NCBI GenBank assembly: GCA_964596525.1
Contig: CAZQUL010000001.1
Coordinates: 1,079,723-1,143,722, forward strand
DNA from: an uncultured Gammaproteobacteria bacterium
GTDB lineage: Bacteria > Patescibacteriota > Patescibacteriia > Magasanikbacterales > GWA2-37-8
Length of the DNA stretch: 64,000 nucleotides
Direction: 5' to 3'
Shown here: positions 1-64,000 of the stretch, in pieces
Numbering within the stretch: position 1 is the first letter of the stretch
Layout: each line of letters opens with the position of its first letter
The notes under the pieces: generated by a model
The model's database searches: none
What the model was told of the DNA's origin: nothing
What the model saw: the letters and a program-made list of their open reading frames with translations, nothing else
Position numbers and translations under genes: made by a program

Positions 1-1
1 G

Positions 2-1084
2 GTTGACGAGCGTGACCGTCTCTACGGTCGCGGCACGGCCGACGACGGCTACGCGCTGTTTGCGGCGATGGGCGCATTAACCATCCTCAATACGCAGTAC
101 TGGAGCCTGCCGCGCTGCATTATCCTCATCGAAATGAGCGAAGAGTCCGGCAGCCCGCATCTCACGGCCCACCTTGAAGCGCTCAAGGAGCGTATCGGAA
201 AACCTGATATGGTGGCGTGCCTAGACGCCGGCTGCGGCGATTACAAGCGAGCCTGGGTCGCCACATCGCTGCGCGGGACGATTTCGTTCAAGCTGGGCGT
301 ACGGGTACTGGCGCAGGGCGTTCACTCCGGTGAAGCTGGCGGCATTGTACCAGATAGCATGCGCATCATGCGCGCACTCCTCAACCGTCTCGAAGATGCA
401 GAGACGGGCAGGATTCACCTGTCGTCGGCCAACGTCGTCATTCCGTCCGATCGGTTGCGCGAGTCGTACGCGGCTGGCAACCTGCTCGGTGCCGAGGCAC
501 TGCATAAGCTCTTTCCGCTCGCGGGCGCAACACGGCTCATGAAGGACGAGCCCGATTTGCTTCTCGTGAGCAATGCCTGGGAACCCTCGCTCACCGTGAT
601 CGGCATCGAAGACGGCGTGCCCGAAAAGGACCGCCAAAGTCCCGGTAATACACTGCGCTCCGAAACGATTTTCCATTGCTCGCTCCGGATTCCCCCGACT
701 GCCGATCCTGAAGCCGTAATCCGCGAGCTCAGGGCGCTTCTCACTGCGCCCGGGCAGATTCCATATAACGCGGACGTCACGCTCACGATCAACGGCGGCT
801 ATGCCGGCTGGAATTCCAAGCCGCATGCCAGCTGGCTCGAGCAGGCCATCCACCACGGCTCACAAGCGTTCTTCGGCAATCCGCCGGGACTCATGGGCGT
901 GGGTGGTTCCATTCCGTTCGTGGAGATCTTCCGCCGCATGTTTCCCGACGCCGAGTCGATCATCACCGGCATCCTGGGACCAGAATCAAATGCGCATGGA
1001 CCTAACGAGTTCGCGCACAAACCGATGCTCAAGATGCTCACGGCATGGCTCGCGGAAATCCTCGCAGCGTTCGTAGCGCGGTGA
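2..1084 (+). CDS. M20/M25/M40 family metallopeptidase, 5'-truncated at window edge
   Basis: Reading from nt 2 gives VDERDRLYGRGTADDGYA (M20 GRGxADDKG-like motif), so the gene starts upstream of the window. Remainder is the M20 dimerisation/catalytic C-terminal region. The listed 68..1084 ORF is the in-window part. Confidence 0.65.
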   Translation, partial: VDERDRLYGRGTADDGYALFAAMGALTILNTQYWSLPRCIILIEMSEESGSPHLTAHLEALKERIGKPDMVACLDAGCGDYKRAWVATSLRGTISFKLGVRVLAQGVHSGEAGGIVPDSMRIMRALLNRLEDAETGRIHLSSANVVIPSDRLRESYAAGNLLGAEALHKLFPLAGATRLMKDEPDLLLVSNAWEPSLTVIGIEDGVPEKDRQSPGNTLRSETIFHCSLRIPPTADPEAVIRELRALLTAPGQIPYNADVTLTINGGYAGWNSKPHASWLEQAIHHGSQAFFGNPPGLMGVGGSIPFVEIFRRMFPDAESIITGILGPESNAHGPNEFAHKPMLKMLTAWLAEILAAFVAR

Positions 1085-1090
1085 GGTACC

Positions 1091-1135
1091 AAAAAACCAG
1101 CAGACTGTCTGCTGGTTTTCTTATTTTCTTTTTTA
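1091..1135. terminator. Bidirectional Rho-independent terminator between convergent genes
   Basis: Hairpin aaaaaaccagcagactgtctgctggtttt followed by a T-rich tract, with A-run upstream. Lies between the + strand peptidase stop and the - strand 118-aa gene stop. Confidence 0.6.
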
Positions 1136-1489
1136 ATTGCGGGCCTTCTTGAACTTGACGGTAAAGACCGGGTCGTAGACATTATTAAATTCATCTTGCA
1201 CTTCTACCCGCTCCCCTTTCATCATCTTGGTAAGTGCGGCATCAGAGAGGAGAAGAATATCGGCCGCGGCATCGGCCGCCAAGCGGTCGAGCTCGGCAAA
1301 CTCGCTCGCCATACCGCTTTGTATAGCACCTTCGATCTGTTTTTTCTTTTCACGGAGCGCCTTGAGGCTCGTCAGCGTATTCTGATATTCCAGACTATTT
1401 TTGAGGGCGTCTTTGTAGATTTCTTTAAGCTCTTTTTGTTTGCGTTTGTTGTCGCGTAAGCGGTTGAAGACTTCTTGGATGTCCTGCAT
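1133..1489 (-). CDS. Hypothetical coiled-coil protein (118 aa)
   Basis: Clean ORF, charged/heptad-rich sequence, no recognisable domain. Confidence 0.45.
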   Translation of the reverse strand: MQDIQEVFNRLRDNKRKQKELKEIYKDALKNSLEYQNTLTSLKALREKKKQIEGAIQSGMASEFAELDRLAADAAADILLLSDAALTKMMKGERVEVQDEFNNVYDPVFTVKFKKARN

Positions 1490-1577
1490 AGAAAAAAGCT
1501 ACATTAAAGTGGGTATATAATAGCACGCTGCAACGTAGTTGTCAGCATCAAAAAACCCTTTCGGTTTTACGAAAGGA

Positions 1578-2780
1578 TTAGGGGAAAAGACAACGACGAT
1601 GGAGAGCGCGATGGAACCGCCACTCGTTGAGTCGATCGGCGAGGAATACCGTAAGACCGGCGACGATCGACTCGGTGGAACCGATGGCAGCCAGCACCCA
1701 ACCATTACTCATGAGTCCGGTAGCAGCGCCGATGATGCCCATGAAGGGAGCCATAGCCGCACCGAGCATGAGCCCCAGCCGGGCCGGGTTGGTAAAATCC
1801 TGGCGAAACGCGAGCCGGTTAAGTTCCTTAGTCGACAGCGGTTCTACTTTGTTTTCAAAAACGAGCTGCCGCAGGTTTTTCCGGTACATGAAAATCGACT
1901 GGATGGCTGTCGTGAGGGAAAGCGCCACTGCGGACAGCCCGAAGACCACGCCGGCGAGAATGAGGTGCCCGCCTTTGAGGAGCGTATTCACTGACAGAGC
2001 GCCGCATGTCGCAAGAGCAAAAACAGGAATAAGGACATACGAGCGTTTAACGAGTTCTTTCCACGAAAATCCCGAACCGCGCAACGCCATGACCTCGGCC
2101 GCTTCACCGATGACATCGTCGGCCGAGGCGGCAAAGAGCTTGCCGATACCCGAGACGTAGTGCTCGAGCGCGTGCGCGATGGGACCGACGAAGAGCAAAG
2201 CTTTCACGATGGTCGAAGCGATCTCGGTACGCTCACGGGCATTGTCGGCGATGACGCGGTAAATCGAGTAGTCTACGGCGAGCGGGTAGATGAGCTCCGA
2301 GAGCTCGGTCATAAGCTGCTGCTCAGCTTTGCTGATGCGGACGTTATCTTCGTCGATAAGGACAAGACGCTTGAATCTGAGCCGGTCGGTGAGGATGAGG
2401 CGCACCGCCTCGTCAAGATCGCATCCTTCGGCCCGAGCCCGCTCATGATCCGCTGGTGTTAAATACGGCACTTTCTGGTGGCGCAACAGATCGGGCAACC
2501 AGCTGAGCACGAAGTTCCCTTGGCTCAAAGTACTAATCGCGTGCACGGCCTTCAAGATATTATCCGGCGTTTTGAGCACGGTTCTCACCCCGATGGCCTT
2601 GCCCTGCGAAAGAATCGCGCGGATTTTTTCTTTATACTCCGGACGGTGGGCAAAAATGTACCGGATCTCGACCGGCAGATACTCCGGATGATCTATTTCT
2701 TCGGGGAGCGAAAGCACCTTCACTTCGTACGAACCGACCGGCGAAGGTTTGGGTCGTATCATCCATTGCAGAAAGTCCAT
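1578..2780 (-). CDS. Hypothetical protein with C-terminal transmembrane helices (400 aa)
   Basis: Long ORF with plausible codon usage. C-terminal hydrophobic segments. No motif recognised. Confidence 0.5.
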   Translation of the reverse strand: MDFLQWMIRPKPSPVGSYEVKVLSLPEEIDHPEYLPVEIRYIFAHRPEYKEKIRAILSQGKAIGVRTVLKTPDNILKAVHAISTLSQGNFVLSWLPDLLRHQKVPYLTPADHERARAEGCDLDEAVRLILTDRLRFKRLVLIDEDNVRISKAEQQLMTELSELIYPLAVDYSIYRVIADNARERTEIASTIVKALLFVGPIAHALEHYVSGIGKLFAASADDVIGEAAEVMALRGSGFSWKELVKRSYVLIPVFALATCGALSVNTLLKGGHLILAGVVFGLSAVALSLTTAIQSIFMYRKNLRQLVFENKVEPLSTKELNRLAFRQDFTNPARLGLMLGAAMAPFMGIIGAATGLMSNGWVLAAIGSTESIVAGLTVFLADRLNEWRFHRALHRRCLFP

Positions 2781-2893
2781 TTCCAGCCTCCTTGGGGGTA
2801 CGGGGGTACAGGGCCCACCTTAGCAGAAGAGGTTAGATAAGGCAAATCAAAGCCCGCCTACATTAAAGCTTTACGCCTATGCCTCAAGTAGAT

Positions 2894-2922
2894 TGACAGA
2901 TCAGACGATCCGTGATAGTGTA
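2894..2922 (+). promoter_or_regulatory. Putative sigma70-type promoter (TTGACA, ~16-17 nt spacer, TAGTGT)
   Basis: ttgaca at 2894-2899 and a -10-like tagtgt around 2916-2921, upstream of the secreted-protein ORF. Confidence 0.35.
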
Positions 2923-2955
2923 TCTCGTCCAAACACGGACAGAAAGGATACTGTG

Positions 2956-3351
2956 ATGCGTAAAAAGAATCAGTATGCACTGGTCAGCATCGTGTATGCA
3001 GCAGCGCTCCTCGGATCGAACGCTCGCGCGGAGGACGAGCCGGTGCCGTCAGGCAACACGACCATCGCAACATACAAGATGGACCTGAGCTGTGGGGAGT
3101 CCCGGCGGATCTGGATCTCCCGGCATCTCTGCGCGTCATCCACAACCTCGATCGCTGACATCGATGCGCGACTGCGGCAGCTTCTGACCGGCCACCTTAT
3201 CACCCGCTCGCCGATCGACGGCGATAGCGAGAGAGACTTCGCCTACCACAATCACGTAGTCCAAGGAAGCACTCCGAACACCTGCCAGAACAAGGATCCG
3301 GTGGACATCCTGAAGACCATCACGCCCTACCTGTGCTCAACCCAACGCTGA
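2956..3351 (+). CDS. Small secreted hypothetical protein; likely true start MRKKNQY with signal peptide
   Basis: Internal ATG at 2956 is preceded by aaagga. Its N-terminus MRKKNQYALVSIVYAAALLGSNARA is signal-peptide-like. The listed ORF 2893..3351 extends upstream. Confidence 0.45.
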   Translation: MRKKNQYALVSIVYAAALLGSNARAEDEPVPSGNTTIATYKMDLSCGESRRIWISRHLCASSTTSIADIDARLRQLLTGHLITRSPIDGDSERDFAYHNHVVQGSTPNTCQNKDPVDILKTITPYLCSTQR

Positions 3352-3374
3352 ACGCAACGATGATGGATGTAATA

Positions 3375-3413
3375 CACCCGTGCAGAGATCTAGGTCTGCA
3401 CGGGTGATTTTTA
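3375..3413. terminator. Bidirectional Rho-independent terminator
   Basis: Hairpin cacccgtgcagagatctaggtctgcacgggtg followed by atttttat. Lies between convergent gene ends. Confidence 0.6.
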
Positions 3414-3426
3414 TATGTCTAAACTA

Positions 3427-4506
3427 CTAAAGTTCTATAGTGGAAAAATCGCCAACGATAAGTCGTTGTTCATTTTTTTCAGACGGTGCGATGAGCCGGG
3501 CTTTTTCGCCAATGATACTGCTGGTAAGTTTAAGGGGCGCACTAATCTCTACTCCGCCAAAAATTATTGAGCGAGCTATCGTAGAATTTTTAATCGTTAC
3601 TCCGTCGCCAATCGATACATAGGGGCCAATGTGAGACGCTTCCACCGTAACATTATCACCAATAATAACAGGGCCCCAAATAGTAACGTCTGGACTCAGC
3701 CGAACATGCTTGCCCAATTTCACAGCACCCTCAATACCTTCTAGAGAAGCGTTAAACTCTTGAGAGTGGGAAGCAATCCGCTCATCGAGCAGTAATTGAT
3801 TGGCATGCAGAAGGTCATCCGGTTTACCCGTATCTTTCCACCATCCAGTAATTTCTTCGGTTGCCACGTTAAAATCATTCTTCAAGAAATACGAATGGAT
3901 GCTGGAAATCTCGTACTCGCCGCGCGGCGACTTCTCGATATGATCGAACGCTTTGTAAAAATGGTGGTTGTAGAGATAAATCCCCGTTACCGCAAAATCG
4001 CTTGGCGGATTGGCCGGTTTTTCAAAAACGTCGACCAACTTCCCTTGGGTATCAAACGCCGGCACGCCGAAACGCTCTGGGTCCGGAACTTTCGCCAACG
4101 TAAGCAGGCAGTCCAGATTTCCGGCCGCGAATTTATCAACGAGGGGTCTGAGGCTTCCGAGAATGATGTTATCGGAAAGATAGAACATGAACGGATCCGA
4201 ACCGATGAACGGTTCCGCACATTTGACGACATGGGCGATTCCCTGCGGCCCGCCGGTCTGTTCAAAATACGTAACTGTTATCCCCCAGCGGCTGCCATCG
4301 CCCACGACGGATTGGATCTGCGTGTCACCCGGGTTGGTGTTGATGAAAATCTCGGTAATGCCGGCTTCAATGACTTTTTCGATAGCATGAAAAATCATCG
4401 GCTTGCCGGCGAGCGGAATGAGATGCTTGTTGATGGTCGAAGTAATGGGGCGCAGGCGCGTGGCGCGACCGCCGCCCGTGAGAATGGCTTTGGTAATGCG
4501 AGACAT
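3427..4506 (-). CDS. Sugar-phosphate nucleotidyltransferase with C-terminal left-handed beta-helix (glucose-1-phosphate thymidylyl/uridylyltransferase-like)
   Basis: N-terminus KAILTGGGRATRLRPITSTINKHLIPLAGKPMI is the NTP_transferase G-rich loop. The C-terminal part has hexapeptide-repeat character (IGDNVTV, IGDGVTI). Confidence 0.7.
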   Translation of the reverse strand: MSRITKAILTGGGRATRLRPITSTINKHLIPLAGKPMIFHAIEKVIEAGITEIFINTNPGDTQIQSVVGDGSRWGITVTYFEQTGGPQGIAHVVKCAEPFIGSDPFMFYLSDNIILGSLRPLVDKFAAGNLDCLLTLAKVPDPERFGVPAFDTQGKLVDVFEKPANPPSDFAVTGIYLYNHHFYKAFDHIEKSPRGEYEISSIHSYFLKNDFNVATEEITGWWKDTGKPDDLLHANQLLLDERIASHSQEFNASLEGIEGAVKLGKHVRLSPDVTIWGPVIIGDNVTVEASHIGPYVSIGDGVTIKNSTIARSIIFGGVEISAPLKLTSSIIGEKARLIAPSEKNEQRLIVGDFSTIEL

Positions 4507-4523
4507 ATATGAATCTATAGCAC

Positions 4524-4636
4524 GTCATTGCGAGGAGCGAGGTACGAGTGATGAAGCAATCCCCTTGATAACAGAGCGGGCTCTGAAGTACGGAGGGACT
4601 GCTTCGTCCTTCGCTACGCTTCGTCCTCGCAATGAC
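4524..4636. repeat. Copy 1 of nested-palindrome MITE-like repeat (GTCATTGCGAGGA...GACGAAGCAATCCCCTTGAT...TCCTCGCAATGAC)
   Basis: Outer inverted termini gtcattgcgagga / tcctcgcaatgac, inner inverted pair gacgaagcaatcccc / gggactgcttcgtc. Same architecture at 37814, 52695 and 54507. Confidence 0.7.
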
Positions 4637-4675
4637 AGATGTTTCTCAGCTTAACATGGGAAATATCGATTGAAA

Positions 4676-4706
4676 AGAAAAACCCCGGTTAAGGGGTCTT
4701 TTTTGG
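4676..4706 (-). terminator. Rho-independent terminator downstream of the 488-aa gene
   Basis: On the minus strand: accccttaaccggggt hairpin followed by a T-tract. Confidence 0.5.
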
Positions 4707-4711
4707 CTTTT

Positions 4712-6178
4712 CTACTGGGTTTTATCGAAATCAGCGGCAGCGAGCTCCAGGGCTTTATGCTTATCCTGGCACTTCTTGGCCTGCTCAATGAGGCGATAAG
4801 ACTCCCGCCGAAGCACACCCGCGCAATCGCGCAGAAGACCGGGCAAGAGCGGGGCAAAGACCGGCAGAGGGTTCATAATCCTGCCCATCGCAACACCCTG
4901 CTTACCGTCGATGTCAGCGACGACAAAGGCTTCGAGCGCCTCGTCGGTCTTTTTATTGCACCGCCAGTACAGGGTGAGACGGACCTTCGTGGCGTCGGGA
5001 TGCCACCACCGGTTTAGGCTGCGCAAGCTATCGCGCGGAAACGCGTCATCTCCGTTGTAGCCGAACGGATATGCGACCAGGAACTCGGCGCCCTCCAGAT
5101 GAGGCTGTTCATCCGGGTCGACAGCACCGACGCGGATGGAATCCATCTTCAGGTTCTTAAACGGTGCCTGCGCCATGCCAAAGCGACGCTTACGCAGGAG
5201 CTTGCGGATCGCCGGGTGCGTATCGGGGTTATCGATGGTCTGATCCAGGCTTTCGACCGATATACGGCTCGCGAAGCGGTCGTAGTCGTCGTAATGGATG
5301 TTGCGTGCAGTGCACAGCCAGGGAAAGAGATAGCGCTGATTATTTGCCCGCGCCAAGAGTGCTTTTTCCTCTAGCCGACGGACGATTTCAAAGGAAACAT
5401 CGGGGTTACGGATAATGTCTCCCACTGCCACCGCCTCGTGCGCTCCTGCGCTCGAAAAATAGTCAATCAAGGCTTCAATCTGCTGCGGATCGAACTTGGA
5501 CTCAGCCAGATCAATGCACCAGATATTTTCCAGCAGAGACCGAAAAGGTCCGGCTCCGGAAAAATCCCCTTGTATCCTATGCTGGCGTGAAGGACGGCCG
5601 TGTTCCATGGAAAGATTGAGGGTCGAAAGCTTGGCATTGACGAAGTTGAGTCCGCGCAATAACTTATGCCGCGGCGTTTCGTCGAGCACGACTCTCTCAC
5701 CGGAAAGGAGGATCTGACAGACCAGATCAGCCGACGTACAATTTACCGTGCTGTTGAAAGAAGGCGGACCATTATCTTGGAAATCCACTGGCGCAATAAG
5801 AATCGGCTGGTGGAAACCGAGCTTAAGCATGATGCTTTGGGCAAAGCGTTCCTTTTCCGGATGGCGAACGTTACGGGACGTAAAAACGCTCAACTCCGCG
5901 ACACCATGATCGAGGTCCTCAATCTGGGAACGGCCCTTGGACCAGGTTGCGGGGAAGAACCGCGGCAGTAAACGAACGAGCGAGTGAAGAGCTTGGTATG
6001 CATCCATAACCACACCTTCCTTCTGGTTGGCAACGAACGAACTGAACCTTTTGAGTATTCCTTGCGTGTAGTGCAAGGAATAGGATGTTATAAACAAAGA
6101 CGCATCAAAAGTCAAGAATGTGTTCATGAGAATGATAAAACCCCTTGGCAGGGGTTGGGTTGTTGGCGTGACTAGCAC
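4712..6178 (-). CDS. Hypothetical protein with central pentapeptide-repeat-like region (488 aa), paralog of upstream gene
   Basis: Segment GLNFVNAKLSTLNLSMEHGRPSRQHRIQGDFSGAGPF has A(D/N)LxxxL periodicity. Clear paralogy to 6172..7575 (e.g. LNRWWHPDATKVRLTLYW vs AERWWNYDLNNARLELYW). Confidence 0.5.
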   Translation of the reverse strand: MLVTPTTQPLPRGFIILMNTFLTFDASLFITSYSLHYTQGILKRFSSFVANQKEGVVMDAYQALHSLVRLLPRFFPATWSKGRSQIEDLDHGVAELSVFTSRNVRHPEKERFAQSIMLKLGFHQPILIAPVDFQDNGPPSFNSTVNCTSADLVCQILLSGERVVLDETPRHKLLRGLNFVNAKLSTLNLSMEHGRPSRQHRIQGDFSGAGPFRSLLENIWCIDLAESKFDPQQIEALIDYFSSAGAHEAVAVGDIIRNPDVSFEIVRRLEEKALLARANNQRYLFPWLCTARNIHYDDYDRFASRISVESLDQTIDNPDTHPAIRKLLRKRRFGMAQAPFKNLKMDSIRVGAVDPDEQPHLEGAEFLVAYPFGYNGDDAFPRDSLRSLNRWWHPDATKVRLTLYWRCNKKTDEALEAFVVADIDGKQGVAMGRIMNPLPVFAPLLPGLLRDCAGVLRRESYRLIEQAKKCQDKHKALELAAADFDKTQ

Positions 6179-7575
6179 ACGTTCATGCGGTTCGCGATTT
6201 CGAGCTCAACGGCCTTGAGACGGCTTTCAACAGTTCGGATTTCCATCTCGAGCTGATTACGCTCGCTCCGTAGCCGGGCCGCGACGGCGCCGAAAATCTC
6301 AGGCAAGAACCGGGAAAATACCCGCTCCGGCCGTTCAAGCGAACCCATCACGATCGTTTGGTCGCGGTGGTCGGCATGCTTCATGCCGACGATCCACGCT
6401 TCGAAACGGCGGCCTGTGGAGCCGGGTTTGGTCCACCAGTACAACTCGAGACGCGCGTTATTCAGATCGTAATTCCACCACCGTTCGGCGTGGCGCAATG
6501 CGTCGCGGGGAAACTCGTCGTTTCCAAAGCCATGAAATACGAATGTCGCGATGCACTCCCCGCTTTTTGCCATAAGGTTGTAGTCCGCTCCGATATGGCG
6601 GCGCACGACAACCGAATCAACGGGAAGCGAACGGAACCGTTCCGGCGCAAGGGCATGACGGCGCATGCGCAGGTTCTTGCGAACGAGGGCGTTGGTAAGC
6701 GAATCTTCGATCGCATCATCGAGATGCTTGTCATCGATCCGACCAGCGAACCGTTCGACGGCTGCCTCCGGGATTGCCCGCGCACGGCATAGCCAGATAA
6801 AACTATGCTGCCGTGTCCCAACATGGCTCGACTGACCTACAGCAGCAAGAGTCTTGGCCTCCAATCTCTCGACCTGCTCCCAGGTAACAAGAGCGTTGCA
6901 GAAAATGTCTCGCGCAGCGTTTCCGTAACGCCCATCAAGACTCTGGACGAACGCTGCGATCTGCTCACCATCGAACGTCGAGGTGGTCAGATCGATCTTG
7001 TCGGCATGTTCGACGAGCTTCTCAAGCGGCCTCGCACCGGTAAAATCCCCTTGGATCTTGTTCGTGTACGAGAGAGGACCGTTCTCCAAAAAAATCTTTA
7101 TCCGATCGAGCGCGGCATTCTTGAGGTTGAGACCCCGAAAAAGCTTGGCGACCGGATCATTTTTTAGGATGAACGTCACCCCGGAAAGCAGGAGGCAGCG
7201 GGCAATATCGCCGCGGGTAAACTCGGCCGTACCCGTGAAACGAAGCGGCGCAGGCACAACCTGGGCTCCCGGATTAAGAGCGTGCGGTCGCGGAGAATTA
7301 TCTAGCGGCTCGGCAGTAAAACCGAGCCCGAGCATGATCTTATGGAAGAGTTCTTCTCGCGCCGGATCGCGATGATTCCCGACAGAGAATATCTTAACCT
7401 CCATTCCATCTTTTATTTTCTTCATGCTCACTCGCGCACTCATCAAGCGCAAATTGAAAGGAGCGCGGCGCAAGAAATCGGCTACCGAACGTACAGCGGT
7501 TTGCGCATTCATACTTTCCTCCTTCAGGCATACCAGACGGACAAGAACGAGTACTTCTCGTTCTTTAAGGATCAT
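6172..7575 (-). CDS. Hypothetical protein with pentapeptide-repeat-like region (467 aa), tandem paralog
   Basis: Paralog of 4712..6178. The stop overlaps the downstream start by 7 nt, which suggests translational coupling. C-terminal coiled coil. Confidence 0.5.
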   Translation of the reverse strand: MILKEREVLVLVRLVCLKEESMNAQTAVRSVADFLRRAPFNLRLMSARVSMKKIKDGMEVKIFSVGNHRDPAREELFHKIMLGLGFTAEPLDNSPRPHALNPGAQVVPAPLRFTGTAEFTRGDIARCLLLSGVTFILKNDPVAKLFRGLNLKNAALDRIKIFLENGPLSYTNKIQGDFTGARPLEKLVEHADKIDLTTSTFDGEQIAAFVQSLDGRYGNAARDIFCNALVTWEQVERLEAKTLAAVGQSSHVGTRQHSFIWLCRARAIPEAAVERFAGRIDDKHLDDAIEDSLTNALVRKNLRMRRHALAPERFRSLPVDSVVVRRHIGADYNLMAKSGECIATFVFHGFGNDEFPRDALRHAERWWNYDLNNARLELYWWTKPGSTGRRFEAWIVGMKHADHRDQTIVMGSLERPERVFSRFLPEIFGAVAARLRSERNQLEMEIRTVESRLKAVELEIANRMNVC

Positions 7576-7651
7576 CGCTTTATACCCAGAATAACCAAAA
7601 AAGTCAAGCTCAACGAGCCGACAAGACAGGTTAGGTAGGCGACATGGTCTT

Positions 7652-8725
7652 TTAATCCACTACCTGATGGATGATGTCGAGCACGACATGCTCTTCAATC
7701 TTCGGCAACATGCCGTGGAATTTTTCTCCCATCTGGCGTCGGCGCTCAGGATTATTCATGAGCTCCCGGACTTCACGGGAAAGACGCGGGCCGCCATCAA
7801 GTCCTTCGTGGAGCTCTAATAGCGCCCCGGATACGGAGAAAAAGCGTACGTTAGCTTCTTGGTGTGTCCCGGGCATAGGTATGATGACAGCAGCTTTTCT
7901 GAGGCTTGCCAGCTCACCGAGCGTACCAAAACCAGCGCGAGCGACCACCACATCGGCCAGGCTATACGCTAAAGCCATTTCATCGGTGAAAAATTTGTAC
8001 ACGTGATAATTGGGGAATGCTTTAGCGGCACGCTCTTCCAAATCGCCTGGGCGTTCTTTGCCGGTGAGGTGGATGATGTGCCAGTCGCGCGGCCAACTCG
8101 CGATAGCTTCGAGAATCATGCGGTTAACCGTTATGGAACCGGTACCACCACCGAGCGCAAAGACAACCGGTGCATCCGGCGGAATACCAAAAAACGCGGC
8201 TGCCTTGGTACGATCAGCAGCTTCAAGCACGCGGACTGGATTGCCGGTCCACACAGTCTTCTTACGCGGAAAATGATGCGCTGTGGCTTCGAGCGCTGTA
8301 GTAACTTTTCGGGCTACGGGCACCATGAGTTTGACGGCGAAACCCGGAATAACGTCTTGCTGGTGGATCCACGAGGGAATACCCAGAAGCGCTCCGGCCC
8401 AATGCAAAGGTACGCTTACGTACCCGCCGGCCGAAATGAGAAGATCCGGCCGCTCGTGGAGTAAAAACAGAATGGACTGGAAAAACGCCACGATGATACG
8501 GAAGATATCGAGAAAATTAGTCCACGAAAAATACCGGCGCCACTTCCCTGCCCCGATGGCAAAGAAGGGAACGCCGGCTTTTTCGACGATTTCGCGCTCT
8601 GGTCCCTGTTTCGTTCCTACCCAAGCAAAGGTGGTGTCGGGCAGATGTTTAACTATGACACGGCGCAGCTCGAGAAGCGGGGTTACTGGGCCGAGCGTAC
8701 CACCACCGGAGAAAACGATTTTCAT
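7652..8725 (-). CDS. murG: MurG-like GT28 glycosyltransferase (UDP-GlcNAc:undecaprenyl-PP-MurNAc-pentapeptide GlcNAc transferase)
   Basis: N-terminus MKIVFSGGGTLGPVTPLL (glycine-rich G-loop) and a GT-B fold C-terminal half (GGGTGS...) at MurG-typical length. Confidence 0.7.
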   Translation of the reverse strand: MKIVFSGGGTLGPVTPLLELRRVIVKHLPDTTFAWVGTKQGPEREIVEKAGVPFFAIGAGKWRRYFSWTNFLDIFRIIVAFFQSILFLLHERPDLLISAGGYVSVPLHWAGALLGIPSWIHQQDVIPGFAVKLMVPVARKVTTALEATAHHFPRKKTVWTGNPVRVLEAADRTKAAAFFGIPPDAPVVFALGGGTGSITVNRMILEAIASWPRDWHIIHLTGKERPGDLEERAAKAFPNYHVYKFFTDEMALAYSLADVVVARAGFGTLGELASLRKAAVIIPMPGTHQEANVRFFSVSGALLELHEGLDGGPRLSREVRELMNNPERRRQMGEKFHGMLPKIEEHVVLDIIHQVVD

Positions 8726-8750
8726 AGGAGGAAGAAACCAGGACTAGACA

Positions 8751-10067
8751 TCAATAGTAATCTTTGAGTTTTTTGACGAGGTCGGATTGTTGGATGCGCT
8801 CGAGCGCTTTGGCTTCGATCTGGCGGATACGTTCGCGGGTGACACCAAACTCCTGACCGACTTCTTCGAGGGTGTGGGTTACACCATCAAGAAGGCCGAA
8901 ACGCATTTCGAGGATTTTCTGTTCACGCGGGGCAAGGTCTTGGATGGCTTTGGTGACGTAGTCGCGCAAAAGCTGGAGCGCAGCCGAGCGGTCGGGCGAG
9001 ACGTTTTTTACATCCTGGATGAAATCACCAAGCTGCGTGTCTTCGTCATCGTCACCAACTGGTACCTCGAGCGAGACCATGTCTTGCGAAATCTTCATGA
9101 TGTGGTTGATTTTTTCTACTGGCTCACCCATTTCGGCAGCCAGTTCTTCGGGGGTCGGGTCGCGACCCAAATCTTGGAGCAAGCGGCGGCGGATCTGCTG
9201 GAAGCGGTTAATGGTTTCTACCATGTGCACGGGGATACGGATGGTACGTGACTGGTCGGCCAAGGCACGGGTAATAGCCTGGCGGATCCACCACGTGGCG
9301 TAGGTAGAAAACTTGTAGCCTTTGCGGTAGTCGAATTTTTTGACCGCGCGGAAAAGGCCGATGTTACCTTCTTGGATAAGGTCGAGAAGCGACAAGCTCT
9401 TGCCCACGAATTTCTTGGCGATCGAGACGACAAGGCGCAGGTTGGCTTCGATAAGTTTGCGCTCAGCAGCCTTGTCATTGCGTTCTTTGCGTTTGGCGAG
9501 CGCCACTTCTTCTTCGGTTGTAAGAAGCGGAATCTTGCCGATTTCGCGCAAGTACATCTGGATGGAATCGGAAGAAATCTGGCTCAAATCGAACGGCACG
9601 TCCATGTCCGGCTGTTCGCCTTGGAACTGTTTGAGGACGCTGCGCTCGTCTTCTTTTTTAATACCAAGAAGCTGATTGGCACTCTCGACGAGCGAGACGC
9701 CCTGTTTGTCGAGAACGTCCAAAAAGCCTTCGTATAGATCGAGGTATTGCTCAGGATTGGTCATTACCTGAAAAAGTTCGATGTCGGTAATGAAGCCGCG
9801 GTGGCGACCTTTACGCACCAGTTCCCAGAGTGCTTCGAGTGTTGGCTCGGGAGCTGGTTCAAAGACAACCGGTACAACGGGTTTCTGCGGCTTAGCGGCT
9901 TTGTTGTTTTTGGCGGACGGTGCTGGAGTCTTGCTTTTTTTAGCGTCCGAAGAAGGTTTCTTGGCAACGGGTTTTTTGGGCTCAGAACGTTTTACGGGTT
10001 TAGCGGCTTTCGCCGGCTTGGCCGCACGTGACGCCGTAGCGCCGCGCGCAGGAGTCTTCTTAGGCAT
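8751..10067 (-). CDS. rpoD: RNA polymerase sigma factor RpoD (sigma-70) with lysine/alanine/proline-rich N-terminal tail
   Basis: Regions 2-4 are unmistakable: [37 protein letters not shown] and [25 protein letters not shown] place the start at MPKKTP (10067). The listed ORF start at 10115 would overlap the dnaG stop by 37 nt. Confidence 0.9.
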
Positions 10068-10078
10068 GGGACGATGTT

Positions 10079-11920
10079 TTAAGATCGAGAAGAAAGGGTG
10101 GCAAATTCTTGCCACAAACGTTCACAGGTCTCACGATCACCCGCGAGTTCGGCCTGCTTCATGGCAATGACCACCTCGCGGTGGCGGCGTTTGAGGGCAA
10201 GGGCGAGAAGTTCCTCGGTGAGTTTACCGAGTTCGCGTTCAGCCTCGGGCGCCGACAAGCCGTCGGGGTAAAGGTGAGCGTACATGAGCGGTAAGGCATG
10301 AAGAAGTTCGAGAGGAGCAAGCTGCGCCTCTTCGATATCCGCCAAAAAAACCGCTGTATCAAGTGGAATGCCGGTAGTATAGCGCGCCCTCCCCTGTTCG
10401 TAAAGGCCGTGGAAATCGGTTCCTTCGAACAGCTTAGGCGGAATCTTGCTGATAAACTCGACCGTGGCCTTGGGAAAAGCAATCGCAATCCCCCACCAGG
10501 CTTTAGCCAAACGCAGGAGTCGTTTTTCGTCCGGCGTTTGCTCCAAAGATGCGGAAGAAGCCGACACAGCCACCGGAAGGGGCGCAGATCGCGGGGCGGA
10601 AGATACTGAACGAGACAGCTCCAATCGACGGAGTTCTTGACGCAAAATACTGGCATCCACAGTGAGCAATGTCGCGGTGCGCGTCAGCCAGGCATCGCGC
10701 TCTACCGCAAACGGAATGCGGGCGATTTTGCCAAGCACGAACATGGCCGCCTCGTGACGCTCTCGCGGATTACTTAGTGCGTACCGCTTAGCTGCAAGTG
10801 ACAAATACCACTCCATGACGGGGAGCGCGTTAGCAACAGCGCCTTCCCACACGTCGGGCGCTTTTTTGATACACTCATCCGCATCTTTAGCCACGTCGCG
10901 GGGAATGCGGATGACACGCACGTTCATCCCCTCTTCGAGCGCCGCATCCACGCCGCGCTCACCGGCTTTTTCTCCCGCATTGTCAGCATCGAAAGCCATA
11001 GCCAGGTTCGTCGTGTAGCGCTTGATGAGCTTGAGCTGATCTTTGGTGAGCGCCGTACCGGACGCGGCGATAACACCCCGCATGCCATACTGGTGGCAGG
11101 CCAACACGTCCATTTGGCCTTCCACAAGAATCGCGCGATCATCGGTTTTAATGGTGGTTTTGGCTTTGGAGAGTCCGTAGAGGAGACGGGATTTGTCGAA
11201 CAGCAGGGTCTGCGGCGTGTTAACGTATTTACCACCAGACTCGGGAGTTTCTTTCAAAATACGCCCGGTAAAACCAACCACAGCACCATGCGGATCGCAA
11301 ATCGGAAACATAATACGGCCGCGGAACCGATCGTAGTGACCGCGCAGCGACCGCGGATCAGCCCCTTCACGCGCTACCGCCAAACCAGCTTTCACAATAT
11401 CGTCGAGCGCACACCCTTCTTTGAGCAGGTACCGCACCAAAAGATCCCACTGATCGGGGCTATACCCGATCTGCCATTCAGTAACGGTTTCGGGCTTGAG
11501 ACCGCGGGTGGTGAAAACGTAGGCTCGCGCTTCTTCGGCTGCCGGAACTTCTAGTAAGTACCGATGATAAAAATACGCGGCCTTGCTAAGAATTGTGCGC
11601 AGGCGCTCTTTTTCATCATTACTGGTTTTGCTCACCGTGCGCTGCTCAAGCGTTACACCAGCACGATCAGCGAGCATTTTGAGCGCCTCGCCAAAGCTTA
11701 TACCCTCCATGTCCATTACAAACGAAAACGCGTCTCCGCCTTTGTTGCAGCCAAAACAATGCCACCGCTGGCGCTCGGGGCTGACGATAAAGGAAGGGGT
11801 TTTTTCTTGGTGGAACGGGCAGCAGGCTTTCCAGCTCACTCCGGCTTTTTTGAGCGGCAGATATTCTTGGATAAGGGCCAAGATATCGATCCGGTCTTTG
11901 ATGGTCGTGAGGTCGTTCAT
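10079..11920 (-). CDS. dnaG: DNA primase DnaG
   Basis: CHC2 zinc finger [12 protein letters not shown]...CFGC, TOPRIM EGQMDVL...DAD, classical dnaG-rpoD synteny. Confidence 0.9.
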
Positions 11921-12011
11921 AGTACGGGTACTCTAGCTGGTTTGGGTAAAAAAGCAATGGGTGTAAAATGTATGTTTGAAGGTATCGAAACCAAATTAAG
12001 AAACAAAACAC

Positions 12012-12062
12012 CCGTACCAGATGCTTTGCCGGACAGGTCCGGAGAGGCATTGATACGGGTTG
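12012..12062 (-). terminator. Imperfect long hairpin plus U-tract terminator between 217-aa gene and dnaG
   Basis: On the minus strand: cccgtatcaatgcctctccggacctgtccggcaaagcatctggtacggg followed by tgttttgtttctt. Confidence 0.4.
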
Positions 12063-12094
12063 AAAGTGGGTAGTCCGCGATGCGAGTCAGGAAC

Positions 12095-12748
12095 TCACGA
12101 GTTCGGGGCCGGCTTGCGGACAGCAGCGAAGCGGAAGGTTGTTCCCCAGGGGGCGATCCCTCGCTCGTGGAGCTGCATCAGGTTGATGTGACGCTTCTTG
12201 GCAGTGCAGCCTTCGATGTAGGGAACGGCGTTGTACACCGAGTAACCGAGGGCGACCACCATACAGACGAGCTGCTTATCGGGGTTGGCAAGCCACCAGT
12301 ACAGAAGCTCGACAAAGGTGGCTGCGCGATAGCCTTGTTCATCCAGGAAGGCTAATACCTCTTTGGTCGTCATACTCCTCGGGATGGCGATGTCGAAGAC
12401 CTCTTTGACCATAAGGTCATCTTTCTGCAGCGGGAAGTTCTCAGCCGTGATGTTGTGATTCACGAACGTGAAGCGGCACAGCGCCAGTATCCAGCTGAAC
12501 ACCGTCGTCCAGACCAGGTAGTTGAAGGGCCATACGATAAGGTCAGCCATCCGCTCGATGAGCGGTTTTCCTTCGGGCGTGTTAAGTCGGTAGATAGCTT
12601 CATCCGAACCACCTTTGGCGCGGACCGCCGTCAGCAGATCAAACCAGATTCCCGCCATCATGCCAGACGCGCTTACTACTGCCGAACGCTCAGCCGGAGT
12701 CTTACTCTTGGACATTGACTTTCTCCCGTGATTTGGCTTACCCCTCAT
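12095..12748 (-). CDS. Hypothetical protein (217 aa)
   Basis: ORF with ordinary codon usage and a hydrophobic segment; no recognisable domain. Confidence 0.45.
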   Translation of the reverse strand: MRGKPNHGRKSMSKSKTPAERSAVVSASGMMAGIWFDLLTAVRAKGGSDEAIYRLNTPEGKPLIERMADLIVWPFNYLVWTTVFSWILALCRFTFVNHNITAENFPLQKDDLMVKEVFDIAIPRSMTTKEVLAFLDEQGYRAATFVELLYWWLANPDKQLVCMVVALGYSVYNAVPYIEGCTAKKRHINLMQLHERGIAPWGTTFRFAAVRKPAPNS

Positions 12749-12934
12749 CCCGATACATTCGGGACCCCAGGCTTACCACACAAGCTGTTTTTCCCAGCTT
12801 TTTTCCACGTACTTTATCTAAAAATAAGCTAAAAAAGACTGGGAAAGATGCAAAGATCTAACGATAACGAAATATAATATCAAAAAAATGAGCTAGCGTC
12901 AATAATCCAGTGATTATAAACCGCTCATCATTTT

Positions 12935-12962
12935 AAAAAACCGCTGAAAACAGCGATTCTTA
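12935..12962 (-). terminator. Rho-independent terminator downstream of gpsA
   Basis: On the minus strand: cgctgttttcagcg hairpin followed by tttttt. Confidence 0.4.
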
Positions 12963-12985
12963 TAGGGTTCTACGATGCGGTCAAT

Positions 12986-13984
12986 CTACGTCTTCAATCC
13001 GCGCAAAAAACGCTCCCATAAAACTTTGGCATCCGTTGGTTTTTTGAGAATCTTTTGAGCCAGCGCAAGAAGCGGGACAGTAAGTTTATGTTTTCGAGCG
13101 AAAGTCAGAGCGTGCGGAACGGTGCGGACACCTTCCACCACTTGGCCGATACTATGGATCGCCTGTTCGACATCACCACTCGCGGCGATGATTTCTCCGG
13201 CACGGCGGTTGCGACTGTGCGGACTGAGTCCTGTGCCGAGCAAATCGCCGAGTCCGGCAGCTTGCTCAACTGTCGTTTCCTTTCCACCCGCAGCTACAAC
13301 GAATTTTTTCATTTCGGTCATGATAAGTGTCACGATGAACGCTTTGGTGTTGAGCGGGAGATGAGCGCCATCCATGGTTCCCAAGAGAAAGGCGTAGCAA
13401 TTTTTAAGCACGCCGCAAAGTTTAACACCTATCACATCCACACTCGGAACCAATTTGAGGAATGGCGTGGTAAAGGCTTTATACACAAGATCACGGTGCG
13501 CGCGCGAGCGGCTTACGATATTCATGACGGTAAAATGACCTTCAGCCACTTCTTTAGCTACCGCCGGACCAGAAATAATGACGCGCTGTTTCCATAATTT
13601 TTCTAAGCGCTGATTGGCTCCCGGGAGAGCGCCATCAATTTCAAAACGGTCGGATGTAACGCCTTTGGACACATCGACAAGAATAACATCGGGGTCAAAA
13701 AAGGGTGCGAGGCGGACAAGCGTCTCGGCAATGACTGCGCTCGGCAACGCCACGACGACCACTCGGCGACCAGAAAGGGCGCGCGCAGCATCGGGTTCAG
13801 CCACTACGTTGTCCGTAAGCTTGATTCCGGGGAGATATTTGGAATTTTCGTGATGAGCTTGAATGGTGGTAAGTGGCTCAGGATCGCCTTCATAATTCCA
13901 GAGCGTAATGCGGTGCCCGCGCTGCGCGAGCACGTGAGCCATAGCAGTTCCCATGTTTCCGGCACCAAGAATCGTTATCATCAT
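12986..13984 (-). CDS. gpsA: NAD(P)H-dependent glycerol-3-phosphate dehydrogenase
   Basis: N-terminal Rossmann ILGAGNMGTAMAHVLAQRGH, GpsA length and C-terminal architecture. Confidence 0.85.
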   Translation of the reverse strand: MMITILGAGNMGTAMAHVLAQRGHRITLWNYEGDPEPLTTIQAHHENSKYLPGIKLTDNVVAEPDAARALSGRRVVVVALPSAVIAETLVRLAPFFDPDVILVDVSKGVTSDRFEIDGALPGANQRLEKLWKQRVIISGPAVAKEVAEGHFTVMNIVSRSRAHRDLVYKAFTTPFLKLVPSVDVIGVKLCGVLKNCYAFLLGTMDGAHLPLNTKAFIVTLIMTEMKKFVVAAGGKETTVEQAAGLGDLLGTGLSPHSRNRRAGEIIAASGDVEQAIHSIGQVVEGVRTVPHALTFARKHKLTVPLLALAQKILKKPTDAKVLWERFLRGLKT

Positions 13985-13986
13985 AA

Positions 13987-15669
13987 TTAGGTGAGAGAAT
14001 ACAAACCGAGTTTAATATCTTCGTCCTGCTCGCGGCGCAGATCAGTGAACACTTTTTTACTCAGATTTTTCTTGCGAATGAGGTCTGCAATAAGGCCGCC
14101 GCCAAGTACGTGGGGCATCATAACGTAATCCGCGCCGTTAGCATAGAGCAATTCGCGGTATTTGGTATGAGCGAGATTTGCGACCAAGAAGGCTTTCTTG
14201 CTACGGCTCCTAATGTGCTTAATAAACGTCACCTGGTCGTGCGCGTCCGGGATGGTGGAAATGACAAGCTTTGCCGATTCGAGGGGTAATTCGCTCAAAA
14301 ATTCCACATCGGCTGCATCACCAAAGTAAGCGGGAATACCCTGTTTTTTAAGATCAGCAACAATTTCGGGATTGAAATCTACAACCGCAAAAGTGACCCC
14401 TTTGTCTTTGAGTGCCTGCGCGATACGCCAGCCAATGCGATGCGCTCCGATAAGCCAGACGTCGTAGCGTTTTGGTTCATCTTCAGCCTGCGCATGACGC
14501 TCAGGCGACCACCGTTTAAACCACGGCTCAAAGGCATTGAACAGCTGTTCGCTGTAGGTGATGAGGTACGACGAAGCGCAAATCGTCACCAGTGCGACGC
14601 CCGTAAAAAGCGCCACATCCTGTTCGGCCACGAGCCCGAGTTTTGCACCCGTAAAGAGGAGCACGAAACCGAATTCGCTTACTTGGGCAGCTGTTAAACC
14701 GATAAAGAAACTGTTGCGGCGGGTAAATTTAACCGCACGAAAAATGAGGTACAAAATGAGCGGGTTGCCGATAAGCACGAATACAGAGAAAATGATGATG
14801 GGAACGATGATATCATCAAGAGCCGACAGGTGAAGCTGCGAACCCAAGAGGATGAAAAACAGGATAAGGAAAAAGTCGCGCAACGGTTTGATGCGACTGG
14901 CGATTTCGGCCTGAAAAGGCGACGAACCGAGCGCGAGACCAGCCATAAGCGCGCCCGTTTCTACGGAAAACCCAAGCAGATGTAGAACTGCCGTACACCC
15001 AAAACACCATGCCACGGTAAATAAGAACAGGAATTCTGCCGAATGGGCAATGCGGTTGAGAACAAAAGGCAAAAGTACACGTGACGTAAACGCGACGATC
15101 GCTATCATGGCGACGATCTTGAGGGCAAAGAGGCCGAGCGTAGAACCAAGCGATCCGCCCATTTCCTTCACCGAGAAAAGGATCATTATGATGATGGCAA
15201 TGAGATCTTGCACCAGCATGAGACCGATCGTATAGCGGCCATAGACGGAGTCGTTATGCTTTTTGTCGGAGAGCAATTTAGTGACGATGATGGTACTCGA
15301 AAAGGTGGCTGCAAGCGCGATATAAAAAGCCGAAGATAAGGTAAGCCCGAGAAGTTTAAGCACGATCCAGCCGAAAAAAACCGTAAAAACCGCTTGCCCA
15401 AAACCGGCGATAAGAGCAATTTTACCGATGCGCTTGATGTAGGAAAAATTAAGGCTCAAACCCACGACGAACAGCAAAAAAACAACGCCGAATTCAGCGA
15501 ATGTTTCATATAATTCATGGCCGTCCCGCACCAGGTTAAACACTATCGGCCCTACCACGATCCCAGCAATGAGGTATGCCACAATGAGCGGCTGACGAAG
15601 GAGTTTCGCCACCCACGCCAGCATAGTTGTGACGGCAAAAACGATGCTTAATTGTGAAAATACGGACAT
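13987..15669 (-). CDS. CPA2 (Kef-type) monovalent cation:proton antiporter with C-terminal RCK/TrkA-N domain
   Basis: Multiple TM helices, then VWLIGAHRIGWRIAQALKDKGVTFAVVDFNPE (Rossmann RCK). Confidence 0.8.
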   Translation of the reverse strand: MSVFSQLSIVFAVTTMLAWVAKLLRQPLIVAYLIAGIVVGPIVFNLVRDGHELYETFAEFGVVFLLFVVGLSLNFSYIKRIGKIALIAGFGQAVFTVFFGWIVLKLLGLTLSSAFYIALAATFSSTIIVTKLLSDKKHNDSVYGRYTIGLMLVQDLIAIIIMILFSVKEMGGSLGSTLGLFALKIVAMIAIVAFTSRVLLPFVLNRIAHSAEFLFLFTVAWCFGCTAVLHLLGFSVETGALMAGLALGSSPFQAEIASRIKPLRDFFLILFFILLGSQLHLSALDDIIVPIIIFSVFVLIGNPLILYLIFRAVKFTRRNSFFIGLTAAQVSEFGFVLLFTGAKLGLVAEQDVALFTGVALVTICASSYLITYSEQLFNAFEPWFKRWSPERHAQAEDEPKRYDVWLIGAHRIGWRIAQALKDKGVTFAVVDFNPEIVADLKKQGIPAYFGDAADVEFLSELPLESAKLVISTIPDAHDQVTFIKHIRSRSKKAFLVANLAHTKYRELLYANGADYVMMPHVLGGGLIADLIRKKNLSKKVFTDLRREQDEDIKLGLYSLT

Positions 15670-15786
15670 ACAGAACTAAATGAAAAAGATGCTTATAGCA
15701 TACCAAAAATAGTGCTTCTTGTCGCTCCTTAAAATAAAAAGGCGGCGAAGCTCAAACTTCACCGCCGACGAAACCACGCAGTCCGG

Positions 15787-16227
15787 TTATACGGTCGCTT
15801 CTTGCCGCGGCACCACTTCTTTGATCTGCCACCACTGGCGATACCTTACTGTGACGAAGGCAAACGAAGCTATCCCGAGAGCTCCGTTGATGGCATGGGA
15901 AAGTTTTGGCAGGGATGCAATATGCGCCCCACACGATACTCCGACGAGAAAGGTCGCAATGCCAAGGGCCACGCACGTGTGCGGGTCGGAAACAAACTCG
16001 CGGATGTGCGTCCAGGCCGCAACGATAAAAATAACCCAAAACGCAGCCGTACCGTAGCGAATAGCAGGAAACACCATCGCCTCTTGTCGCTCGCGTAGAA
16101 ACAGGGCGCATTCCACGATAGCCAGGGCAAGAAAGGAGAAAGCTGTAAGAATCATGATCAGGCGCTGGAAAAAAGCCTGATTGGGGGTAAGACGCAGTTC
16201 TTCTTCCATCACACACCTCACCTTCAC
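15787..16227 (-). CDS. Hypothetical integral membrane protein (146 aa)
   Basis: Four hydrophobic segments. Preferred over the overlapping Cys/Arg-rich frame 15752..16216. Confidence 0.35.
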   Translation of the reverse strand: MKVRCVMEEELRLTPNQAFFQRLIMILTAFSFLALAIVECALFLRERQEAMVFPAIRYGTAAFWVIFIVAAWTHIREFVSDPHTCVALGIATFLVGVSCGAHIASLPKLSHAINGALGIASFAFVTVRYRQWWQIKEVVPRQEATV

Positions 16228-16253
16228 AACGGGTAAAGGTACCCTATACGGGG

Positions 16254-16673
16254 CTATGGATTCTTGTCAATTTTTTTGAGGAGATCGCGGATCTCGGTAA
16301 GCAGCACTATATCCGCCGGCGGGGGCGGTGGAACGGCGGTCGCAGCATGATGTTCACGTCGCTTCAAGGCATTGATGCTTTTGACGAGGATAAAGACCGC
16401 GAAGGTAATAATGATAAATTCCACCGTTACTTGAATGAAATTGCCGTAATTCCACGTTGCGGTTGGTGCGCCTTCCGCCGAACGGACCAAGACGATCTTG
16501 AGATCTTTAAAGTTGAAACCGCCAATGATGAGGCCGATAGGCGGCATGACGATATCGTTGACGAGCGACGTGGTGATTTTCCCGAATGACGCACCCACGA
16601 TAACGCCGACTGCGAGATCGATAACATTGCCACGCACTGCGAACTCCTTAAATTCTTTAATCATGCCGCGCAT
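16254..16673 (-). CDS. mscL: Large-conductance mechanosensitive channel MscL
   Basis: MIKEFKEFAVRGNVIDLAVGVIVGASFGKI..., an MscL hallmark N-terminus and size. Confidence 0.9.
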   Translation of the reverse strand: MRGMIKEFKEFAVRGNVIDLAVGVIVGASFGKITTSLVNDIVMPPIGLIIGGFNFKDLKIVLVRSAEGAPTATWNYGNFIQVTVEFIIITFAVFILVKSINALKRREHHAATAVPPPPPADIVLLTEIRDLLKKIDKNP

Positions 16674-16688
16674 AGGTAGTTTAGTTTT

Positions 16689-17444
16689 TTATTGCTTTTT
16701 GAAGGAATCGGTAATCGAAAAAATGCCTTTGATGGGATAAGCGCGCCAGTGATCGCTGCTGAGCATTTCAACCGGCGTGAAGAGGCCAGATGCAGAAAAA
16801 CGCATGCCAGGAACAAGCTCTGGCACGAGCTGAGACGAAAGAGAAGCATCAACCGCATAGTAGGAACCATCATCAGTTTTCATACCAATCGCGCATTCCA
16901 TAGTCTGCGGGCCAACCTGATTGACATGCGGCAAACACACCGCCGTGCCAGTCAAATTCGTGCGTGTACGCGTGGAACCAATGGCCGGAGGTATCGCTAC
17001 CGGAGTTTCTGGCTCAGTTTCTAGAATAGACACGATACGGTCAACATCATATTCCGATCGAATAGGCATTCCTACGCGGCGGGCAATGTTTTCGAGGAGC
17101 GTGCCCATGCCATAGGCGGTAATGGCATTATCAGCAGAGGTCACAACGGGCGACGGTCCGCGGGCACTCCCCACAGTCTCAACCCACGCGAAATCGGTCG
17201 GCATAAGACCGGGGTATACTTGCATAAACATACCCTGTTCAAACCCTTCGATAGGCCGACCAAGTTCTTGCACCACCTTAGATTGCAGGGCGTGGGTAAA
17301 ATAGGCTGCCGGACGGGTGAGAGAAACGGCGTTTCGGCGGTGGCGCGGATACATGCGATCATTCCTCATAAAACAGAGACCGGCAATAACCGCAACAATG
17401 GTAATAAAGGTAAAAAACAGGGCGTTTTTTATACGGAGCGACAT
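16689..17444 (-). CDS. Membrane-anchored hypothetical protein, tandem paralog A
   Basis: Starts MSLRIKNALFF + TM. Shares GxPIExFEQxxFMxVYPxLMxxDF...VETxGS...LLENxARRxxMPI with 17471..17959. Confidence 0.5.
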   Translation of the reverse strand: MSLRIKNALFFTFITIVAVIAGLCFMRNDRMYPRHRRNAVSLTRPAAYFTHALQSKVVQELGRPIEGFEQGMFMQVYPGLMPTDFAWVETVGSARGPSPVVTSADNAITAYGMGTLLENIARRVGMPIRSEYDVDRIVSILETEPETPVAIPPAIGSTRTRTNLTGTAVCLPHVNQVGPQTMECAIGMKTDDGSYYAVDASLSSQLVPELVPGMRFSASGLFTPVEMLSSDHWRAYPIKGIFSITDSFKKQ

Positions 17445-17470
17445 ATAGCACATTAAAATAATACTCATGA

Positions 17471-17959
17471 CTAATCGTATTCCCTTAAAGGGTAAGCACC
17501 ATATTCTAGGAAGGCTGACCGCAGCTTCAACACCGACAAAATAGCATCAATATCGCGATAGGAGGTGATTGGCATATCTAAGCGACGAGCAACATTTTCG
17601 AGCAAAGTAACCATGCCCCGCCCCGTAATGGCTCTATCGGGAATACCTCCAACACGTGACGAGGATTGACGTAGACTTCCTGCTGTCTCAACCCCGTCAA
17701 AATCGCTCCTCATAAGACTGGGATATACCATCATAAAGAACTCCTGTTCAAACGTTTCAATGGGCTGACCAATCTCACGTACTACCTGCGCCTGCATGGT
17801 TGCTGCAAAATACATCGCCGACGACGTAACCGAAAGAGCCGCTCGTTCTAAGCCATGCTCGCGGTACAAGTGGTTATCTTTCATAACAAATACTCCTATA
17901 CCGACCGCGCAAATCGTTATCCCCACAAAGAAAAGGGTATTTTTAACACGCAACGACAT
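17471..17959 (-). CDS. Membrane-anchored hypothetical protein, tandem paralog B
   Basis: Likely start MSLRVKNTLFF (internal to listed ORF 17471..18094). Same conserved core as paralog A. Confidence 0.5.
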   Translation of the reverse strand: MSLRVKNTLFFVGITICAVGIGVFVMKDNHLYREHGLERAALSVTSSAMYFAATMQAQVVREIGQPIETFEQEFFMMVYPSLMRSDFDGVETAGSLRQSSSRVGGIPDRAITGRGMVTLLENVARRLDMPITSYRDIDAILSVLKLRSAFLEYGAYPLREYD

Positions 17960-18147
17960 ACATCGGGACGCCTTAAAAGATAAAAAGTGCATTTTAAGTA
18001 TACCTAATAACGCTTCTCTCGGGTAGATAGTATGTACATAGTACAGAGAAATAATTACTTTTTCTCCACACCACCCCCTTGTTCGAAGACGCATAAACCG
18101 TTTACGATGAATATAAGGAGGAATTTGGTTATTGATGTACAGATTTT

Positions 18148-18381
18148 ATGAGAAAGACATCTCTTTTCTCCTTGCTACTTTTAATTTTCGTCGTAGCGCT
18201 TATCGCAAGCTTTGTTTTCTTGGTACTTTTTAAGCAAACCAGTTGGTGGATGCTCATTGGCGGATTACTCATCGTAATCACGGTACTTGTTATTGGTCTG
18301 CTTCTCGGAATGTTCCGGCTTACCCCCTTGCCGTCTACCCCAGAAACTAAATCAACGATCCACCACCGTTTCAGATCCTAA
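18148..18381 (+). CDS. Small membrane protein (77 aa)
   Basis: Two hydrophobic helices. Followed by a terminator. Confidence 0.35.
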   Translation: MRKTSLFSLLLLIFVVALIASFVFLVLFKQTSWWMLIGGLLIVITVLVIGLLLGMFRLTPLPSTPETKSTIHHRFRS

Positions 18382-18408
18382 CCTCACCTCACAAACACTT
18401 GCGTAACG

Positions 18409-18437
18409 CTAAAAGTCCTCTTGCCGAGGACTTTTAG
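18409..18437. terminator. Bidirectional Rho-independent terminator
   Basis: aaaagtcctcttgccgaggactttt. Confidence 0.55.
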
Positions 18438-18461
18438 GTATATTACTACCTAAACAGCGTA

Positions 18462-18974
18462 TCATGAACGGTATTCACGGATCTCTTTGGCACCAGCACG
18501 CTCCAAGATAGCCTTGGCTCCTTCGGTGTTGGAGCGAACCACCAAGAGCGCATCGCCACCACGGACCAAATCTTCGTAGAGACGGGCGTCTTCTTTATCA
18601 ACGCCAAGGCTGGCGAGCGCGCCAATGAGACCGCCGGCCGCCGCACCGGTGGCAGCTCCGGCAACGGTGGTAGCCGCCGCACCGCTCAAACCAAGCGCGG
18701 CCGCGAGTGGCCCGGCAACGAACAGCGACCCTAAACCTGGAAGTACACCGTTAGCTACTACCAAACCAGCAATAGCGCCGATGACCGCACCGGCTCCAGC
18801 GCCAACGGCCGCGCCAGCGCCGATTTTGGTACCGGCTTGCTCGTCTTTAATTTCACCTTTTTGATCGACGTAGAGATACGAAATATCATCTCCCGAAATA
18901 CCGAAATCCTTAAGCTCTTTGATAGTCGCGTCCGCCACCCCATGCGTCGCGTACACTCCGATAGTGGTAATCAT
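18462..18974 (-). CDS. General-stress-type protein with glycine-zipper membrane segment (DUF1269-like)
   Basis: N-terminal soluble domain, then GAGAAVGAGAGAVIGAIAGL glycine zipper, then a C-terminal soluble domain. Confidence 0.45.
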   Translation of the reverse strand: MITTIGVYATHGVADATIKELKDFGISGDDISYLYVDQKGEIKDEQAGTKIGAGAAVGAGAGAVIGAIAGLVVANGVLPGLGSLFVAGPLAAALGLSGAAATTVAGAATGAAAGGLIGALASLGVDKEDARLYEDLVRGGDALLVVRSNTEGAKAILERAGAKEIREYRS

Positions 18975-19176
18975 ATGGATTACTTAGGTGAATAAAATTC
19001 ATCTGCAGGTGAATATAGGTAGCGTAGTCCTATAGCAAAACTACCAGCAACACAGACTGTGGAAAAATAATCCAAAGCGAGATACCAATTCTCTTTCATC
19101 CGCAATAAAAAACTGCATAACTTTTAATAGACAAGAAGCGTATCCTGTCTGTATACTCACCCTGTAAGGAGGCGAC

Positions 19177-19332
19177 ATGTCACTCTACCCGTTTAACCCG
19201 CGTCAGCTGCCCCGCGAGCCGCACCCTGCCTGGCGTTTTGCAGAGCGCCATCACCCCTGGCCCCTAGCCATTTTTTTCCTCTCGGCGGTTATCACGATGG
19301 GTTGGCTTCTTAATTCGCTCACGGTGCAGTAA
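19177..19332 (+). CDS. Unlisted small ORF (51 aa) with strong SD (AAGGAGG) and a C-terminal TM helix
   Basis: ctgtaaggaggcgacATG; MSLYPFNPRQLPREPHPAWRFAERHHPWPLAIFFLSAVITMGWLLNSLTVQ; followed by tandem hairpin terminators. Confidence 0.35.
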   Translation: MSLYPFNPRQLPREPHPAWRFAERHHPWPLAIFFLSAVITMGWLLNSLTVQ

Positions 19333-19345
19333 ACACAAGCAATAA

Positions 19346-19410
19346 TCCCCAGGAGGTTTCGGCCTCCTTTTTAAAAAACAAAACCACTGGAGTCCATCCA
19401 GTAGTTTTGC
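19346..19410. terminator. Pair of hairpin terminators between convergent genes
   Basis: aggaggtttcggcctcctttttaaaaaa and aaaaccactggagtccatccagtagtttt. Confidence 0.45.
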
Positions 19411-19423
19411 AAAAAATCAGTAA

Positions 19424-19810
19424 CTAGACTTTATTTTCCACTGTGGCAGTCTGTTGTTTTTTCTTGAAGAGCGCGTAAGAAGCGCTGCAAAGAAGTAGCC
19501 CGACGAGCGCTGGCATGAATCCTTGCGGACCGTCGCCAACCGCGAGGTGTGAAATGAGCGCGCCAACAAGGTCGAATGTGAGACCGGCATACGCCCATTC
19601 GCGGAGCGTCGCTGATTTGTTCTGCCAGATGCCGATGATACCGAGAATTTTTGCCCAACCGACGATGTACATGACATAGACGGGGTAACCGAGGTGCATC
19701 ATCATTTCTTTGGCACCGGGATTACCCGTAACATCCACAATAGCACCAGCCAGAATACCGAGCGAAAAAATAACGGTGACGATGTAGTATGCGACACGTA
19801 CCTTCTTCAT
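19424..19810 (-). CDS. DoxX-family membrane protein
   Basis: Four-helix small membrane protein, DoxX-like topology. Confidence 0.5.
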   Translation of the reverse strand: MKKVRVAYYIVTVIFSLGILAGAIVDVTGNPGAKEMMMHLGYPVYVMYIVGWAKILGIIGIWQNKSATLREWAYAGLTFDLVGALISHLAVGDGPQGFMPALVGLLLCSASYALFKKKQQTATVENKV

Positions 19811-19848
19811 ACGAATGTAAACATTAAATTAAAATGGATAATCAAAAT

Positions 19849-20235
19849 TTATTTCTTTCCCGGCTGTAAAACACCGAAAATATTTCCCTCCGGATCTTTG
19901 CGATAGGCCAGAATTCCTACGCCGCCCGGAATTTCCATCTTGTCGGTCGCGACCGTGCCGCCGGCGTGTTCGATCTTGGCAAGTGTTTCGTCGATATTTT
20001 CGACTTCGATGGTGCAAATGAAAGCGTTAACCGGAGCTCCTTCAACCGGCAAACCACTGCGGCGCTCATTCATGCCGCCGTCGATGCCAGGGCTTTCCGT
20101 ACCAGTCGTGACGACGCGGTAATTGGCCATAGCCGGACCCATATCCTTGATATCCCAACCGAAGACTTCTTGATAGAATTTTTGGAGTTTATCGAGATCT
20201 TTACCATGGATCTCGAAATGGATGACGCGGTTCAT
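19849..20235 (-). CDS. VOC/glyoxalase-family protein
   Basis: MNRVIHFEIHGKDLDKLQKFYQEVFGW, a glyoxalase/bleomycin-resistance fold signature. Confidence 0.6.
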   Translation of the reverse strand: MNRVIHFEIHGKDLDKLQKFYQEVFGWDIKDMGPAMANYRVVTTGTESPGIDGGMNERRSGLPVEGAPVNAFICTIEVENIDETLAKIEHAGGTVATDKMEIPGGVGILAYRKDPEGNIFGVLQPGKK

Positions 20236-20258
20236 ACAATAGTTTAAAAAATAGTAAT

Positions 20259-20600
20259 TTATTCTACCTCAAAACCTAGCAAGCCGTACGTGCGGATTTT
20301 TTCTTCGTAACCAGGAAATGAAGCGTACATTTTTTTAAGATTGTCGACGGAAACCGCATCTGGGGCGATGTCCTTGAACGACACTTCTTGTACCATAGTA
20401 TCGACATCAGGCCAATGCCAGCGGCGGACAATTTTTTTGACGAAACGTTCAACTCCGCAGACAAAAGTGAGGGTATCCCCCACTGCAATTGACTGGTATT
20501 TAACGGTCGCGGCACGGGTTTCGATGGTTTTTAGCCCGCTTCTGACATGTTCGAAGTTGCTACGATCGACCTGGCGGAAACGCAACACCCAATTTTTCAT
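20259..20600 (-). CDS. ASCH (PUA-like) domain protein
   Basis: LKTIETRAATVKYQSIAVGDTLTF is ASCH-like. Size ~110 aa. Confidence 0.5.
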   Translation of the reverse strand: MKNWVLRFRQVDRSNFEHVRSGLKTIETRAATVKYQSIAVGDTLTFVCGVERFVKKIVRRWHWPDVDTMVQEVSFKDIAPDAVSVDNLKKMYASFPGYEEKIRTYGLLGFEVE

Positions 20601-20723
20601 AGTGAGGACAATTAAAACGTCCTACTTAGTATATCAAAAGAGAACGTAGTACATATTTCCAACTATCTTAACAACTGTGGTGCACAGTACTATCAGATGC
20701 TCTGCCTGCGAATTTAGGCCATG

Positions 20724-20752
20724 ATTGACAAACCTAAATCCCTTTAGTATAG
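20724..20752 (+). promoter_or_regulatory. Canonical sigma70 promoter (TTGACA-17-TATAGT) embedded in an inverted repeat (atttagg...cctaaat)
   Basis: tgaTTGACAaacctaaatccctttagTATAGTaat. Flanking 7-bp inverted arms suggest an operator. Confidence 0.45.
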
Positions 20753-20840
20753 TAATGCGTTCGAATGAAAGAACCTCACGTTGAGCGTTCTAATCGCGAA
20801 CTGCCTTGAGAATTCAGAGGGGAAAAAGGAGGATTTCGTC

Positions 20841-21365
20841 ATGAAGAGCACTCGTCGCATTGCAAGCCTTCTCGTGGGCATCGCCCTGCTTCTGCCGCTT
20901 CTCGGCCTGGCCGCTTTCCTGGTGCAGCAGTACGTGAGCTTCGACATCTACTGCACCGGTCGCCTCAAGCGCGCCGCCGACGCCAACACCGTCGAGCTCG
21001 CCAAAGAGGAGCTCACGGCGGCAACCAGCTACCTCGAGAGCCGCAAGATGACCACGGGCTACACCTCGGTCATCTACCAGACGCCGGACGAGGATGTCGG
21101 GTTCTGGTACAAGAACCTCAAGGCGTCGCTCGAGGAGCTCCAGAAGGTGGCGCCGAATGCCACGCCGCTCGAGAAGAGCAACCTGCTCATCAAGCTCCGG
21201 GAGACGATCCTGGACCACCACGGCAGCGAGAGCGTGACCGAACCCGAAGGGATCAGCCGCTTCCCCTTCAACAGCGTGATCATCGGTCTCCTGATCAGCT
21301 TCTTCGCCCTCTTCGCGATCGGCATCGTGATGATCTGCAGCTGGTGGGAGAACAGCAACGACTGA
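20841..21365 (+). CDS. Hypothetical bitopic membrane protein with high-GC codon usage (175 aa)
   Basis: Strong SD aaaaaggagga 7 nt before ATG 20841. N- and C-terminal TM helices. GC3 visibly higher than neighbours. Confidence 0.5.
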   Translation: MKSTRRIASLLVGIALLLPLLGLAAFLVQQYVSFDIYCTGRLKRAADANTVELAKEELTAATSYLESRKMTTGYTSVIYQTPDEDVGFWYKNLKASLEELQKVAPNATPLEKSNLLIKLRETILDHHGSESVTEPEGISRFPFNSVIIGLLISFFALFAIGIVMICSWWENSND

Positions 21366-21539
21366 CAACGCATTGATCCGCGGAACACTCCGCCCGTAAC
21401 CCGCTATGAGTACGCCTCGGCGGGTTTTATAATTCTTGCTTTAGAGAGTACTCGATCCGAACATCTTAAAGACCAACATATTTTTTGCACTTCACAAAAG
21501 AGATTGTTACTATTTTAGTAAGATCATCAACTGAATTAT

Positions 21540-22670
21540 ATGATCGAGCTCATCACCATTTACCCAGTACGCACCTTCGTGGCGTATAAACAAAATCCGG
21601 ATTTTCTGCGCTACTTGGCACGCCGCGACGGGTTTATTTCCACTGAAAGCGAAGCGCATTATTATATTGTTCATACCGATAAAAACCTCCGCCATAAACC
21701 GCCCGAGACAATTGATTTTGGCTTGGTACGGCACTTTATTTATGTACCACGTTTATTATTCGCATGCGCTTCTTTTGCGGGCTGGCTTTCTGCTTTCAAA
21801 AAAAGCCGCACCAACAGAACGCGCGAACGCATTCTTGTTATCAATAACACGTTCCATCAGATCATCATTCATCTTCTAGCACGCCTATCCGGCTGGCGGT
21901 CGCTTAAAATCATGGGAACGTTTTTCTATCATGCGCGCAGGGGCTGGAAAAAACACATTGTTGACGCGCTCGAATGGATGCACTGCTTTTTTGCCTCGCG
22001 CATCATCGTGCTTAGCCCAAGCGGCTGGGAATTTGTACCCAAACGATTCCACGTTAAAACGATCTATACAATCCCTAACTTTTTATACGATGCACCGCCA
22101 CGCACAGGCGAAAGCGCTAAAGCCCCCATCCCCTTTTCGGCCGTTTGTCTTAGCCGCTTGGAACCGGAAAAAGGCTTAAAAGGCCTTATAGAGGCTTGGC
22201 AACAGACCGACCCTTCGTGGTATCTCACGATATATGGTGATGGTAGTCAAAAAAATGAACTCGAAGAGCGCATCCGCGCGCTCGGTTTGTCCGGGCGGGT
22301 TGCGATTGGCGAACCCCTTTCTCACGCGCATGTCTTTGGAACGTTAGTTCGTTACAGCGTTTTCATTCTTACATCGCCCTGTGAAGGGCTTGGCATTGCG
22401 TATCTGGAAGCTTTATACATGAACGTACCGTGCATCGGGTTGCGCGTGCCGGGCGTCAAAGATACGCTCGGTGATGGGCGCGGCATACTGCTTGAACCAA
22501 CGGACTGGCGGCGCGATCTGAATAAAAATCTTGGCGATGCAGCCATGCTGAGAACGAATCCTGAATGGCAAAAAGCTGTCGACATGTACTTCACCAACGC
22601 AGTTATTCCGCACATCACTACTGACGCGGCACGCTGGTTTGATGCTCAAAACAAAACACCGCAAGCATAA
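21540..22670 (+). CDS. GT4-family glycosyltransferase (start uncertain)
   Basis: C-terminal half has GT-B/GT4 features (EPEKGLK..., EGLGIAYLEALYMNVPCIGLRVPG). Confidence 0.6.
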   Translation: MIELITIYPVRTFVAYKQNPDFLRYLARRDGFISTESEAHYYIVHTDKNLRHKPPETIDFGLVRHFIYVPRLLFACASFAGWLSAFKKSRTNRTRERILVINNTFHQIIIHLLARLSGWRSLKIMGTFFYHARRGWKKHIVDALEWMHCFFASRIIVLSPSGWEFVPKRFHVKTIYTIPNFLYDAPPRTGESAKAPIPFSAVCLSRLEPEKGLKGLIEAWQQTDPSWYLTIYGDGSQKNELEERIRALGLSGRVAIGEPLSHAHVFGTLVRYSVFILTSPCEGLGIAYLEALYMNVPCIGLRVPGVKDTLGDGRGILLEPTDWRRDLNKNLGDAAMLRTNPEWQKAVDMYFTNAVIPHITTDAARWFDAQNKTPQA

Positions 22671-22683
22671 GACTTGAGGTGCA

Positions 22684-23502
22684 TCAACGATACGTACTGG
22701 CCGCACGAACGTCGTTGCGGCAATTTTCATCAAAAGCAACATCGGCCGCCTCACCGTTTTTCAGGCGATCTGTTATCCACTTCAGATACGAGCTGTTCCA
22801 GGTGCTGGCTGCGGAATTACCATTAATTCCGTAGAGGATGCAGTTCGGATTATTACAATGCCGATCCGGACCCGTTTCGGTGAGGTGCGGCGTGACCATA
22901 GGAACCGAGATGTTCACTAATCCGGCATAATGACCGAATTCATGGACCATGGTAACGGCTAACGTTTGAGCGATAAAACCACTAGACGGCGAATTACGGA
23001 TAATCGCCGGCATGAAGATAGCCACCACTGTCCCACGCGCGCGAGTAGGCGTGGAGCCGAGCGAACAGGTTTTCTCGTGGGTACAGCGCGCTTCCGCTTC
23101 ATCGCCGTCCACGATAACGAAACGGGCGTCGTCTTCCTCACCCGGCAACCACTCGGCTAGATCAAAAATCTGATCGACCGTGTAGTGTTTGTGGCCTGCA
23201 AGAAATGTTGACAGCTGAGTCATCTCCGGTAGCGAATGCGGCGCCTGGCATTCTTTTTCCGGAAAAAGCGCCCTCACGCTATTGCACACGAAATCCAGCA
23301 CATTGACCCTAAGCTGCTCGGGCGATCCTTTTCCCCATTCAATCTGGAGCGGCGGTTCGGCTCCCGGAACATAACCTATGCGCAGGGTGATCGGCTTTTT
23401 GGCATGCAGAGCCTGCTGAAGAAAGGGGTTGCGCGCCTCGGACTGACAGCCTGAAACCGCGATAAGGGAGGTAAAAAAGAAACGGCAAAGGGTGGTTTTC
23501 AT
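22684..23502 (-). CDS. Lipoprotein zinc metalloprotease (HExxH)
   Basis: Lipobox LIAVSGC and VTMVHEFGHYAGL (HEFGH zincin motif). Confidence 0.55.
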   Translation of the reverse strand: MKTTLCRFFFTSLIAVSGCQSEARNPFLQQALHAKKPITLRIGYVPGAEPPLQIEWGKGSPEQLRVNVLDFVCNSVRALFPEKECQAPHSLPEMTQLSTFLAGHKHYTVDQIFDLAEWLPGEEDDARFVIVDGDEAEARCTHEKTCSLGSTPTRARGTVVAIFMPAIIRNSPSSGFIAQTLAVTMVHEFGHYAGLVNISVPMVTPHLTETGPDRHCNNPNCILYGINGNSAASTWNSSYLKWITDRLKNGEAADVAFDENCRNDVRAASTYR

Positions 23503-23616
23503 GCAGACCTCCTGGTGCGAAGATTATGTGGTATGCCGAAAAAATTGTCAAAACAACAGCAAAGGTGAGAGGACGATTTTTTCTAATCTTACATGAAGCA
23601 AGCAAGAAGTAGCGCG

Positions 23617-24747
23617 CTATCTAATCGCTTTCGCCACCGCCGCTGCTATCCCCTTTTCAAACGCCCCTGGAACAATCTTGTTCGCCATCGGACGCTTCAC
23701 GAGCGCAGCGAGATTCTTGGCCGCCTTGAGCTTCATTTCGTCGGTGATGCGTGTCACGCAATGATCAAGCGCGCCGCGGAAAACGCCCGGGAACACAAGC
23801 GAATTGTTGATTTGGTTAGGGTAGTCGCTCCGCCCCGTGCCCACCACTTTCGCACCGCCTTTGAGCGCTTCTTCGGGGAAAATTTCGGGGATAGGATTGG
23901 CCATCGCGAAGACGATCGCGTCGCTAGCCATGAGCGCCACATCTTTGGCAGTCATGAGGCCAGGCCCCGAGACGCCAACGAAGACGTCGGCGCCGCTGAG
24001 CGCTTCGGCAAGACCGCCGGTGACAGAGCGCGGATTGGTGAGGCGGGCAAGCTCCTGCTTGTGCGGCTCGGTACGCGTGTGGTCGATAATGCCTTTGCTA
24101 TCGAGCACGATGATATCCCCTGCCCCGGCTTTGACGATGAGCTTGGCAATCGCAGTACCGGCCGCACCAGCGCCCGAGATGACGATTTTGAGACTCGCGA
24201 ATTTTTTCTTGACCACTTTGGCCGCGTTCATGAGCGCAGCCAAAACCGCGATCGCCGTGCCGTGCTGATCGTCGTGCATAACCGGGATATCGAGCAGTTC
24301 CTTGAGCCGTTCTTCGATCGCGAAACATTCCGGGGCTTTGAAATCTTCCAGATTGATGCCGCCGAAGGCCGGGGCGATGCGCACGATGGTTTCCACTACT
24401 TCATCGACGCTTTTGGTATTCAGGACGAGCGGCACAGCATCCACATCGGCGAAGGTTTTGAAGAGCACGGCTTTGCCCTCCATCACCGGCAGCGCGCCGT
24501 AGGGCCCGATGTTGCCGAGCCCGAGCACGGCGGTACCGTCCGAAATGACCGCGACGGTGCGGCCTTTCATGGTGTAACTGCGGGCGAGCTCCGGCTTGTT
24601 CGCGAGCAGGGTCGAAACCGCAGCGACGCCGGGCGTATAGATAAGCGAAAGCGCTGCCCGGTCTTTCACGGGCATGGCGGGCGTTATGCGGATCTTGCCG
24701 CCGAGTTTTTTGTGGAGGGCAAGGGATTTTTGGGAGGGGGTTTTCAT
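23617..24747 (-). CDS. NAD(P)-dependent malic enzyme (short form)
   Basis: PVMEGKAVLFK, VISGAGAAGTAIAKL Rossmann, YTPGVA. Confidence 0.85.
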   Translation of the reverse strand: MKTPSQKSLALHKKLGGKIRITPAMPVKDRAALSLIYTPGVAAVSTLLANKPELARSYTMKGRTVAVISDGTAVLGLGNIGPYGALPVMEGKAVLFKTFADVDAVPLVLNTKSVDEVVETIVRIAPAFGGINLEDFKAPECFAIEERLKELLDIPVMHDDQHGTAIAVLAALMNAAKVVKKKFASLKIVISGAGAAGTAIAKLIVKAGAGDIIVLDSKGIIDHTRTEPHKQELARLTNPRSVTGGLAEALSGADVFVGVSGPGLMTAKDVALMASDAIVFAMANPIPEIFPEEALKGGAKVVGTGRSDYPNQINNSLVFPGVFRGALDHCVTRITDEMKLKAAKNLAALVKRPMANKIVPGAFEKGIAAAVAKAIR

Positions 24748-24771
24748 AGCAAAGTTCCGTTATTAAACGGT

Positions 24772-25554
24772 TTAAATTTCCAACTCAAACGAAATATTTT
24801 TTTCAACCCATAAGAGCCCCTTCTTCGTAAGACGCGCAACATCATTTCGGAAATCAAGCCGCCCATCTTTATTTACTCCTTGCAACTGTTTGCGCAGAAC
24901 GCCTTTATTTGGGTATTCCATCCAATCAGTGAGGTCTCTTAAAGAAACCTCATTTGGAAATTTCTGATAACAAAAAACCATTGCTTTTTCTTTGGAGCCG
25001 AGTCGTGTATCAAGACACTTGAGACGACCCCCAATCTCTTCAATAATCGGAACCTTACGTTCAATTATTTTTTTGATCTCGGCCTGGGCAGCTGCTGGGC
25101 TCATTTTTGTTTCAAGTCGAATCAATTCTGCGACTATCCAATTTGCGGTATTCAGGACGAATGTCGAATCCATTTCATTTACATCGACAATACCCGGGTG
25201 AGCGACATTCCGTTTATTACGGAAATCAAGTATGAAGCCCGCAAGCGGTAGAATTTGAAGACGTAGGGCGTCCGGTAAGGTCGTATTTTTCTCAGCTGAT
25301 CGCGCTATGGTTAAGCGATCAATTTGTTTGTTTAGTGGTGTCGAGGAACCAGTATCCTTTAATTCAATAATACGCAACACAATTTCAGCGAAGCGACCAC
25401 CATCGAGTTGACTCGGCTCCCAACAACCCAAAAAATACTGCCTGTGTATTTTTTGGAATTCATTTAGGAGAAAATTTACGAGATCATTCGGCAAGCTACT
25501 TAGATGCTGGGCTAGCGGATTCATAGTTGAGGAGTTTTTCAAAAAATGCTTCAC
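24772..25554 (-). CDS. Low-GC hypothetical protein (260 aa) with possible HEPN-like Rx4-6H motif (FRNKRNVAHPG) and C-terminal wHTH-like tail
   Basis: Composition is clearly AT-richer than the flanks. Motif match is weak. Confidence 0.4.
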   Translation of the reverse strand: MKHFLKNSSTMNPLAQHLSSLPNDLVNFLLNEFQKIHRQYFLGCWEPSQLDGGRFAEIVLRIIELKDTGSSTPLNKQIDRLTIARSAEKNTTLPDALRLQILPLAGFILDFRNKRNVAHPGIVDVNEMDSTFVLNTANWIVAELIRLETKMSPAAAQAEIKKIIERKVPIIEEIGGRLKCLDTRLGSKEKAMVFCYQKFPNEVSLRDLTDWMEYPNKGVLRKQLQGVNKDGRLDFRNDVARLTKKGLLWVEKNISFELEI

Positions 25555-25903
25555 CCGTTTGGGTCAAATCACATTCCCCGTTTGATTGAACGCGGACGTA
25601 CATACCCGACGCATTGTCGAGGAGATTGGTTTTGTAGGCGCCATCAAACTTAGCATTCATCCAGGCTTTTGCTAAATCTTTCTTATTGATAAGAGATCCC
25701 AGCATTTTTTCGTGGTAACCAACAATAGCCGCAATCTTCTCAGGACCATTAGAAAATTCCCTGCCTTTTATAACCTCTCTCAGCGTTTTTGGCTTATCGC
25801 TTGCTGGCACAGCAGCACCTTGCTTGATACTTTCCAAGCGCAACAATCGACTTTCGTGATCTTTTAACTGATCGATAATTTTTTTGATCTCATCTTCAGA
25901 CAT
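25496..25903 (-). CDS. Small low-GC protein (135 aa), paralog of 25912..26325
   Basis: N-terminal coiled coil plus conserved C-terminal core (REF...K..AL.YY.E...AK...N...KAW.LT.TGE). Confidence 0.4.
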   Translation of the reverse strand: MSEDEIKKIIDQLKDHESRLLRLESIKQGAAVPASDKPKTLREVIKGREFSNGPEKIAAIVGYHEKMLGSLINKKDLAKAWMNAKFDGAYKTNLLDNASGMYVRVQSNGECDLTQTGEAFFEKLLNYESASPASK

Positions 25904-25911
25904 AGAAAAAA

Positions 25912-26325
25912 TTATTTAGTAAGGTCTTCTTCAACATACTTCTCACCAGTTGAAGTCAACACCCAGGCCTTTTTAGTATCTTTTTTCTCAGGCGCCTCCA
26001 TTATTAGACCTCGTGCGATGTTTTTGTTAACAGCATCGTTCACATTCTTAGGGCGCGGCTCTTTCGCCGCCTGGAATACAGCCACTAAATCATCAACGTT
26101 AAACGATGTCATCCCCCCTACTCGCTCGAGGTAGTAGCAAAGCGCAAGAGTTTTTTGCGTCTCGGAATTAAGTTTTTTGGTCAAGAGAAACTCCCGGGCG
26201 GAAAATTTTTTTTGAACCATTGAGCTAACAGCCGGACTACTTGATGGATTTTGCAAAAAAACCACTCCTTCAAGTTTTGCAACGCGATTCTCTAATTCAG
26301 CAAAACGTTCTTCAGAGATAGTCAT
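25912..26325 (-). CDS. Small low-GC protein (137 aa), paralog of 25496..25903
   Basis: Same architecture as the neighbouring gene. Confidence 0.4.
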   Translation of the reverse strand: MTISEERFAELENRVAKLEGVVFLQNPSSSPAVSSMVQKKFSAREFLLTKKLNSETQKTLALCYYLERVGGMTSFNVDDLVAVFQAAKEPRPKNVNDAVNKNIARGLIMEAPEKKDTKKAWVLTSTGEKYVEEDLTK

Positions 26326-26330
26326 AAAAA

Positions 26331-26735
26331 TTATTTTAGGTTAATTTTAAACTGCGAAATCAGCTCCGGAATCCGATAGGGAGGGACAAGGTACCGACCA
26401 TCTTTGTCCTGGTTAATTTTATGTTGGCTCCCCAGTATTCTAAGGCTTGATTTCACTGAACCTGCGGCCATTACTCCCATAGCGATGAGCTCGCTCGGTA
26501 GGAGACCATCTGGTTTATTAAGGTAGAGGGCGCGCGCTTTTGCAGCACACAAAATAATCTCAATTTTTTGATTATTGCCATCAATACTTGCAAACGACGA
26601 CAGAAAACCAAACTCCCCAGAAGACTCGTCAATAGAGATGAACGGCCTGACAAGATCAGCGAGTTGCTGACGATCTACAGCCCTTGCATCCTTCACAAAC
26701 AGTGAAGATAATGGATCTTTTTGGATATCTTGCAT
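26331..26735 (-). CDS. Low-GC hypothetical protein (134 aa), first gene of islet
   Basis: No recognisable motif. Tightly packed with the following genes (5-9 nt gaps). Confidence 0.4.
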   Translation of the reverse strand: MQDIQKDPLSSLFVKDARAVDRQQLADLVRPFISIDESSGEFGFLSSFASIDGNNQKIEIILCAAKARALYLNKPDGLLPSELIAMGVMAAGSVKSSLRILGSQHKINQDKDGRYLVPPYRIPELISQFKINLK

Positions 26736-26761
26736 ATTTTGCTAATTTAATATTAAACTGA

Positions 26762-26778
26762 CTATCTCTAGAGGATAG
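26762..26778. promoter_or_regulatory. Composite palindrome ctatc-tctagag-gatag upstream of the islet's first gene (operator candidate)
   Basis: Seen directly. Sits ~30 nt upstream of start codon 26735 on the minus strand. Confidence 0.25.
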
Positions 26779-26788
26779 CATATAGATT

Positions 26789-26883
26789 TTTTCTGTCAAC
26801 ACCAATTTGTGCGCATGGCAGTTGTTGCACGGAAGCCATCTTACTGCTCTCGAACGAACTGAAAATGAGCGTCGGACTCATAG
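26789..26883. repeat. Copy A of a ~93-bp perfect direct repeat
   Basis: tctgtcaacaccaatttgtgcgcatggcagttgttgcacggaagccatcttactgctctcgaacgaactgaaaatgagcgtcggactcatag repeated identically at 27208-27302. Confidence 0.8.
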
Positions 26884-27207
26884 AAGGGACGAAAATCCCT
26901 ATTTTCACTTATATTTTAGCCAAATAATACTAGTAATTTATATTTAAATAAGATTCTAAGATACATCTATCCCTATTTAATAGCTTAAAATATCTTAATT
27001 TAAAATTGATTTATTAGTGGAAAATAATAAAAATTACTTAAATTAAGATTAATAATAAGTAATATTTTCTTATATTAAAAAGGTTTATATGACTAATTAT
27101 CATTTTATATTTATATTATTTAGCTAATTTATAGATATATAATGTTATTTAATATATAATTGATAATATTATTATGAACCATAAATAGATAAAAATGAAT
27201 ATTATTC

Positions 27208-27302
27208 TTTTCTGTCAACACCAATTTGTGCGCATGGCAGTTGTTGCACGGAAGCCATCTTACTGCTCTCGAACGAACTGAAAATGAGCGTCGGACTCAT
27301 AG
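27208..27302. repeat. Copy B of the ~93-bp direct repeat
   Basis: Identical to copy A. The two copies bracket a ~325 bp spacer of >80 % A+T (26884-27207). Confidence 0.8.
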
Positions 27303-27310
27303 TCTAAATT

Positions 27311-27340
27311 AAAAACCTAGATAAAAATCTAGGTTTTAAT
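27311..27340. terminator. Perfect hairpin terminator
   Basis: aaaacctagataaaaatctaggtttt, followed by gcccctttttt at 27345-27360. Confidence 0.45.
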
Positions 27341-27417
27341 AAGTATTACGCCCCTTTTTTCTTTGACGATCAATTTTACCTCCTACCCCCACCACCCGGT
27401 AAATGAAACCTCACCCT

Positions 27418-27831
27418 TTACTTCCCCACCGGCGGCTCCCACAACTCCACTTTATTCCCCTCCGGATCCATCACCCACCCAAACTTCCCGTATTCCGACT
27501 CATCGACCTTGTCGAGCACATTGCACCCCTCAGCCCGGAGTGCAGCAAGCAGAGCGTGCAAATCCGCGACGCGGTAATTCACCATGAACGGCGCCGTGCT
27601 TGGCTCAAAATAGTTCGTGTCGGCGTCGTTGATATTCCAGGCCGTCGTGCCCGCCGTCGGCTTGCCCTCGGCATCGACCCAATCAAACGCCGCGCCGCCC
27701 CAGCTCTGCACGTCGATACCGAGATGCTCTTTGTACCAGGCGCGGAGCTTTGCCGGGTCTTTGGCTTTAAAAAAGATGCCGCCGATGCCGGTGACACGTT
27801 TTAAAGGGGCTTTTTCGGATGAGGAATCCAT
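27418..27831 (-). CDS. VOC/glyoxalase-family protein
   Basis: VTGIGGIFFKAKDPAKLRAWYKEHLG...VELWEP. Confidence 0.55.
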   Translation of the reverse strand: MDSSSEKAPLKRVTGIGGIFFKAKDPAKLRAWYKEHLGIDVQSWGGAAFDWVDAEGKPTAGTTAWNINDADTNYFEPSTAPFMVNYRVADLHALLAALRAEGCNVLDKVDESEYGKFGWVMDPEGNKVELWEPPVGK

Positions 27832-27950
27832 AGAATCTTGAACACAGTAATTAAAATCTCCGTAAACACTGCCACGAGCATACGATAATTACCACTTGAT
27901 TTCAAGAAAAATCAAGCTTTGCCTCGTATAAATATTATTGATAAGCAATA

Positions 27951-29123
27951 TTACTTAAAATCCGCCGTAACGGCAATACCAAAAAGATCATGAAGTTTTT
28001 TCGGATTATGCGTCAATCGATACCCATCTATATTGGCGCGATTCATGACGAGATGGTTACCAAAAAACTTCATATACCCATCCATGCCGACGCCGTAGAG
28101 TACGCTGAACCCAGCGTCAAGAAGCAGCTTTCGGCGCGGATCATCCTCGGAGAAAACTTGCCCGAACGGACCGATGAAAATATTCGTGCGACCTACGAGA
28201 GGCTCAACCTCTTTGGCCCAGCGATCAATATCATTCGCCAAAAAATCGGCAGTGATTGTTCCCCGTAAAAATACTTGGTTGTGACTGTAGCTATGACTGG
28301 CAAACGTCCACCCGGATTTTTCGAGTGCTGCCACGACCGGCGCGACGTCTTTCCGTTCGCTGTCTCCTCGCTCCCCTTTTAGGTTGGTGCGATATCCCAA
28401 GATGCCTTCAAACCCCGTAAGGGCGATGATGCCCTTGGCGCCGTTGAACGAAAAATCCGGATGGTCTTTCACGAACGAATCCACGATCGGCATGACGTCG
28501 CCATCGTCCGTAACCACGGTTTTTCCTTCGGGCGTGATTACTTCGGTTTTTACTATATCGTCTTCTACGACTAATCTACGGGCAAAACCGCCGTTTTTCA
28601 TGTACGAATAATAGCTCACGTCGTCAATCGACAGGATGAGCGGCCGCTTGCCTTTGGGCAGGCGTAAAACATTCCGCTGCATCTTCCCTTTTTCATCGAA
28701 CGAAAACAGAAGGTTCGTATCGATAAGAACAAACCCATGCGCATAAAGCTGCTCGAGTATCTGCTTAAATTGCAGAACCGTCACCATGTTATCTTTATAA
28801 CCCGCAATGTTTTTCGCGTCCGCTAATGCTTTTTCAGGGTAGATGATCAGGCTATGAAAGAAAATATGGCGGACGGGGCCGGTGTAGTCTTCTAGATCCT
28901 CGACATGCACATCGGGTGCAGAGGTAGGCGTTGTTGTGGCAACAACTTCTTTCGGCGGATCTGCCACAACTGGATGTTCAACCGCTATTGTGGTGTCGGT
29001 TTTCTCGTACACGATACTCGATGGTCGATTGTTAACTGAAGAAAAATAGCCCAAAGCAATCAGCACGGCAGCACCCGACATGACAAACGCAAAGGCAGGT
29101 ACAGCTATGCGTTGAATGTTCAT
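27951..29123 (-). CDS. Membrane-anchored polysaccharide deacetylase (NodB homology domain)
   Basis: N-terminal TM, LILSIDDV...HSYSHNQ motifs. Confidence 0.55.
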   Translation of the reverse strand: MNIQRIAVPAFAFVMSGAAVLIALGYFSSVNNRPSSIVYEKTDTTIAVEHPVVADPPKEVVATTTPTSAPDVHVEDLEDYTGPVRHIFFHSLIIYPEKALADAKNIAGYKDNMVTVLQFKQILEQLYAHGFVLIDTNLLFSFDEKGKMQRNVLRLPKGKRPLILSIDDVSYYSYMKNGGFARRLVVEDDIVKTEVITPEGKTVVTDDGDVMPIVDSFVKDHPDFSFNGAKGIIALTGFEGILGYRTNLKGERGDSERKDVAPVVAALEKSGWTFASHSYSHNQVFLRGTITADFLANDIDRWAKEVEPLVGRTNIFIGPFGQVFSEDDPRRKLLLDAGFSVLYGVGMDGYMKFFGNHLVMNRANIDGYRLTHNPKKLHDLFGIAVTADFK

Positions 29124-29125
29124 AC

Positions 29126-29515
29126 TTATTTCAATCTTTCTAATACGCCTTTTCGCTTGACGATATTTTTATAATCCCACTGAATCTTCTCTGCCTTTCT
29201 AAGCCAGCGTTTCAGATCTGGCACATTGATATCGTGTACATCGTTATAAAATACCGAAGCATCCATGAATTTTTCTCCTCGCACATCTAATTTTTCTTCA
29301 TCAAAACCCTTCCCACTCCAAAACATCAACCGAATGCCGCGCTTCTCTTTGCTGTAGCCGACGATGGGGTTGCCGTCCAAAAACCACACCGGATGCTTGT
29401 GCCACACCTTACTCTCCGCGCCTTTCAGGCTCTCATTGATAAGTTCCATCAGCTGCTCGCAGATAGCGCGCTCCGATTTGGTTAACGAAGCATTATAAGC
29501 CTGTAATTCTTTCAT
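29126..29515 (-). CDS. DUF1801/YdeI-like domain protein
   Basis: WHKHPVWFLDGNPIVGYSKEKRGIRLMFWSGKGF pattern. Confidence 0.45.
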   Translation of the reverse strand: MKELQAYNASLTKSERAICEQLMELINESLKGAESKVWHKHPVWFLDGNPIVGYSKEKRGIRLMFWSGKGFDEEKLDVRGEKFMDASVFYNDVHDINVPDLKRWLRKAEKIQWDYKNIVKRKGVLERLK

Positions 29516-29523
29516 AAAAAAAC

Positions 29524-30090
29524 TTATTTTGAGACCGGAGCGTAACGGAGCATCACGCCGCCCGTCGCGAGCGGACGCGCTTCAAGCAACGTGAGCTTCT
29601 GGTAATTCAATCCCTCATTGAAAAGCCGCCTCCCTTTGCCCAGCACGACTGGCGCCACGACGAGCCTATACTCATCAAACAGATTGGCATTCATGAGCGA
29701 CTCCGAGAGCATGCCGCTTCCGAATACGAACATGTTTCCACCACCCTCCTGTTTCAATTTCCGAATTTCGGCAAGTGCATCGCGTACGATCGTCGTATTG
29801 TTCCAGTCGGCACGCTCCAAGCTCGCCGAACACACGATCTTTTTTATCGCGTTCATGCTTTTGGCGGTTGTGCCTTCCGCGGCATCACCTTCGGCTTTGG
29901 ACCAATAGTCGGCCATGCCAGTGTAGGTATTCTTGCCAAAGACCAGCATGTCCGCCGAAGCGAGCTGCTCGTGGCTAAAATCTTCCAGTTCTTTGCCCCA
30001 CACGAGCTCGTGGAAGGAAAGATCCCAGGGTTTTTCTCCCTCGAAGCATCCGTCGAGAGTAATAACGTTCCACATGATGAGGTTTCGCAT
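29524..30090 (-). CDS. Dihydrofolate reductase-family protein (RibD C-terminal domain type)
   Basis: MWNVITLDGCFEG...MFVFGSG...LVVAPVVLGKGRRLF. Start taken at MRNLIMW. Confidence 0.6.
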   Translation of the reverse strand: MRNLIMWNVITLDGCFEGEKPWDLSFHELVWGKELEDFSHEQLASADMLVFGKNTYTGMADYWSKAEGDAAEGTTAKSMNAIKKIVCSASLERADWNNTTIVRDALAEIRKLKQEGGGNMFVFGSGMLSESLMNANLFDEYRLVVAPVVLGKGRRLFNEGLNYQKLTLLEARPLATGGVMLRYAPVSK

Positions 30091-30142
30091 AGGGTTTATC
30101 TGCAAATATAGTAATTCACCAACCAGAGAAACGGTATATGCC

Positions 30143-30613
30143 TTAAAGGCGCGCAGCCTGAACAAGTGCTGCCTCGAGCTTATCCGGTTCATCGGTACCG
30201 ATGCGATAGATCTTACCGTTTTTCATGGTAAGCTCAAGCGCATCCAGGCCAGACACGCTGAAAATCCGCATTTTCTTGGGCCAGAACCACAGCTTTATGC
30301 CCCAGCCGTAGTACCATTTATTTCGTACTTTTTTAACGGTCGCTATGTCGCTGAGGGGAAATGTTGTGCGATAGATCCCCCAGCCAAAACGGATCTTCAA
30401 AACCTGCTCATCGACAGCTACGGTGAGCGTCGAAAAAGACGCAAGGACAATGAGAATGAATGTCATGAGGGCGGAGACGGCGAAGTTGACGCCGGAATCG
30501 TACGAAACCGGCTCGGTTCGGGCGGTGATTTGGAGCCAAGCGAAGAGTGCCAGAACGAGGAAGGTTATGAAGATGAGGAGGTAGCCGATTTGGGTGTGTT
30601 TGTAGGAGGGCAT
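30143..30613 (-). CDS. Membrane protein with bacterial PH-like (bPH_2/YdbS-type) domain
   Basis: Two TM helices then a beta-rich ~80-aa domain. Start taken at MPSYKHTQIGYLL to avoid overlap. Confidence 0.4.
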   Translation of the reverse strand: MPSYKHTQIGYLLIFITFLVLALFAWLQITARTEPVSYDSGVNFAVSALMTFILIVLASFSTLTVAVDEQVLKIRFGWGIYRTTFPLSDIATVKKVRNKWYYGWGIKLWFWPKKMRIFSVSGLDALELTMKNGKIYRIGTDEPDKLEAALVQAARL

Positions 30614-30620
30614 ATAGTAG

Positions 30621-31676
30621 TTATCTTTTTTCAAGAATAGCGGCAATTTCATTTAGAAGTGTGTCTAAATTCGCTTGAAAGCTTATTTGTGTTTTTGTTA
30701 CTGCTAAAACTTTTTTACTTATTTGCGTATGGAGATAATCATCGCCTATTTTTTTTGCAGTTTCATTTAAGGGTCGCGCTATATCTTTGAAACTTTTAGT
30801 ACCATACTGAGCACAGACTTCCGCAAAACTTGTCTTTTGAAAAACTGGTGGTATATGATCAAGAATCGCGCGTTGCAACATCGCACAAGAATGATAGTTT
30901 TCCAAACTATAATTGTCATCCAGTTCATTGCAGAGAGCGATCAATCTGGTCAAGTCAAATTCCTTACTATCTATTCTACTGAGACGTAAAAGTGTGTACT
31001 TATCAATATAAGCAACTCTACCATCAGGTTGGCCTTTGAATTCCTGTTCTGCGCTTTTACTTTGAGCAAATATCTTATCAATGAGAAACAAAAAATCGTT
31101 CAACTGCTCTGTAGCACCTGCCATGAATAAGGCTGTGGCATCATAATATTTATGGGTAGGAATTATTATTCCAGCACTCATTGCATCACTATCCCTTGTC
31201 ATTATTTGCCTCTTCCAATACTGATTAAAAATATCAAGTTTTGTTTGTAGATTGAATTTTTCTATCTCCACCGCTGCATCTTTCGAAATGCTTGAAAATA
31301 AAATTATTGTCTGTTTTCTTAATTTCTCGAAGTGATCTACGATTAAATCAGCCTCTTTGTCTAAGTCTTCCGGTAAGATGCCGGAATCATTTTTAATTTT
31401 TTGTAGAACTTCTTCATCACTTTTTTCATACCATCCTTCTGGAATCCCGTGGATAAGCCCCCACTCAATACTGAATCGTTTGTTATACGGTGGTGTGTCA
31501 AAGTTTCCATAAAAGAAATGACAATGTCCAGCCAAATCCGATCCGCTCCATGAGTTATTGATCAAATTACATACTGCGGCGATCTTTTTTGCTGACTCTG
31601 CGGATCTAATAAGTCGATCTAGAAGATCCTTAACTCCGTTCTTAATTTTTTCAATTTCTTCTCCCATGCTATTCAT
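30621..31676 (-). CDS. Low-GC hypothetical protein (351 aa) with C-terminal HEPN-like Rx4H motif (LQRAILDHIP); Abi-like candidate
   Basis: AT-rich codon usage unlike the flanks. Rx4-6H motif seen directly; family assignment is inference. Confidence 0.4.
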   Translation of the reverse strand: MNSMGEEIEKIKNGVKDLLDRLIRSAESAKKIAAVCNLINNSWSGSDLAGHCHFFYGNFDTPPYNKRFSIEWGLIHGIPEGWYEKSDEEVLQKIKNDSGILPEDLDKEADLIVDHFEKLRKQTIILFSSISKDAAVEIEKFNLQTKLDIFNQYWKRQIMTRDSDAMSAGIIIPTHKYYDATALFMAGATEQLNDFLFLIDKIFAQSKSAEQEFKGQPDGRVAYIDKYTLLRLSRIDSKEFDLTRLIALCNELDDNYSLENYHSCAMLQRAILDHIPPVFQKTSFAEVCAQYGTKSFKDIARPLNETAKKIGDDYLHTQISKKVLAVTKTQISFQANLDTLLNEIAAILEKR

Positions 31677-31783
31677 ATTATTTCCAAAATCTTATTTTTT
31701 TCGATTCCACCCATTCAATAAATTTCAATCGTATCGGGCAATTATTCATTGTAATTGTGTAAATCGCAATTTCTTGTATAAAT

Positions 31784-32221
31784 CTACCTCCAATTCAACC
31801 CTGTTATCACCACCTGCAACACCGTCGCAAACGCCACCCACAGCAGATACGGAATATTAGCGTAAACAATCCACGCATAGGTCGGTGCGCCGGTTTCAAT
31901 ATGGAGCTTGAGACCAAACGAATACAAACCAACGAGCGCCCACACGAGCGTCGCAAGAACCAGCACGATATCTACCGAAGCGAGCAGGTTATTCTTGAGC
32001 CCAAACTGGAGCGGCGTAAAAGCGGCATTAAACACCAGATTGAGCGCAAACGGCAGCACCACTACCCACGGAATACGCCGGGTGAACGCGTGATAAAAGA
32101 CCATCCCAAACGTTACGGCGATAATCGCGTAGAGCACCGTCCACACCGGCCCAAACAGCCAACTCGGCGGCGCCCAGCTTGGTTTGATAAGCGTTTGATA
32201 CCAGGCGTAGGTTTCGTTCAT
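31784..32221 (-). CDS. tspO: TspO/MBR-family tryptophan-rich sensory protein
   Basis: WYQTLIKPSWAPPSWLFGPVWTVLYAIIAV, classical TspO N-terminus. Five TM helices. Confidence 0.7.
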   Translation of the reverse strand: MNETYAWYQTLIKPSWAPPSWLFGPVWTVLYAIIAVTFGMVFYHAFTRRIPWVVVLPFALNLVFNAAFTPLQFGLKNNLLASVDIVLVLATLVWALVGLYSFGLKLHIETGAPTYAWIVYANIPYLLWVAFATVLQVVITGLNWR

Positions 32222-32335
32222 AGAACATTTTTTTGCTTTTATATCTGTAAGGTATCAAAAAAAGAGGCTGCAAACAACCTCTTTTTTTGCAAGAATGCAG
32301 TGCATGCGGCAGAAGCACTCAAGACGTGGTACTGC

Positions 32336-32761
32336 TTATTTTTTAGGATCAAACTCCACGGTCCACTCAATACCGTATTTGTCCCGAAACATTGCAAAGA
32401 AGGTACCCCACGGGCTTTCTCCCATCGGCATTTCTACTGTTCCGCCCGCGGAAAGTCCATTGAAAATCCGTTCTGCTTCTTCTTTGCTGTCTGCGGTAAC
32501 GGCGATCTTGGATCTATTTTCGTTCTCGCTCACACGGCCCATCGCTTCGGGCACATCATTGGCGATCAAGACATTGTTACCGATCGGTAGAACGATGCGC
32601 ATTATTTTATTCGCCTCTTTTTCGGGCACCGGAAATTCGGCGCTGGCGATGTCTTTGAAACGAGTGATGCCAGCGAATTCCCCGCCGAAAACGGATTTGT
32701 AGAAGGTAAACGCTTCTTCGGCGTTGCCATTGAAGTTGATGTAGGGGTTGATCGTTGGCAT
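32336..32761 (-). CDS. VOC-family protein (PhnB-like)
   Basis: MPTINPYINFNGNAEEAFTFYKSVFGGEF. Confidence 0.6.
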   Translation of the reverse strand: MPTINPYINFNGNAEEAFTFYKSVFGGEFAGITRFKDIASAEFPVPEKEANKIMRIVLPIGNNVLIANDVPEAMGRVSENENRSKIAVTADSKEEAERIFNGLSAGGTVEMPMGESPWGTFFAMFRDKYGIEWTVEFDPKK

Positions 32762-32802
32762 AGTGATCTAGGGTTAAATGATTTCCTAAGTTCTTCAATC
32801 TT

Positions 32803-33048
32803 TCAGAGAGGTGCTAAACGAATATGTTTTTTTACAAACGCTCGACCAGAGCCAGACTTAAGATATTTCTCAAAATTGAATGCGGTAATTTTATCTTGAA
32901 AAGCGAAGTAGGCAGCAAGCTTTACTGGCAGGCGTTTTACCGTAGCAGGCACGTTTCCTTGTTGATGACGGGCGAAGCGTTCGCGGAGATTAGATGTGCA
33001 GCCAACGTAGAAACCGTCTTTGCACTGAAGGAAATAGACGTAGTACAT
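32803..33048 (-). CDS. GIY-YIG nuclease-family protein (UPF0213-like, 81 aa)
   Basis: MYYVYFLQCKDGFYVGCTSNLRERFARHQQG. Confidence 0.7.
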   Translation of the reverse strand: MYYVYFLQCKDGFYVGCTSNLRERFARHQQGNVPATVKRLPVKLAAYFAFQDKITAFNFEKYLKSGSGRAFVKKHIRLAPL

Positions 33049-33227
33049 ACGGTTCGCTGCCCTACGAGCTTCGGTCTGGCGCCATCAAAGCCAGTCTAAC
33101 GAGCACGAAACAATAGCGGATTTATCTCGCTGTAACCTCGCCTTTGATTCTAAAAAGCAAAGAAAATCGAAGGCATTATATTAGGATTGCCCGCCTTCGC
33201 TCCTACGGAGCTACGGCGAGGTGAAAG

Positions 33228-33314
33228 CGGAGAGTGCGAGATTCGAACTCGCGAGGGCTTTTGGCCCTACACGCTTTCCAAGCGTGCGCACTAGACCAAC
33301 TATGCGAACTCTCC
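33228..33314 (-). tRNA. tRNA-Ser (anticodon GGA), no encoded CCA
   Basis: Minus-strand fold: acceptor GGAGAGT/ACTCTCC, D-arm GCAT-AGTTGGTCTA-GTGC, anticodon stem CACGC/GCGTG with loop TTGGAAA, long variable arm GGGC-CAAAA-GCCC, T-arm GCGAG-TTCGAAT-CTCGC. Confidence 0.8.
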
Positions 33315-33323
33315 AAGGTGTGC

Positions 33324-34112
33324 TTATTCCGGCTTTTGCGGCATGGCAGCCGAATGCAGCCCCTGTTTTTTACCAAAGATTAGAGAGCCTGTCAACGCGA
33401 CGATTACCGCCGCCATACCCCACTGGGCCGGAGTTAGCGACGCATACCGAGCGTCAACGACACGCAAGAAATCCAGACCAAAACGGAGGGTAGCGTAGGT
33501 CAGAATGGAAGCAGCAGCCACTAACCCCGCACGTTTGGCAGCGAACCGTGGAAACAAAGCCCAAAAAACTGCGAACAAAGCGAAGCCGAGCAATGATTCA
33601 TACAAACCAAGATCGTGGCGCGGACCGTCGGGAAAGCGCACCGCGAGCACGAAGTGGGAGAGTGTACCGGGATGGTCGTGGATAAGAAAACACCCGATAC
33701 GACCAATCCCCCACCCGAGCCACAGGCTCACAAGACCAACATCTAAGTACGGCAAGAAGGCATTGAAGGACATTTTTCGTCGCTTAAGCGCCAAAGCAGC
33801 CCCACACGCCGCACCAATAAAACCCCCGAGCGACGAAAACCCACCATGCCAAATAGCAATGATTTCGCGGGGATGCTCCAGGTAAAAGCCGAGGTCGTAG
33901 AAGACGATATGCCCAAGTCGGGCGCCCACAAACGCCCCAATGAGAACCGGAAGCGAGATGTCCAGGACAAGCTCTGGCTGAAGATTACGCCGCGCGCTTG
34001 CATATTTGGAAAACCAAAGCGCGAGAGCAATGCCAAGCGCAACGCACAGACCCCACACCTGGATTGTGAGCGGACCAAGACTGATCGTGGTGAAGGAAAA
34101 AAACGGGATCAT
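33324..34112 (-). CDS. lgt: Prolipoprotein diacylglyceryl transferase
   Basis: Lgt signature region HGGFSSLGGFIGAA, multiple TM helices, Lgt-typical length. Confidence 0.8.
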   Translation of the reverse strand: MIPFFSFTTISLGPLTIQVWGLCVALGIALALWFSKYASARRNLQPELVLDISLPVLIGAFVGARLGHIVFYDLGFYLEHPREIIAIWHGGFSSLGGFIGAACGAALALKRRKMSFNAFLPYLDVGLVSLWLGWGIGRIGCFLIHDHPGTLSHFVLAVRFPDGPRHDLGLYESLLGFALFAVFWALFPRFAAKRAGLVAAASILTYATLRFGLDFLRVVDARYASLTPAQWGMAAVIVALTGSLIFGKKQGLHSAAMPQKPE

Positions 34113-34135
34113 ATGGGTGCACTGGCACTATGCGC

Positions 34136-35518
34136 TTAGTGGTTGTGATTATCGGCCACGCCATTCTTAAAACCTTTTTCGACCTCAACCATTATATCAA
34201 GCGGCGAATCGACCAGTTTGAAAAGCTCGATGTCTTCGGGAGCGATGGTTTTGAACTGATTGGCCATGTCTTCGATAAGATCGATAAGCGGCTTCCAAAA
34301 ATCGGTACCGTAAAGAATCACCGGCGTGCGCGGCATCTTGTGCGTCTGCTGCAGGGTAAGTACTTCAAACAAATGATGGAGCGTGCCGAAACCGCCAGGC
34401 AGACACACAAAGCCATGGGCCGGAGCAGTAAGGATGAGTTTGCGGATAAAAGGGAAGAAAAATGGCAGGTTCTTGGTGAGATGCGGAAATGTCTGGTTGT
34501 CGTTGCGGAAAAGAAGCGGAAAACCGACGGTCTCACCCCCGTGTTCGTGGGCACCCTTGGAAACAACCTCTTGCAGACCCGGGCCGCCACCCGTGATAGT
34601 CGTAATTTTGCGCTGGGCAAGAAGGGTGCCAATCTCATAGGCTGCGCTGTCATAGGACAGTTCGCCGGCTTTGGAGCTCGATGTGGCAAAAACCGTCACC
34701 TCGCGCGTGAGTTTGGTAAGGAACTCAAAGCCGTTAACAAGTTCGGCCATGATGCGGAAGATATTCCATTCGGTACCGATCTGACAGAAGGGACTGGCCG
34801 AGTCAATCGTACAGGCATTTTTTCGTTCCTCCAGATTTTTGACAAGCTCAAAAGCATCCTCGGCCGTTTCAACAATATGCCAACGGTCGATTTCTTCTTG
34901 GCTCACGGCACCAAGATTGGCCACCACTTCCTGACGAAGGAATTTTACGAGCGGTCCCCAGAAATCTCGGCCGATAAGGATTATCGGTGCGCGGTCCATC
35001 AGGCCGAGTTCCATGTAATCCACGACTTCAAAAAATTCATCAAAGGTGCCGAACCCACCCGGAAAGAAAAAGAAGGCATTAGCCGGGGCGGTGAGCATCA
35101 CTTTGCGGGTAAAAAAGTAGTAGAAACCGATAGAATCTACGACGTAGGGATTGACGCGCTGCTCAAAAGGTAACTGAATGTTAAGACCAAGTGATCGGCC
35201 ATGACCCTCGAAGGCACCGCGGTTGCCGGCTTCCATAATGCCCGGACCGCCACCGGTAATAACACTAAAACCCGCTTTGGCGAGCATCTTACCGAGCTTG
35301 CGGGCGGTGCGGTAGTACTTATTGTTCGAGGGCAGGCGCGCCGAACCCATGATGGTCACTTCTTTCTTGAGACCTTGCAAAAACTGATACCCTTCGACGA
35401 TTTCGGAGACAACGCGGAAAATGCGCCAACTGTCGCGGTAATTGACGAGCTCACCAGCGGCGTGCTCGAGCGAAAATTGTAACTCATCATCGACGATAAC
35501 GGTTTTTGACTCAGGCAT
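34136..35518 (-). CDS. Tandem LOG-LOG fusion (two TIGR00730-type cytokinin-riboside-5'-monophosphate phosphoribohydrolase-like domains)
   Basis: Each half has GGGxGxME ... PGGFGTxxE(L/F) blocks. The first domain reads PGGFGTFDEFFEV. The second reads PGGFGTLHHLFEV, with the conserved Glu replaced. Confidence 0.7.
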   Translation of the reverse strand: MPESKTVIVDDELQFSLEHAAGELVNYRDSWRIFRVVSEIVEGYQFLQGLKKEVTIMGSARLPSNNKYYRTARKLGKMLAKAGFSVITGGGPGIMEAGNRGAFEGHGRSLGLNIQLPFEQRVNPYVVDSIGFYYFFTRKVMLTAPANAFFFFPGGFGTFDEFFEVVDYMELGLMDRAPIILIGRDFWGPLVKFLRQEVVANLGAVSQEEIDRWHIVETAEDAFELVKNLEERKNACTIDSASPFCQIGTEWNIFRIMAELVNGFEFLTKLTREVTVFATSSSKAGELSYDSAAYEIGTLLAQRKITTITGGGPGLQEVVSKGAHEHGGETVGFPLLFRNDNQTFPHLTKNLPFFFPFIRKLILTAPAHGFVCLPGGFGTLHHLFEVLTLQQTHKMPRTPVILYGTDFWKPLIDLIEDMANQFKTIAPEDIELFKLVDSPLDIMVEVEKGFKNGVADNHNH

Positions 35519-35535
35519 AGAAAGATAAAAGAAAA

Positions 35536-36957
35536 TTATTCAAGAGCACGTGCGACGCGGAGCATGAGGTCTTCGCGCAGTCGCGGACCCATGACCTGCA
35601 TACCGATCGGGAGACCGGTTGAACTCATGCCCGCTGGCACAGACATGGCCGGCACACCAGCAAGGGCCGCCGGGCTCACCATGACATCGGCAACGTAGAG
35701 GTCGAGTGGGTTGGCCGATTTCTCCCCCACCCCGAAAGCCGGAAAAGGTGAAGTGGGGGTGAGGAGCGCATCGACGCGCGTGAACGCTTCGTCGAAATCG
35801 CGCTTGATGAGCGTACGCACGGCTTGGGCTTTTTTGTAGTACGCGTCATAGTAACCGGCCGAGAGCGCGTAGGTGCCAATGAGAATGCGGCGTTTTACTT
35901 CTTCGGGGAAGCCCTGGGCCCGAGAAAAAGCGTAGGTATCGTAGAGCGTGCGGGCTTCGCGGCGCGAACCGTAGCGGATACCGTCGAGCCGGGCCAAGTT
36001 GGAGCTGTCTTCGCTTGGTACCACGATGTAGTAGACGGCGACCGCATACTTGGTGTGTGGCATAGCCACTTCTTCGAGCGTGCAGCCGGCAGCGCGGAGT
36101 TTTTCTTGTGCGGCTTCGAAGGATTTTTTCACCTCTGGATGGAGTTCGGCGATGGTAAGATACTCGCGCGGTATGCCGACCTTGAGGCCCTGAGTGCCTT
36201 TTTTGAGCTCTTCGGTATATCGGGGTACGGCATCGGCAACAGTCGTGGCATCGCGCTCGTCGCGCCCGGCCATTACTTCAAGAAGGAGCGCAGCGTCTTC
36301 TACGGTGCGCGCAAGCGGACCGACCGTGTCGAGCGACGAAGCCATCGGCATGATGCCATAACGAGAGTTGCGGCCATAGCTTGGGCGCACACCCACGACG
36401 CCGCAAAAACTCGCTGGTTGGCGGATGGAACCGCCCGTGTCTTCCGCAATGGCAAAAAGACCCATACCGCTTGCCAAAGCAGCACCAGCACCACCAGATG
36501 AACCGCCGGCAACTTTTGTAACATCAAACGGGTTACGGACCGGACCGTACATGCTGTTTTCATTACTCGCACCATGGCCGAACGCGTCGCAGTTGCTTTT
36601 ACCCAAGAGTACAGCACCTTGAGCGCGGATTTTACCGATAACCGTAGCGTCGAACGGCGGGGTGTAGTCATCAAGGATGGTAGCAGCGCCGGTTGAGCGC
36701 ACATCAATCGTACAGATAGCGTCTTTGACGGTGTAAGGAATACCCAGCAGCGGATCGTTTGAACCTTCGGCCAAGCGTTTGTCGGCCTCTCGGGCAGCCG
36801 TACGAGCACCTTCTTCATCAATCGTGATGAGGGCGTTGAGTTCTGGATTGCGGGTTTTGGCAGCAGTTAAGCAGGCTTCAGCGAGTTCGACTGCGCTGAA
36901 TTCTTTGGCACGCAAACCGCGGGCCGCCTGCGCGCAAGAAAGAGTAGTAAGAGACAT
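35536..36957 (-). CDS. gatA: Glutamyl-tRNA(Gln) amidotransferase subunit A
   Basis: Amidase signature GGSSGGAGAALASG...DTGGSIRQPASFCGVVG. Confidence 0.9.
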   Translation of the reverse strand: MSLTTLSCAQAARGLRAKEFSAVELAEACLTAAKTRNPELNALITIDEEGARTAAREADKRLAEGSNDPLLGIPYTVKDAICTIDVRSTGAATILDDYTPPFDATVIGKIRAQGAVLLGKSNCDAFGHGASNENSMYGPVRNPFDVTKVAGGSSGGAGAALASGMGLFAIAEDTGGSIRQPASFCGVVGVRPSYGRNSRYGIMPMASSLDTVGPLARTVEDAALLLEVMAGRDERDATTVADAVPRYTEELKKGTQGLKVGIPREYLTIAELHPEVKKSFEAAQEKLRAAGCTLEEVAMPHTKYAVAVYYIVVPSEDSSNLARLDGIRYGSRREARTLYDTYAFSRAQGFPEEVKRRILIGTYALSAGYYDAYYKKAQAVRTLIKRDFDEAFTRVDALLTPTSPFPAFGVGEKSANPLDLYVADVMVSPAALAGVPAMSVPAGMSSTGLPIGMQVMGPRLREDLMLRVARALE

Positions 36958-36965
36958 ACAGAAAA

Positions 36966-37268
36966 CTAAGTTTCGGAAGATTGCTCGAAAACGCCGGGAA
37001 CGACGAGTTCATTGCCATTGGTGAGAGGCATTTCTGCAATGAGTTTGGGAGCCGGAGCGCCAGAGCGGAGTTCATCGGGACGCGCAACGTTGATAAGACC
37101 GGTTACTTGGGCGGTCGGAGCAACGTTCGAGGTGTCCACTTCGTTCAGGATCGTCATATAATCGAGCACACTCGAGATAGTTTCGGCAAAGCGGACCTCT
37201 TCTTCGGGCGTAAGGTTGAGGCGTGACAACTGGGCGATTTTTTTGATTTCAGGCAAGGTAATTGGCAT
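36966..37268 (-). CDS. gatC: Glutamyl-tRNA(Gln) amidotransferase subunit C
   Basis: ~100 aa, IKKIAQLSRLNLTPEEE, immediately upstream of gatA. Confidence 0.8.
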   Translation of the reverse strand: MPITLPEIKKIAQLSRLNLTPEEEVRFAETISSVLDYMTILNEVDTSNVAPTAQVTGLINVARPDELRSGAPAPKLIAEMPLTNGNELVVPGVFEQSSET

Positions 37269-37319
37269 ACTATAGGCTATAGTATACGGTAAAGGGATTT
37301 AAACTAGCAATATTCTCGT

Positions 37320-37766
37320 ATGCATACTACCATATCCACTTCACACCACAAAACCGATACCGAGACGATCGGCGCACAGCTTGCTACTGAACTAGCTGAA
37401 GGTAGTATTCTAGCGCTGGAAGGCGACCTGGGGGCCGGAAAAACTACGCTAGTGCAGGGTTTGGCCAAAGGGCTCGGTATTGCAGGTGATATACCCAGCC
37501 CCACCTTTACACTCATGAACGTGCATACGTTACCCACACCCAAAAATGGCATCCGACAACTTGTACATATCGATGCTTACCGATTGGAGCGCGAAGAAGA
37601 GCTTGTGGCGATCGGCGTATACGACTATCTAGGGCAAGAAGGAACACTTACCGTTGTTGAATGGCCGGAAAAAGTGCCCGGTGTTCTGAAGGAATTTTCT
37701 GTCATCCGCGCACACATCACGGCACCCACGCCGACGGAACGGACGATTACCATCATGCATCCGTAA
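37320..37766 (+). CDS. tsaE: tRNA threonylcarbamoyladenosine biosynthesis ATPase TsaE (YjeE)
   Basis: LEGDLGAGKTTLVQGLAKGLG...VHIDAYRL. Confidence 0.75.
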   Translation: MHTTISTSHHKTDTETIGAQLATELAEGSILALEGDLGAGKTTLVQGLAKGLGIAGDIPSPTFTLMNVHTLPTPKNGIRQLVHIDAYRLEREEELVAIGVYDYLGQEGTLTVVEWPEKVPGVLKEFSVIRAHITAPTPTERTITIMHP

Positions 37767-37813
37767 TTGCATCGAAACGACAACAGATTTATTTAGGAGC
37801 TTGTGAAAAACAG

Positions 37814-37919
37814 TGTCATTGCGAGAAGTGAGGAACGAACGACGAAGCAATCCCCTTGATTACACTGTGAACTCTGAATTATGAAGGGATTACTTCGTCG
37901 ACTTCCTCCTCGCAATGAC
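37814..37919. repeat. Copy 2 of nested-palindrome MITE-like repeat
   Basis: gtcattgcgagaagtgagg...gacgaagcaatccccttgattacactg...gggattacttcgtcg...cctcctcgcaatgac. Confidence 0.7.
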
Positions 37920-37932
37920 TTTTAAGCAGGCT

Positions 37933-39156
37933 TTACTTACCCAGATAATTAACCGAACCGAGCTCGGGCGGCACATAATCCTGATCGACCGGTTCATCAT
38001 AGTCGGGGTTGTATTTATAATCTTTGCCATAACCAATTTCTTTCATCAGCTTGGTGGGGGCATTGCGCAAGTGGAGCGGCACACCGAGATGCGAGGTACG
38101 GCGGGCATCGGCAGCCGCACGGCCGTAGGCGCGATAGAGAAGATTGGATTTGGCGGATTTGGCGCAGTACACCACGGCTTGGGCAAGATGCACCGAACAT
38201 TCCGGATAGCCGATTTTATGACACGCGTCGTAGGCGGCATTGGCTTGAACGAGCGCTTCGCTGTTGGCCATACCAATGTCTTCGGACGCGAAGCGGAGTA
38301 CGCGCCGGGCGATGTAGAGCGGATCAGCACCGCCTTCGAGCATGCGAGCGAGCCAATAGAGCGCAGCGCTCGGGTCGGAGCCGCGCATGCTTTTGTGGAG
38401 AGCGGAGATGAGATTATAAAATTCTTCGCCGCGCTTATCAAAGATGAGCGTGCTTTTCTGCAAGGCCTCTTTGGCAATGTCGGGCGTAATGATAACTTTT
38501 GCGCCTTTTTTAAAACTTTTGATGGCAATCTCGAGCGCGTTGAGAGCAGCGCGGGCATCGCCGCCGGATAATTCAGCGAGAAGCGCAAGAGGTTCGTCAT
38601 CGGCCGCAGGGGCAAGTTTACCAAAACCAGCAGCTTCGTCGGTGAGAGCGCGTTTGAGGATGGTAATAATATTATCGGTCGTGAGCGGTTTGAGCACCAC
38701 GACGCGCGAACGCGAAAGCAGAGCGCCAATGATTTCGAATGATGGGTTTTCCGTGGTGGCGCCAATAAGCGTGATTATCCCCTTCTCCACGTACGGCAAG
38801 AGCGCATCCTGCTGAGCCTTGCTCCAGCGGTGGATTTCGTCCACGAAGAGAATGGTTTTTTCTTTGTTTTTAAGCCGCTCTTCGGCCAGAGCGACAACCG
38901 TGCGCACTTCATCTTTGCCGCTCATGACAGCCGAGAGTTTTTCAAAATGAGCGCCCGAGGCCGTAGCGATGATTTCGGCAAGGGTGGTTTTGCCAACGCC
39001 CGGCGGACCCCAAAATATAAGCGAGGTAAGTTCGTTTTTATCGATAAGGCGGCGCAAAATAGTGCCTGGACCGATGATATCGGCATGACCGACCAGATCG
39101 GCAAGCGTGCGCGGGCGCAGACGGTCTGCAAGCGGTTGAGAAGATGAAGTAGACAT
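37933..39156 (-). CDS. rarA: Replication-associated recombination protein A (RarA/MgsA)
   Basis: LADRLRPRTLADLVGH...GPPGVGKTTLA...ILFVDEIHR. Start taken at MSTSSSQPLADRL; the listed ORF extends a further 54 aa upstream. Confidence 0.85.
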   Translation of the reverse strand: MSTSSSQPLADRLRPRTLADLVGHADIIGPGTILRRLIDKNELTSLIFWGPPGVGKTTLAEIIATASGAHFEKLSAVMSGKDEVRTVVALAEERLKNKEKTILFVDEIHRWSKAQQDALLPYVEKGIITLIGATTENPSFEIIGALLSRSRVVVLKPLTTDNIITILKRALTDEAAGFGKLAPAADDEPLALLAELSGGDARAALNALEIAIKSFKKGAKVIITPDIAKEALQKSTLIFDKRGEEFYNLISALHKSMRGSDPSAALYWLARMLEGGADPLYIARRVLRFASEDIGMANSEALVQANAAYDACHKIGYPECSVHLAQAVVYCAKSAKSNLLYRAYGRAAADARRTSHLGVPLHLRNAPTKLMKEIGYGKDYKYNPDYDEPVDQDYVPPELGSVNYLGK

Positions 39157-39193
39157 ACGAAGAGTTGACAACGTTTGAAGGGGGTGTTTAGGT

Positions 39194-39550
39194 GTGCCGG
39201 GAGGTACCAACCACATGTCCACGGGATACATCATCCAGAACGCTACAATGTTGACGCTCGGTGATGACATCACCGGCCTTATCGGCACAATTGACAATGT
39301 CGTATTTACCTTCGACATCCGTTATTCAGCTGGGAGCCGGGAAATAACCTGGAACATCTTCCGCGGCACCGCTATTTTCCAAACTGCGGCCGTCAAAGCA
39401 AAGCATCTGTTCGTCCATCATAACGTGCAGGTACACATTCCGAGGTGCGTTTATACGCGTCTCGGCACGTACCGCGGAGCCGTTGACCGTATTGATTTGT
39501 CACGCCGGGAGTACCCGGGCATCTCGGGCCTACCGCGTATCATGCCCTAA
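39194..39550 (+). CDS. Possible small hypothetical protein (118 aa) in rarA-cls intergenic region
   Basis: Only ORF in a ~420 bp gap. No motif. Confidence 0.25.
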   Translation: MPGGTNHMSTGYIIQNATMLTLGDDITGLIGTIDNVVFTFDIRYSAGSREITWNIFRGTAIFQTAAVKAKHLFVHHNVQVHIPRCVYTRLGTYRGAVDRIDLSRREYPGISGLPRIMP

Positions 39551-39580
39551 AAAACCAACCCCGCCACGAGCGGGGTTTAT
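39547..39580 (-). terminator. Rho-independent terminator overlapping the cls stop
   Basis: On the minus strand: aaccccgctcgtggcggggtt followed by ggtttttt. Confidence 0.5.
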
Positions 39581-40755
39581 ACATAGTCCTGAAAGTAGCG
39601 AACGAGCCAGTTGACGATGCCGGTGCGTATACGCCGCTTTTTTTGGCCACTTTCGGCCACGTGCGCCGAGCGCGATTTCCATTCTTCGATCACCTGACGC
39701 AATGGCTCGACCAAACCCGGTTCCGTGAAGTACACGTCGGATTCGGCATTGGCGAAAAAACTGCGCTTCGTGAAATTGGAACTGCCGACAAGACCGGCTT
39801 CTCCATCAACCAAGAATCCCTTGGCATGGTTCATCTTAGGCAAGAGATAGATGGTTGCCCCGAGGCGCTCGGAGACTTCGAGGAAGTAGTACGCCATGTA
39901 GTCGAGGAAGCGGTGGTCAGAACGCAGCGGTGTGATGATTTCCACTTCCACACCCCGACGGCGCGCTTCCACGAGGGCGTTGAGGAATTTCTTGTACGGG
40001 ATGTAGTAGGGCGTGATGAGGGTGAATTTCTTTTGGGCGCGAGCAACGGCTTTAAGGTAAAACGAACGTACAAAGCGACGGTCTGACCCGCGGTGCGGTG
40101 CCATAGCGAGAAACATAAACCTCTCCCACCCCACCGGACGTTCGGACTTGGCACCGTCCGCCGAAAGGTACCGGCTAACTGCTGCCCGCTCACCACCCGA
40201 AGCTACGAATGTTTCGGCGAAGTCGCGGATAAGCGGCGCCACCACCGGACCATCGAGTCGTACATGCAGATCATTCCACTCGGTGGCAGTAAACGTAATA
40301 TTCACCCCACCCATGAAAGCCGTGATTTCATCGATGATGAGCACTTTGCGATGATTGCGATACCACAACCGAGCGACCCAGCGCATGAGGCGCCACTCGA
40401 AATGCACCGGATTGTAGAATAGCACCATCACCCCGGCAGCGCGCAGACGATCAATGGCGGTTTTGCTCAAAAATCGACCGCCGATGGTATCGACGATAAG
40501 TTTCACTTCCACGTTAGCCTGCGCTTTTTCCACCAAGAGATCGACAAACCGCTGACCGGCGCGATCGTCAGCAAAAATATACACCTCCCACAAGATGGAG
40601 CGAGTGGCGCCTTTGAGCGCTTCGTACATGGCGTTCCAGGCCGTTTGAGTTGTGCTGTAGAGTTCAAACACAGTAGGACTCCTAACCAAAAGGATTTTAT
40701 TGATGTTCAACGCGATAGATTGCACCCGCTTTATCATCAGAGATGTAGAGCGCAC
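39577..40755 (-). CDS. Phospholipase D-family cardiolipin synthase (two HKD motifs)
   Basis: HRKVLIIDE... and HAKGFLVDGEAGLVGSSNF. Confidence 0.75.
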   Translation of the reverse strand: MRSTSLMIKRVQSIALNINKILLVRSPTVFELYSTTQTAWNAMYEALKGATRSILWEVYIFADDRAGQRFVDLLVEKAQANVEVKLIVDTIGGRFLSKTAIDRLRAAGVMVLFYNPVHFEWRLMRWVARLWYRNHRKVLIIDEITAFMGGVNITFTATEWNDLHVRLDGPVVAPLIRDFAETFVASGGERAAVSRYLSADGAKSERPVGWERFMFLAMAPHRGSDRRFVRSFYLKAVARAQKKFTLITPYYIPYKKFLNALVEARRRGVEVEIITPLRSDHRFLDYMAYYFLEVSERLGATIYLLPKMNHAKGFLVDGEAGLVGSSNFTKRSFFANAESDVYFTEPGLVEPLRQVIEEWKSRSAHVAESGQKKRRIRTGIVNWLVRYFQDYV

Positions 40756-41938
40756 TATCCGATCCCCACACTAAATCAACAGGGCGGCCGAAGGTTTCGT
40801 TTGGTTTAAGCCAACCGCTTATAAACGGTTCGGAGGAATAATACCGCCCGTTGGCATCTAATTTCAAGCGTACCACCTCATAACCTACCGGTTTAGTGCT
40901 ATTCCACGAGCCATGGAAAGCTACGAGGGCGTGGTAACGGTAACTTTCGGGCCAGGAACTATCCGGCGAAACGAATGTAATGCCAAGTGGGGCCACATGA
41001 GCCGGAAGGTTAACATGCGCCGGTGTAAAACGTGAACTAGCGCACGGATTGTTGACAGTATCGCGGTTGAACGCGGCGTCGCGCACATTGTTGCCATAAC
41101 ACCACGGCCAGCCGTAGTGCGCTCCCTCGGTAACAATGTTCACTTCGTCGGGCGGGGTGGTATTACCCAAAAAATCCCGGCCCATTTCGGTAACCCACAA
41201 GTTTTTGAGCGTCGGATGCCAGGCCATGAATACGGCATTGCGCAACCCTTCGGCAATGGTGCGGCGATCCGTACCATCAGGTTTGACAGACTCGATAGTT
41301 GCGAGGCGAGGTTCTTTTTCTACGCAGACATCACAGCTCGAACCAAGTGAAATATACAAACGCCCATCCGGACCGAAACTGAGCGTGCGCGTGGTGTGGC
41401 GGCCACCAGCGGGAAAATCGAGAATTTTTACCGGCGAACTAGAGGTGTACACTTCGAGCCGGTAGAGCGCGGTTTCGGTGGCGATATAGAGATTTGAAGG
41501 GTGTGACGGGTCAAACGCGAGACCGTGCGGTTTGCGGAGGTTTTTGAGCACCACTTCCCTGTCCACCACACGACCACGCGAGATATCGAGACGGACAAGC
41601 GTTCCCTGGTTGAGGAGCGTTACCCAAAGATTGCCAAGTTCGTCGAACGCTATAACGCGCGCACCCGGAAGATCGGCAGCGAATGCCTGGATAGTGAATC
41701 CGGCAGGAACGGTGAGTGGTACCGCGGGCAGGGGTTCGCGCATGGTAGTCGAAGCGTTCGGAGCAGAACTCGTGGCGACCGTCGTGGTAGACGGAACATA
41801 TTTCCAGATTGGCGTACGGGGTGACCGCCAGGCTACGTAGGCTCCGTAGAGCGCCGGATACGCATACCACAACGCCATACCGATGGCTACAATCAGAACA
41901 AATCCCAAAATAGCAACAAAACGTTTGTTCATACGCAT
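40697..41938 (-). CDS. PQQ-dependent soluble sugar (glucose/sorbosone) dehydrogenase-family beta-propeller
   Basis: N-terminal TM anchor, LRKPHGLAFDP, GPDGRLYIS, HYGWPWCYG motifs. Confidence 0.6.
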   Translation of the reverse strand: MRMNKRFVAILGFVLIVAIGMALWYAYPALYGAYVAWRSPRTPIWKYVPSTTTVATSSAPNASTTMREPLPAVPLTVPAGFTIQAFAADLPGARVIAFDELGNLWVTLLNQGTLVRLDISRGRVVDREVVLKNLRKPHGLAFDPSHPSNLYIATETALYRLEVYTSSSPVKILDFPAGGRHTTRTLSFGPDGRLYISLGSSCDVCVEKEPRLATIESVKPDGTDRRTIAEGLRNAVFMAWHPTLKNLWVTEMGRDFLGNTTPPDEVNIVTEGAHYGWPWCYGNNVRDAAFNRDTVNNPCASSRFTPAHVNLPAHVAPLGITFVSPDSSWPESYRYHALVAFHGSWNSTKPVGYEVVRLKLDANGRYYSSEPFISGWLKPNETFGRPVDLVWGSDSALYISDDKAGAIYRVEHQ

Positions 41939-41956
41939 ATAGGTAGTGACGAAGGA

Positions 41957-44900
41957 TTAGCTGACGAATTGATTCGCCTCTTCTTCGATAATTTGAGCGA
42001 TATTAAGCGGCGTGCCACGAGCGAGATCGGGTAATAAGCGGCGCATGCGTTCGCGGATATTTTTTTCCAAGTCCGGCCGGCGATACTCAGGAACGAAGGC
42101 TTTTACCGCTTCATCCTGGGCAATCATCTCTGGCAATTCGTTCCAAGCTTTAACCGCGGTATCGACCCAGGTATCGGTGGCTGCGAGCCCAAGCTCACCT
42201 ACTTCGCGAGAGCGGGCCAAATTTTTTACACGTGAAAGCAGATCAACGAGTTGTTTCTCGTACGCCGGGCGCTGCCAACCCATCTGAATATCTGCCTGCT
42301 GTATTTTAGTACCCGCTTCGACGAATATTCTCTTGGTCTCAGCTTTCTTTGTGGACAGACGGGCGCTGCGTTCCGCTTTACTTTTTTCTGTCTCAGCTTT
42401 ACCAGCTACTGCGGTTTCGGGAATGGCATTGATGATATTGATCATGAAGTCAATCTGTTCACGAAGCGCTTTCTTGAAACCTTTGATATCGGCAACCATT
42501 GCTTCTCTGGTTTCAAAGGATTCTTCGTATTTACGCTGCTCTCGGTCGCGCGTCATAAACTCCTCGCTACGCGGACGAAGATCGGCTTTACTTATTGCTT
42601 GAGCCCCACGCTCTGGAACCCCTTCCTTTTTCTGGCCGAACGACAAACCAGACGTAAGACGTTTATGCGCCACGCGCACCTCGGTTTCCAAGCGGGAAAC
42701 ATCGTCTTTAAATAAAGCTGGTTCAACTATCGAACCGTGCGTTCGTCCGGTTTCTATCGTATCTCTAAGCGCCTTTAAACGGTCGTAGAAATCAGCGCGT
42801 TCATACACCGCCTTTCCAAAAGCCGAGGACTCGAGCATACGTTCGATATCAACGCAACGCACTTTAAACGGCTCTATTTCCTGGTACACTTCGGCCATTT
42901 TTTTCTTACGGTATTCAAGGGCATCTTCGATTCGTTCCAGTATTGCCAATGCGGATTGAGGGTTGGGAGCAGTAGCTAGCTGCTCGGAATTAAAATCATA
43001 GAGCAGTGTGCTGTTTTTGAACACGTAATCTTTAGCAAGACGAAAATCCCGAATCAACGTATTGCTAGGATCACCCAAAAATCCGTACTCACGCCGCAGC
43101 TTGTAATTTTTCTCGTCGCTTAGACGCTCGAGCATTGTGCCCACCCGGCGCATGGCGGCAACCGCTTCGGCAGAGCGTTCCTCCGCTTCTTTACGCTGCT
43201 TCTCTTGGCGCGCCAGGTCCTCCTGGCGCTGATGCATGTCGGCCAAGGATCTTTCTGCCTGCTCACGCGTGCTGTAATATGCGCTAACGACTTTGGTTGT
43301 ACCCTCAAGGTATATCATATTGACGCCCGGGTACGCGAGAAGCGGGCGATCTTTAAAATCAATACCGAATTCCTGCGCTCGATGTGGCAACTTATCGATA
43401 GAATCCGGGGCAACAAAATCACGTAGGTTACCGAGCATTTCTGGGGCCGGTTTAGTCCAAGTCAGCCACATCTGTTCGCGCTCCGAGGCAAATAAGCGCT
43501 CCTGCATTTTTTCGAGTTCACCAGCTTCCCTAGTCAGGCTCGACTCATAATAACTACGGAAAGGACTTCTCTTCTGGTACACGTCGCATGATACCTGAAC
43601 GGTTGCCTGCTTTTCTGGCAATCCCAATTTCGGCAAATCCGCTTTTCTAAGTTTAAATAGGAATTCTTGGGACGGCAGGTTAATAACGGCCCGGTAGCCC
43701 CCCTGTGCGTCAAGGTAATAGTCTACACGGCACACTTCTCCCTTAAGAGGCACTTCGGTCGGGCAGTACTCACGAACCATGTCGAGCTGCTCTTCGGAAC
43801 AAATTTCATCCTTTGGCACAACAAGATCACGGCTATGCTTTTCAACTCCAGCAAGATCTTCAATGCCAAGCTCAGCCAATTTTTTACGATACCATTCCTC
43901 TAAATCGGGAACTTCTACAACTCCCCCGCTCAATTCTACAAACGGCTGCACTTCTTTGATAGCCTGATAGTTGTCGCGAATGAATCGCAGTGCTGGTTTT
44001 TTGTCCGCAATAAATGCACCTTCCCCGGCAGCAAACGTGCGAGCGAGCACTTCTCGCGCTTTTTCCTGCGGAAGTTCGCGCTTACGCTCGCCAACACGAA
44101 TGGCGGAGCGCTTAAGGAAGACCGGTACTTCTTCGACGACCGTGCCGGTTTCCCACGACAGATGCGGTTCGGTATTCCCACCATGAGCCCCCTGCCGCTC
44201 TTCGGTAAGATGCGGCACCATTTCGGCAATTAGTTCGCGGGGAACAGGATGAATCATACGGACATAAGCACGCGGCGCTTCACGGTCGTCTTCACGCCCT
44301 TGAGCGTCTTCTGGCGTATCGCTTATAAACAACTCGGGAGGAGAACCCGCACCTTCTGACGACGAGGAAATCAAAATGGACTTATGTTCAGCACCACCAA
44401 CACGAACATACCGGGCCACACGACCACGTCCATAGCTATCCGCCCCCCGATACGCCAAACGATCGGCATGGCTCGCGAGAAGTGCTCGTGTAAGATTTTC
44501 GAGTTTTTCTTCGCCCGGAGTTTTGGGTTTTTTATTTTCAAAACGAGTTATGCCCCCTACATCACGCGGTTCTTCTTCGTCCTCATCGTTATACCCTGCC
44601 TTATCGTCTGGGAATACATCATCAAGGCGCTTTCTCATCGCTTCCCAATCGAAATCAAGCTTTTCACGCTCCCCGGCAGCAATTTTTGTTTCTGCGGCTT
44701 TAAGGGCATCCGGCGCGTATTTCATGAAGTCTTGCAGACGCGCCGCGGCATGCAGCATGGCTTCGCATTTTACGTAGCGCTGGCGGCACCAGTTTTCAAA
44801 CGACCGTCGAGCGTACATACCCGAGGGCGAGCGGTCGGTCCGCAGCGCTTCCGCCAAACCGTTTTCAAGCGCGACTTTAAACAGTTTGAGGAGTTTGAAG

Positions 44901-46600
44901 TAATCGGAATTGCCGACTTTAAAGCATTCTTGCGCTTTGGCTACCTGTTTACGCGCTGCTTCGATTTTTTCTTTTTTATCCCGCCCGGGCGCTACCGCGA
45001 TATCCGCATCGCTTGGCCCGACAAAAAGACGGTCTTCGCGCATAAAAGCCGCCAAGGCTAAGGCTTCTTCCAAACACTTATGCCGTTCTCCTTCCAAAAC
45101 CAAAAGGGCGGTATGAGGTTCAAAATGATCGAGCTTCATCATTTCTACGCCGCGAGCGGTAGTACGATCGGCTTCGTCAATTGCCCCCAGCAGACGGAGT
45201 TCCTGTTCGCCACGCGCAATACTGCCTTGTTCTGGCGGATGACGGAAATAAAAACTCTTCGGATCGCGGCCCATGGCCCTAATCTTTAAAATAGGATGCG
45301 CAAGATTGGCATGAAGTATTTCCGGTTCAGGAAATTCCGGCAAACGATCGTACACCTCTTTGGGTTCGATACAATAGTAAGCGCCCTCTGCCGTGCGACC
45401 GCTCCGACCTGCGCGCTGTTTGGCCTGCATGCGGGAAATAAAGGTAGTGCCTTTGTGCACCATCCCGTCATGCGAATCAAAGCGCGCCGAGCGTTCACGG
45501 AGCGTATCGACCACATGACGAATACCTGGGCGTGTAATGGATGTTTCCGCGACGTTCGTAGCCACGACGATGCTGCGCCGATCATGCCGGGTACTGCTTA
45601 AACCCAAAGCATATGCGCGTTCGGCCGGACTCATTTGGCCATGCAGGCCGAGGATTTCAAAATCGGACACGTGCTTAAGGCGGTTCGTGACATAGCGAAT
45701 TTCGGATGGACCGGGAACAAAGACTAACGTATCGCCTTCTTTAGTATCGTGCACCACCTGGCTCACAAGATTAACCGTGCGGTCGAGGTAATTGCGTCCG
45801 TATTCGGGTCGGGCAGGGTCGAATTCGGCCTGCGCTTCGGGATCGGCGAAATGTTCGGTAATACGATGCTTACGTCCCTCGATGGAGAAAAAGCGTTCCT
45901 TTCCTACACCGAAAAACTGTCCGGTCTGCTCTTTATCCATAGTCGCGCTCATCATAAGTGCCAGAGGCAGCTCATTCTTTGCGCGCAGTTCTTTGGCAAT
46001 GCCGAGCACAAGGTCATAATCGAGGCTCGCTTGATGCACTTCGTCGATGATAATGCCGCCGATTTCACGGGGATTGATGTACCCGCTTTTCAGGTAGCGC
46101 AAAAAAATGCCCGGCGTTACGACGCTGATTTTACTGAAAGGCTTTACCATGTTCGCCTCTGCCGTGGAATACCCCACATCTTTGCCAAACGGTACGCCCA
46201 TCACGGCTGCCACGTTTTCGCTCGACTGGCGCGCGGCATCTTTGCGCGGCTGCATGACGATGATTTTCTCCGGTCGTTTCAAATCACGCAAGGCGTTCAT
46301 CATGGCCACCGGACCATAAATTGATTTACCCACACCCGTTTCACCTTCCAAAAGAAGCACACCATCGGTCTCAGCCGCAGCGGTAAGGGCACGGGCTACG
46401 TCGGGCATTTTTTCGGCCATCGGCAGGCGCTGCTCTTCGATGCGCGCTTTGAGCGCTCGCTGGCGTTCGGGCACGGAGAAATACTCGTACTCCCGCCGTT
46501 CTTCGCCAGGCTCAACATTTTCGTCAGAATTTTCACCACCGTAGTCCTGTCCTTCGGCGCGGGTAGCCGGACGACGATGAGTAAAAAAAGATTCAGCCAT
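41957..46600 (-). CDS. Giant DEAH-box (HrpA-like) ATP-dependent helicase with ~900-aa C-terminal extension (1547 aa)
   Basis: EGETGVGKS (Walker A), IIDEVHQAS (DEVH box), and helicase-C motifs TNVAETSIT, QRAGRSGR. C-terminal two-thirds is coiled-coil-rich with no recognisable domain. Confidence 0.7.
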   Translation of the reverse strand: MAESFFTHRRPATRAEGQDYGGENSDENVEPGEERREYEYFSVPERQRALKARIEEQRLPMAEKMPDVARALTAAAETDGVLLLEGETGVGKSIYGPVAMMNALRDLKRPEKIIVMQPRKDAARQSSENVAAVMGVPFGKDVGYSTAEANMVKPFSKISVVTPGIFLRYLKSGYINPREIGGIIIDEVHQASLDYDLVLGIAKELRAKNELPLALMMSATMDKEQTGQFFGVGKERFFSIEGRKHRITEHFADPEAQAEFDPARPEYGRNYLDRTVNLVSQVVHDTKEGDTLVFVPGPSEIRYVTNRLKHVSDFEILGLHGQMSPAERAYALGLSSTRHDRRSIVVATNVAETSITRPGIRHVVDTLRERSARFDSHDGMVHKGTTFISRMQAKQRAGRSGRTAEGAYYCIEPKEVYDRLPEFPEPEILHANLAHPILKIRAMGRDPKSFYFRHPPEQGSIARGEQELRLLGAIDEADRTTARGVEMMKLDHFEPHTALLVLEGERHKCLEEALALAAFMREDRLFVGPSDADIAVAPGRDKKEKIEAARKQVAKAQECFKVGNSDYFKLLKLFKVALENGLAEALRTDRSPSGMYARRSFENWCRQRYVKCEAMLHAAARLQDFMKYAPDALKAAETKIAAGEREKLDFDWEAMRKRLDDVFPDDKAGYNDEDEEEPRDVGGITRFENKKPKTPGEEKLENLTRALLASHADRLAYRGADSYGRGRVARYVRVGGAEHKSILISSSSEGAGSPPELFISDTPEDAQGREDDREAPRAYVRMIHPVPRELIAEMVPHLTEERQGAHGGNTEPHLSWETGTVVEEVPVFLKRSAIRVGERKRELPQEKAREVLARTFAAGEGAFIADKKPALRFIRDNYQAIKEVQPFVELSGGVVEVPDLEEWYRKKLAELGIEDLAGVEKHSRDLVVPKDEICSEEQLDMVREYCPTEVPLKGEVCRVDYYLDAQGGYRAVINLPSQEFLFKLRKADLPKLGLPEKQATVQVSCDVYQKRSPFRSYYESSLTREAGELEKMQERLFASEREQMWLTWTKPAPEMLGNLRDFVAPDSIDKLPHRAQEFGIDFKDRPLLAYPGVNMIYLEGTTKVVSAYYSTREQAERSLADMHQRQEDLARQEKQRKEAEERSAEAVAAMRRVGTMLERLSDEKNYKLRREYGFLGDPSNTLIRDFRLAKDYVFKNSTLLYDFNSEQLATAPNPQSALAILERIEDALEYRKKKMAEVYQEIEPFKVRCVDIERMLESSAFGKAVYERADFYDRLKALRDTIETGRTHGSIVEPALFKDDVSRLETEVRVAHKRLTSGLSFGQKKEGVPERGAQAISKADLRPRSEEFMTRDREQRKYEESFETREAMVADIKGFKKALREQIDFMINIINAIPETAVAGKAETEKSKAERSARLSTKKAETKRIFVEAGTKIQQADIQMGWQRPAYEKQLVDLLSRVKNLARSREVGELGLAATDTWVDTAVKAWNELPEMIAQDEAVKAFVPEYRRPDLEKNIRERMRRLLPDLARGTPLNIAQIIEEEANQFVS

Positions 46601-46609
46601 AAAGAAAAC

Positions 46610-47239
46610 TTAGGAATGACGATAGATAAGAGGGAGCCCTGCCGCAAGAACCGCATCGGCCGCAAGCATGACCGGAAGCACCGGCGCTTCACCTTGCATA
46701 AACACTTCATCAACATCGCGCATCCGCTCGCGGATACGTTTCATGAATTCTTTCAACCGATCCTCCCGGCGAGCAGCTTGCACACCCGACCATACTATAG
46801 CGAGATCAATACTGGCTTCGCTGCCCTGTTCAACGGGCGGCATCTTTTCGTACTCGTGTAGATCCCGCTCTGTAACCACGAAGGGGAGTTCTACCGTCGG
46901 CGGGTGGATGAAATACCGAGGATCAAGCCGCGAAAAAATCAGATATGAGCGGGGTGCATCGGTCCGTTCGCGCCAGGTTAAATCTGTTACGCGGTTGCGC
47001 AGTACTTTAAAAAGTGGAATGGATAGCGCAGACGAAACTTCACCAACAAGCTCGAGCGGCCCACTACCCACTTCGTCGCCAATTTTTTTGACAATTTGAT
47101 CGATGCGTTCGGGTGTAAGTACGGCACGCGACAAAGCCGGCGCAGACAACGACAGAGTCCGATAGACAATCAATTCTTCGCCACGAAGCAAGGCGGTCGA
47201 CATACGTAAAAAATTAGACGAATAGTTTTTTGAACGCAT
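46610..47239 (-). CDS. Hypothetical protein (209 aa)
   Basis: ORF between the helicase and the transporter; no motif. Confidence 0.35.
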   Translation of the reverse strand: MRSKNYSSNFLRMSTALLRGEELIVYRTLSLSAPALSRAVLTPERIDQIVKKIGDEVGSGPLELVGEVSSALSIPLFKVLRNRVTDLTWRERTDAPRSYLIFSRLDPRYFIHPPTVELPFVVTERDLHEYEKMPPVEQGSEASIDLAIVWSGVQAARREDRLKEFMKRIRERMRDVDEVFMQGEAPVLPVMLAADAVLAAGLPLIYRHS

Positions 47240-48635
47240 CCACGAGCGTTACTGCGCTGAACACCCCAAAAATAAGAAATGCGAGCCCAAGGCCAACACG
47301 ACGCCACAACGCCGGCTGGACGCTCGCAGGCAAAGTACGGTAATTGAGCACACTCACCAACGCGATATGGACAAACATGGCAAACGCGTTCGCCACCGCT
47401 CCTAGCACGATAAGTGATTTAGGATCAGCGGTGGTAAACAAGAGAAGCGCACTACCGACCGCGATCTGCAACCAGACGACGATGGCGTACCAGCGCGACA
47501 GATTGAAATACCCCTGCTCCTTGCGCTTAAGATGCTGCAATGCAATATTTTCGGCAATGATGCGTGACGTGGAATCGAGCACGCCGAGCTGGGTTTGAAA
47601 AAGCATTACACCGACCACTGCCAAGAAACTCACACCCACCCACGGACCAATTCGCTCGGCAAGAGTAGCACCTTCGGTGATGACAAAGTGGATCCCTTCA
47701 CGGTTGGAAGGTGCGCCGTACGCTGTCGCATATGCCAGGAGCATAAGCAGCGCCATGGCCCACGCGCCCAAAAAGAAAAACACGAAGCCATGTTCAGTGT
47801 TTATTTTCCGCCACCATTGTTTGAACATGTTTACTTCGGAGGGCGTGTCGGCCATCGTTTCTCCGGCCAGACGAATAAACTGCGGCTTCTTAAGGCCAGA
47901 AAAAAGCCCGGCGATTTTCTCCGCATAACGACCCATGCCGTATCCCTTTTCTTTCACATAAACTGACTGCGCTAAGTTTAAATTGCCGGCCGCGCCCGAA
48001 TACGCAAAAGCGCCAAAAAACGTCGCGATACTCATGCCGGACGGAAAAAACCAGTACCCTTCTCCCCTACCAGCGAGACCCCAAGCGAGCGCTGCCCAGT
48101 CCGTGTGGCGGGCCACCACAAAAGTGAGCACAATCAAAAACGGCAAACCGCAAAAAATGATTATCCGTGTCAGACCTTCTACAAGCGTATACACATGCCG
48201 CCCGACACTAAGGATGAGACCGATAACAACCAGGAGTACGGCCGCAAGCGGTCGATACTGTGTAATGCCGATAAGCGATGCAAAAACTTGGGCCGATGCG
48301 CCAATGATACCTGGCAGCGCAAAACCCAGAAACGTTGAACCCATAAACCACCACGTCGTCCACGGGTACCGTGCCGAGAGCCCCACGAATACGCTCTCGC
48401 CTTTTACCAGCGCATAGCGCTCGATTTCCATGTTAATGAGAAACTGCAAGCCAATACCCAACACCGCCCCCCAAGCGATTCCCAACCCATAATTTGCCGC
48501 AAGATACGGCCACAAAATAACCTCACCCGACCCCAGACCAAGCGCTAGCATGATAAAACTTGGGCCAAGCAGTTTTGTAAGTGACGGCGCGGGCGGCATG
48601 GGCTTAACGAGCTGTACGGACATACAAACAAACAC
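47214..48635 (-). CDS. Nramp-family-like polytopic transporter with non-canonical metal-site motifs
   Basis: LGPSFIMLALGLGSGEVILWPY aligns with Nramp GPGFLMSIAYIDPGN but lacks DPGN. ~11 TM helices. Confidence 0.45.
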   Translation of the reverse strand: MFVCMSVQLVKPMPPAPSLTKLLGPSFIMLALGLGSGEVILWPYLAANYGLGIAWGAVLGIGLQFLINMEIERYALVKGESVFVGLSARYPWTTWWFMGSTFLGFALPGIIGASAQVFASLIGITQYRPLAAVLLVVIGLILSVGRHVYTLVEGLTRIIIFCGLPFLIVLTFVVARHTDWAALAWGLAGRGEGYWFFPSGMSIATFFGAFAYSGAAGNLNLAQSVYVKEKGYGMGRYAEKIAGLFSGLKKPQFIRLAGETMADTPSEVNMFKQWWRKINTEHGFVFFFLGAWAMALLMLLAYATAYGAPSNREGIHFVITEGATLAERIGPWVGVSFLAVVGVMLFQTQLGVLDSTSRIIAENIALQHLKRKEQGYFNLSRWYAIVVWLQIAVGSALLLFTTADPKSLIVLGAVANAFAMFVHIALVSVLNYRTLPASVQPALWRRVGLGLAFLIFGVFSAVTLVDAFKKLFV

Positions 48636-48784
48636 GAGAAATAGTTATCTTAGAATACCACAAAAAATCAGTAGTGTCAGGCAGATTTTTACTATCAAAA
48701 ACCTTCGCATTAGACTTGAAAAAACGTGTTTTAATCCTAAAAAGCCACCCACCTACAAGCTGCCAGCTTATCCTCGCCAACTAT

Positions 48785-48812
48785 TGACACAAGGCACGAA
48801 TTATGATATAGT
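48785..48812 (+). promoter_or_regulatory. Sigma70-type promoter (TTGACA-16-TATAGT)
   Basis: ctaTTGACAcaaggcacgaattatgaTATAGTtg, upstream of the lytic transglycosylase gene. Confidence 0.4.
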
Positions 48813-48928
48813 TGCTTATTAAAAATAAGCCATTTGTGGCTTAAAATCATGGTTTATCGATGCAGAAGCACCCTTCTTCATCGGCCAATCATGGCCTGTG
48901 TTCATTCACATCATCTGGGAGATACCCG

Positions 48929-49909
48929 ATGCCGAAGTACTTGACGAACCTACTCCTTCTGGGAGTGATCATCGTCATCATGGCTACGAACACCGCGGCA
49001 GCGCAAAAAATCTGCCACGTGGAAAGGAACAAGCAAGGAAAAGTAACCATGAGCATGGTAGTGGTGTCGGAAAGCTCGCCGTGCCCTGACCACATGGTCG
49101 AGTATCGACGCGTCGAGGACCCGCACTACACCACCAACAAAACCGATCGAAATCTGGCCAAAGGACTCACCTCCGCATTGGCCTGGAAGGATGGCAAAAA
49201 CATCGGACAGCTCCACACCGAGTGCGTGGCCCGCTGGGGAGATAAGAGAACGTTCTTCAAGAATCACTACCAGCACGGTATGTTCGACAAAGAGTACATC
49301 GAAGCGGTTTGGATCGCTAACCAGGACCTGATCATGTCCTTGCAAAGCTTCCATGCCCGGCGTAACAAGCTCTTCGAACTTGCAGCTGCCCAAAAAGGCT
49401 TCGCGGATCGTGAATCCAGCAACTACCCGTGCTCCACGTCGAGCGCGGGTGCGTGGGGACTTATGCAAGTCGTCGAAAGCTCGTACAAGAGCGAGTGTCG
49501 AACACTCGGCATCCTGGGAACGACCGACAAACGCAACCTGCCGAACCCCTACGGCACCACTGCCAAAGATATCGCCTGCGGCGCGTTTGAACTCCGCTTC
49601 AAGCTCGAGTACGTAGCGGGCAAGGTGCGCCAAGGGCACGCCGGTGGCGTTCGCCTCGATCCTTCGCGGATCGTGGAGTACTGGGCGGCAGCGTACAACG
49701 CCGGTACAGCCGAATTCCACAGCCGAAACCTTGGCTGGGGCGGCTGGCTCCGCAACCCTACAGGAAGGAGTGACATCGGCGACTACGCACGAAAAGTCGC
49801 CCAAAGCAGACAGCACCACCTCTCAGACTCCCGCTGGTTCGACACCCACGTGTCGCCCTCGGGAGACCTCAACCAAATCTACTTCGCGCTCAAAGCAGGC
49901 GTGCGGTAG
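48929..49909 (+). CDS. Secreted lytic transglycosylase (SLT domain)
   Basis: Signal/TM MPKYLTNLLLLGVIIVIMATNTAAAQ, GAWGLMQVVESSYKSE and AAAYNAGTAEF SLT motifs. Confidence 0.65.
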   Translation: MPKYLTNLLLLGVIIVIMATNTAAAQKICHVERNKQGKVTMSMVVVSESSPCPDHMVEYRRVEDPHYTTNKTDRNLAKGLTSALAWKDGKNIGQLHTECVARWGDKRTFFKNHYQHGMFDKEYIEAVWIANQDLIMSLQSFHARRNKLFELAAAQKGFADRESSNYPCSTSSAGAWGLMQVVESSYKSECRTLGILGTTDKRNLPNPYGTTAKDIACGAFELRFKLEYVAGKVRQGHAGGVRLDPSRIVEYWAAAYNAGTAEFHSRNLGWGGWLRNPTGRSDIGDYARKVAQSRQHHLSDSRWFDTHVSPSGDLNQIYFALKAGVR

Positions 49910-49914
49910 TGGCG

Positions 49915-49947
49915 AGCGGCCTTGCCTTAAGGGCCGCTTTGTTTTTT
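49915..49947. terminator. Rho-independent terminator after the transglycosylase gene
   Basis: agcggccttgccttaagggccgct + ttgtttttt. Confidence 0.55.
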
Positions 49948-51354
49948 ATGCTCACGCTGGTCGATGGGATCAAAAATAGATCGATCCAAAACCCCATGGA
50001 CCATAAAATCGGCTATGCGTTTGCCGCCGTAGATGGACGAAAGAATACCCACGCCATTGCAGCCCAGGTTATAAAGTAACACTGGGTTACATGGCTCCGG
50101 ACCAATAACACGCAGACCATGCGGCGTATATCCCATAAGCCCATGCCAGGTGAAGAGATAATCGAGTTTCTCGGGCGACGGTGCAAAGGCCGTCTTGAGG
50201 AACGCGGATATTTCTTCGCTCGCTCGCTCCGGAAAGTTAACGTCCGCGGTGAGATAGTCTTGTTTGCGATCTACATTATCTTCGGGCCCGCCGATGCACA
50301 CCAGGTTGCCATCGCCCAAGGTATTATGGTGGAAGCGGCGACGCGTGAGGTAAAAATAGGGATCTTCTTCATCCACCCGGCGCTGCGCACGACTCGTCTC
50401 ACGCCCGGCTGTCTCTCCGGATGGGAAGTAGCTAATAGCCTTAGGTTTACGTTGGTCATCTTCAAAATACGCGGCCATGTAACCAATTTTTCCAATAACC
50501 AGCTGGTGGAACGCCGGATCAATATCCTCACCCACCGTGTTGGTGAGCTTAAAATGTTCAAAACCGTTAGTGCAGAGCACGACCCGTTGAGCCGTAATCG
50601 CGTGGTTATTCACGCTCAACTGGGCTATGCCGTCTTTAAGCACCACTTCTTTAACCGGACTATGCTCAAACAGCCGGAAACGATCCGGGTACTGCTCAAG
50701 AAGCGACTCAACCATTTCTTCGCATAAAAGGGCGCTGTTCACGCACCCTTTCCGGGAAGCGAGCGCGGCGATGTAGCGCTCATCCTTGGTTTCGAGCAAA
50801 GTAAGAATATAATCATGATCAACCCGGGCGTAGAGCTCGCTATATTCGGACGGAATAGCAGCAATAATGTCCGGCCGGTTCACCACAAGCATACCTTCAA
50901 TATCAAGCCCGGCCTCACGCTGATACTTGATGTTGCGCAGATGGTCGATAATTTGCGTTATGGTAGAGCAGCCGGCGTATCCCGTAAATTTAGCCAGAGG
51001 TGCAGTAAGGCGCCCTTCCCAATACATCTCGTCAATCAGATCCCAGGCGTAAAAAATGGCTTCTTGCGCTTTAGCAGCAAGGGTCAATCCATACTGCTCG
51101 ACAAGGTGCGAAAACGGATGTTCAAAATAGCTGACGATCTGCCCAGCGTTGTGGCCGGTCGCACCGTGCGCCACCCGGCTTGCCTCAATAATCGTCACCG
51201 GACGATTGGTGTATTTGAGACAAAAAAAGGCAGTGGAAATCCCCGCGATGCCTGCCCCCACGATAACAATGTCGCCATCGAAGTCCTTATCGAGAATCTG
51301 GGGCGGGCGCTTTAACGACAACTGATGCAGCCAAGGGGATGAATTGCTTGCCAT
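49927..51354 (-). CDS. FAD-dependent oxidoreductase (DAO/glycine-oxidase-like)
   Basis: IVIVGAGIAGISTAFFC dinucleotide-binding motif. Confidence 0.65.
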   Translation of the reverse strand: MASNSSPWLHQLSLKRPPQILDKDFDGDIVIVGAGIAGISTAFFCLKYTNRPVTIIEASRVAHGATGHNAGQIVSYFEHPFSHLVEQYGLTLAAKAQEAIFYAWDLIDEMYWEGRLTAPLAKFTGYAGCSTITQIIDHLRNIKYQREAGLDIEGMLVVNRPDIIAAIPSEYSELYARVDHDYILTLLETKDERYIAALASRKGCVNSALLCEEMVESLLEQYPDRFRLFEHSPVKEVVLKDGIAQLSVNNHAITAQRVVLCTNGFEHFKLTNTVGEDIDPAFHQLVIGKIGYMAAYFEDDQRKPKAISYFPSGETAGRETSRAQRRVDEEDPYFYLTRRRFHHNTLGDGNLVCIGGPEDNVDRKQDYLTADVNFPERASEEISAFLKTAFAPSPEKLDYLFTWHGLMGYTPHGLRVIGPEPCNPVLLYNLGCNGVGILSSIYGGKRIADFMVHGVLDRSIFDPIDQREHKKQSGP

Positions 51355-51389
51355 ACGAGAACGAAAAGATCTAAGAATGAAAAGCCCTC

Positions 51390-52619
51390 CTATTCGGCCA
51401 AATAACCGAGCGGGTCAACCGGGATACCGTTCAAGCGCACCTCAAAGTGCAAGTGCGCACCAGTAACGAACGGGCCAGCACCCACGGTTCCGGGCGTACC
51501 CCCAGAATAGCCGATAATATCGCCTTTATTGACGTATTGCTCATTGCTCACCAAAATCGAACTCAAATGGCCATACACGGTCGATAAGTTGCTGGTGTGG
51601 ATAAGAAGTACATAGGCATAGCAGGTCGAACTGGTGCAGCGCCGTGCTTGGCCAACATAGCCCGAAGAAGCCGCTTTGACCGGCGTACCCTGCGCCGCAC
51701 GAATATCAATGGCATTATGCTCAAAGACCCGGCGATACGGATAGCTCGGATCGCGGAAACGGGCCGTGATGTAGCGGCTCGGTACCGGCCATACAAAATC
51801 CACATCCCCGACCGGCACGGTTTTGATTTTTTCCTGTTCGGCAAGTTTTTTCCGCACCTGTTCTTCGTAACTTCTCACTTCGTTTTCCACACTCTGGTAT
51901 TCGCGCTTCAAACCGTCGAGTAACGTCTGGTATTTCTTTTCCGAAGAGCGGGTGTCAGCCAAGAGCCCTTTGCGGGCATTCATCTGCTCGTTTAAATCCT
52001 GTCTTTTTTCGTTAAGTTCGGCCGTATAATCTTCCAAATTCTTCTTACGTTTGCTTACCTCCACCTGTTTTTCCATCAGTTGACCACGGCTCGTACGCAA
52101 AGCGGCCGTGGCGCGTCCTACATCACTATACACATCTTCCAGATTCTTCAGCTGCGAAAAAAATATGGCTAAATTTTCTTCCGTCAAAAGGATTTCGAGA
52201 GTATTTTTTTGGTCATCGGAATGAATGTTTTTGATGAGCGATTGCAGCATGGCTTTGTGCCGTTCCAATTCCTTAGTCTTGTCCGCAATGCCAAAATTTA
52301 GCAAATCAAGCTCGAGCCGCGTGGTTTCGAGCTTATCTTTCGCTACTTGAATTTCCACCCCCACCTGGTCGATGCGCGTATCGATGATCGAGAGCTGGTT
52401 TTGGAGCGATACGGCTTCGAGCTGCTTGGCTTCGATGGTTTTCTTGTAACTACCAATGGTGTCTTCGAGCTGTTTAATTTTGTCTTTATTCTGCTGAATT
52501 TTTTTGTTCAACTCATCGATTTCCTTCGTAGATTGCACGGTTTGCGAAAAGGTCGGCACTCCTCCGGTACCGAAAAAGATAAACAACGCACACAGGGCGG
52601 CGAGAAGTATTTTTTTCAT
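51390..52619 (-). CDS. Coiled-coil M23 metallopeptidase (EnvC-like murein hydrolase/activator)
   Basis: Signal MKKILLAALCALFIFF, long coiled coil, C-terminal GAHLHFEVRLNGIPVDP (M23 HxH). Confidence 0.7.
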   Translation of the reverse strand: MKKILLAALCALFIFFGTGGVPTFSQTVQSTKEIDELNKKIQQNKDKIKQLEDTIGSYKKTIEAKQLEAVSLQNQLSIIDTRIDQVGVEIQVAKDKLETTRLELDLLNFGIADKTKELERHKAMLQSLIKNIHSDDQKNTLEILLTEENLAIFFSQLKNLEDVYSDVGRATAALRTSRGQLMEKQVEVSKRKKNLEDYTAELNEKRQDLNEQMNARKGLLADTRSSEKKYQTLLDGLKREYQSVENEVRSYEEQVRKKLAEQEKIKTVPVGDVDFVWPVPSRYITARFRDPSYPYRRVFEHNAIDIRAAQGTPVKAASSGYVGQARRCTSSTCYAYVLLIHTSNLSTVYGHLSSILVSNEQYVNKGDIIGYSGGTPGTVGAGPFVTGAHLHFEVRLNGIPVDPLGYLAE

Positions 52620-52694
52620 ATGGAGGTAGTATGCCACAGAGAACGAAGAAGAGGTAGTAGAGAAGGTAGCGCCCAACGCTACTTCCCGAATAAC

Positions 52695-52831
52695 GTCATT
52701 GCGAGTTGCGAGTTAGACGAGCGACGAAGCAATCCCTTCGTAATTCAGCGCTCACTCTGGTATCAGGGGGATTGCCCGCCCGGCACGCCTTTGCTGCCAT
52801 GGCGGACAGGCTTCGCTACGCTCGCAATGAC
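52695..52831. repeat. Copy 3 of nested-palindrome repeat (long variant with internal GC-rich hairpin insert)
   Basis: gtcattgcgagttgcgag...gacgaagcaatccc...gggggattgcccgcccggcacgcctttgctgccatggcggacaggcttcg...ctcgcaatgac. Confidence 0.7.
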
Positions 52832-52841
52832 AGGAAGTTCT

Positions 52842-54320
52842 TTAGAGTAATTTTTCCAAAGCAAGCCTTAGGCGACGTACGCTTTCCTCTTTTCCAAGCG
52901 CCAACGCGATTTCGAATGGTCCCGGCGAATTCTGTTGACCCGAAAGCGCGATGCGCAACGGGGAGAGCACAGCGCCGTTACTAAGCGCCTTTTCCTGGAC
53001 GAAAGCTGCGATGATTTTTTCGAGTTCCGGCTTAGACCACTCACTCTCCCCTACCGACCCGAGCTTATCGACAAGGTTTTCGAGCACCATGCGCGCCTCT
53101 TCGGGAGTTCCTTTGCGCCATACCAGCAGCTCTTTCTCGTACGCCGGCAATTCAAAACAAAACGCGATCGCCCCCGGCAACTCACCAAGCGTCGTAATAC
53201 GGTCTTTTTCAAGAGCCACACAAGCCACGGTTTTCTCCCACGAAGCCGTCGTCGGCAAACCATAATCCACCGCTCGGCGCGCCACTTCTTCGGCACTCAT
53301 TTTTTTAAGGTATTCCTTGTTAAACCAGTTGAGTTTTTCGATATTAAACACCGAACCAGCTTTACTCACCTTTTCCAAACTGAATTCTTTGATGAGCTCG
53401 TCGAGCGAAAAAATCTCACGGTCGTCACCGGGATTCCAGCCAAGAAACGCAACAAAGTTAAGAAGCGCTTCGGGCAAGTAGCCTTTTTTGCGGTAATCTT
53501 CTACCGCCACATCGCCCTGGCGTTTGCTGAGTTTGGATTTATCAGGGTTGAGAATGAGGCCGAGATGCCCAAACTCAGGCGCCTGCCAGCCAAAGTATTC
53601 GTAGAGCTTGAGGTGTTTGGGAGTGCTCGAAATCCACTCTTCACCGCGGACAACATGAGTGATGTGCATGAGATGGTCGTCTACCACAACCGCAAAATGA
53701 TACGTCGGAAAACCGTCGGATTTGATGAGCACTTGGTCATCGATGAGGCGGTTATTAAACCGGATTTCTCCGCGGATAAGATCGTTAAACACTGTTTCAC
53801 CGGTCTGATCCATCTTCATGCGGATGACATACGGTGTTTGTTCTTTGAGCTTCGCTTCCACGTCGGCAGGCACAAGGCTCAAACATAAGCGGTCATAACT
53901 CGTTGCTTGCTTATTGGCTTCTTGACGCTTGCGGAGTTCTTCGAGGCGCTCGGACGTGCAGAAACAATAATAAGCCGTGCCGTTAGCGAGCAAGGTTTTG
54001 ATATGTTCATGGTAAATCGGCAAGCGCTCGGATTGAATGTATGAATCCGGTCCGCCTTTTTGACTTACTTTATATTCGCCGCGGGCCAACGCCTCTTCGT
54101 CAAGACACACGCCTTCATCGGGACGGATACCGGCCCAGTACATGGCTTTGAGCAAATTAAGCGTCGCATCGGCCACAAAGCGCTCGCGGTCAGTGTCTTC
54201 GATACGGAGTAAAAATTGGCCATTATTCTGTTTGGCCAAGATGTACGAATAGAGCGCCATCTTAAGAGTGCCGATGTGCATGTAACCAGTGGGGCTCGGG
54301 GCGATGCGGGTGCGGAACAT
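52842..54320 (-). CDS. gltX: Glutamyl-tRNA synthetase
   Basis: RIAPSPTGYMHIGTLKMALYSY...LRIEDTD (HIGH) and KLSKRQG (KMSKS). Confidence 0.9.
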   Translation of the reverse strand: MFRTRIAPSPTGYMHIGTLKMALYSYILAKQNNGQFLLRIEDTDRERFVADATLNLLKAMYWAGIRPDEGVCLDEEALARGEYKVSQKGGPDSYIQSERLPIYHEHIKTLLANGTAYYCFCTSERLEELRKRQEANKQATSYDRLCLSLVPADVEAKLKEQTPYVIRMKMDQTGETVFNDLIRGEIRFNNRLIDDQVLIKSDGFPTYHFAVVVDDHLMHITHVVRGEEWISSTPKHLKLYEYFGWQAPEFGHLGLILNPDKSKLSKRQGDVAVEDYRKKGYLPEALLNFVAFLGWNPGDDREIFSLDELIKEFSLEKVSKAGSVFNIEKLNWFNKEYLKKMSAEEVARRAVDYGLPTTASWEKTVACVALEKDRITTLGELPGAIAFCFELPAYEKELLVWRKGTPEEARMVLENLVDKLGSVGESEWSKPELEKIIAAFVQEKALSNGAVLSPLRIALSGQQNSPGPFEIALALGKEESVRRLRLALEKLL

Positions 54321-54506
54321 ACGAGGAGCTTGTAGCTAGTTAGTTGGTAGCTTGCTAGGAGCAAGGTACCTAAAAGGTATGGTGATACTAGCAAATTAGC
54401 CGGTTTTTTCAAAGGTTAGGTTTGGATGGAGAGAAGTGAAGTGGCTTTTTAGCCCGTTAGCCGGTTAGGAACGTAGCTCGTTAGAAAGAAGACCCTCTTA
54501 AGCACT

Positions 54507-54644
54507 GTCATTGCGAGGAAGGAGTTAGATGACTGACGAAGCAATCCCCTTGATATCAAAGCGGGCTCTGAATTACGCAGGGATTGCCCGCCCGGCACGC
54601 CGTGCTGCCATGGCGGACGGGCTTCGTCGTGCCTCCTCGCAATA
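54507..54644. repeat. Copy 4 of nested-palindrome repeat (long variant)
   Basis: gtcattgcgaggaagg...gacgaagcaatccccttgatatcaaagcgggctctgaattacgcagggattgcccgcccggcacgccgtgctgccatggcggacgggcttcgtcgtgcctcctcgcaatag. Confidence 0.7.
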
Positions 54645-54695
54645 GCACTATCTTCCAGGCATTTTACCATACCGTATAAAGATACTTTTACCTCA

Positions 54696-54735
54696 ATAAA
54701 AAAGCCCCCGCATCTTGCGATTTGGGGGCTGAAGG
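54696..54735 (-). terminator. Rho-independent terminator downstream of the Cys-rich gene
   Basis: On the minus strand: cagcccccaaatcgcaagatgcgggggc + ttttttatt. Confidence 0.5.
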
Positions 54736-54816
54736 GTTAGGCCGTGGGCAGCGCATGCGCTTTCCACGAACCGTACCCTAACGACGAAGGCGGTAGCGAG
54801 AGGCGGCGGCCCTCGA

Positions 54817-55875
54817 CTACTTCAGGAGGACCGAGATGTTGCAGCCGTTCATGGCGCTGCAGCTCGCGTAGAGCTCGACGTTGCTGTCCGTCGTCCCGTC
54901 CTTCTTCTTGATCGCGCCCAGGAGCAGGGTCCGGAGCGCCGCGTCCATGTTGGACTGCGTGGCGTCGGGGTCGAGCTCGACCGTGCCGGTCTTGTAGACG
55001 CCCTCCACCAGCCAGCGGCGGCTGTCCTGGATGTTGGCCAGGATGGAGAAGCCGCTCTGGGTGGCGGTCGTCTTCTTGGGCGGGCAGAACTTGATGACGG
55101 TGCCCGCCGCGAGCATCTTGGCCCAGACGCCCGAGGGCGCCTTGACGGTCGTGTTGCCCGGCGTGGAGAGCGTCTCGCCCGAGAGCGGGCCGACGCTGCC
55201 GTCGTAGCGGATGCCGGACGGGACGGTCAGGACGTGCGACTCACAGTTGCTGAAGCTCACCTGCTCGCACATGCCGTTCGTGCTGTTGCAGAACTGCCCG
55301 GCCTGGCACGTCACGCCCTGGCACTTGTCGGTGGGCTGGGTCGTGGTCTCGCTGCACACGCTGTCCTTGCAGGTCAGGCCGACGGCGCACGCGCGGTCGC
55401 GGGTGCAGGCCGTGCCCTTGGGCAGCCGGGTGGCGCAGACCGAGCTCTGGGTGCAGAAGCCGGTCATGGTGCACGTCTGATCCTCGTTGGCGATCGTGCA
55501 GCTCGGGGCGGTGACGCAGACGGCCGGGTCACCCACGCCACCCTTCCAGGTGCAGAGCTGACCCTCGGTGCAGCCACCGTTGTTGGCGGAGCAGGGGTTC
55601 TGCACAGCGGAGGCGGGCAGGCAGGTCGGGACATCAGCGCCGACATCCAGGCAGGTGGTTCCGTTGGTGCACTTGGCGGCGAAGGCAGGATCCGAGGCGC
55701 AGCGGTTGGGGCCACAGAAGCCCTTCTGACCCGCGACGACGTTGGCGCCGATGCAGGTGTCGCCGGTGTTGCACTCGGCGGTCGAGGCGCAGCGCGGGGC
55801 ATCGCAACCCGCCATCTCCTGGGTGAGCAGGGCGAGGGCGGCGGCGGCGATCGAGTTGGCGAAGGTCTTCTTCAT
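54817..55875 (-). CDS. Secreted cysteine-rich repeat protein (Myxococcota-type Cys-rich repeats) in ~70 % GC island
   Basis: Signal peptide, then ~15 CxxxxC-spaced modules (CASTAECNTGDTC, CTNGTTC, CTEGQLC, ...). GC3 near saturation. Confidence 0.55.
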   Translation of the reverse strand: MKKTFANSIAAAALALLTQEMAGCDAPRCASTAECNTGDTCIGANVVAGQKGFCGPNRCASDPAFAAKCTNGTTCLDVGADVPTCLPASAVQNPCSANNGGCTEGQLCTWKGGVGDPAVCVTAPSCTIANEDQTCTMTGFCTQSSVCATRLPKGTACTRDRACAVGLTCKDSVCSETTTQPTDKCQGVTCQAGQFCNSTNGMCEQVSFSNCESHVLTVPSGIRYDGSVGPLSGETLSTPGNTTVKAPSGVWAKMLAAGTVIKFCPPKKTTATQSGFSILANIQDSRRWLVEGVYKTGTVELDPDATQSNMDAALRTLLLGAIKKKDGTTDSNVELYASCSAMNGCNISVLLK

Positions 55876-56244
55876 GGGTCTTCTCCTTGTGGTCTACCTT
55901 CCCATCTTGTGGGAGGTTTCATGGTTCGGTTTCAGGATTCGCTACTTACCAAGCGCACGTACCTTATGTCGTTAGGGTAGTGTACTCGGCAAGGCCAGCA
56001 AATGACGATGGTTCATCAGTCACTGGCCTTGCGAGTACGTTGTAATGAACAACAGTATAGTATAACACAAATGGTGCCATTTGTCAAGCTTTTTTTGCTC
56101 TTATTTTAGCACCATTTCTCTTGCCGCAAGCGACTTGCGAAGAGAGAAATGGCGGGCGGAGAGTGAGAACTCACATCTCCGCCCTGAAGGCGACAGAAAC
56201 AAGGCGGTGGGTAGGGGTTCGTTCGGCGCTGAACCCCTGGACGA

Positions 56245-57297
56245 CTACTTGCGGATGCTCTTCTTGCCGATCGCGCCGATCCGCAGGTGGCTCATGAAGG
56301 CGAAGCGTCGCGTCGGCTCGTAGCCCTGGAAGGCAGCGTCACCGCCGCCGATGCCCGCATCGAGCTCGACGTAGGCGCCGCCGTTGTGCGGCACGTAGGC
56401 GAAGCCGAGCTTGGCGATGCCGACCCGCTCGCGATAGGTGCCCTCACCCACGATGGCGGTGTAGAGCAGATCGACGCCGGCCTTGAGCACCACGTTGCGA
56501 CCGACGTTGAAGAGGTAGGAGGGGCCGAACGTGAAGGTCAGGTTCTTGAGCGACCACACGTTGCCCTGGCCGATCACCTCCGGGTGCCAGTGCAGGCTCA
56601 GGTCGACCGCAGCGCCGTGCCGGCTGGCGTTGATGCGGTTGAAGGCGACGCCACCGAAGGCTCCGATCGCTCCGCCGCGGGGCAGCAGGCTCGAGTAGAG
56701 CAGGCTCGCACCGCCGTAGGGGCGCAGGATGCCGAAGATCGGGCCGCTCTCACCCTCCACCAGCTTCTGAGTCGAAGCGGGCGGAGCGGTCGTCGCGAGC
56801 GCCGGCTTGATGTCGGCGACGGGCGGCTTGGCAGAGGCGGGGCAGCCGTCGTTGACGGGCAGACCGGGCTCGTCCGGGCACTTGTCGATCCCGTTGGCGA
56901 GGCCATCGTGATCGCGATCCGGATCGGGCTGGGTGGGCTGCTCGTAGACCACGACGGGCTGCGGGGCGGGGGCGGGCTGCACGACGACCGGGGGCGCCGC
57001 AGGCGCGGGGTTGACCACGACCGGCGGACCGCCGGTGCGGCCGTCCTTGAGCTCCACCACCACTTTGACCTCCTGCGGCTTGGAAGGCTCGACGGCCTTC
57101 GCGGCGGGCGGGGGCGGCGGGAGCCGCTTGGGGGCGGCGCGGCGCACGGGGCGGGGTCGGGGGGGCTTCGGTGCCGGGTTGCAGCGCGGATCATCGGCCG
57201 CCGGGGGCGGGGCCGTCTCGGCCAGCACCACAGTGGCGCCGGTCAGGACGATGCCGAGCACGAGGCAGGAGGCAACAAGGCGGGTGGACTTCATCAT
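56245..57297 (-). CDS. Secreted proline-rich protein with thrombospondin type-3-like Ca-binding repeat and C-terminal beta-barrel-like domain
   Basis: Signal peptide, PPPPAAKA/PAPAAPPVVV low complexity, DPDRDHDGLANGIDKCPDEPGLPVNDGCP (TSP3-like), aromatic-rich C-terminal half ending in F. Confidence 0.5.
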   Translation of the reverse strand: MMKSTRLVASCLVLGIVLTGATVVLAETAPPPAADDPRCNPAPKPPRPRPVRRAAPKRLPPPPPAAKAVEPSKPQEVKVVVELKDGRTGGPPVVVNPAPAAPPVVVQPAPAPQPVVVYEQPTQPDPDRDHDGLANGIDKCPDEPGLPVNDGCPASAKPPVADIKPALATTAPPASTQKLVEGESGPIFGILRPYGGASLLYSSLLPRGGAIGAFGGVAFNRINASRHGAAVDLSLHWHPEVIGQGNVWSLKNLTFTFGPSYLFNVGRNVVLKAGVDLLYTAIVGEGTYRERVGIAKLGFAYVPHNGGAYVELDAGIGGGDAAFQGYEPTRRFAFMSHLRIGAIGKKSIRK

Positions 57298-57761
57298 GGC
57301 GAACTCCTTTTTTCTGTGTCAGCAAGCAGTCGGTTGGTAGTCGCCCCAGAGGGGTTGGCTCTGGGCAGTCCTTCTCTGGGACGTACTCAAAAGAGATTGC
57401 TCTTCTCAGTACGTCCCAGAGTTATTTGTTTCTGTCATTTGTAATGAACATTCATCCGTTACGGTCTTAAAAAGCTATGCATCTCGTAAAAGGTACGTAC
57501 TGAAGGGTACAATCGGTCAAGGAGATCTATAGCTTTTCAAGTGCGTAACGACATACTATATCACACTTTTAGCTTTTCGTCAAGTCCGGCTTAACGCACT
57601 GTTTGCGTGGATCTTAGCGAAGAATCAATTAACAACTAACTATACCACATTTTTACCTACGTGTCAAGATTGTGGAAAAGGAGTAAACGGGGCAGAGGTT
57701 GGCCAAAAGAACCCTAAAATAGCCACTTCCCCACCCTATCACAAAGGCTTTTTTGCTGTCA

Positions 57762-57795
57762 AAATACAACAACGTCCCTAGGGACGTTGTTGATA
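57762..57795 (-). terminator. Perfect-palindrome terminator downstream of the giant gene
   Basis: caacaacgtccctagggacgttgttg followed by tatttt on the minus strand. Confidence 0.45.
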
Positions 57796-57816
57796 GTAAG
57801 GCCAGATTTGCTGAAA

Positions 57817-60800
57817 CTAGGGTGTCGACGGCAGGGTTTTAAGATAGTCATGCATTGCATCGAGTTTGGCCTGGGGTGGATTTTCCATTTCCGCAGTCGA
57901 AAGCGGATCTCTCTGAGCATACGATTCCCCCAGACCGCGTTTGATGAGCTCAGCCAACGCGGCGGTACGCTTAGTCTGTTCAGCCCGATCAGCAGTGGGA
58001 GTGAGAAGGCGTATCAAGGCGCGTTTTTCGCTTTCCGAGGCACCGCCCATGACGCTTTCGAATGCTTGGCGGATTACGGATTCTTTAAACAGCTGGCCCG
58101 AACCATGGATCGTTTCCAGAGATTTTTTAAGTCCGGTAGCGAGCGCAAAGCCGAGATTCTTGGTTTCAAACGGACTTTTCCCCCGCTCCACTCTTTGCGC
58201 ATCGGTCGTGGCCGCTTCGGTTGGGGTGGCCGGTCTTTCAGATGAAGGCTGGCGTTCAGATTCAGGCCGTGGTGCAGGAGGAGGCGTGGTTTCACGAGAA
58301 CTAGAGACGGCCGAGGCCGGCAGGTCTTTTACAGACATGCCGATTTCTTCTGGATGGGACTGCGGACCGGTTCCAAAAGTTTTGGTCACGTCGAGCGCTG
58401 TAGCAGCAGCCCGTGGGCGGCCAGGGGCACGTTTTTTAACAAAACCATCGCTTGCTACACCAACACCCATGCCCAAAAGCAAACCAGCCAAACTGTATCT
58501 GAGCATTGCATTTTTGAGGAATCCTTGGGCAACCCGTTTCTGTTCTGGCGGCAATTTAGCAACAGCTTCATCACTGGCATGCTCGGCACGCACCAGGGCT
58601 TTTTCAAACAGGCCGACACCCCGAGCTTGCTCACGATTTTGCTTAATGTAGGCAGCCTCAATTTGCACCTTTTGCGCGCCTGTTACCAAATCTTCAAGCA
58701 TTTTTCTCACAACTGGATTCTTTACGTACTCACCACCGTCACCAGCGAGGAGAGTTTTTGTTTTCTTGATAATCTCTTGGGTAGCACTGACACGCTCCGC
58801 CTCAGCACCCGACTTAAACCACTCCGCAGGGCGATTCTGGCGAGTATCCACGAGTTTAGCCAAATAACCTTGAGATGCGGCAATGAAATCTTTAACTTCT
58901 TGCTCTTTAACCTCCTTCGCTTCGTCATCTGTCCAGTGCTCTAGGGTGCGGTGCAGATCTTTGACAGCCACCTCATCGTGTTCCTTAAGCTTTTTGAACC
59001 CTTCACGCTTTAGGAATACGTGGCCATCATGATGGATAACATCGTCTTCCGTGAAGCCAGCCTTTTTAAGGAAGCGGTCCTGCTCCTCTTCAGAACCAAG
59101 AGTATCCATGACGCGTTCAAAATTTATCTGCCGGAGAACCATGGCAAACTCGCTGCTGAAACGATCGAAGGCATCACTTGAAAGGCCGCTGGGATTGCCA
59201 TCGTCATCATACGCCAAATTACGCTTCATCATGAGATCAGAGATGCGGCGCATTTTTTCTTGTGATGATTCATAGGTTACAATGGCCGCAGTTGGCTTCA
59301 TAACCTCTTTCATGGACTCGATTGGTTTCCACGGTTTAAATGTACCATTGAATTTTTCAACGCTTTTAGCCTGAGGCAGCTCTTCACGACTGGCTCGGAT
59401 AATATCGGAGCGCACCATGTCGTAGAGCGACATGCCGACTTGTTTGGCATAGGTAGTATCCCAGACTTTCTTGAAAGCCGCCCAGTCGCGGATACCGTAA
59501 CCGCGCAAGATCTTGGCCATAGCTGGACTTGGCGGCACATCAGCCTTAAATAAATCGCGGACTTTCTGCGTCACTTCAAGGTTTTCTTGGATAACGGATG
59601 AACCGTCGACTTCGCTTACCGCTGAATGCGGCTGGTTGTATAACGCTTCAAGAAGAGCAAGGAATTCCTGGGGGCGAGATCTAAGCAGCTCTTGTATGAC
59701 GACGGAGGGAAGTTCCACAACAACGTTAGCATCACGGTCTTCGCGGCGGCGGGCCAAATCAACTTTGCTAATTTCGATGCGCAAATTTCCAAGCGCGCGG
59801 CCAGCCTTAAGAAGTTTGAGAGCAACGCGTTTATTGTTCGCGTCTTTAGCCGGATCGATCGTGCCGAGCTCTTTCTCTGCCTCTTCTAAAGCCCGCTGCA
59901 CATGTGAGCGCTCCTCGGGCGAAAAATCATCCATCGCGGTGCGCAACTCATTGTACTGGGCTACCAATTGATCATATTCACCGTCATTTTCGGGTGTGGT
60001 GAGCTTAATTTCGGGATTAGGAGAAAGCTTGCTCCATTCTTGCATTACCGTACGGGCGATATTGGCATACTCATCTTCAGCCAGCGGCACATCCGAACTT
60101 TCTTGGGCGCGCGCGAAACGCGTTTCAACCTCCAAAACAAACGGATCAAGAGGATTGTTGGCACGCACTGCTGTAAATAATTCACGAAAAACCGGTACGT
60201 ACTGACTAGGCGAGGCGGCGGGTCCCAGAAGAGCGTTTAGCGCCGAACGGTTAATACCGGCTTCACCAAGCTTTTTAGTCAGGTCGTCAACTAAATGTCG
60301 ACGGGTATAATTCTCGAATTCGCGATGATGCTCGTTAACCGCTTGCTCCAACTCCGTGAGAGCGGCGGAAAGTTCGGTGCGCAAACGTGCGACATCCTGT
60401 TTCATTTTGCCGATCGCGCCGGTTTCAAGAACACCCAGCAGGCCTTCTCCACCACTCATTACCTCGGCGACGTCGAGAATTTTCTGCTGGAAATCCGTAA
60501 AGGTAATGGTAAGTTCGCGTACTTTTTTAGTACCAAGACTCGAGATGCGACGCTCGATGGCTTTAATCTTGCTTTCCATTTCAGTGCGGAGTTTTTCAGC
60601 CTCCTGGAGTGAACGAACCATGTCGATGTCGACATCCGGAATTTCGCGCCTCGTTTTACGATCAAGAAGATGGTACATCACTTTACCATCCGGACCCACT
60701 TTAATCTGCGTAGCCAAAAATTCTGCCCCAGCAATATGGACGGTTTTCTCTTTGAGCGGCTCGAACGTAGCAAGCGGTTCAGGCGAAACGATGCGTTTAA

Positions 60801-62802
60801 CAGCACCAGTACGCATGTCCTTGACTGTAAAGACGAACTGCTTGAGCGCACTGTCGAACTTAGGTTGAGCCTGAATAACACCCATATTCCAGCGACCGTC
60901 AGATTCATAGACGACATGCTGGCCAAAGGTGTAGGAAAATTCTTCTGACTTGTGCTCGATGGCCGGATAGGGTTCGAGCGCCGCTTCATGGGTAACAACC
61001 GGCAGACGATCAGGCGCATCAACAGACACCTCAAGCGGCTGGCGCTCGCCAGCGATAACAAAAACCAATTTTTTAACACCGCCTTTAACAAAAATACGCG
61101 GCTCTTCTTGAAGCAAACCTTCAACTTCGGCATCCTCGCCCGGCCGTTTGTAGCGCACTGTGTCGCCGGCATGATACGAATGGTTGCGCGGGTCGAAGGT
61201 AAGCTCCAGGAATTGCATGTCAAACTCGGGCATGGTTTCGGTGAAAATCGTTTCTTTCTGACCAACAAGATTGACAGCCAAAATTTCTTTGCCGTCCCTA
61301 ACAACCGACCGTATATCTTTGAGCTCACCTGCTATCCTATCCTTGCCGACCGTGAGAACTACGGTATCGCCGCGGTTTACTTTTATCCGTTCTCCTTTAA
61401 AAAGAGTGGGGTTGGCTGGTGGTTTTTCTGGTGCTGGGCGCTCAACGGAAATATCATCGACTTCGTAGCCTTGGTCGTACTGATTACGATCGGGGTCATT
61501 TGCTTCGTAAGTGCTGTAGGGCTCATCACGAAGTGTTGGAGGTTCGTTTTCGTTTCCTTTGGATTTTTCTTCTAGAAGTGCATTCAATTTATCCCCATCA
61601 ATGAGTGGAGTACGCTCTGAGGGCGACTCAGTGGAAGGCGATGCTGGTACGTTTTCGGAGGCAACCGGCAAGGACCAGTCATCTTCTTTAACCTGAGTTG
61701 ATTGGACAGCCATCTCCGCAACCTCTTCGGGACTCAGGCGCGCTGTGCGGCTGGAGGGAGATTCAGCAGAGGGAGCGGGCTTGACTTCAGTCTCGGCAGA
61801 GGATGGATCGACAGCATTTTCGGAAAAACGTTTTTTCATTACGAAACGCAACGGCTCGAGTCCTTCAAGCCTGGATTTCATTTGTTTAACTTTGGCACCC
61901 AAAACATAGAGGGCGTCTTCGTCATCTTGCGGGTCTTTGTCACGGACACGCTCTGAGCCAGACGCCAAAAGAGTATGGACCCGATCAAACAACGGATCAG
62001 TTCGCTCAATAAAAGCTTGCACTTCTTGCGCGTGACGGGCATACGCTGTACGTGCTGACGAATCCGAATCTTTTTTGAGTCGATCGATCAATTGCCGATA
62101 TTCAGCTTCAAAAGCACCCAAAGATCCGGTGACGCGTTTCAATTCTTGGTCAGCAGCGTCCAAATCAGCTGTTATTTTTTCGGGGGATTCGGTTTTTTCT
62201 TGCCGCGGAGAAGAACTTTCGGGAGCACGTTCGACAGGTTGATCGTCTACAAATACTTCGCTATCAGCACCGGATGAAGCAATTTCCGATACAGCTTCCT
62301 GAGCAACGGTTTTAAGGTCTTCAACGCGAGCGTTCTGCTCGTCTAAAGCTTTTTCGATCGTTGCGAGACGTTCTTTCCACTGTTTAATTTTATCCTTATT
62401 TGAATCAAGAGCAATCACCGCCGGATTCTTTTCCGCTTGGGCAATACGATTTTGAATTTCATTTTTGAGCCGTGAAATGGTTTGCACGAGATTTTCCGCC
62501 AGGTTCATTGCACCCCCACCTTCTTGGCTTAATACATACTTCTTACGTTCTTCTGAAGAGCCCGCAAGTTCACCGGCAAGCACTCCTTTTAGTGCATCCA
62601 AATTTTGCTCTGCCTGCAGCAGAACCCCAACTTTTTTTCCTTCGGCGCTCACAAGCTCTTTTTCAATTTTAGCCATCTCCTGATCATGCTGCGGATTCAC
62701 ATCCATCCGTGCCAGGGCCTCTTTCCAATTTAATCTCTCTTTTCCTTGTTTTTTAGCCATAAACCCGGTGAGTATTAGACAAAAGCTATTCGAGCGTTTC
62801 AA
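57817..62802 (-). CDS. Giant coiled-coil protein (1661 aa) with one predicted TM helix near the C-terminal quarter
   Basis: Uninterrupted 5 kb ORF. Highly charged, heptad-rich. Hydrophobic stretch YSLAGLLLGMGVGVASDGFV. No catalytic motif seen. Confidence 0.55.
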   Translation of the reverse strand: MKRSNSFCLILTGFMAKKQGKERLNWKEALARMDVNPQHDQEMAKIEKELVSAEGKKVGVLLQAEQNLDALKGVLAGELAGSSEERKKYVLSQEGGGAMNLAENLVQTISRLKNEIQNRIAQAEKNPAVIALDSNKDKIKQWKERLATIEKALDEQNARVEDLKTVAQEAVSEIASSGADSEVFVDDQPVERAPESSSPRQEKTESPEKITADLDAADQELKRVTGSLGAFEAEYRQLIDRLKKDSDSSARTAYARHAQEVQAFIERTDPLFDRVHTLLASGSERVRDKDPQDDEDALYVLGAKVKQMKSRLEGLEPLRFVMKKRFSENAVDPSSAETEVKPAPSAESPSSRTARLSPEEVAEMAVQSTQVKEDDWSLPVASENVPASPSTESPSERTPLIDGDKLNALLEEKSKGNENEPPTLRDEPYSTYEANDPDRNQYDQGYEVDDISVERPAPEKPPANPTLFKGERIKVNRGDTVVLTVGKDRIAGELKDIRSVVRDGKEILAVNLVGQKETIFTETMPEFDMQFLELTFDPRNHSYHAGDTVRYKRPGEDAEVEGLLQEEPRIFVKGGVKKLVFVIAGERQPLEVSVDAPDRLPVVTHEAALEPYPAIEHKSEEFSYTFGQHVVYESDGRWNMGVIQAQPKFDSALKQFVFTVKDMRTGAVKRIVSPEPLATFEPLKEKTVHIAGAEFLATQIKVGPDGKVMYHLLDRKTRREIPDVDIDMVRSLQEAEKLRTEMESKIKAIERRISSLGTKKVRELTITFTDFQQKILDVAEVMSGGEGLLGVLETGAIGKMKQDVARLRTELSAALTELEQAVNEHHREFENYTRRHLVDDLTKKLGEAGINRSALNALLGPAASPSQYVPVFRELFTAVRANNPLDPFVLEVETRFARAQESSDVPLAEDEYANIARTVMQEWSKLSPNPEIKLTTPENDGEYDQLVAQYNELRTAMDDFSPEERSHVQRALEEAEKELGTIDPAKDANNKRVALKLLKAGRALGNLRIEISKVDLARRREDRDANVVVELPSVVIQELLRSRPQEFLALLEALYNQPHSAVSEVDGSSVIQENLEVTQKVRDLFKADVPPSPAMAKILRGYGIRDWAAFKKVWDTTYAKQVGMSLYDMVRSDIIRASREELPQAKSVEKFNGTFKPWKPIESMKEVMKPTAAIVTYESSQEKMRRISDLMMKRNLAYDDDGNPSGLSSDAFDRFSSEFAMVLRQINFERVMDTLGSEEEQDRFLKKAGFTEDDVIHHDGHVFLKREGFKKLKEHDEVAVKDLHRTLEHWTDDEAKEVKEQEVKDFIAASQGYLAKLVDTRQNRPAEWFKSGAEAERVSATQEIIKKTKTLLAGDGGEYVKNPVVRKMLEDLVTGAQKVQIEAAYIKQNREQARGVGLFEKALVRAEHASDEAVAKLPPEQKRVAQGFLKNAMLRYSLAGLLLGMGVGVASDGFVKKRAPGRPRAAATALDVTKTFGTGPQSHPEEIGMSVKDLPASAVSSSRETTPPPAPRPESERQPSSERPATPTEAATTDAQRVERGKSPFETKNLGFALATGLKKSLETIHGSGQLFKESVIRQAFESVMGGASESEKRALIRLLTPTADRAEQTKRTAALAELIKRGLGESYAQRDPLSTAEMENPPQAKLDAMHDYLKTLPSTP

Positions 62803-63010
62803 TAAGACCCTTCATCTTATCAATTTTGTGGGAATTTTCAAGGGTCCGGAGTTCGTCTTCGCGGAGTTTGCGCTCCTGCTCGATAAGGCGTTTTTTAGTC
62901 AAAAATTTAAGCCACTGATAATTGAACAACGTCAATAGATGCGAGGAAGCCTCTTCTATGCCACCCGCCGAACCATTGGTATCGGATTTTTCGAGTTCTT
63001 GGTCGGGCAT
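62786..63010 (-). CDS. Small coiled-coil protein (74 aa)
   Basis: Overlaps giant gene start by 17 nt. Confidence 0.3.
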   Translation of the reverse strand: MPDQELEKSDTNGSAGGIEEASSHLLTLFNYQWLKFLTKKRLIEQERKLREDELRTLENSHKIDKMKGLIETLE

Positions 63011-63019
63011 AGTAAGAGA

Positions 63020-63373
63020 TTATGAACCAACCAGGACTCCCACTTCGACGGCGTATTGTTCGAGTGCGGTTTTAAAAATAACCTGAAAATTCGGAACGTG
63101 TGAATGCCAGAAATCCGTCCATTCGTTGGCACCCGCCTCATCCTCGCTCGTAAGGATCATAAAACGTTCCAAACCTTCGGGCGAAAGATGCGGTGCGATA
63201 GCCGAACCCAAACGGATAAGGGCCTGCTCCGTAAAATGCGGCAAAAGACGCTGCTGCTCGTCGGGCGGAAGCGAGGAGAAACCATGCGCAGACAAAATAG
63301 ACTTCACCACCTCTTCAAGTGAAGAGGAGGAAGGCGTTTCCTGTTCAGCGGACGCGAGTAATTGATCGGACAT
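63020..63373 (-). CDS. Hypothetical protein (~117 aa from MSDQLL)
   Basis: ORF 63020..63409; internal start preferred. Confidence 0.35.
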   Translation of the reverse strand: MSDQLLASAEQETPSSSSLEEVVKSILSAHGFSSLPPDEQQRLLPHFTEQALIRLGSAIAPHLSPEGLERFMILTSEDEAGANEWTDFWHSHVPNFQVIFKTALEQYAVEVGVLVGS

Positions 63374-63392
63374 ACGTAAAAAAACCACCGCC

Positions 63393-63974
63393 CTACCCGT
63401 GATGGGCACCGTGGCGGCGGTAACTTAAAAACCACAAACTGGACAGAATAATGCCTACCCAGAAACCGACCAGGCCGTTGAGGACATAATTGGGCCGAGC
63501 GGGAAACGGTGAAGAAAGCGGTGCATCAACCTGTTTAAAGATGACATCACCACCAACGTATTCCCACCCGCGCTCAACAATGGTTTTAGTAACCGCATCA
63601 GCCAAAGCCACGGCTTTTTCTTCGGTCTCTGCATACACTTTTACCGAGAGGATACTGGCACCGATACGAACGCTGCCCACCACATCACGCGCCCATTCTT
63701 TGCGCCGCTCGCGTTCTTTAAGAGTGCGCCAGTGCGTAACATCGAGCCCCCCTGGATTATTCTCTAAGACTTTTTCGTAAAAATCCGATGTGCCCATGAG
63801 TTGCGCCATGCTCTCCCCGATGCGCTCAGCGGATTTAGCCTGGGTGTAAGGGTCAACGCCGGCCTGCGAGCGCGCAACAAGGAGAATGCTCGTCTCAGCA
63901 CTATATTTTCGTTCCATGAGAAGGCTTATGCCCAAAAACAATGCCAAACCCAAAAGCCCCCAAATGACTATCAA
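63393..63974 (-). CDS. Wzz/YveK-like polysaccharide chain-length-determinant-family membrane protein
   Basis: N-terminal TM, soluble region, C-terminal TM ...GLVGFWVGIILSSLWFLSY. Confidence 0.45.
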   Translation of the reverse strand: MIVIWGLLGLALFLGISLLMERKYSAETSILLVARSQAGVDPYTQAKSAERIGESMAQLMGTSDFYEKVLENNPGGLDVTHWRTLKERERRKEWARDVVGSVRIGASILSVKVYAETEEKAVALADAVTKTIVERGWEYVGGDVIFKQVDAPLSSPFPARPNYVLNGLVGFWVGIILSSLWFLSYRRHGAHHG

Positions 63975-64000
63975 ACGTAGCCGATAACTGAGGGTGTGCA

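Follow-up and report, generated by a model that had tools for sequence, protein, structure and literature searches.

Two adjacent minus-strand genes, isl1 and isl2, carry synonymous sites nearly saturated with G and C in the genome of a Patescibacteria (CPR) bacterium related to Magasanikiibacteriota. We tentatively interpret them as self-contained high-expression cassettes under codon-level selection and as genuine parts of this CPR genome. They lie in a window of 64,000 nucleotides, the whole stretch of DNA analysed here, on a contig of 1.34 Mb. An earlier note on this window had described the region as a GC-rich island encoding two Myxococcota-like secreted proteins, derived either from recent cross-phylum transfer or from a chimeric join in the assembly.

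The GC jump is real. GC content rises from ~0.50 to 0.64-0.79 across ~54700-57400 but falls to 0.48 at 55900-56200. In the 1-kb windows 55001-56000 and 56001-57000 it is 0.670 and 0.648 (host ~0.52), and the tetranucleotide comparison proposed in the earlier note ranks both as the strongest outliers of the window (robust z of 8.2 and 6.7). The anomaly corresponds to the two coding sequences, whose near-saturation at third codon positions is confirmed (GC3 of 0.95 for isl1 and 0.90 for isl2); the 37 ordinary genes of the window have a GC3 of 0.56±0.05 (range 0.44-0.68). High GC is limited to the two coding sequences and their 3' UTRs, and the promoters and leaders on the 5' side resemble the host, with 0.44-0.46 GC. 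The GC-rich sequence starts at most about 40 nt from each start codon and runs on for 40-120 nt past the stop codons. Both borders were correctly described before, namely a repeat copy on the left, which is MITE-like, and an AT-richer gap on the right (519 bp, GC 0.44, 57298-57816). On its two sides the island is flanked by gltX and by a 1661-aa orphan gene (57817-62802). No integrase, tRNA gene or att site is present within 54300-58000 (the sole tRNA gene of the window is at 33227), and no Rfam match to a riboswitch or leader RNA is obtained there at E up to 1. Neither a target duplication nor flanking direct repeats were found as insertion scars at the island. The features of the island are the following.

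54505-54655, no strand assigned: copy of a MITE-like repeat whose terminal inverted repeats are GTCATTGCGAG...CTCGCAAT, bordering the island on the left
54697-54729, minus strand: intrinsic terminator of isl1, hairpin GCCCCC..GCAA..GGGGGC, then a T-run on the minus strand
54736-54816, minus strand: 3' UTR of isl1, GC-rich (0.67) and structured
54817-55875, minus strand: isl1 coding sequence, 352 aa, GC 0.684, GC1/2/3 0.53/0.57/0.95
55876-56052, minus strand: 5' leader of isl1, ~177 nt, GC 0.46, AAGGAG 7 nt before the ATG
56059-56087, minus strand: isl1 promoter TTGACA-17-TATACT, extended -10 (TGTGT), GTT five bases downstream of the -10
56100-56244, minus strand: 3' UTR of isl2, GC 0.57, two stable hairpins at 56154-56184 and 56112-56152
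56245-57297, minus strand: isl2 coding sequence, 350 aa, GC 0.712, GC1/2/3 0.72/0.52/0.90
57298-57548, minus strand: 5' leader of isl2, GC ~0.44, AAGGAG site, two long stem-loops at 57374-57421 and 57457-57550
57555-57667, minus strand: tandem promoters of isl2, P2 at 57555-57583 (TTGACG-17-TATAGT) and P1 at 57639-57667 (TTGACA-17-TATAGT)
57767-57792, minus strand: terminator of the upstream 1661-aa orphan gene, right end of the upstream region of the isl2 unit

The protein encoded by isl1 contains 29 Cys (8.2%) with a regular spacing of 5-13 residues, arranged in about six four-Cys modules, and its N-terminus is signal- or lipobox-like (..EMAGC). These features agree with the cysteine-rich-repeat secreted protein recognised in the earlier note, and the product is probably a disulfide-rich, lipid-anchored surface protein. 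Residues 176-208 match the four-Cys modules DKCxxVxCxxGxxCNxx[TN]GxCE of proteins P0006-P0008 with 50-57% identity (phmmer), and a 26-aa core is 69% identical to the P0007 gene product (tblastn). P0006-P0008 are Lys/Asn-rich and belong to low-GC organisms, including archaeal-type sediment contigs; they have the motif in common with isl1 but not the architecture. The C-terminal domain of ~140 aa is without known relatives, and a single-sequence AF2 model of the protein is poor, with a pLDDT of 43.6. At the nucleotide level, eight out of nine 25-codon blocks that span the last ~200 codons reach a GC3 of 1.00. The leader forms a long near-perfect stem-loop (arms 55989-56008 and 56013-56032) with a fold energy of -62.6 kcal/mol, and the 3' UTR holds GTCGTTAGGG, complementary to CCCTAACGAC of the leader.

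The second gene encodes a signal peptide and a Pro/Ala-rich spacer, with Pro making up 13.4% of the protein. A single TSP3-like Ca-binding motif at residues 124-153 is 60% identical over 30 aa to the TSP3 repeats of the OmpA-family protein P0003, which carries PF02412. The proline-rich protein with a TSP3-like repeat expected from the earlier reading is thus borne out, with the motif scoring below the Pfam reporting threshold. Residues 124-153 fit the DxDxDGxxDxxDKCPxxPG...GCP repeat of TSP3/OmpA-family outer-membrane proteins, among them Myxococcus TraB with its repeat region. Unlike these proteins, isl2 has only one repeat, gives no Pfam match to the OmpA C-terminal domain PF00691, and is otherwise without relatives. 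The host clade is generally regarded as having no outer membrane. The C-terminal domain of ~180 aa, beta-barrel-like according to the earlier note, is predicted to be beta-rich, no relatives of the C-terminal 181 aa were found, and the single-sequence AF2 model is poor (pLDDT of 40.6). The isl2 product would be an exported protein in which a Pro-rich spacer is combined with a single Ca-binding motif of TSP3 type and a domain rich in beta structure. Together, the two products may represent lineage-specific exported proteins that function at the cell surface. The isl2 leader has a fold energy of -89 kcal/mol, and both P1 and P2 carry a TGTG extended -10 and a GTT five bases after the -10. The 3' UTR of isl2 has no canonical T-run, so that read-through toward isl1 is possible.

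The same design is found again elsewhere, once in the window and in three related genomes (L006, L088 and L011) that come from different studies and assemblies.

20725-21430, plus strand: third cassette of the window, 34 kb from the island
L006 7858-8478: L006g, GC3 0.96 in a 41% GC genome
L088 333-1178: L088g, GC3 0.89 against a median of 0.47
L011 18919-19791: L011g, GC3 0.62 against 0.32

The third cassette has the promoter TTGACA-17-TATAGT (20725-20753), an AAGGAGG site and a terminator hairpin. Its coding sequence, orf20841 (20841-21365), specifies a membrane protein of 174 aa with two TM segments and has GC1/2/3 of 0.55/0.40/0.90. Compared with shuffled controls, the cassette leaders show far more structure (z of -5.5 for isl1, -7.4 for isl2 and -3.6 for a third leader). 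Intermediate GC3 values are found in L011g and in orf48860 (0.71). The GC3-high proteins are all orphans, without paralogy among them, and the leaders and other non-coding parts of isl1 and isl2 have only promoter elements in common and no mobile sequence. Since the design recurs in three related genomes, it cannot be put down to misassembly or simply to import from high-GC bacteria.

The high GC3 is closely associated with expression signals. Promoters with at least 11 of the 12 consensus positions precede all six GC3-high genes but only 18 of the 388 others (p = 2.7e-8); under a strict promoter motif the split becomes 6/7 versus 0/387. An SD site is present in 6/6 GC3-high genes, against a clade background of 0-21% of ORFs. 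Native genes with a normal GC3, for example L033g, are driven by this promoter type as well. It is therefore native to the clade, and a strong promoter alone is insufficient for the pattern.

We compared the cassettes with a small high-GC reference set consisting of the 90 annotated coding sequences with GC3 above 0.8 from two replicons, Mx8 and pTT27. The GC1 of isl1, orf20841 and L006g lies below that of all 90 reference genes, and the FYMINK/GARP ratio of orf20841, L006g and L088g lies above all of them. K/(K+R) is 0.67 in isl1 and reaches 0.56 and 0.73 in other cassette proteins, versus 0.28±0.14 in the reference. Of the five genes whose GC3 is at least 0.89, four encode proteins too rich in Lys, Asn and Ile for a high-GC proteome. 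The fifth, isl2, has values typical of such proteomes (FYMINK/GARP 0.44, GC1 0.72). The intergenic GC minimum of the reference replicons is 0.61, versus 0.44-0.46 in the 5' regions of the island. Both C- and G-ending codons are used, and the usage of G/C-ending codons correlates equally with the host (r = 0.77) and with Myxococcus phage Mx8 (r = 0.78).

Homology searches give no support to the Myxococcota-like character proposed earlier. Among 5.8e9 clusters isl1 and isl2 return only themselves, and an exhaustive phmmer search with isl1 of 1.84e9 representatives yields nothing beyond a single short Cys motif, which occurs in Lys/Asn-rich proteins from low-GC organisms. In NCBIfam isl1 has no match and isl2 reaches 14 bits with TraB (in the TSP3 region; cut-off 700). 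The only Pfam hit is Dickkopf_N with 23.6 bits, under the cut-off of 25, and PDB sequence searches with the island proteins are empty. In these searches neither protein has a homologue in any high-GC taxon. No closer relatives of the host were found either (best GltX identity of 73% among genomes and 59-65% among metagenomes), and the island genes, which occupy variable positions, are absent from the relatives compared. ORFans normally have lower GC3 (PMC4706650). We found nothing in the literature that describes the GC3-saturated cassette pattern.

Under the interpretation we favour, isl1 and isl2 would be two adjacent autonomous expression cassettes belonging to a small class that recurs in the CPR clade. 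Each would consist of a near-consensus clade-type sigma-70 promoter, a long structured AT-rich leader, a strong SD site and a G/C-saturated coding sequence, with isl1 ending in a canonical intrinsic terminator and isl2 in its two stable hairpins. Codon-level selection, and not a high-GC donor with its mutational bias, would then be the source of the GC enrichment. High GC3, promoter, SD site and the hairpins at both ends could together provide an abundant, stable and efficiently initiated mRNA for abundant proteins. The signals expected for adaptive codon bias are present, namely promoters with 11/12 consensus positions (in tandem for isl2), AAGGAG and structured leaders. Ribosomal-protein and EF-Tu genes, in which the same bias would be expected, are absent from the window and from the other loci analysed. 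The cassettes resemble high-expression surface-protein genes with stabilising 5' leaders, such as the S-layer gene slpA, the ompA 5' UTR and the STAB-SD of cry, which likewise combine exported products with strong promoters and SD sites, stable stem-loops in a long 5' leader and 3' ends rich in hairpins. The cassettes differ from these in the near-total G/C saturation of their synonymous sites, and their high expression is here predicted from sequence. To our knowledge, no case joins such expression signals with near-total G/C synonymous saturation in a mid- or low-GC genome.

Several observations run against codon selection. The use of both C- and G-ending codons looks compositional and not tRNA-specific, and the codon usage is as near to Mx8 as to the host. 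GC-rich sequence extends past the stop codons, and the amino-acid composition of isl2 fits a high-GC proteome. An SD site in an SD-poor clade is equally readable as a foreign trait, and L033g has the promoter yet a normal GC3.

A broader proposal, to which we give somewhat less credence, is that Magasanikbacteria-related CPR may possess a distinct gene class in which a consensus promoter and a clade-rare SD site are coupled to G/C-saturated synonymous sites in genes for ordinary low-GC proteins. If so, synonymous sites would be 95-100% G/C in a few genes of a genome with 36-52% GC, with the low-GC character of the proteins kept. This would be gene-specific synonymous-site selection stronger than any described in bacteria. 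It might serve the stability of mRNA or its translation in ultra-small cells with few ribosomes, and it would be an unusually clean natural example of such selection tied to expression signals. It would bear on the old problem of bacterial GC3 lying above mutational equilibrium. In such genomes, GC islands would become unreliable as markers of horizontal transfer, and the composition-based filters for transfer and contamination that are widely used on CPR MAGs would misclassify these genes. Moreover, the cassettes would point to what are probably the major surface proteins in an uncultured lineage of episymbionts, which are candidates for host attachment.

An origin in an unsampled CPR-associated mobilome, as phage moron-like units or from another donor with codon-selected GC3-rich genes, is rather unlikely. 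Whole promoter-SD-CDS-terminator units would have been inserted between host genes, and slow amelioration would have produced the GC3 gradient from 0.96 to 0.62, of which L011g and orf48860 would represent intermediate stages. Phage morons are reportedly autonomous promoter-ORF-terminator units of deviant composition located between phage genes. They often encode surface or accessory proteins. The cassettes resemble them as single ORFs with a sigma-70-type promoter, terminators or terminator-like hairpins and a composition unlike that of their neighbours; promoter and terminator are complete for isl1, and isl2 has two promoters and hairpins without a T-run. SD sites foreign to the habit of the clade, orphan and mutually unrelated proteins, variable positions absent from relatives and the tyrosine recombinase gene that adjoins L006g are likewise consistent with this origin. 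However, the cassettes lie outside any prophage, between gltX and the 1661-aa orphan and not between conserved (pro)phage genes, and their deviant composition is confined to coding sequence and 3' UTR. No PHROGs or other phage-family matches were obtained, and IMG/VR contains no viral-contig relatives of the four of six proteins scanned (isl1, isl2, L006g and L088g). The missing integrase, att site and target duplication, non-coding parts that share only promoter elements, and a promoter type native to the clade also argue against it. In addition, codon-level selection would still be needed somewhere for the combination of high GC3 with low GC1 and GC2. If the cassettes were nevertheless derived from a mobilome, they would offer a way into the phages or plasmids of CPR bacteria.

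It is improbable that a surface or adhesion module was recently transferred across phyla from a high-GC donor (e.g. Myxococcota) and later placed under host promoters. The idea retains some support from isl2, whose GC1 and FYMINK/GARP are donor-like and whose TSP3 motif is characteristic of diderm OmpA-family proteins, with the weak match to TraB. With a classical island from a high-GC donor, the locus also has in common the sharp GC and tetranucleotide anomaly (GC 0.68-0.71 vs ~0.52), orphan or accessory surface proteins, absence from relatives and an adjoining repeat, and the GC-rich 3' UTRs and the codon dialect close to Mx8 fit as well. On the other hand, the anomaly is codon-position-specific and begins at the start codon. 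A donor bias at all codon positions and in the amino acids is compatible with isl2 alone, because isl1 falls outside the reference distribution in both GC1 (0.53) and K/(K+R). Flanking non-coding DNA is not donor-like, the 3' UTRs being moderately GC-rich and the 5' regions host-type with clade-type promoters. The searches described above gave no high-GC homologue for either protein, the isl1 motif is matched only in low-GC organisms, and mobility genes, att sites and insertion scars were not found. Furthermore, with the design recurring in CPR genomes, transfer would require that, on at least six occasions in four genomes, a promoterless coding sequence was inserted downstream of a perfect promoter. 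A classical acquired gene does exist in the same window: the M20 peptidase gene at 68-1084 has GC1, GC2 and GC3 all raised and a K/(K+R) of 0.33.

The chimeric join considered in the earlier note, in which DNA from a high-GC organism would have been wrongly attached to the CPR contig at a repeat, is essentially excluded by the right junction and a second sequencing run. All short-read Logan contigs stop at 54600/54609, so the exact adjacency of gltX and the island was not independently assembled, and a 60-mer of the isl1 3' UTR is absent from the JGI metagenome contigs. These breakpoints lie inside the MITE-like repeat, in a 22+16-nt core common to the two repeat copies that bracket gltX, and are therefore repeat-induced; the worst case would be a join to the wrong copy of the repeat, a rearrangement inside a single genome. 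The composition shifts at start codons and not at a contig junction, host-like 0.44-GC DNA is present on the island contigs themselves, together with the right half of the repeat family that belongs to this genome, and the same design is present in three other assemblies. Logan contig L001, an assembly of SRR11567528 raw reads, matches window positions 54600-64000 with 100% identity and runs 1.9 kb past the window end, linking the island to ~6.7 kb of host genes on its right side within the window (57298-64000). The second run, SRR11567520, also assembles the island.

The mean GC content of the window is ~52%, and it rises to 0.64-0.79 at ~54.7-57.4 kb, interrupted by a drop to 0.48 between 55.9 and 56.2 kb. 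This sharp jump (~54650-57300) had been described in an earlier note, and the tetranucleotide comparison proposed there places the 1-kb bins at 55-57 kb as the top outliers of the window (robust z 8.2 and 6.7). Both signals are caused by two adjacent coding sequences, isl1 and isl2, which form the island:

54817-55875, minus strand: isl1, 352 aa, GC 0.684, GC1/GC2/GC3 (GC at each codon position) 0.53/0.57/0.95
56245-57297, minus strand: isl2, 350 aa, GC 0.712, GC1/GC2/GC3 0.72/0.52/0.90

The 37 ordinary genes of the window have 0.59/0.41/0.56 (s.d. 0.04/0.04/0.05; GC3 range 0.44-0.68). High GC is limited to the coding sequences and 40-120 nt of 3' UTR, and its onset lies at most ~40 nt from each ATG. 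The island is bordered on the left by a MITE-like repeat copy (54505-54655) and on the right by a 519-bp stretch of 0.44 GC, in agreement with the repeat copy and the AT-richer ~500 bp noted previously. The protein features named there are also found, except for the putative beta-barrel-like C-terminus of isl2. The first gene, isl1, encodes a Cys-rich secreted protein with 29 regularly spaced Cys and a signal or lipobox-like N-terminus. The second, isl2, has a signal peptide, 13.4% Pro and a TSP3-like motif at residues 124-153 (60% identity over 30 aa to TSP3 repeats of an OmpA-family protein).

Each gene is predicted to be a separate transcription unit, with the following elements:

56059-56087, minus strand: isl1 promoter, TTGACA-17-TATACT with a TGTG extended -10
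54697-54729, minus strand: isl1 canonical terminator
57555-57583 and 57639-57667, minus strand: two tandem isl2 promoters

The isl1 leader of ~177 nt contains a near-perfect 20-bp stem-loop (-62.6 kcal/mol, z = -5.5), and an AAGGAG site lies upstream of the ATG. The isl2 leader, ~250 nt from the proximal promoter, folds into two long stem-loops (-89 kcal/mol, z = -7.4) followed by AAGGAG; its 3' end carries two hairpins without a T-run. The two leaders have promoter elements in common and nothing else, and no Rfam family matches the region. A perfectly complementary 10-mer pair (CCCTAACGAC / GTCGTTAGGG) is found in the isl1 3' UTR (54776-54785) and 5' leader (55968-55977), inside a 26-nt stretch of 77% complementarity. 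It could let the mRNA ends pair, or be due to chance.

The island is made up of two cassettes, each complete in itself, that belong to a recurring class in which a strong promoter and a Shine-Dalgarno (SD) site precede a GC3-saturated coding sequence. Further GC3-high genes are found in the window and in loci from related CPR-like DNA (L006, L088, L011):

20841-21365 of the window (cassette 20725-21430): orf20841, GC3 0.90, local median 0.57, GC1 0.55, GC2 0.40; two-TM membrane protein with TTGACA-17-TATAGT promoter, AAGGAGG site and terminator
7858-8478 of L006: L006g, GC3 0.96, local median 0.35, in a 41% GC genome; leader z = -3.6
333-1178 of L088: L088g, GC3 0.89, local median 0.47; membrane-anchored, HEYQH motif
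18919-19791 of L011: L011g, GC3 0.62, local median 0.32; intermediate case

Seven promoters can be aligned via the -35, a TRTG motif and the -10, and GTT follows exactly five bases past the -10 in six of them. The CPR-like DNA analysed amounts to 486 kb with 394 genes, and a gene was counted as GC3-high when its GC3 exceeded the local median by 0.25 or more. Behind the strict motif, which is partly derived from the same genes, 6/7 genes are GC3-high versus 0/387 others (p = 1.4e-12). A textbook consensus of at least 11/12 recovers 6/6 GC3-high genes together with 18 normal ones, and 0/370 of the remaining genes are GC3-high (p = 2.7e-8). Since the same promoters also serve genes of normal GC3, the promoter type is native to the clade. 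L033g (2104-3420 of a related locus, L033) encodes a 438-aa secreted protein behind the strict motif, with a normal GC3 of 0.35 and no SD site. This gene shows that the strict promoter, a native strong type, is by itself not enough for GC3 enrichment. The clade appears to use SD sites seldom. Among the relatives (L004-L013, L033, L088), a match of at least 5 nt is found in just 0-21% of ORFs, and 30 of 52 window ORFs lack any SD match at all plausible starts; all six GC3-high genes have an SD site. The GC3-high proteins show no relatedness to one another, and two lack a signal peptide.

A perfect extended -10 promoter (TTGACA-17-TATAGT) also precedes an SLT-domain lytic transglycosylase-like ORF at 48784-49909 (GC3 intermediate, 0.71; start codon provisional), which could be an incomplete example of this pattern. 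Directly upstream of L006g, a divergent tyrosine recombinase (XerC/D-like) gene at 6621-7583 of L006 is a possible hint that this cassette is mobile.

We tentatively favour the reading that these are native, highly expressed genes whose products are exported and specific to the lineage. Codon-level selection would drive their GC3 saturation, and stabilising leaders and 3' hairpins would act jointly with it; high expression is a prediction. Several points stand against this reading: C- and G-ending codons are both used, the 3' UTRs are GC-rich, the SD sites are atypical of the clade, and the codon dialect fits the host and Myxococcus phage Mx8 about equally well. In addition, ORFans are generally lower in GC3 than conserved genes (PMC4706650), and with their high GC3 the isl1/isl2-type genes are exceptions to this rule. 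We found no published description of such GC3-saturated cassettes.

An unsampled mobilome or an unusual donor is a possible source of the cassettes that we consider rather unlikely. The island lacks an integrase, a tRNA, an att site and a target duplication.

Classical transfer from a high-GC bacterium is improbable. The label "Myxococcota-like" in the earlier note received no homology support in any search. Both proteins retrieve only themselves among 5.8e9 clusters, and the isl2 C-terminal domain as sole query has no match. Exhaustive phmmer of isl1 against 1.84e9 representatives gives only weak matches (E 1e-8 to 6e-4). The three best cover a single four-Cys motif (residues 176-208) that recurs in Lys/Asn-rich proteins from low-GC organisms; one of these proteins is encoded on archaeal-type sediment contigs. 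In the two weakest, residues 204-317 are aligned with large repeat proteins. Pfam, NCBIfam, PHROGs, PDB and IMG/VR yield nothing beyond the TSP3 motif. The adjoining 1661-aa gene (57817-62802) is unique to the host (one-member 90% cluster), with no relative in any fetched locus and no Pfam or NCBIfam domain. As this neighbour of normal GC3 is also an orphan, orphans are common in the lineage and not by themselves a sign of transfer.

The composition was compared with 90 annotated genes of GC3 >0.8 from Mx8 and Thermus pTT27, replicons whose intergenic GC has a mean of 0.67 and a minimum of 0.61.

Composition of the high-GC reference and five GC3-high genes
GC1: reference 0.71±0.06; isl1 0.53; isl2 0.72; orf20841 0.55; L006g 0.50; L088g 0.57
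FYMINK/GARP: reference 0.40±0.15; isl1 0.64; isl2 0.44; orf20841 1.24; L006g 1.43; L088g 0.83
K/(K+R): reference 0.28±0.14; isl1 0.67; isl2 0.46; orf20841 0.56; L006g 0.73; L088g 0.37

GC1 of isl1, orf20841 and L006g lies below 90/90 reference genes, and FYMINK/GARP of orf20841, L006g and L088g lies above 90/90. The amino-acid make-up of orf20841 is host-like (GC2 0.40, FYMINK/GARP 1.24). Amelioration is faster at synonymous than at non-synonymous sites, so a gene still at GC3 0.95 should retain the amino-acid bias of its donor. Since this bias is absent, with isl2 alone fitting a high-GC proteome, the GC3 saturation would stem from codon-level pressure, in the host genome or an unusual source, and not from a donor genome's mutational bias. 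Unlike isl1, an M20-family peptidase gene at 68-1084, cut by the window edge, has the classical signature of uptake from a higher-GC donor, with GC elevated at each of the three codon positions (0.63/0.47/0.72) and K/(K+R) 0.33.

The island is real and part of the host CPR genome. The exact proteins are present on the 1,343,778-bp NCBI contig and in two runs assembled by Logan. The nearest GltX (73% identity) belongs to a Candidatus Magasanikiibacteriota MAG; other relatives (54-60%) lie on Patescibacteria-type contigs with gltX-M23 peptidase synteny in common. The overlapping Logan contigs and the MITE-like repeat (~115-150 bp, terminal inverted repeats GTCATTGCGAG...CTCGCAATGAC) are:

54600-64000 and beyond the window: L001 (SRR11567528), 100% identity
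54600-57188: L002 (SRR11567520)
52778-54609: L003, carrying gltX
4524-4638, 37815-37919, 52695-52831 and 54505-54655: four repeat copies

L001 is identical across its overlap, so the right junction is independently assembled. Two repeat copies flank gltX on both sides with a common core of 22 nt and 16 nt. All breakpoints of L001-L003 fall within this core, so the short-read breaks are repeat-induced. The island contigs also contain DNA of host-like composition (0.44 GC), as well as half of a repeat that is native to this genome. The chimeric metagenome join considered in the earlier note is thus highly improbable, and a chimera between organisms is all but excluded; the remaining choice is which repeat copy joins at the left.

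Elsewhere in the window, 24772-32590 is likely a separate compositional island of low GC (0.39-0.50; some genes GC3 0.30-0.43) and mostly orphan ORFs. Within it lie two direct repeats of 104 nt (26780-26883 and 27199-27302, 96% identical). A giant gene at 41957-46600 encodes a 1547-aa HrpA/HrpB-like DEAH helicase with ordinary GC3.
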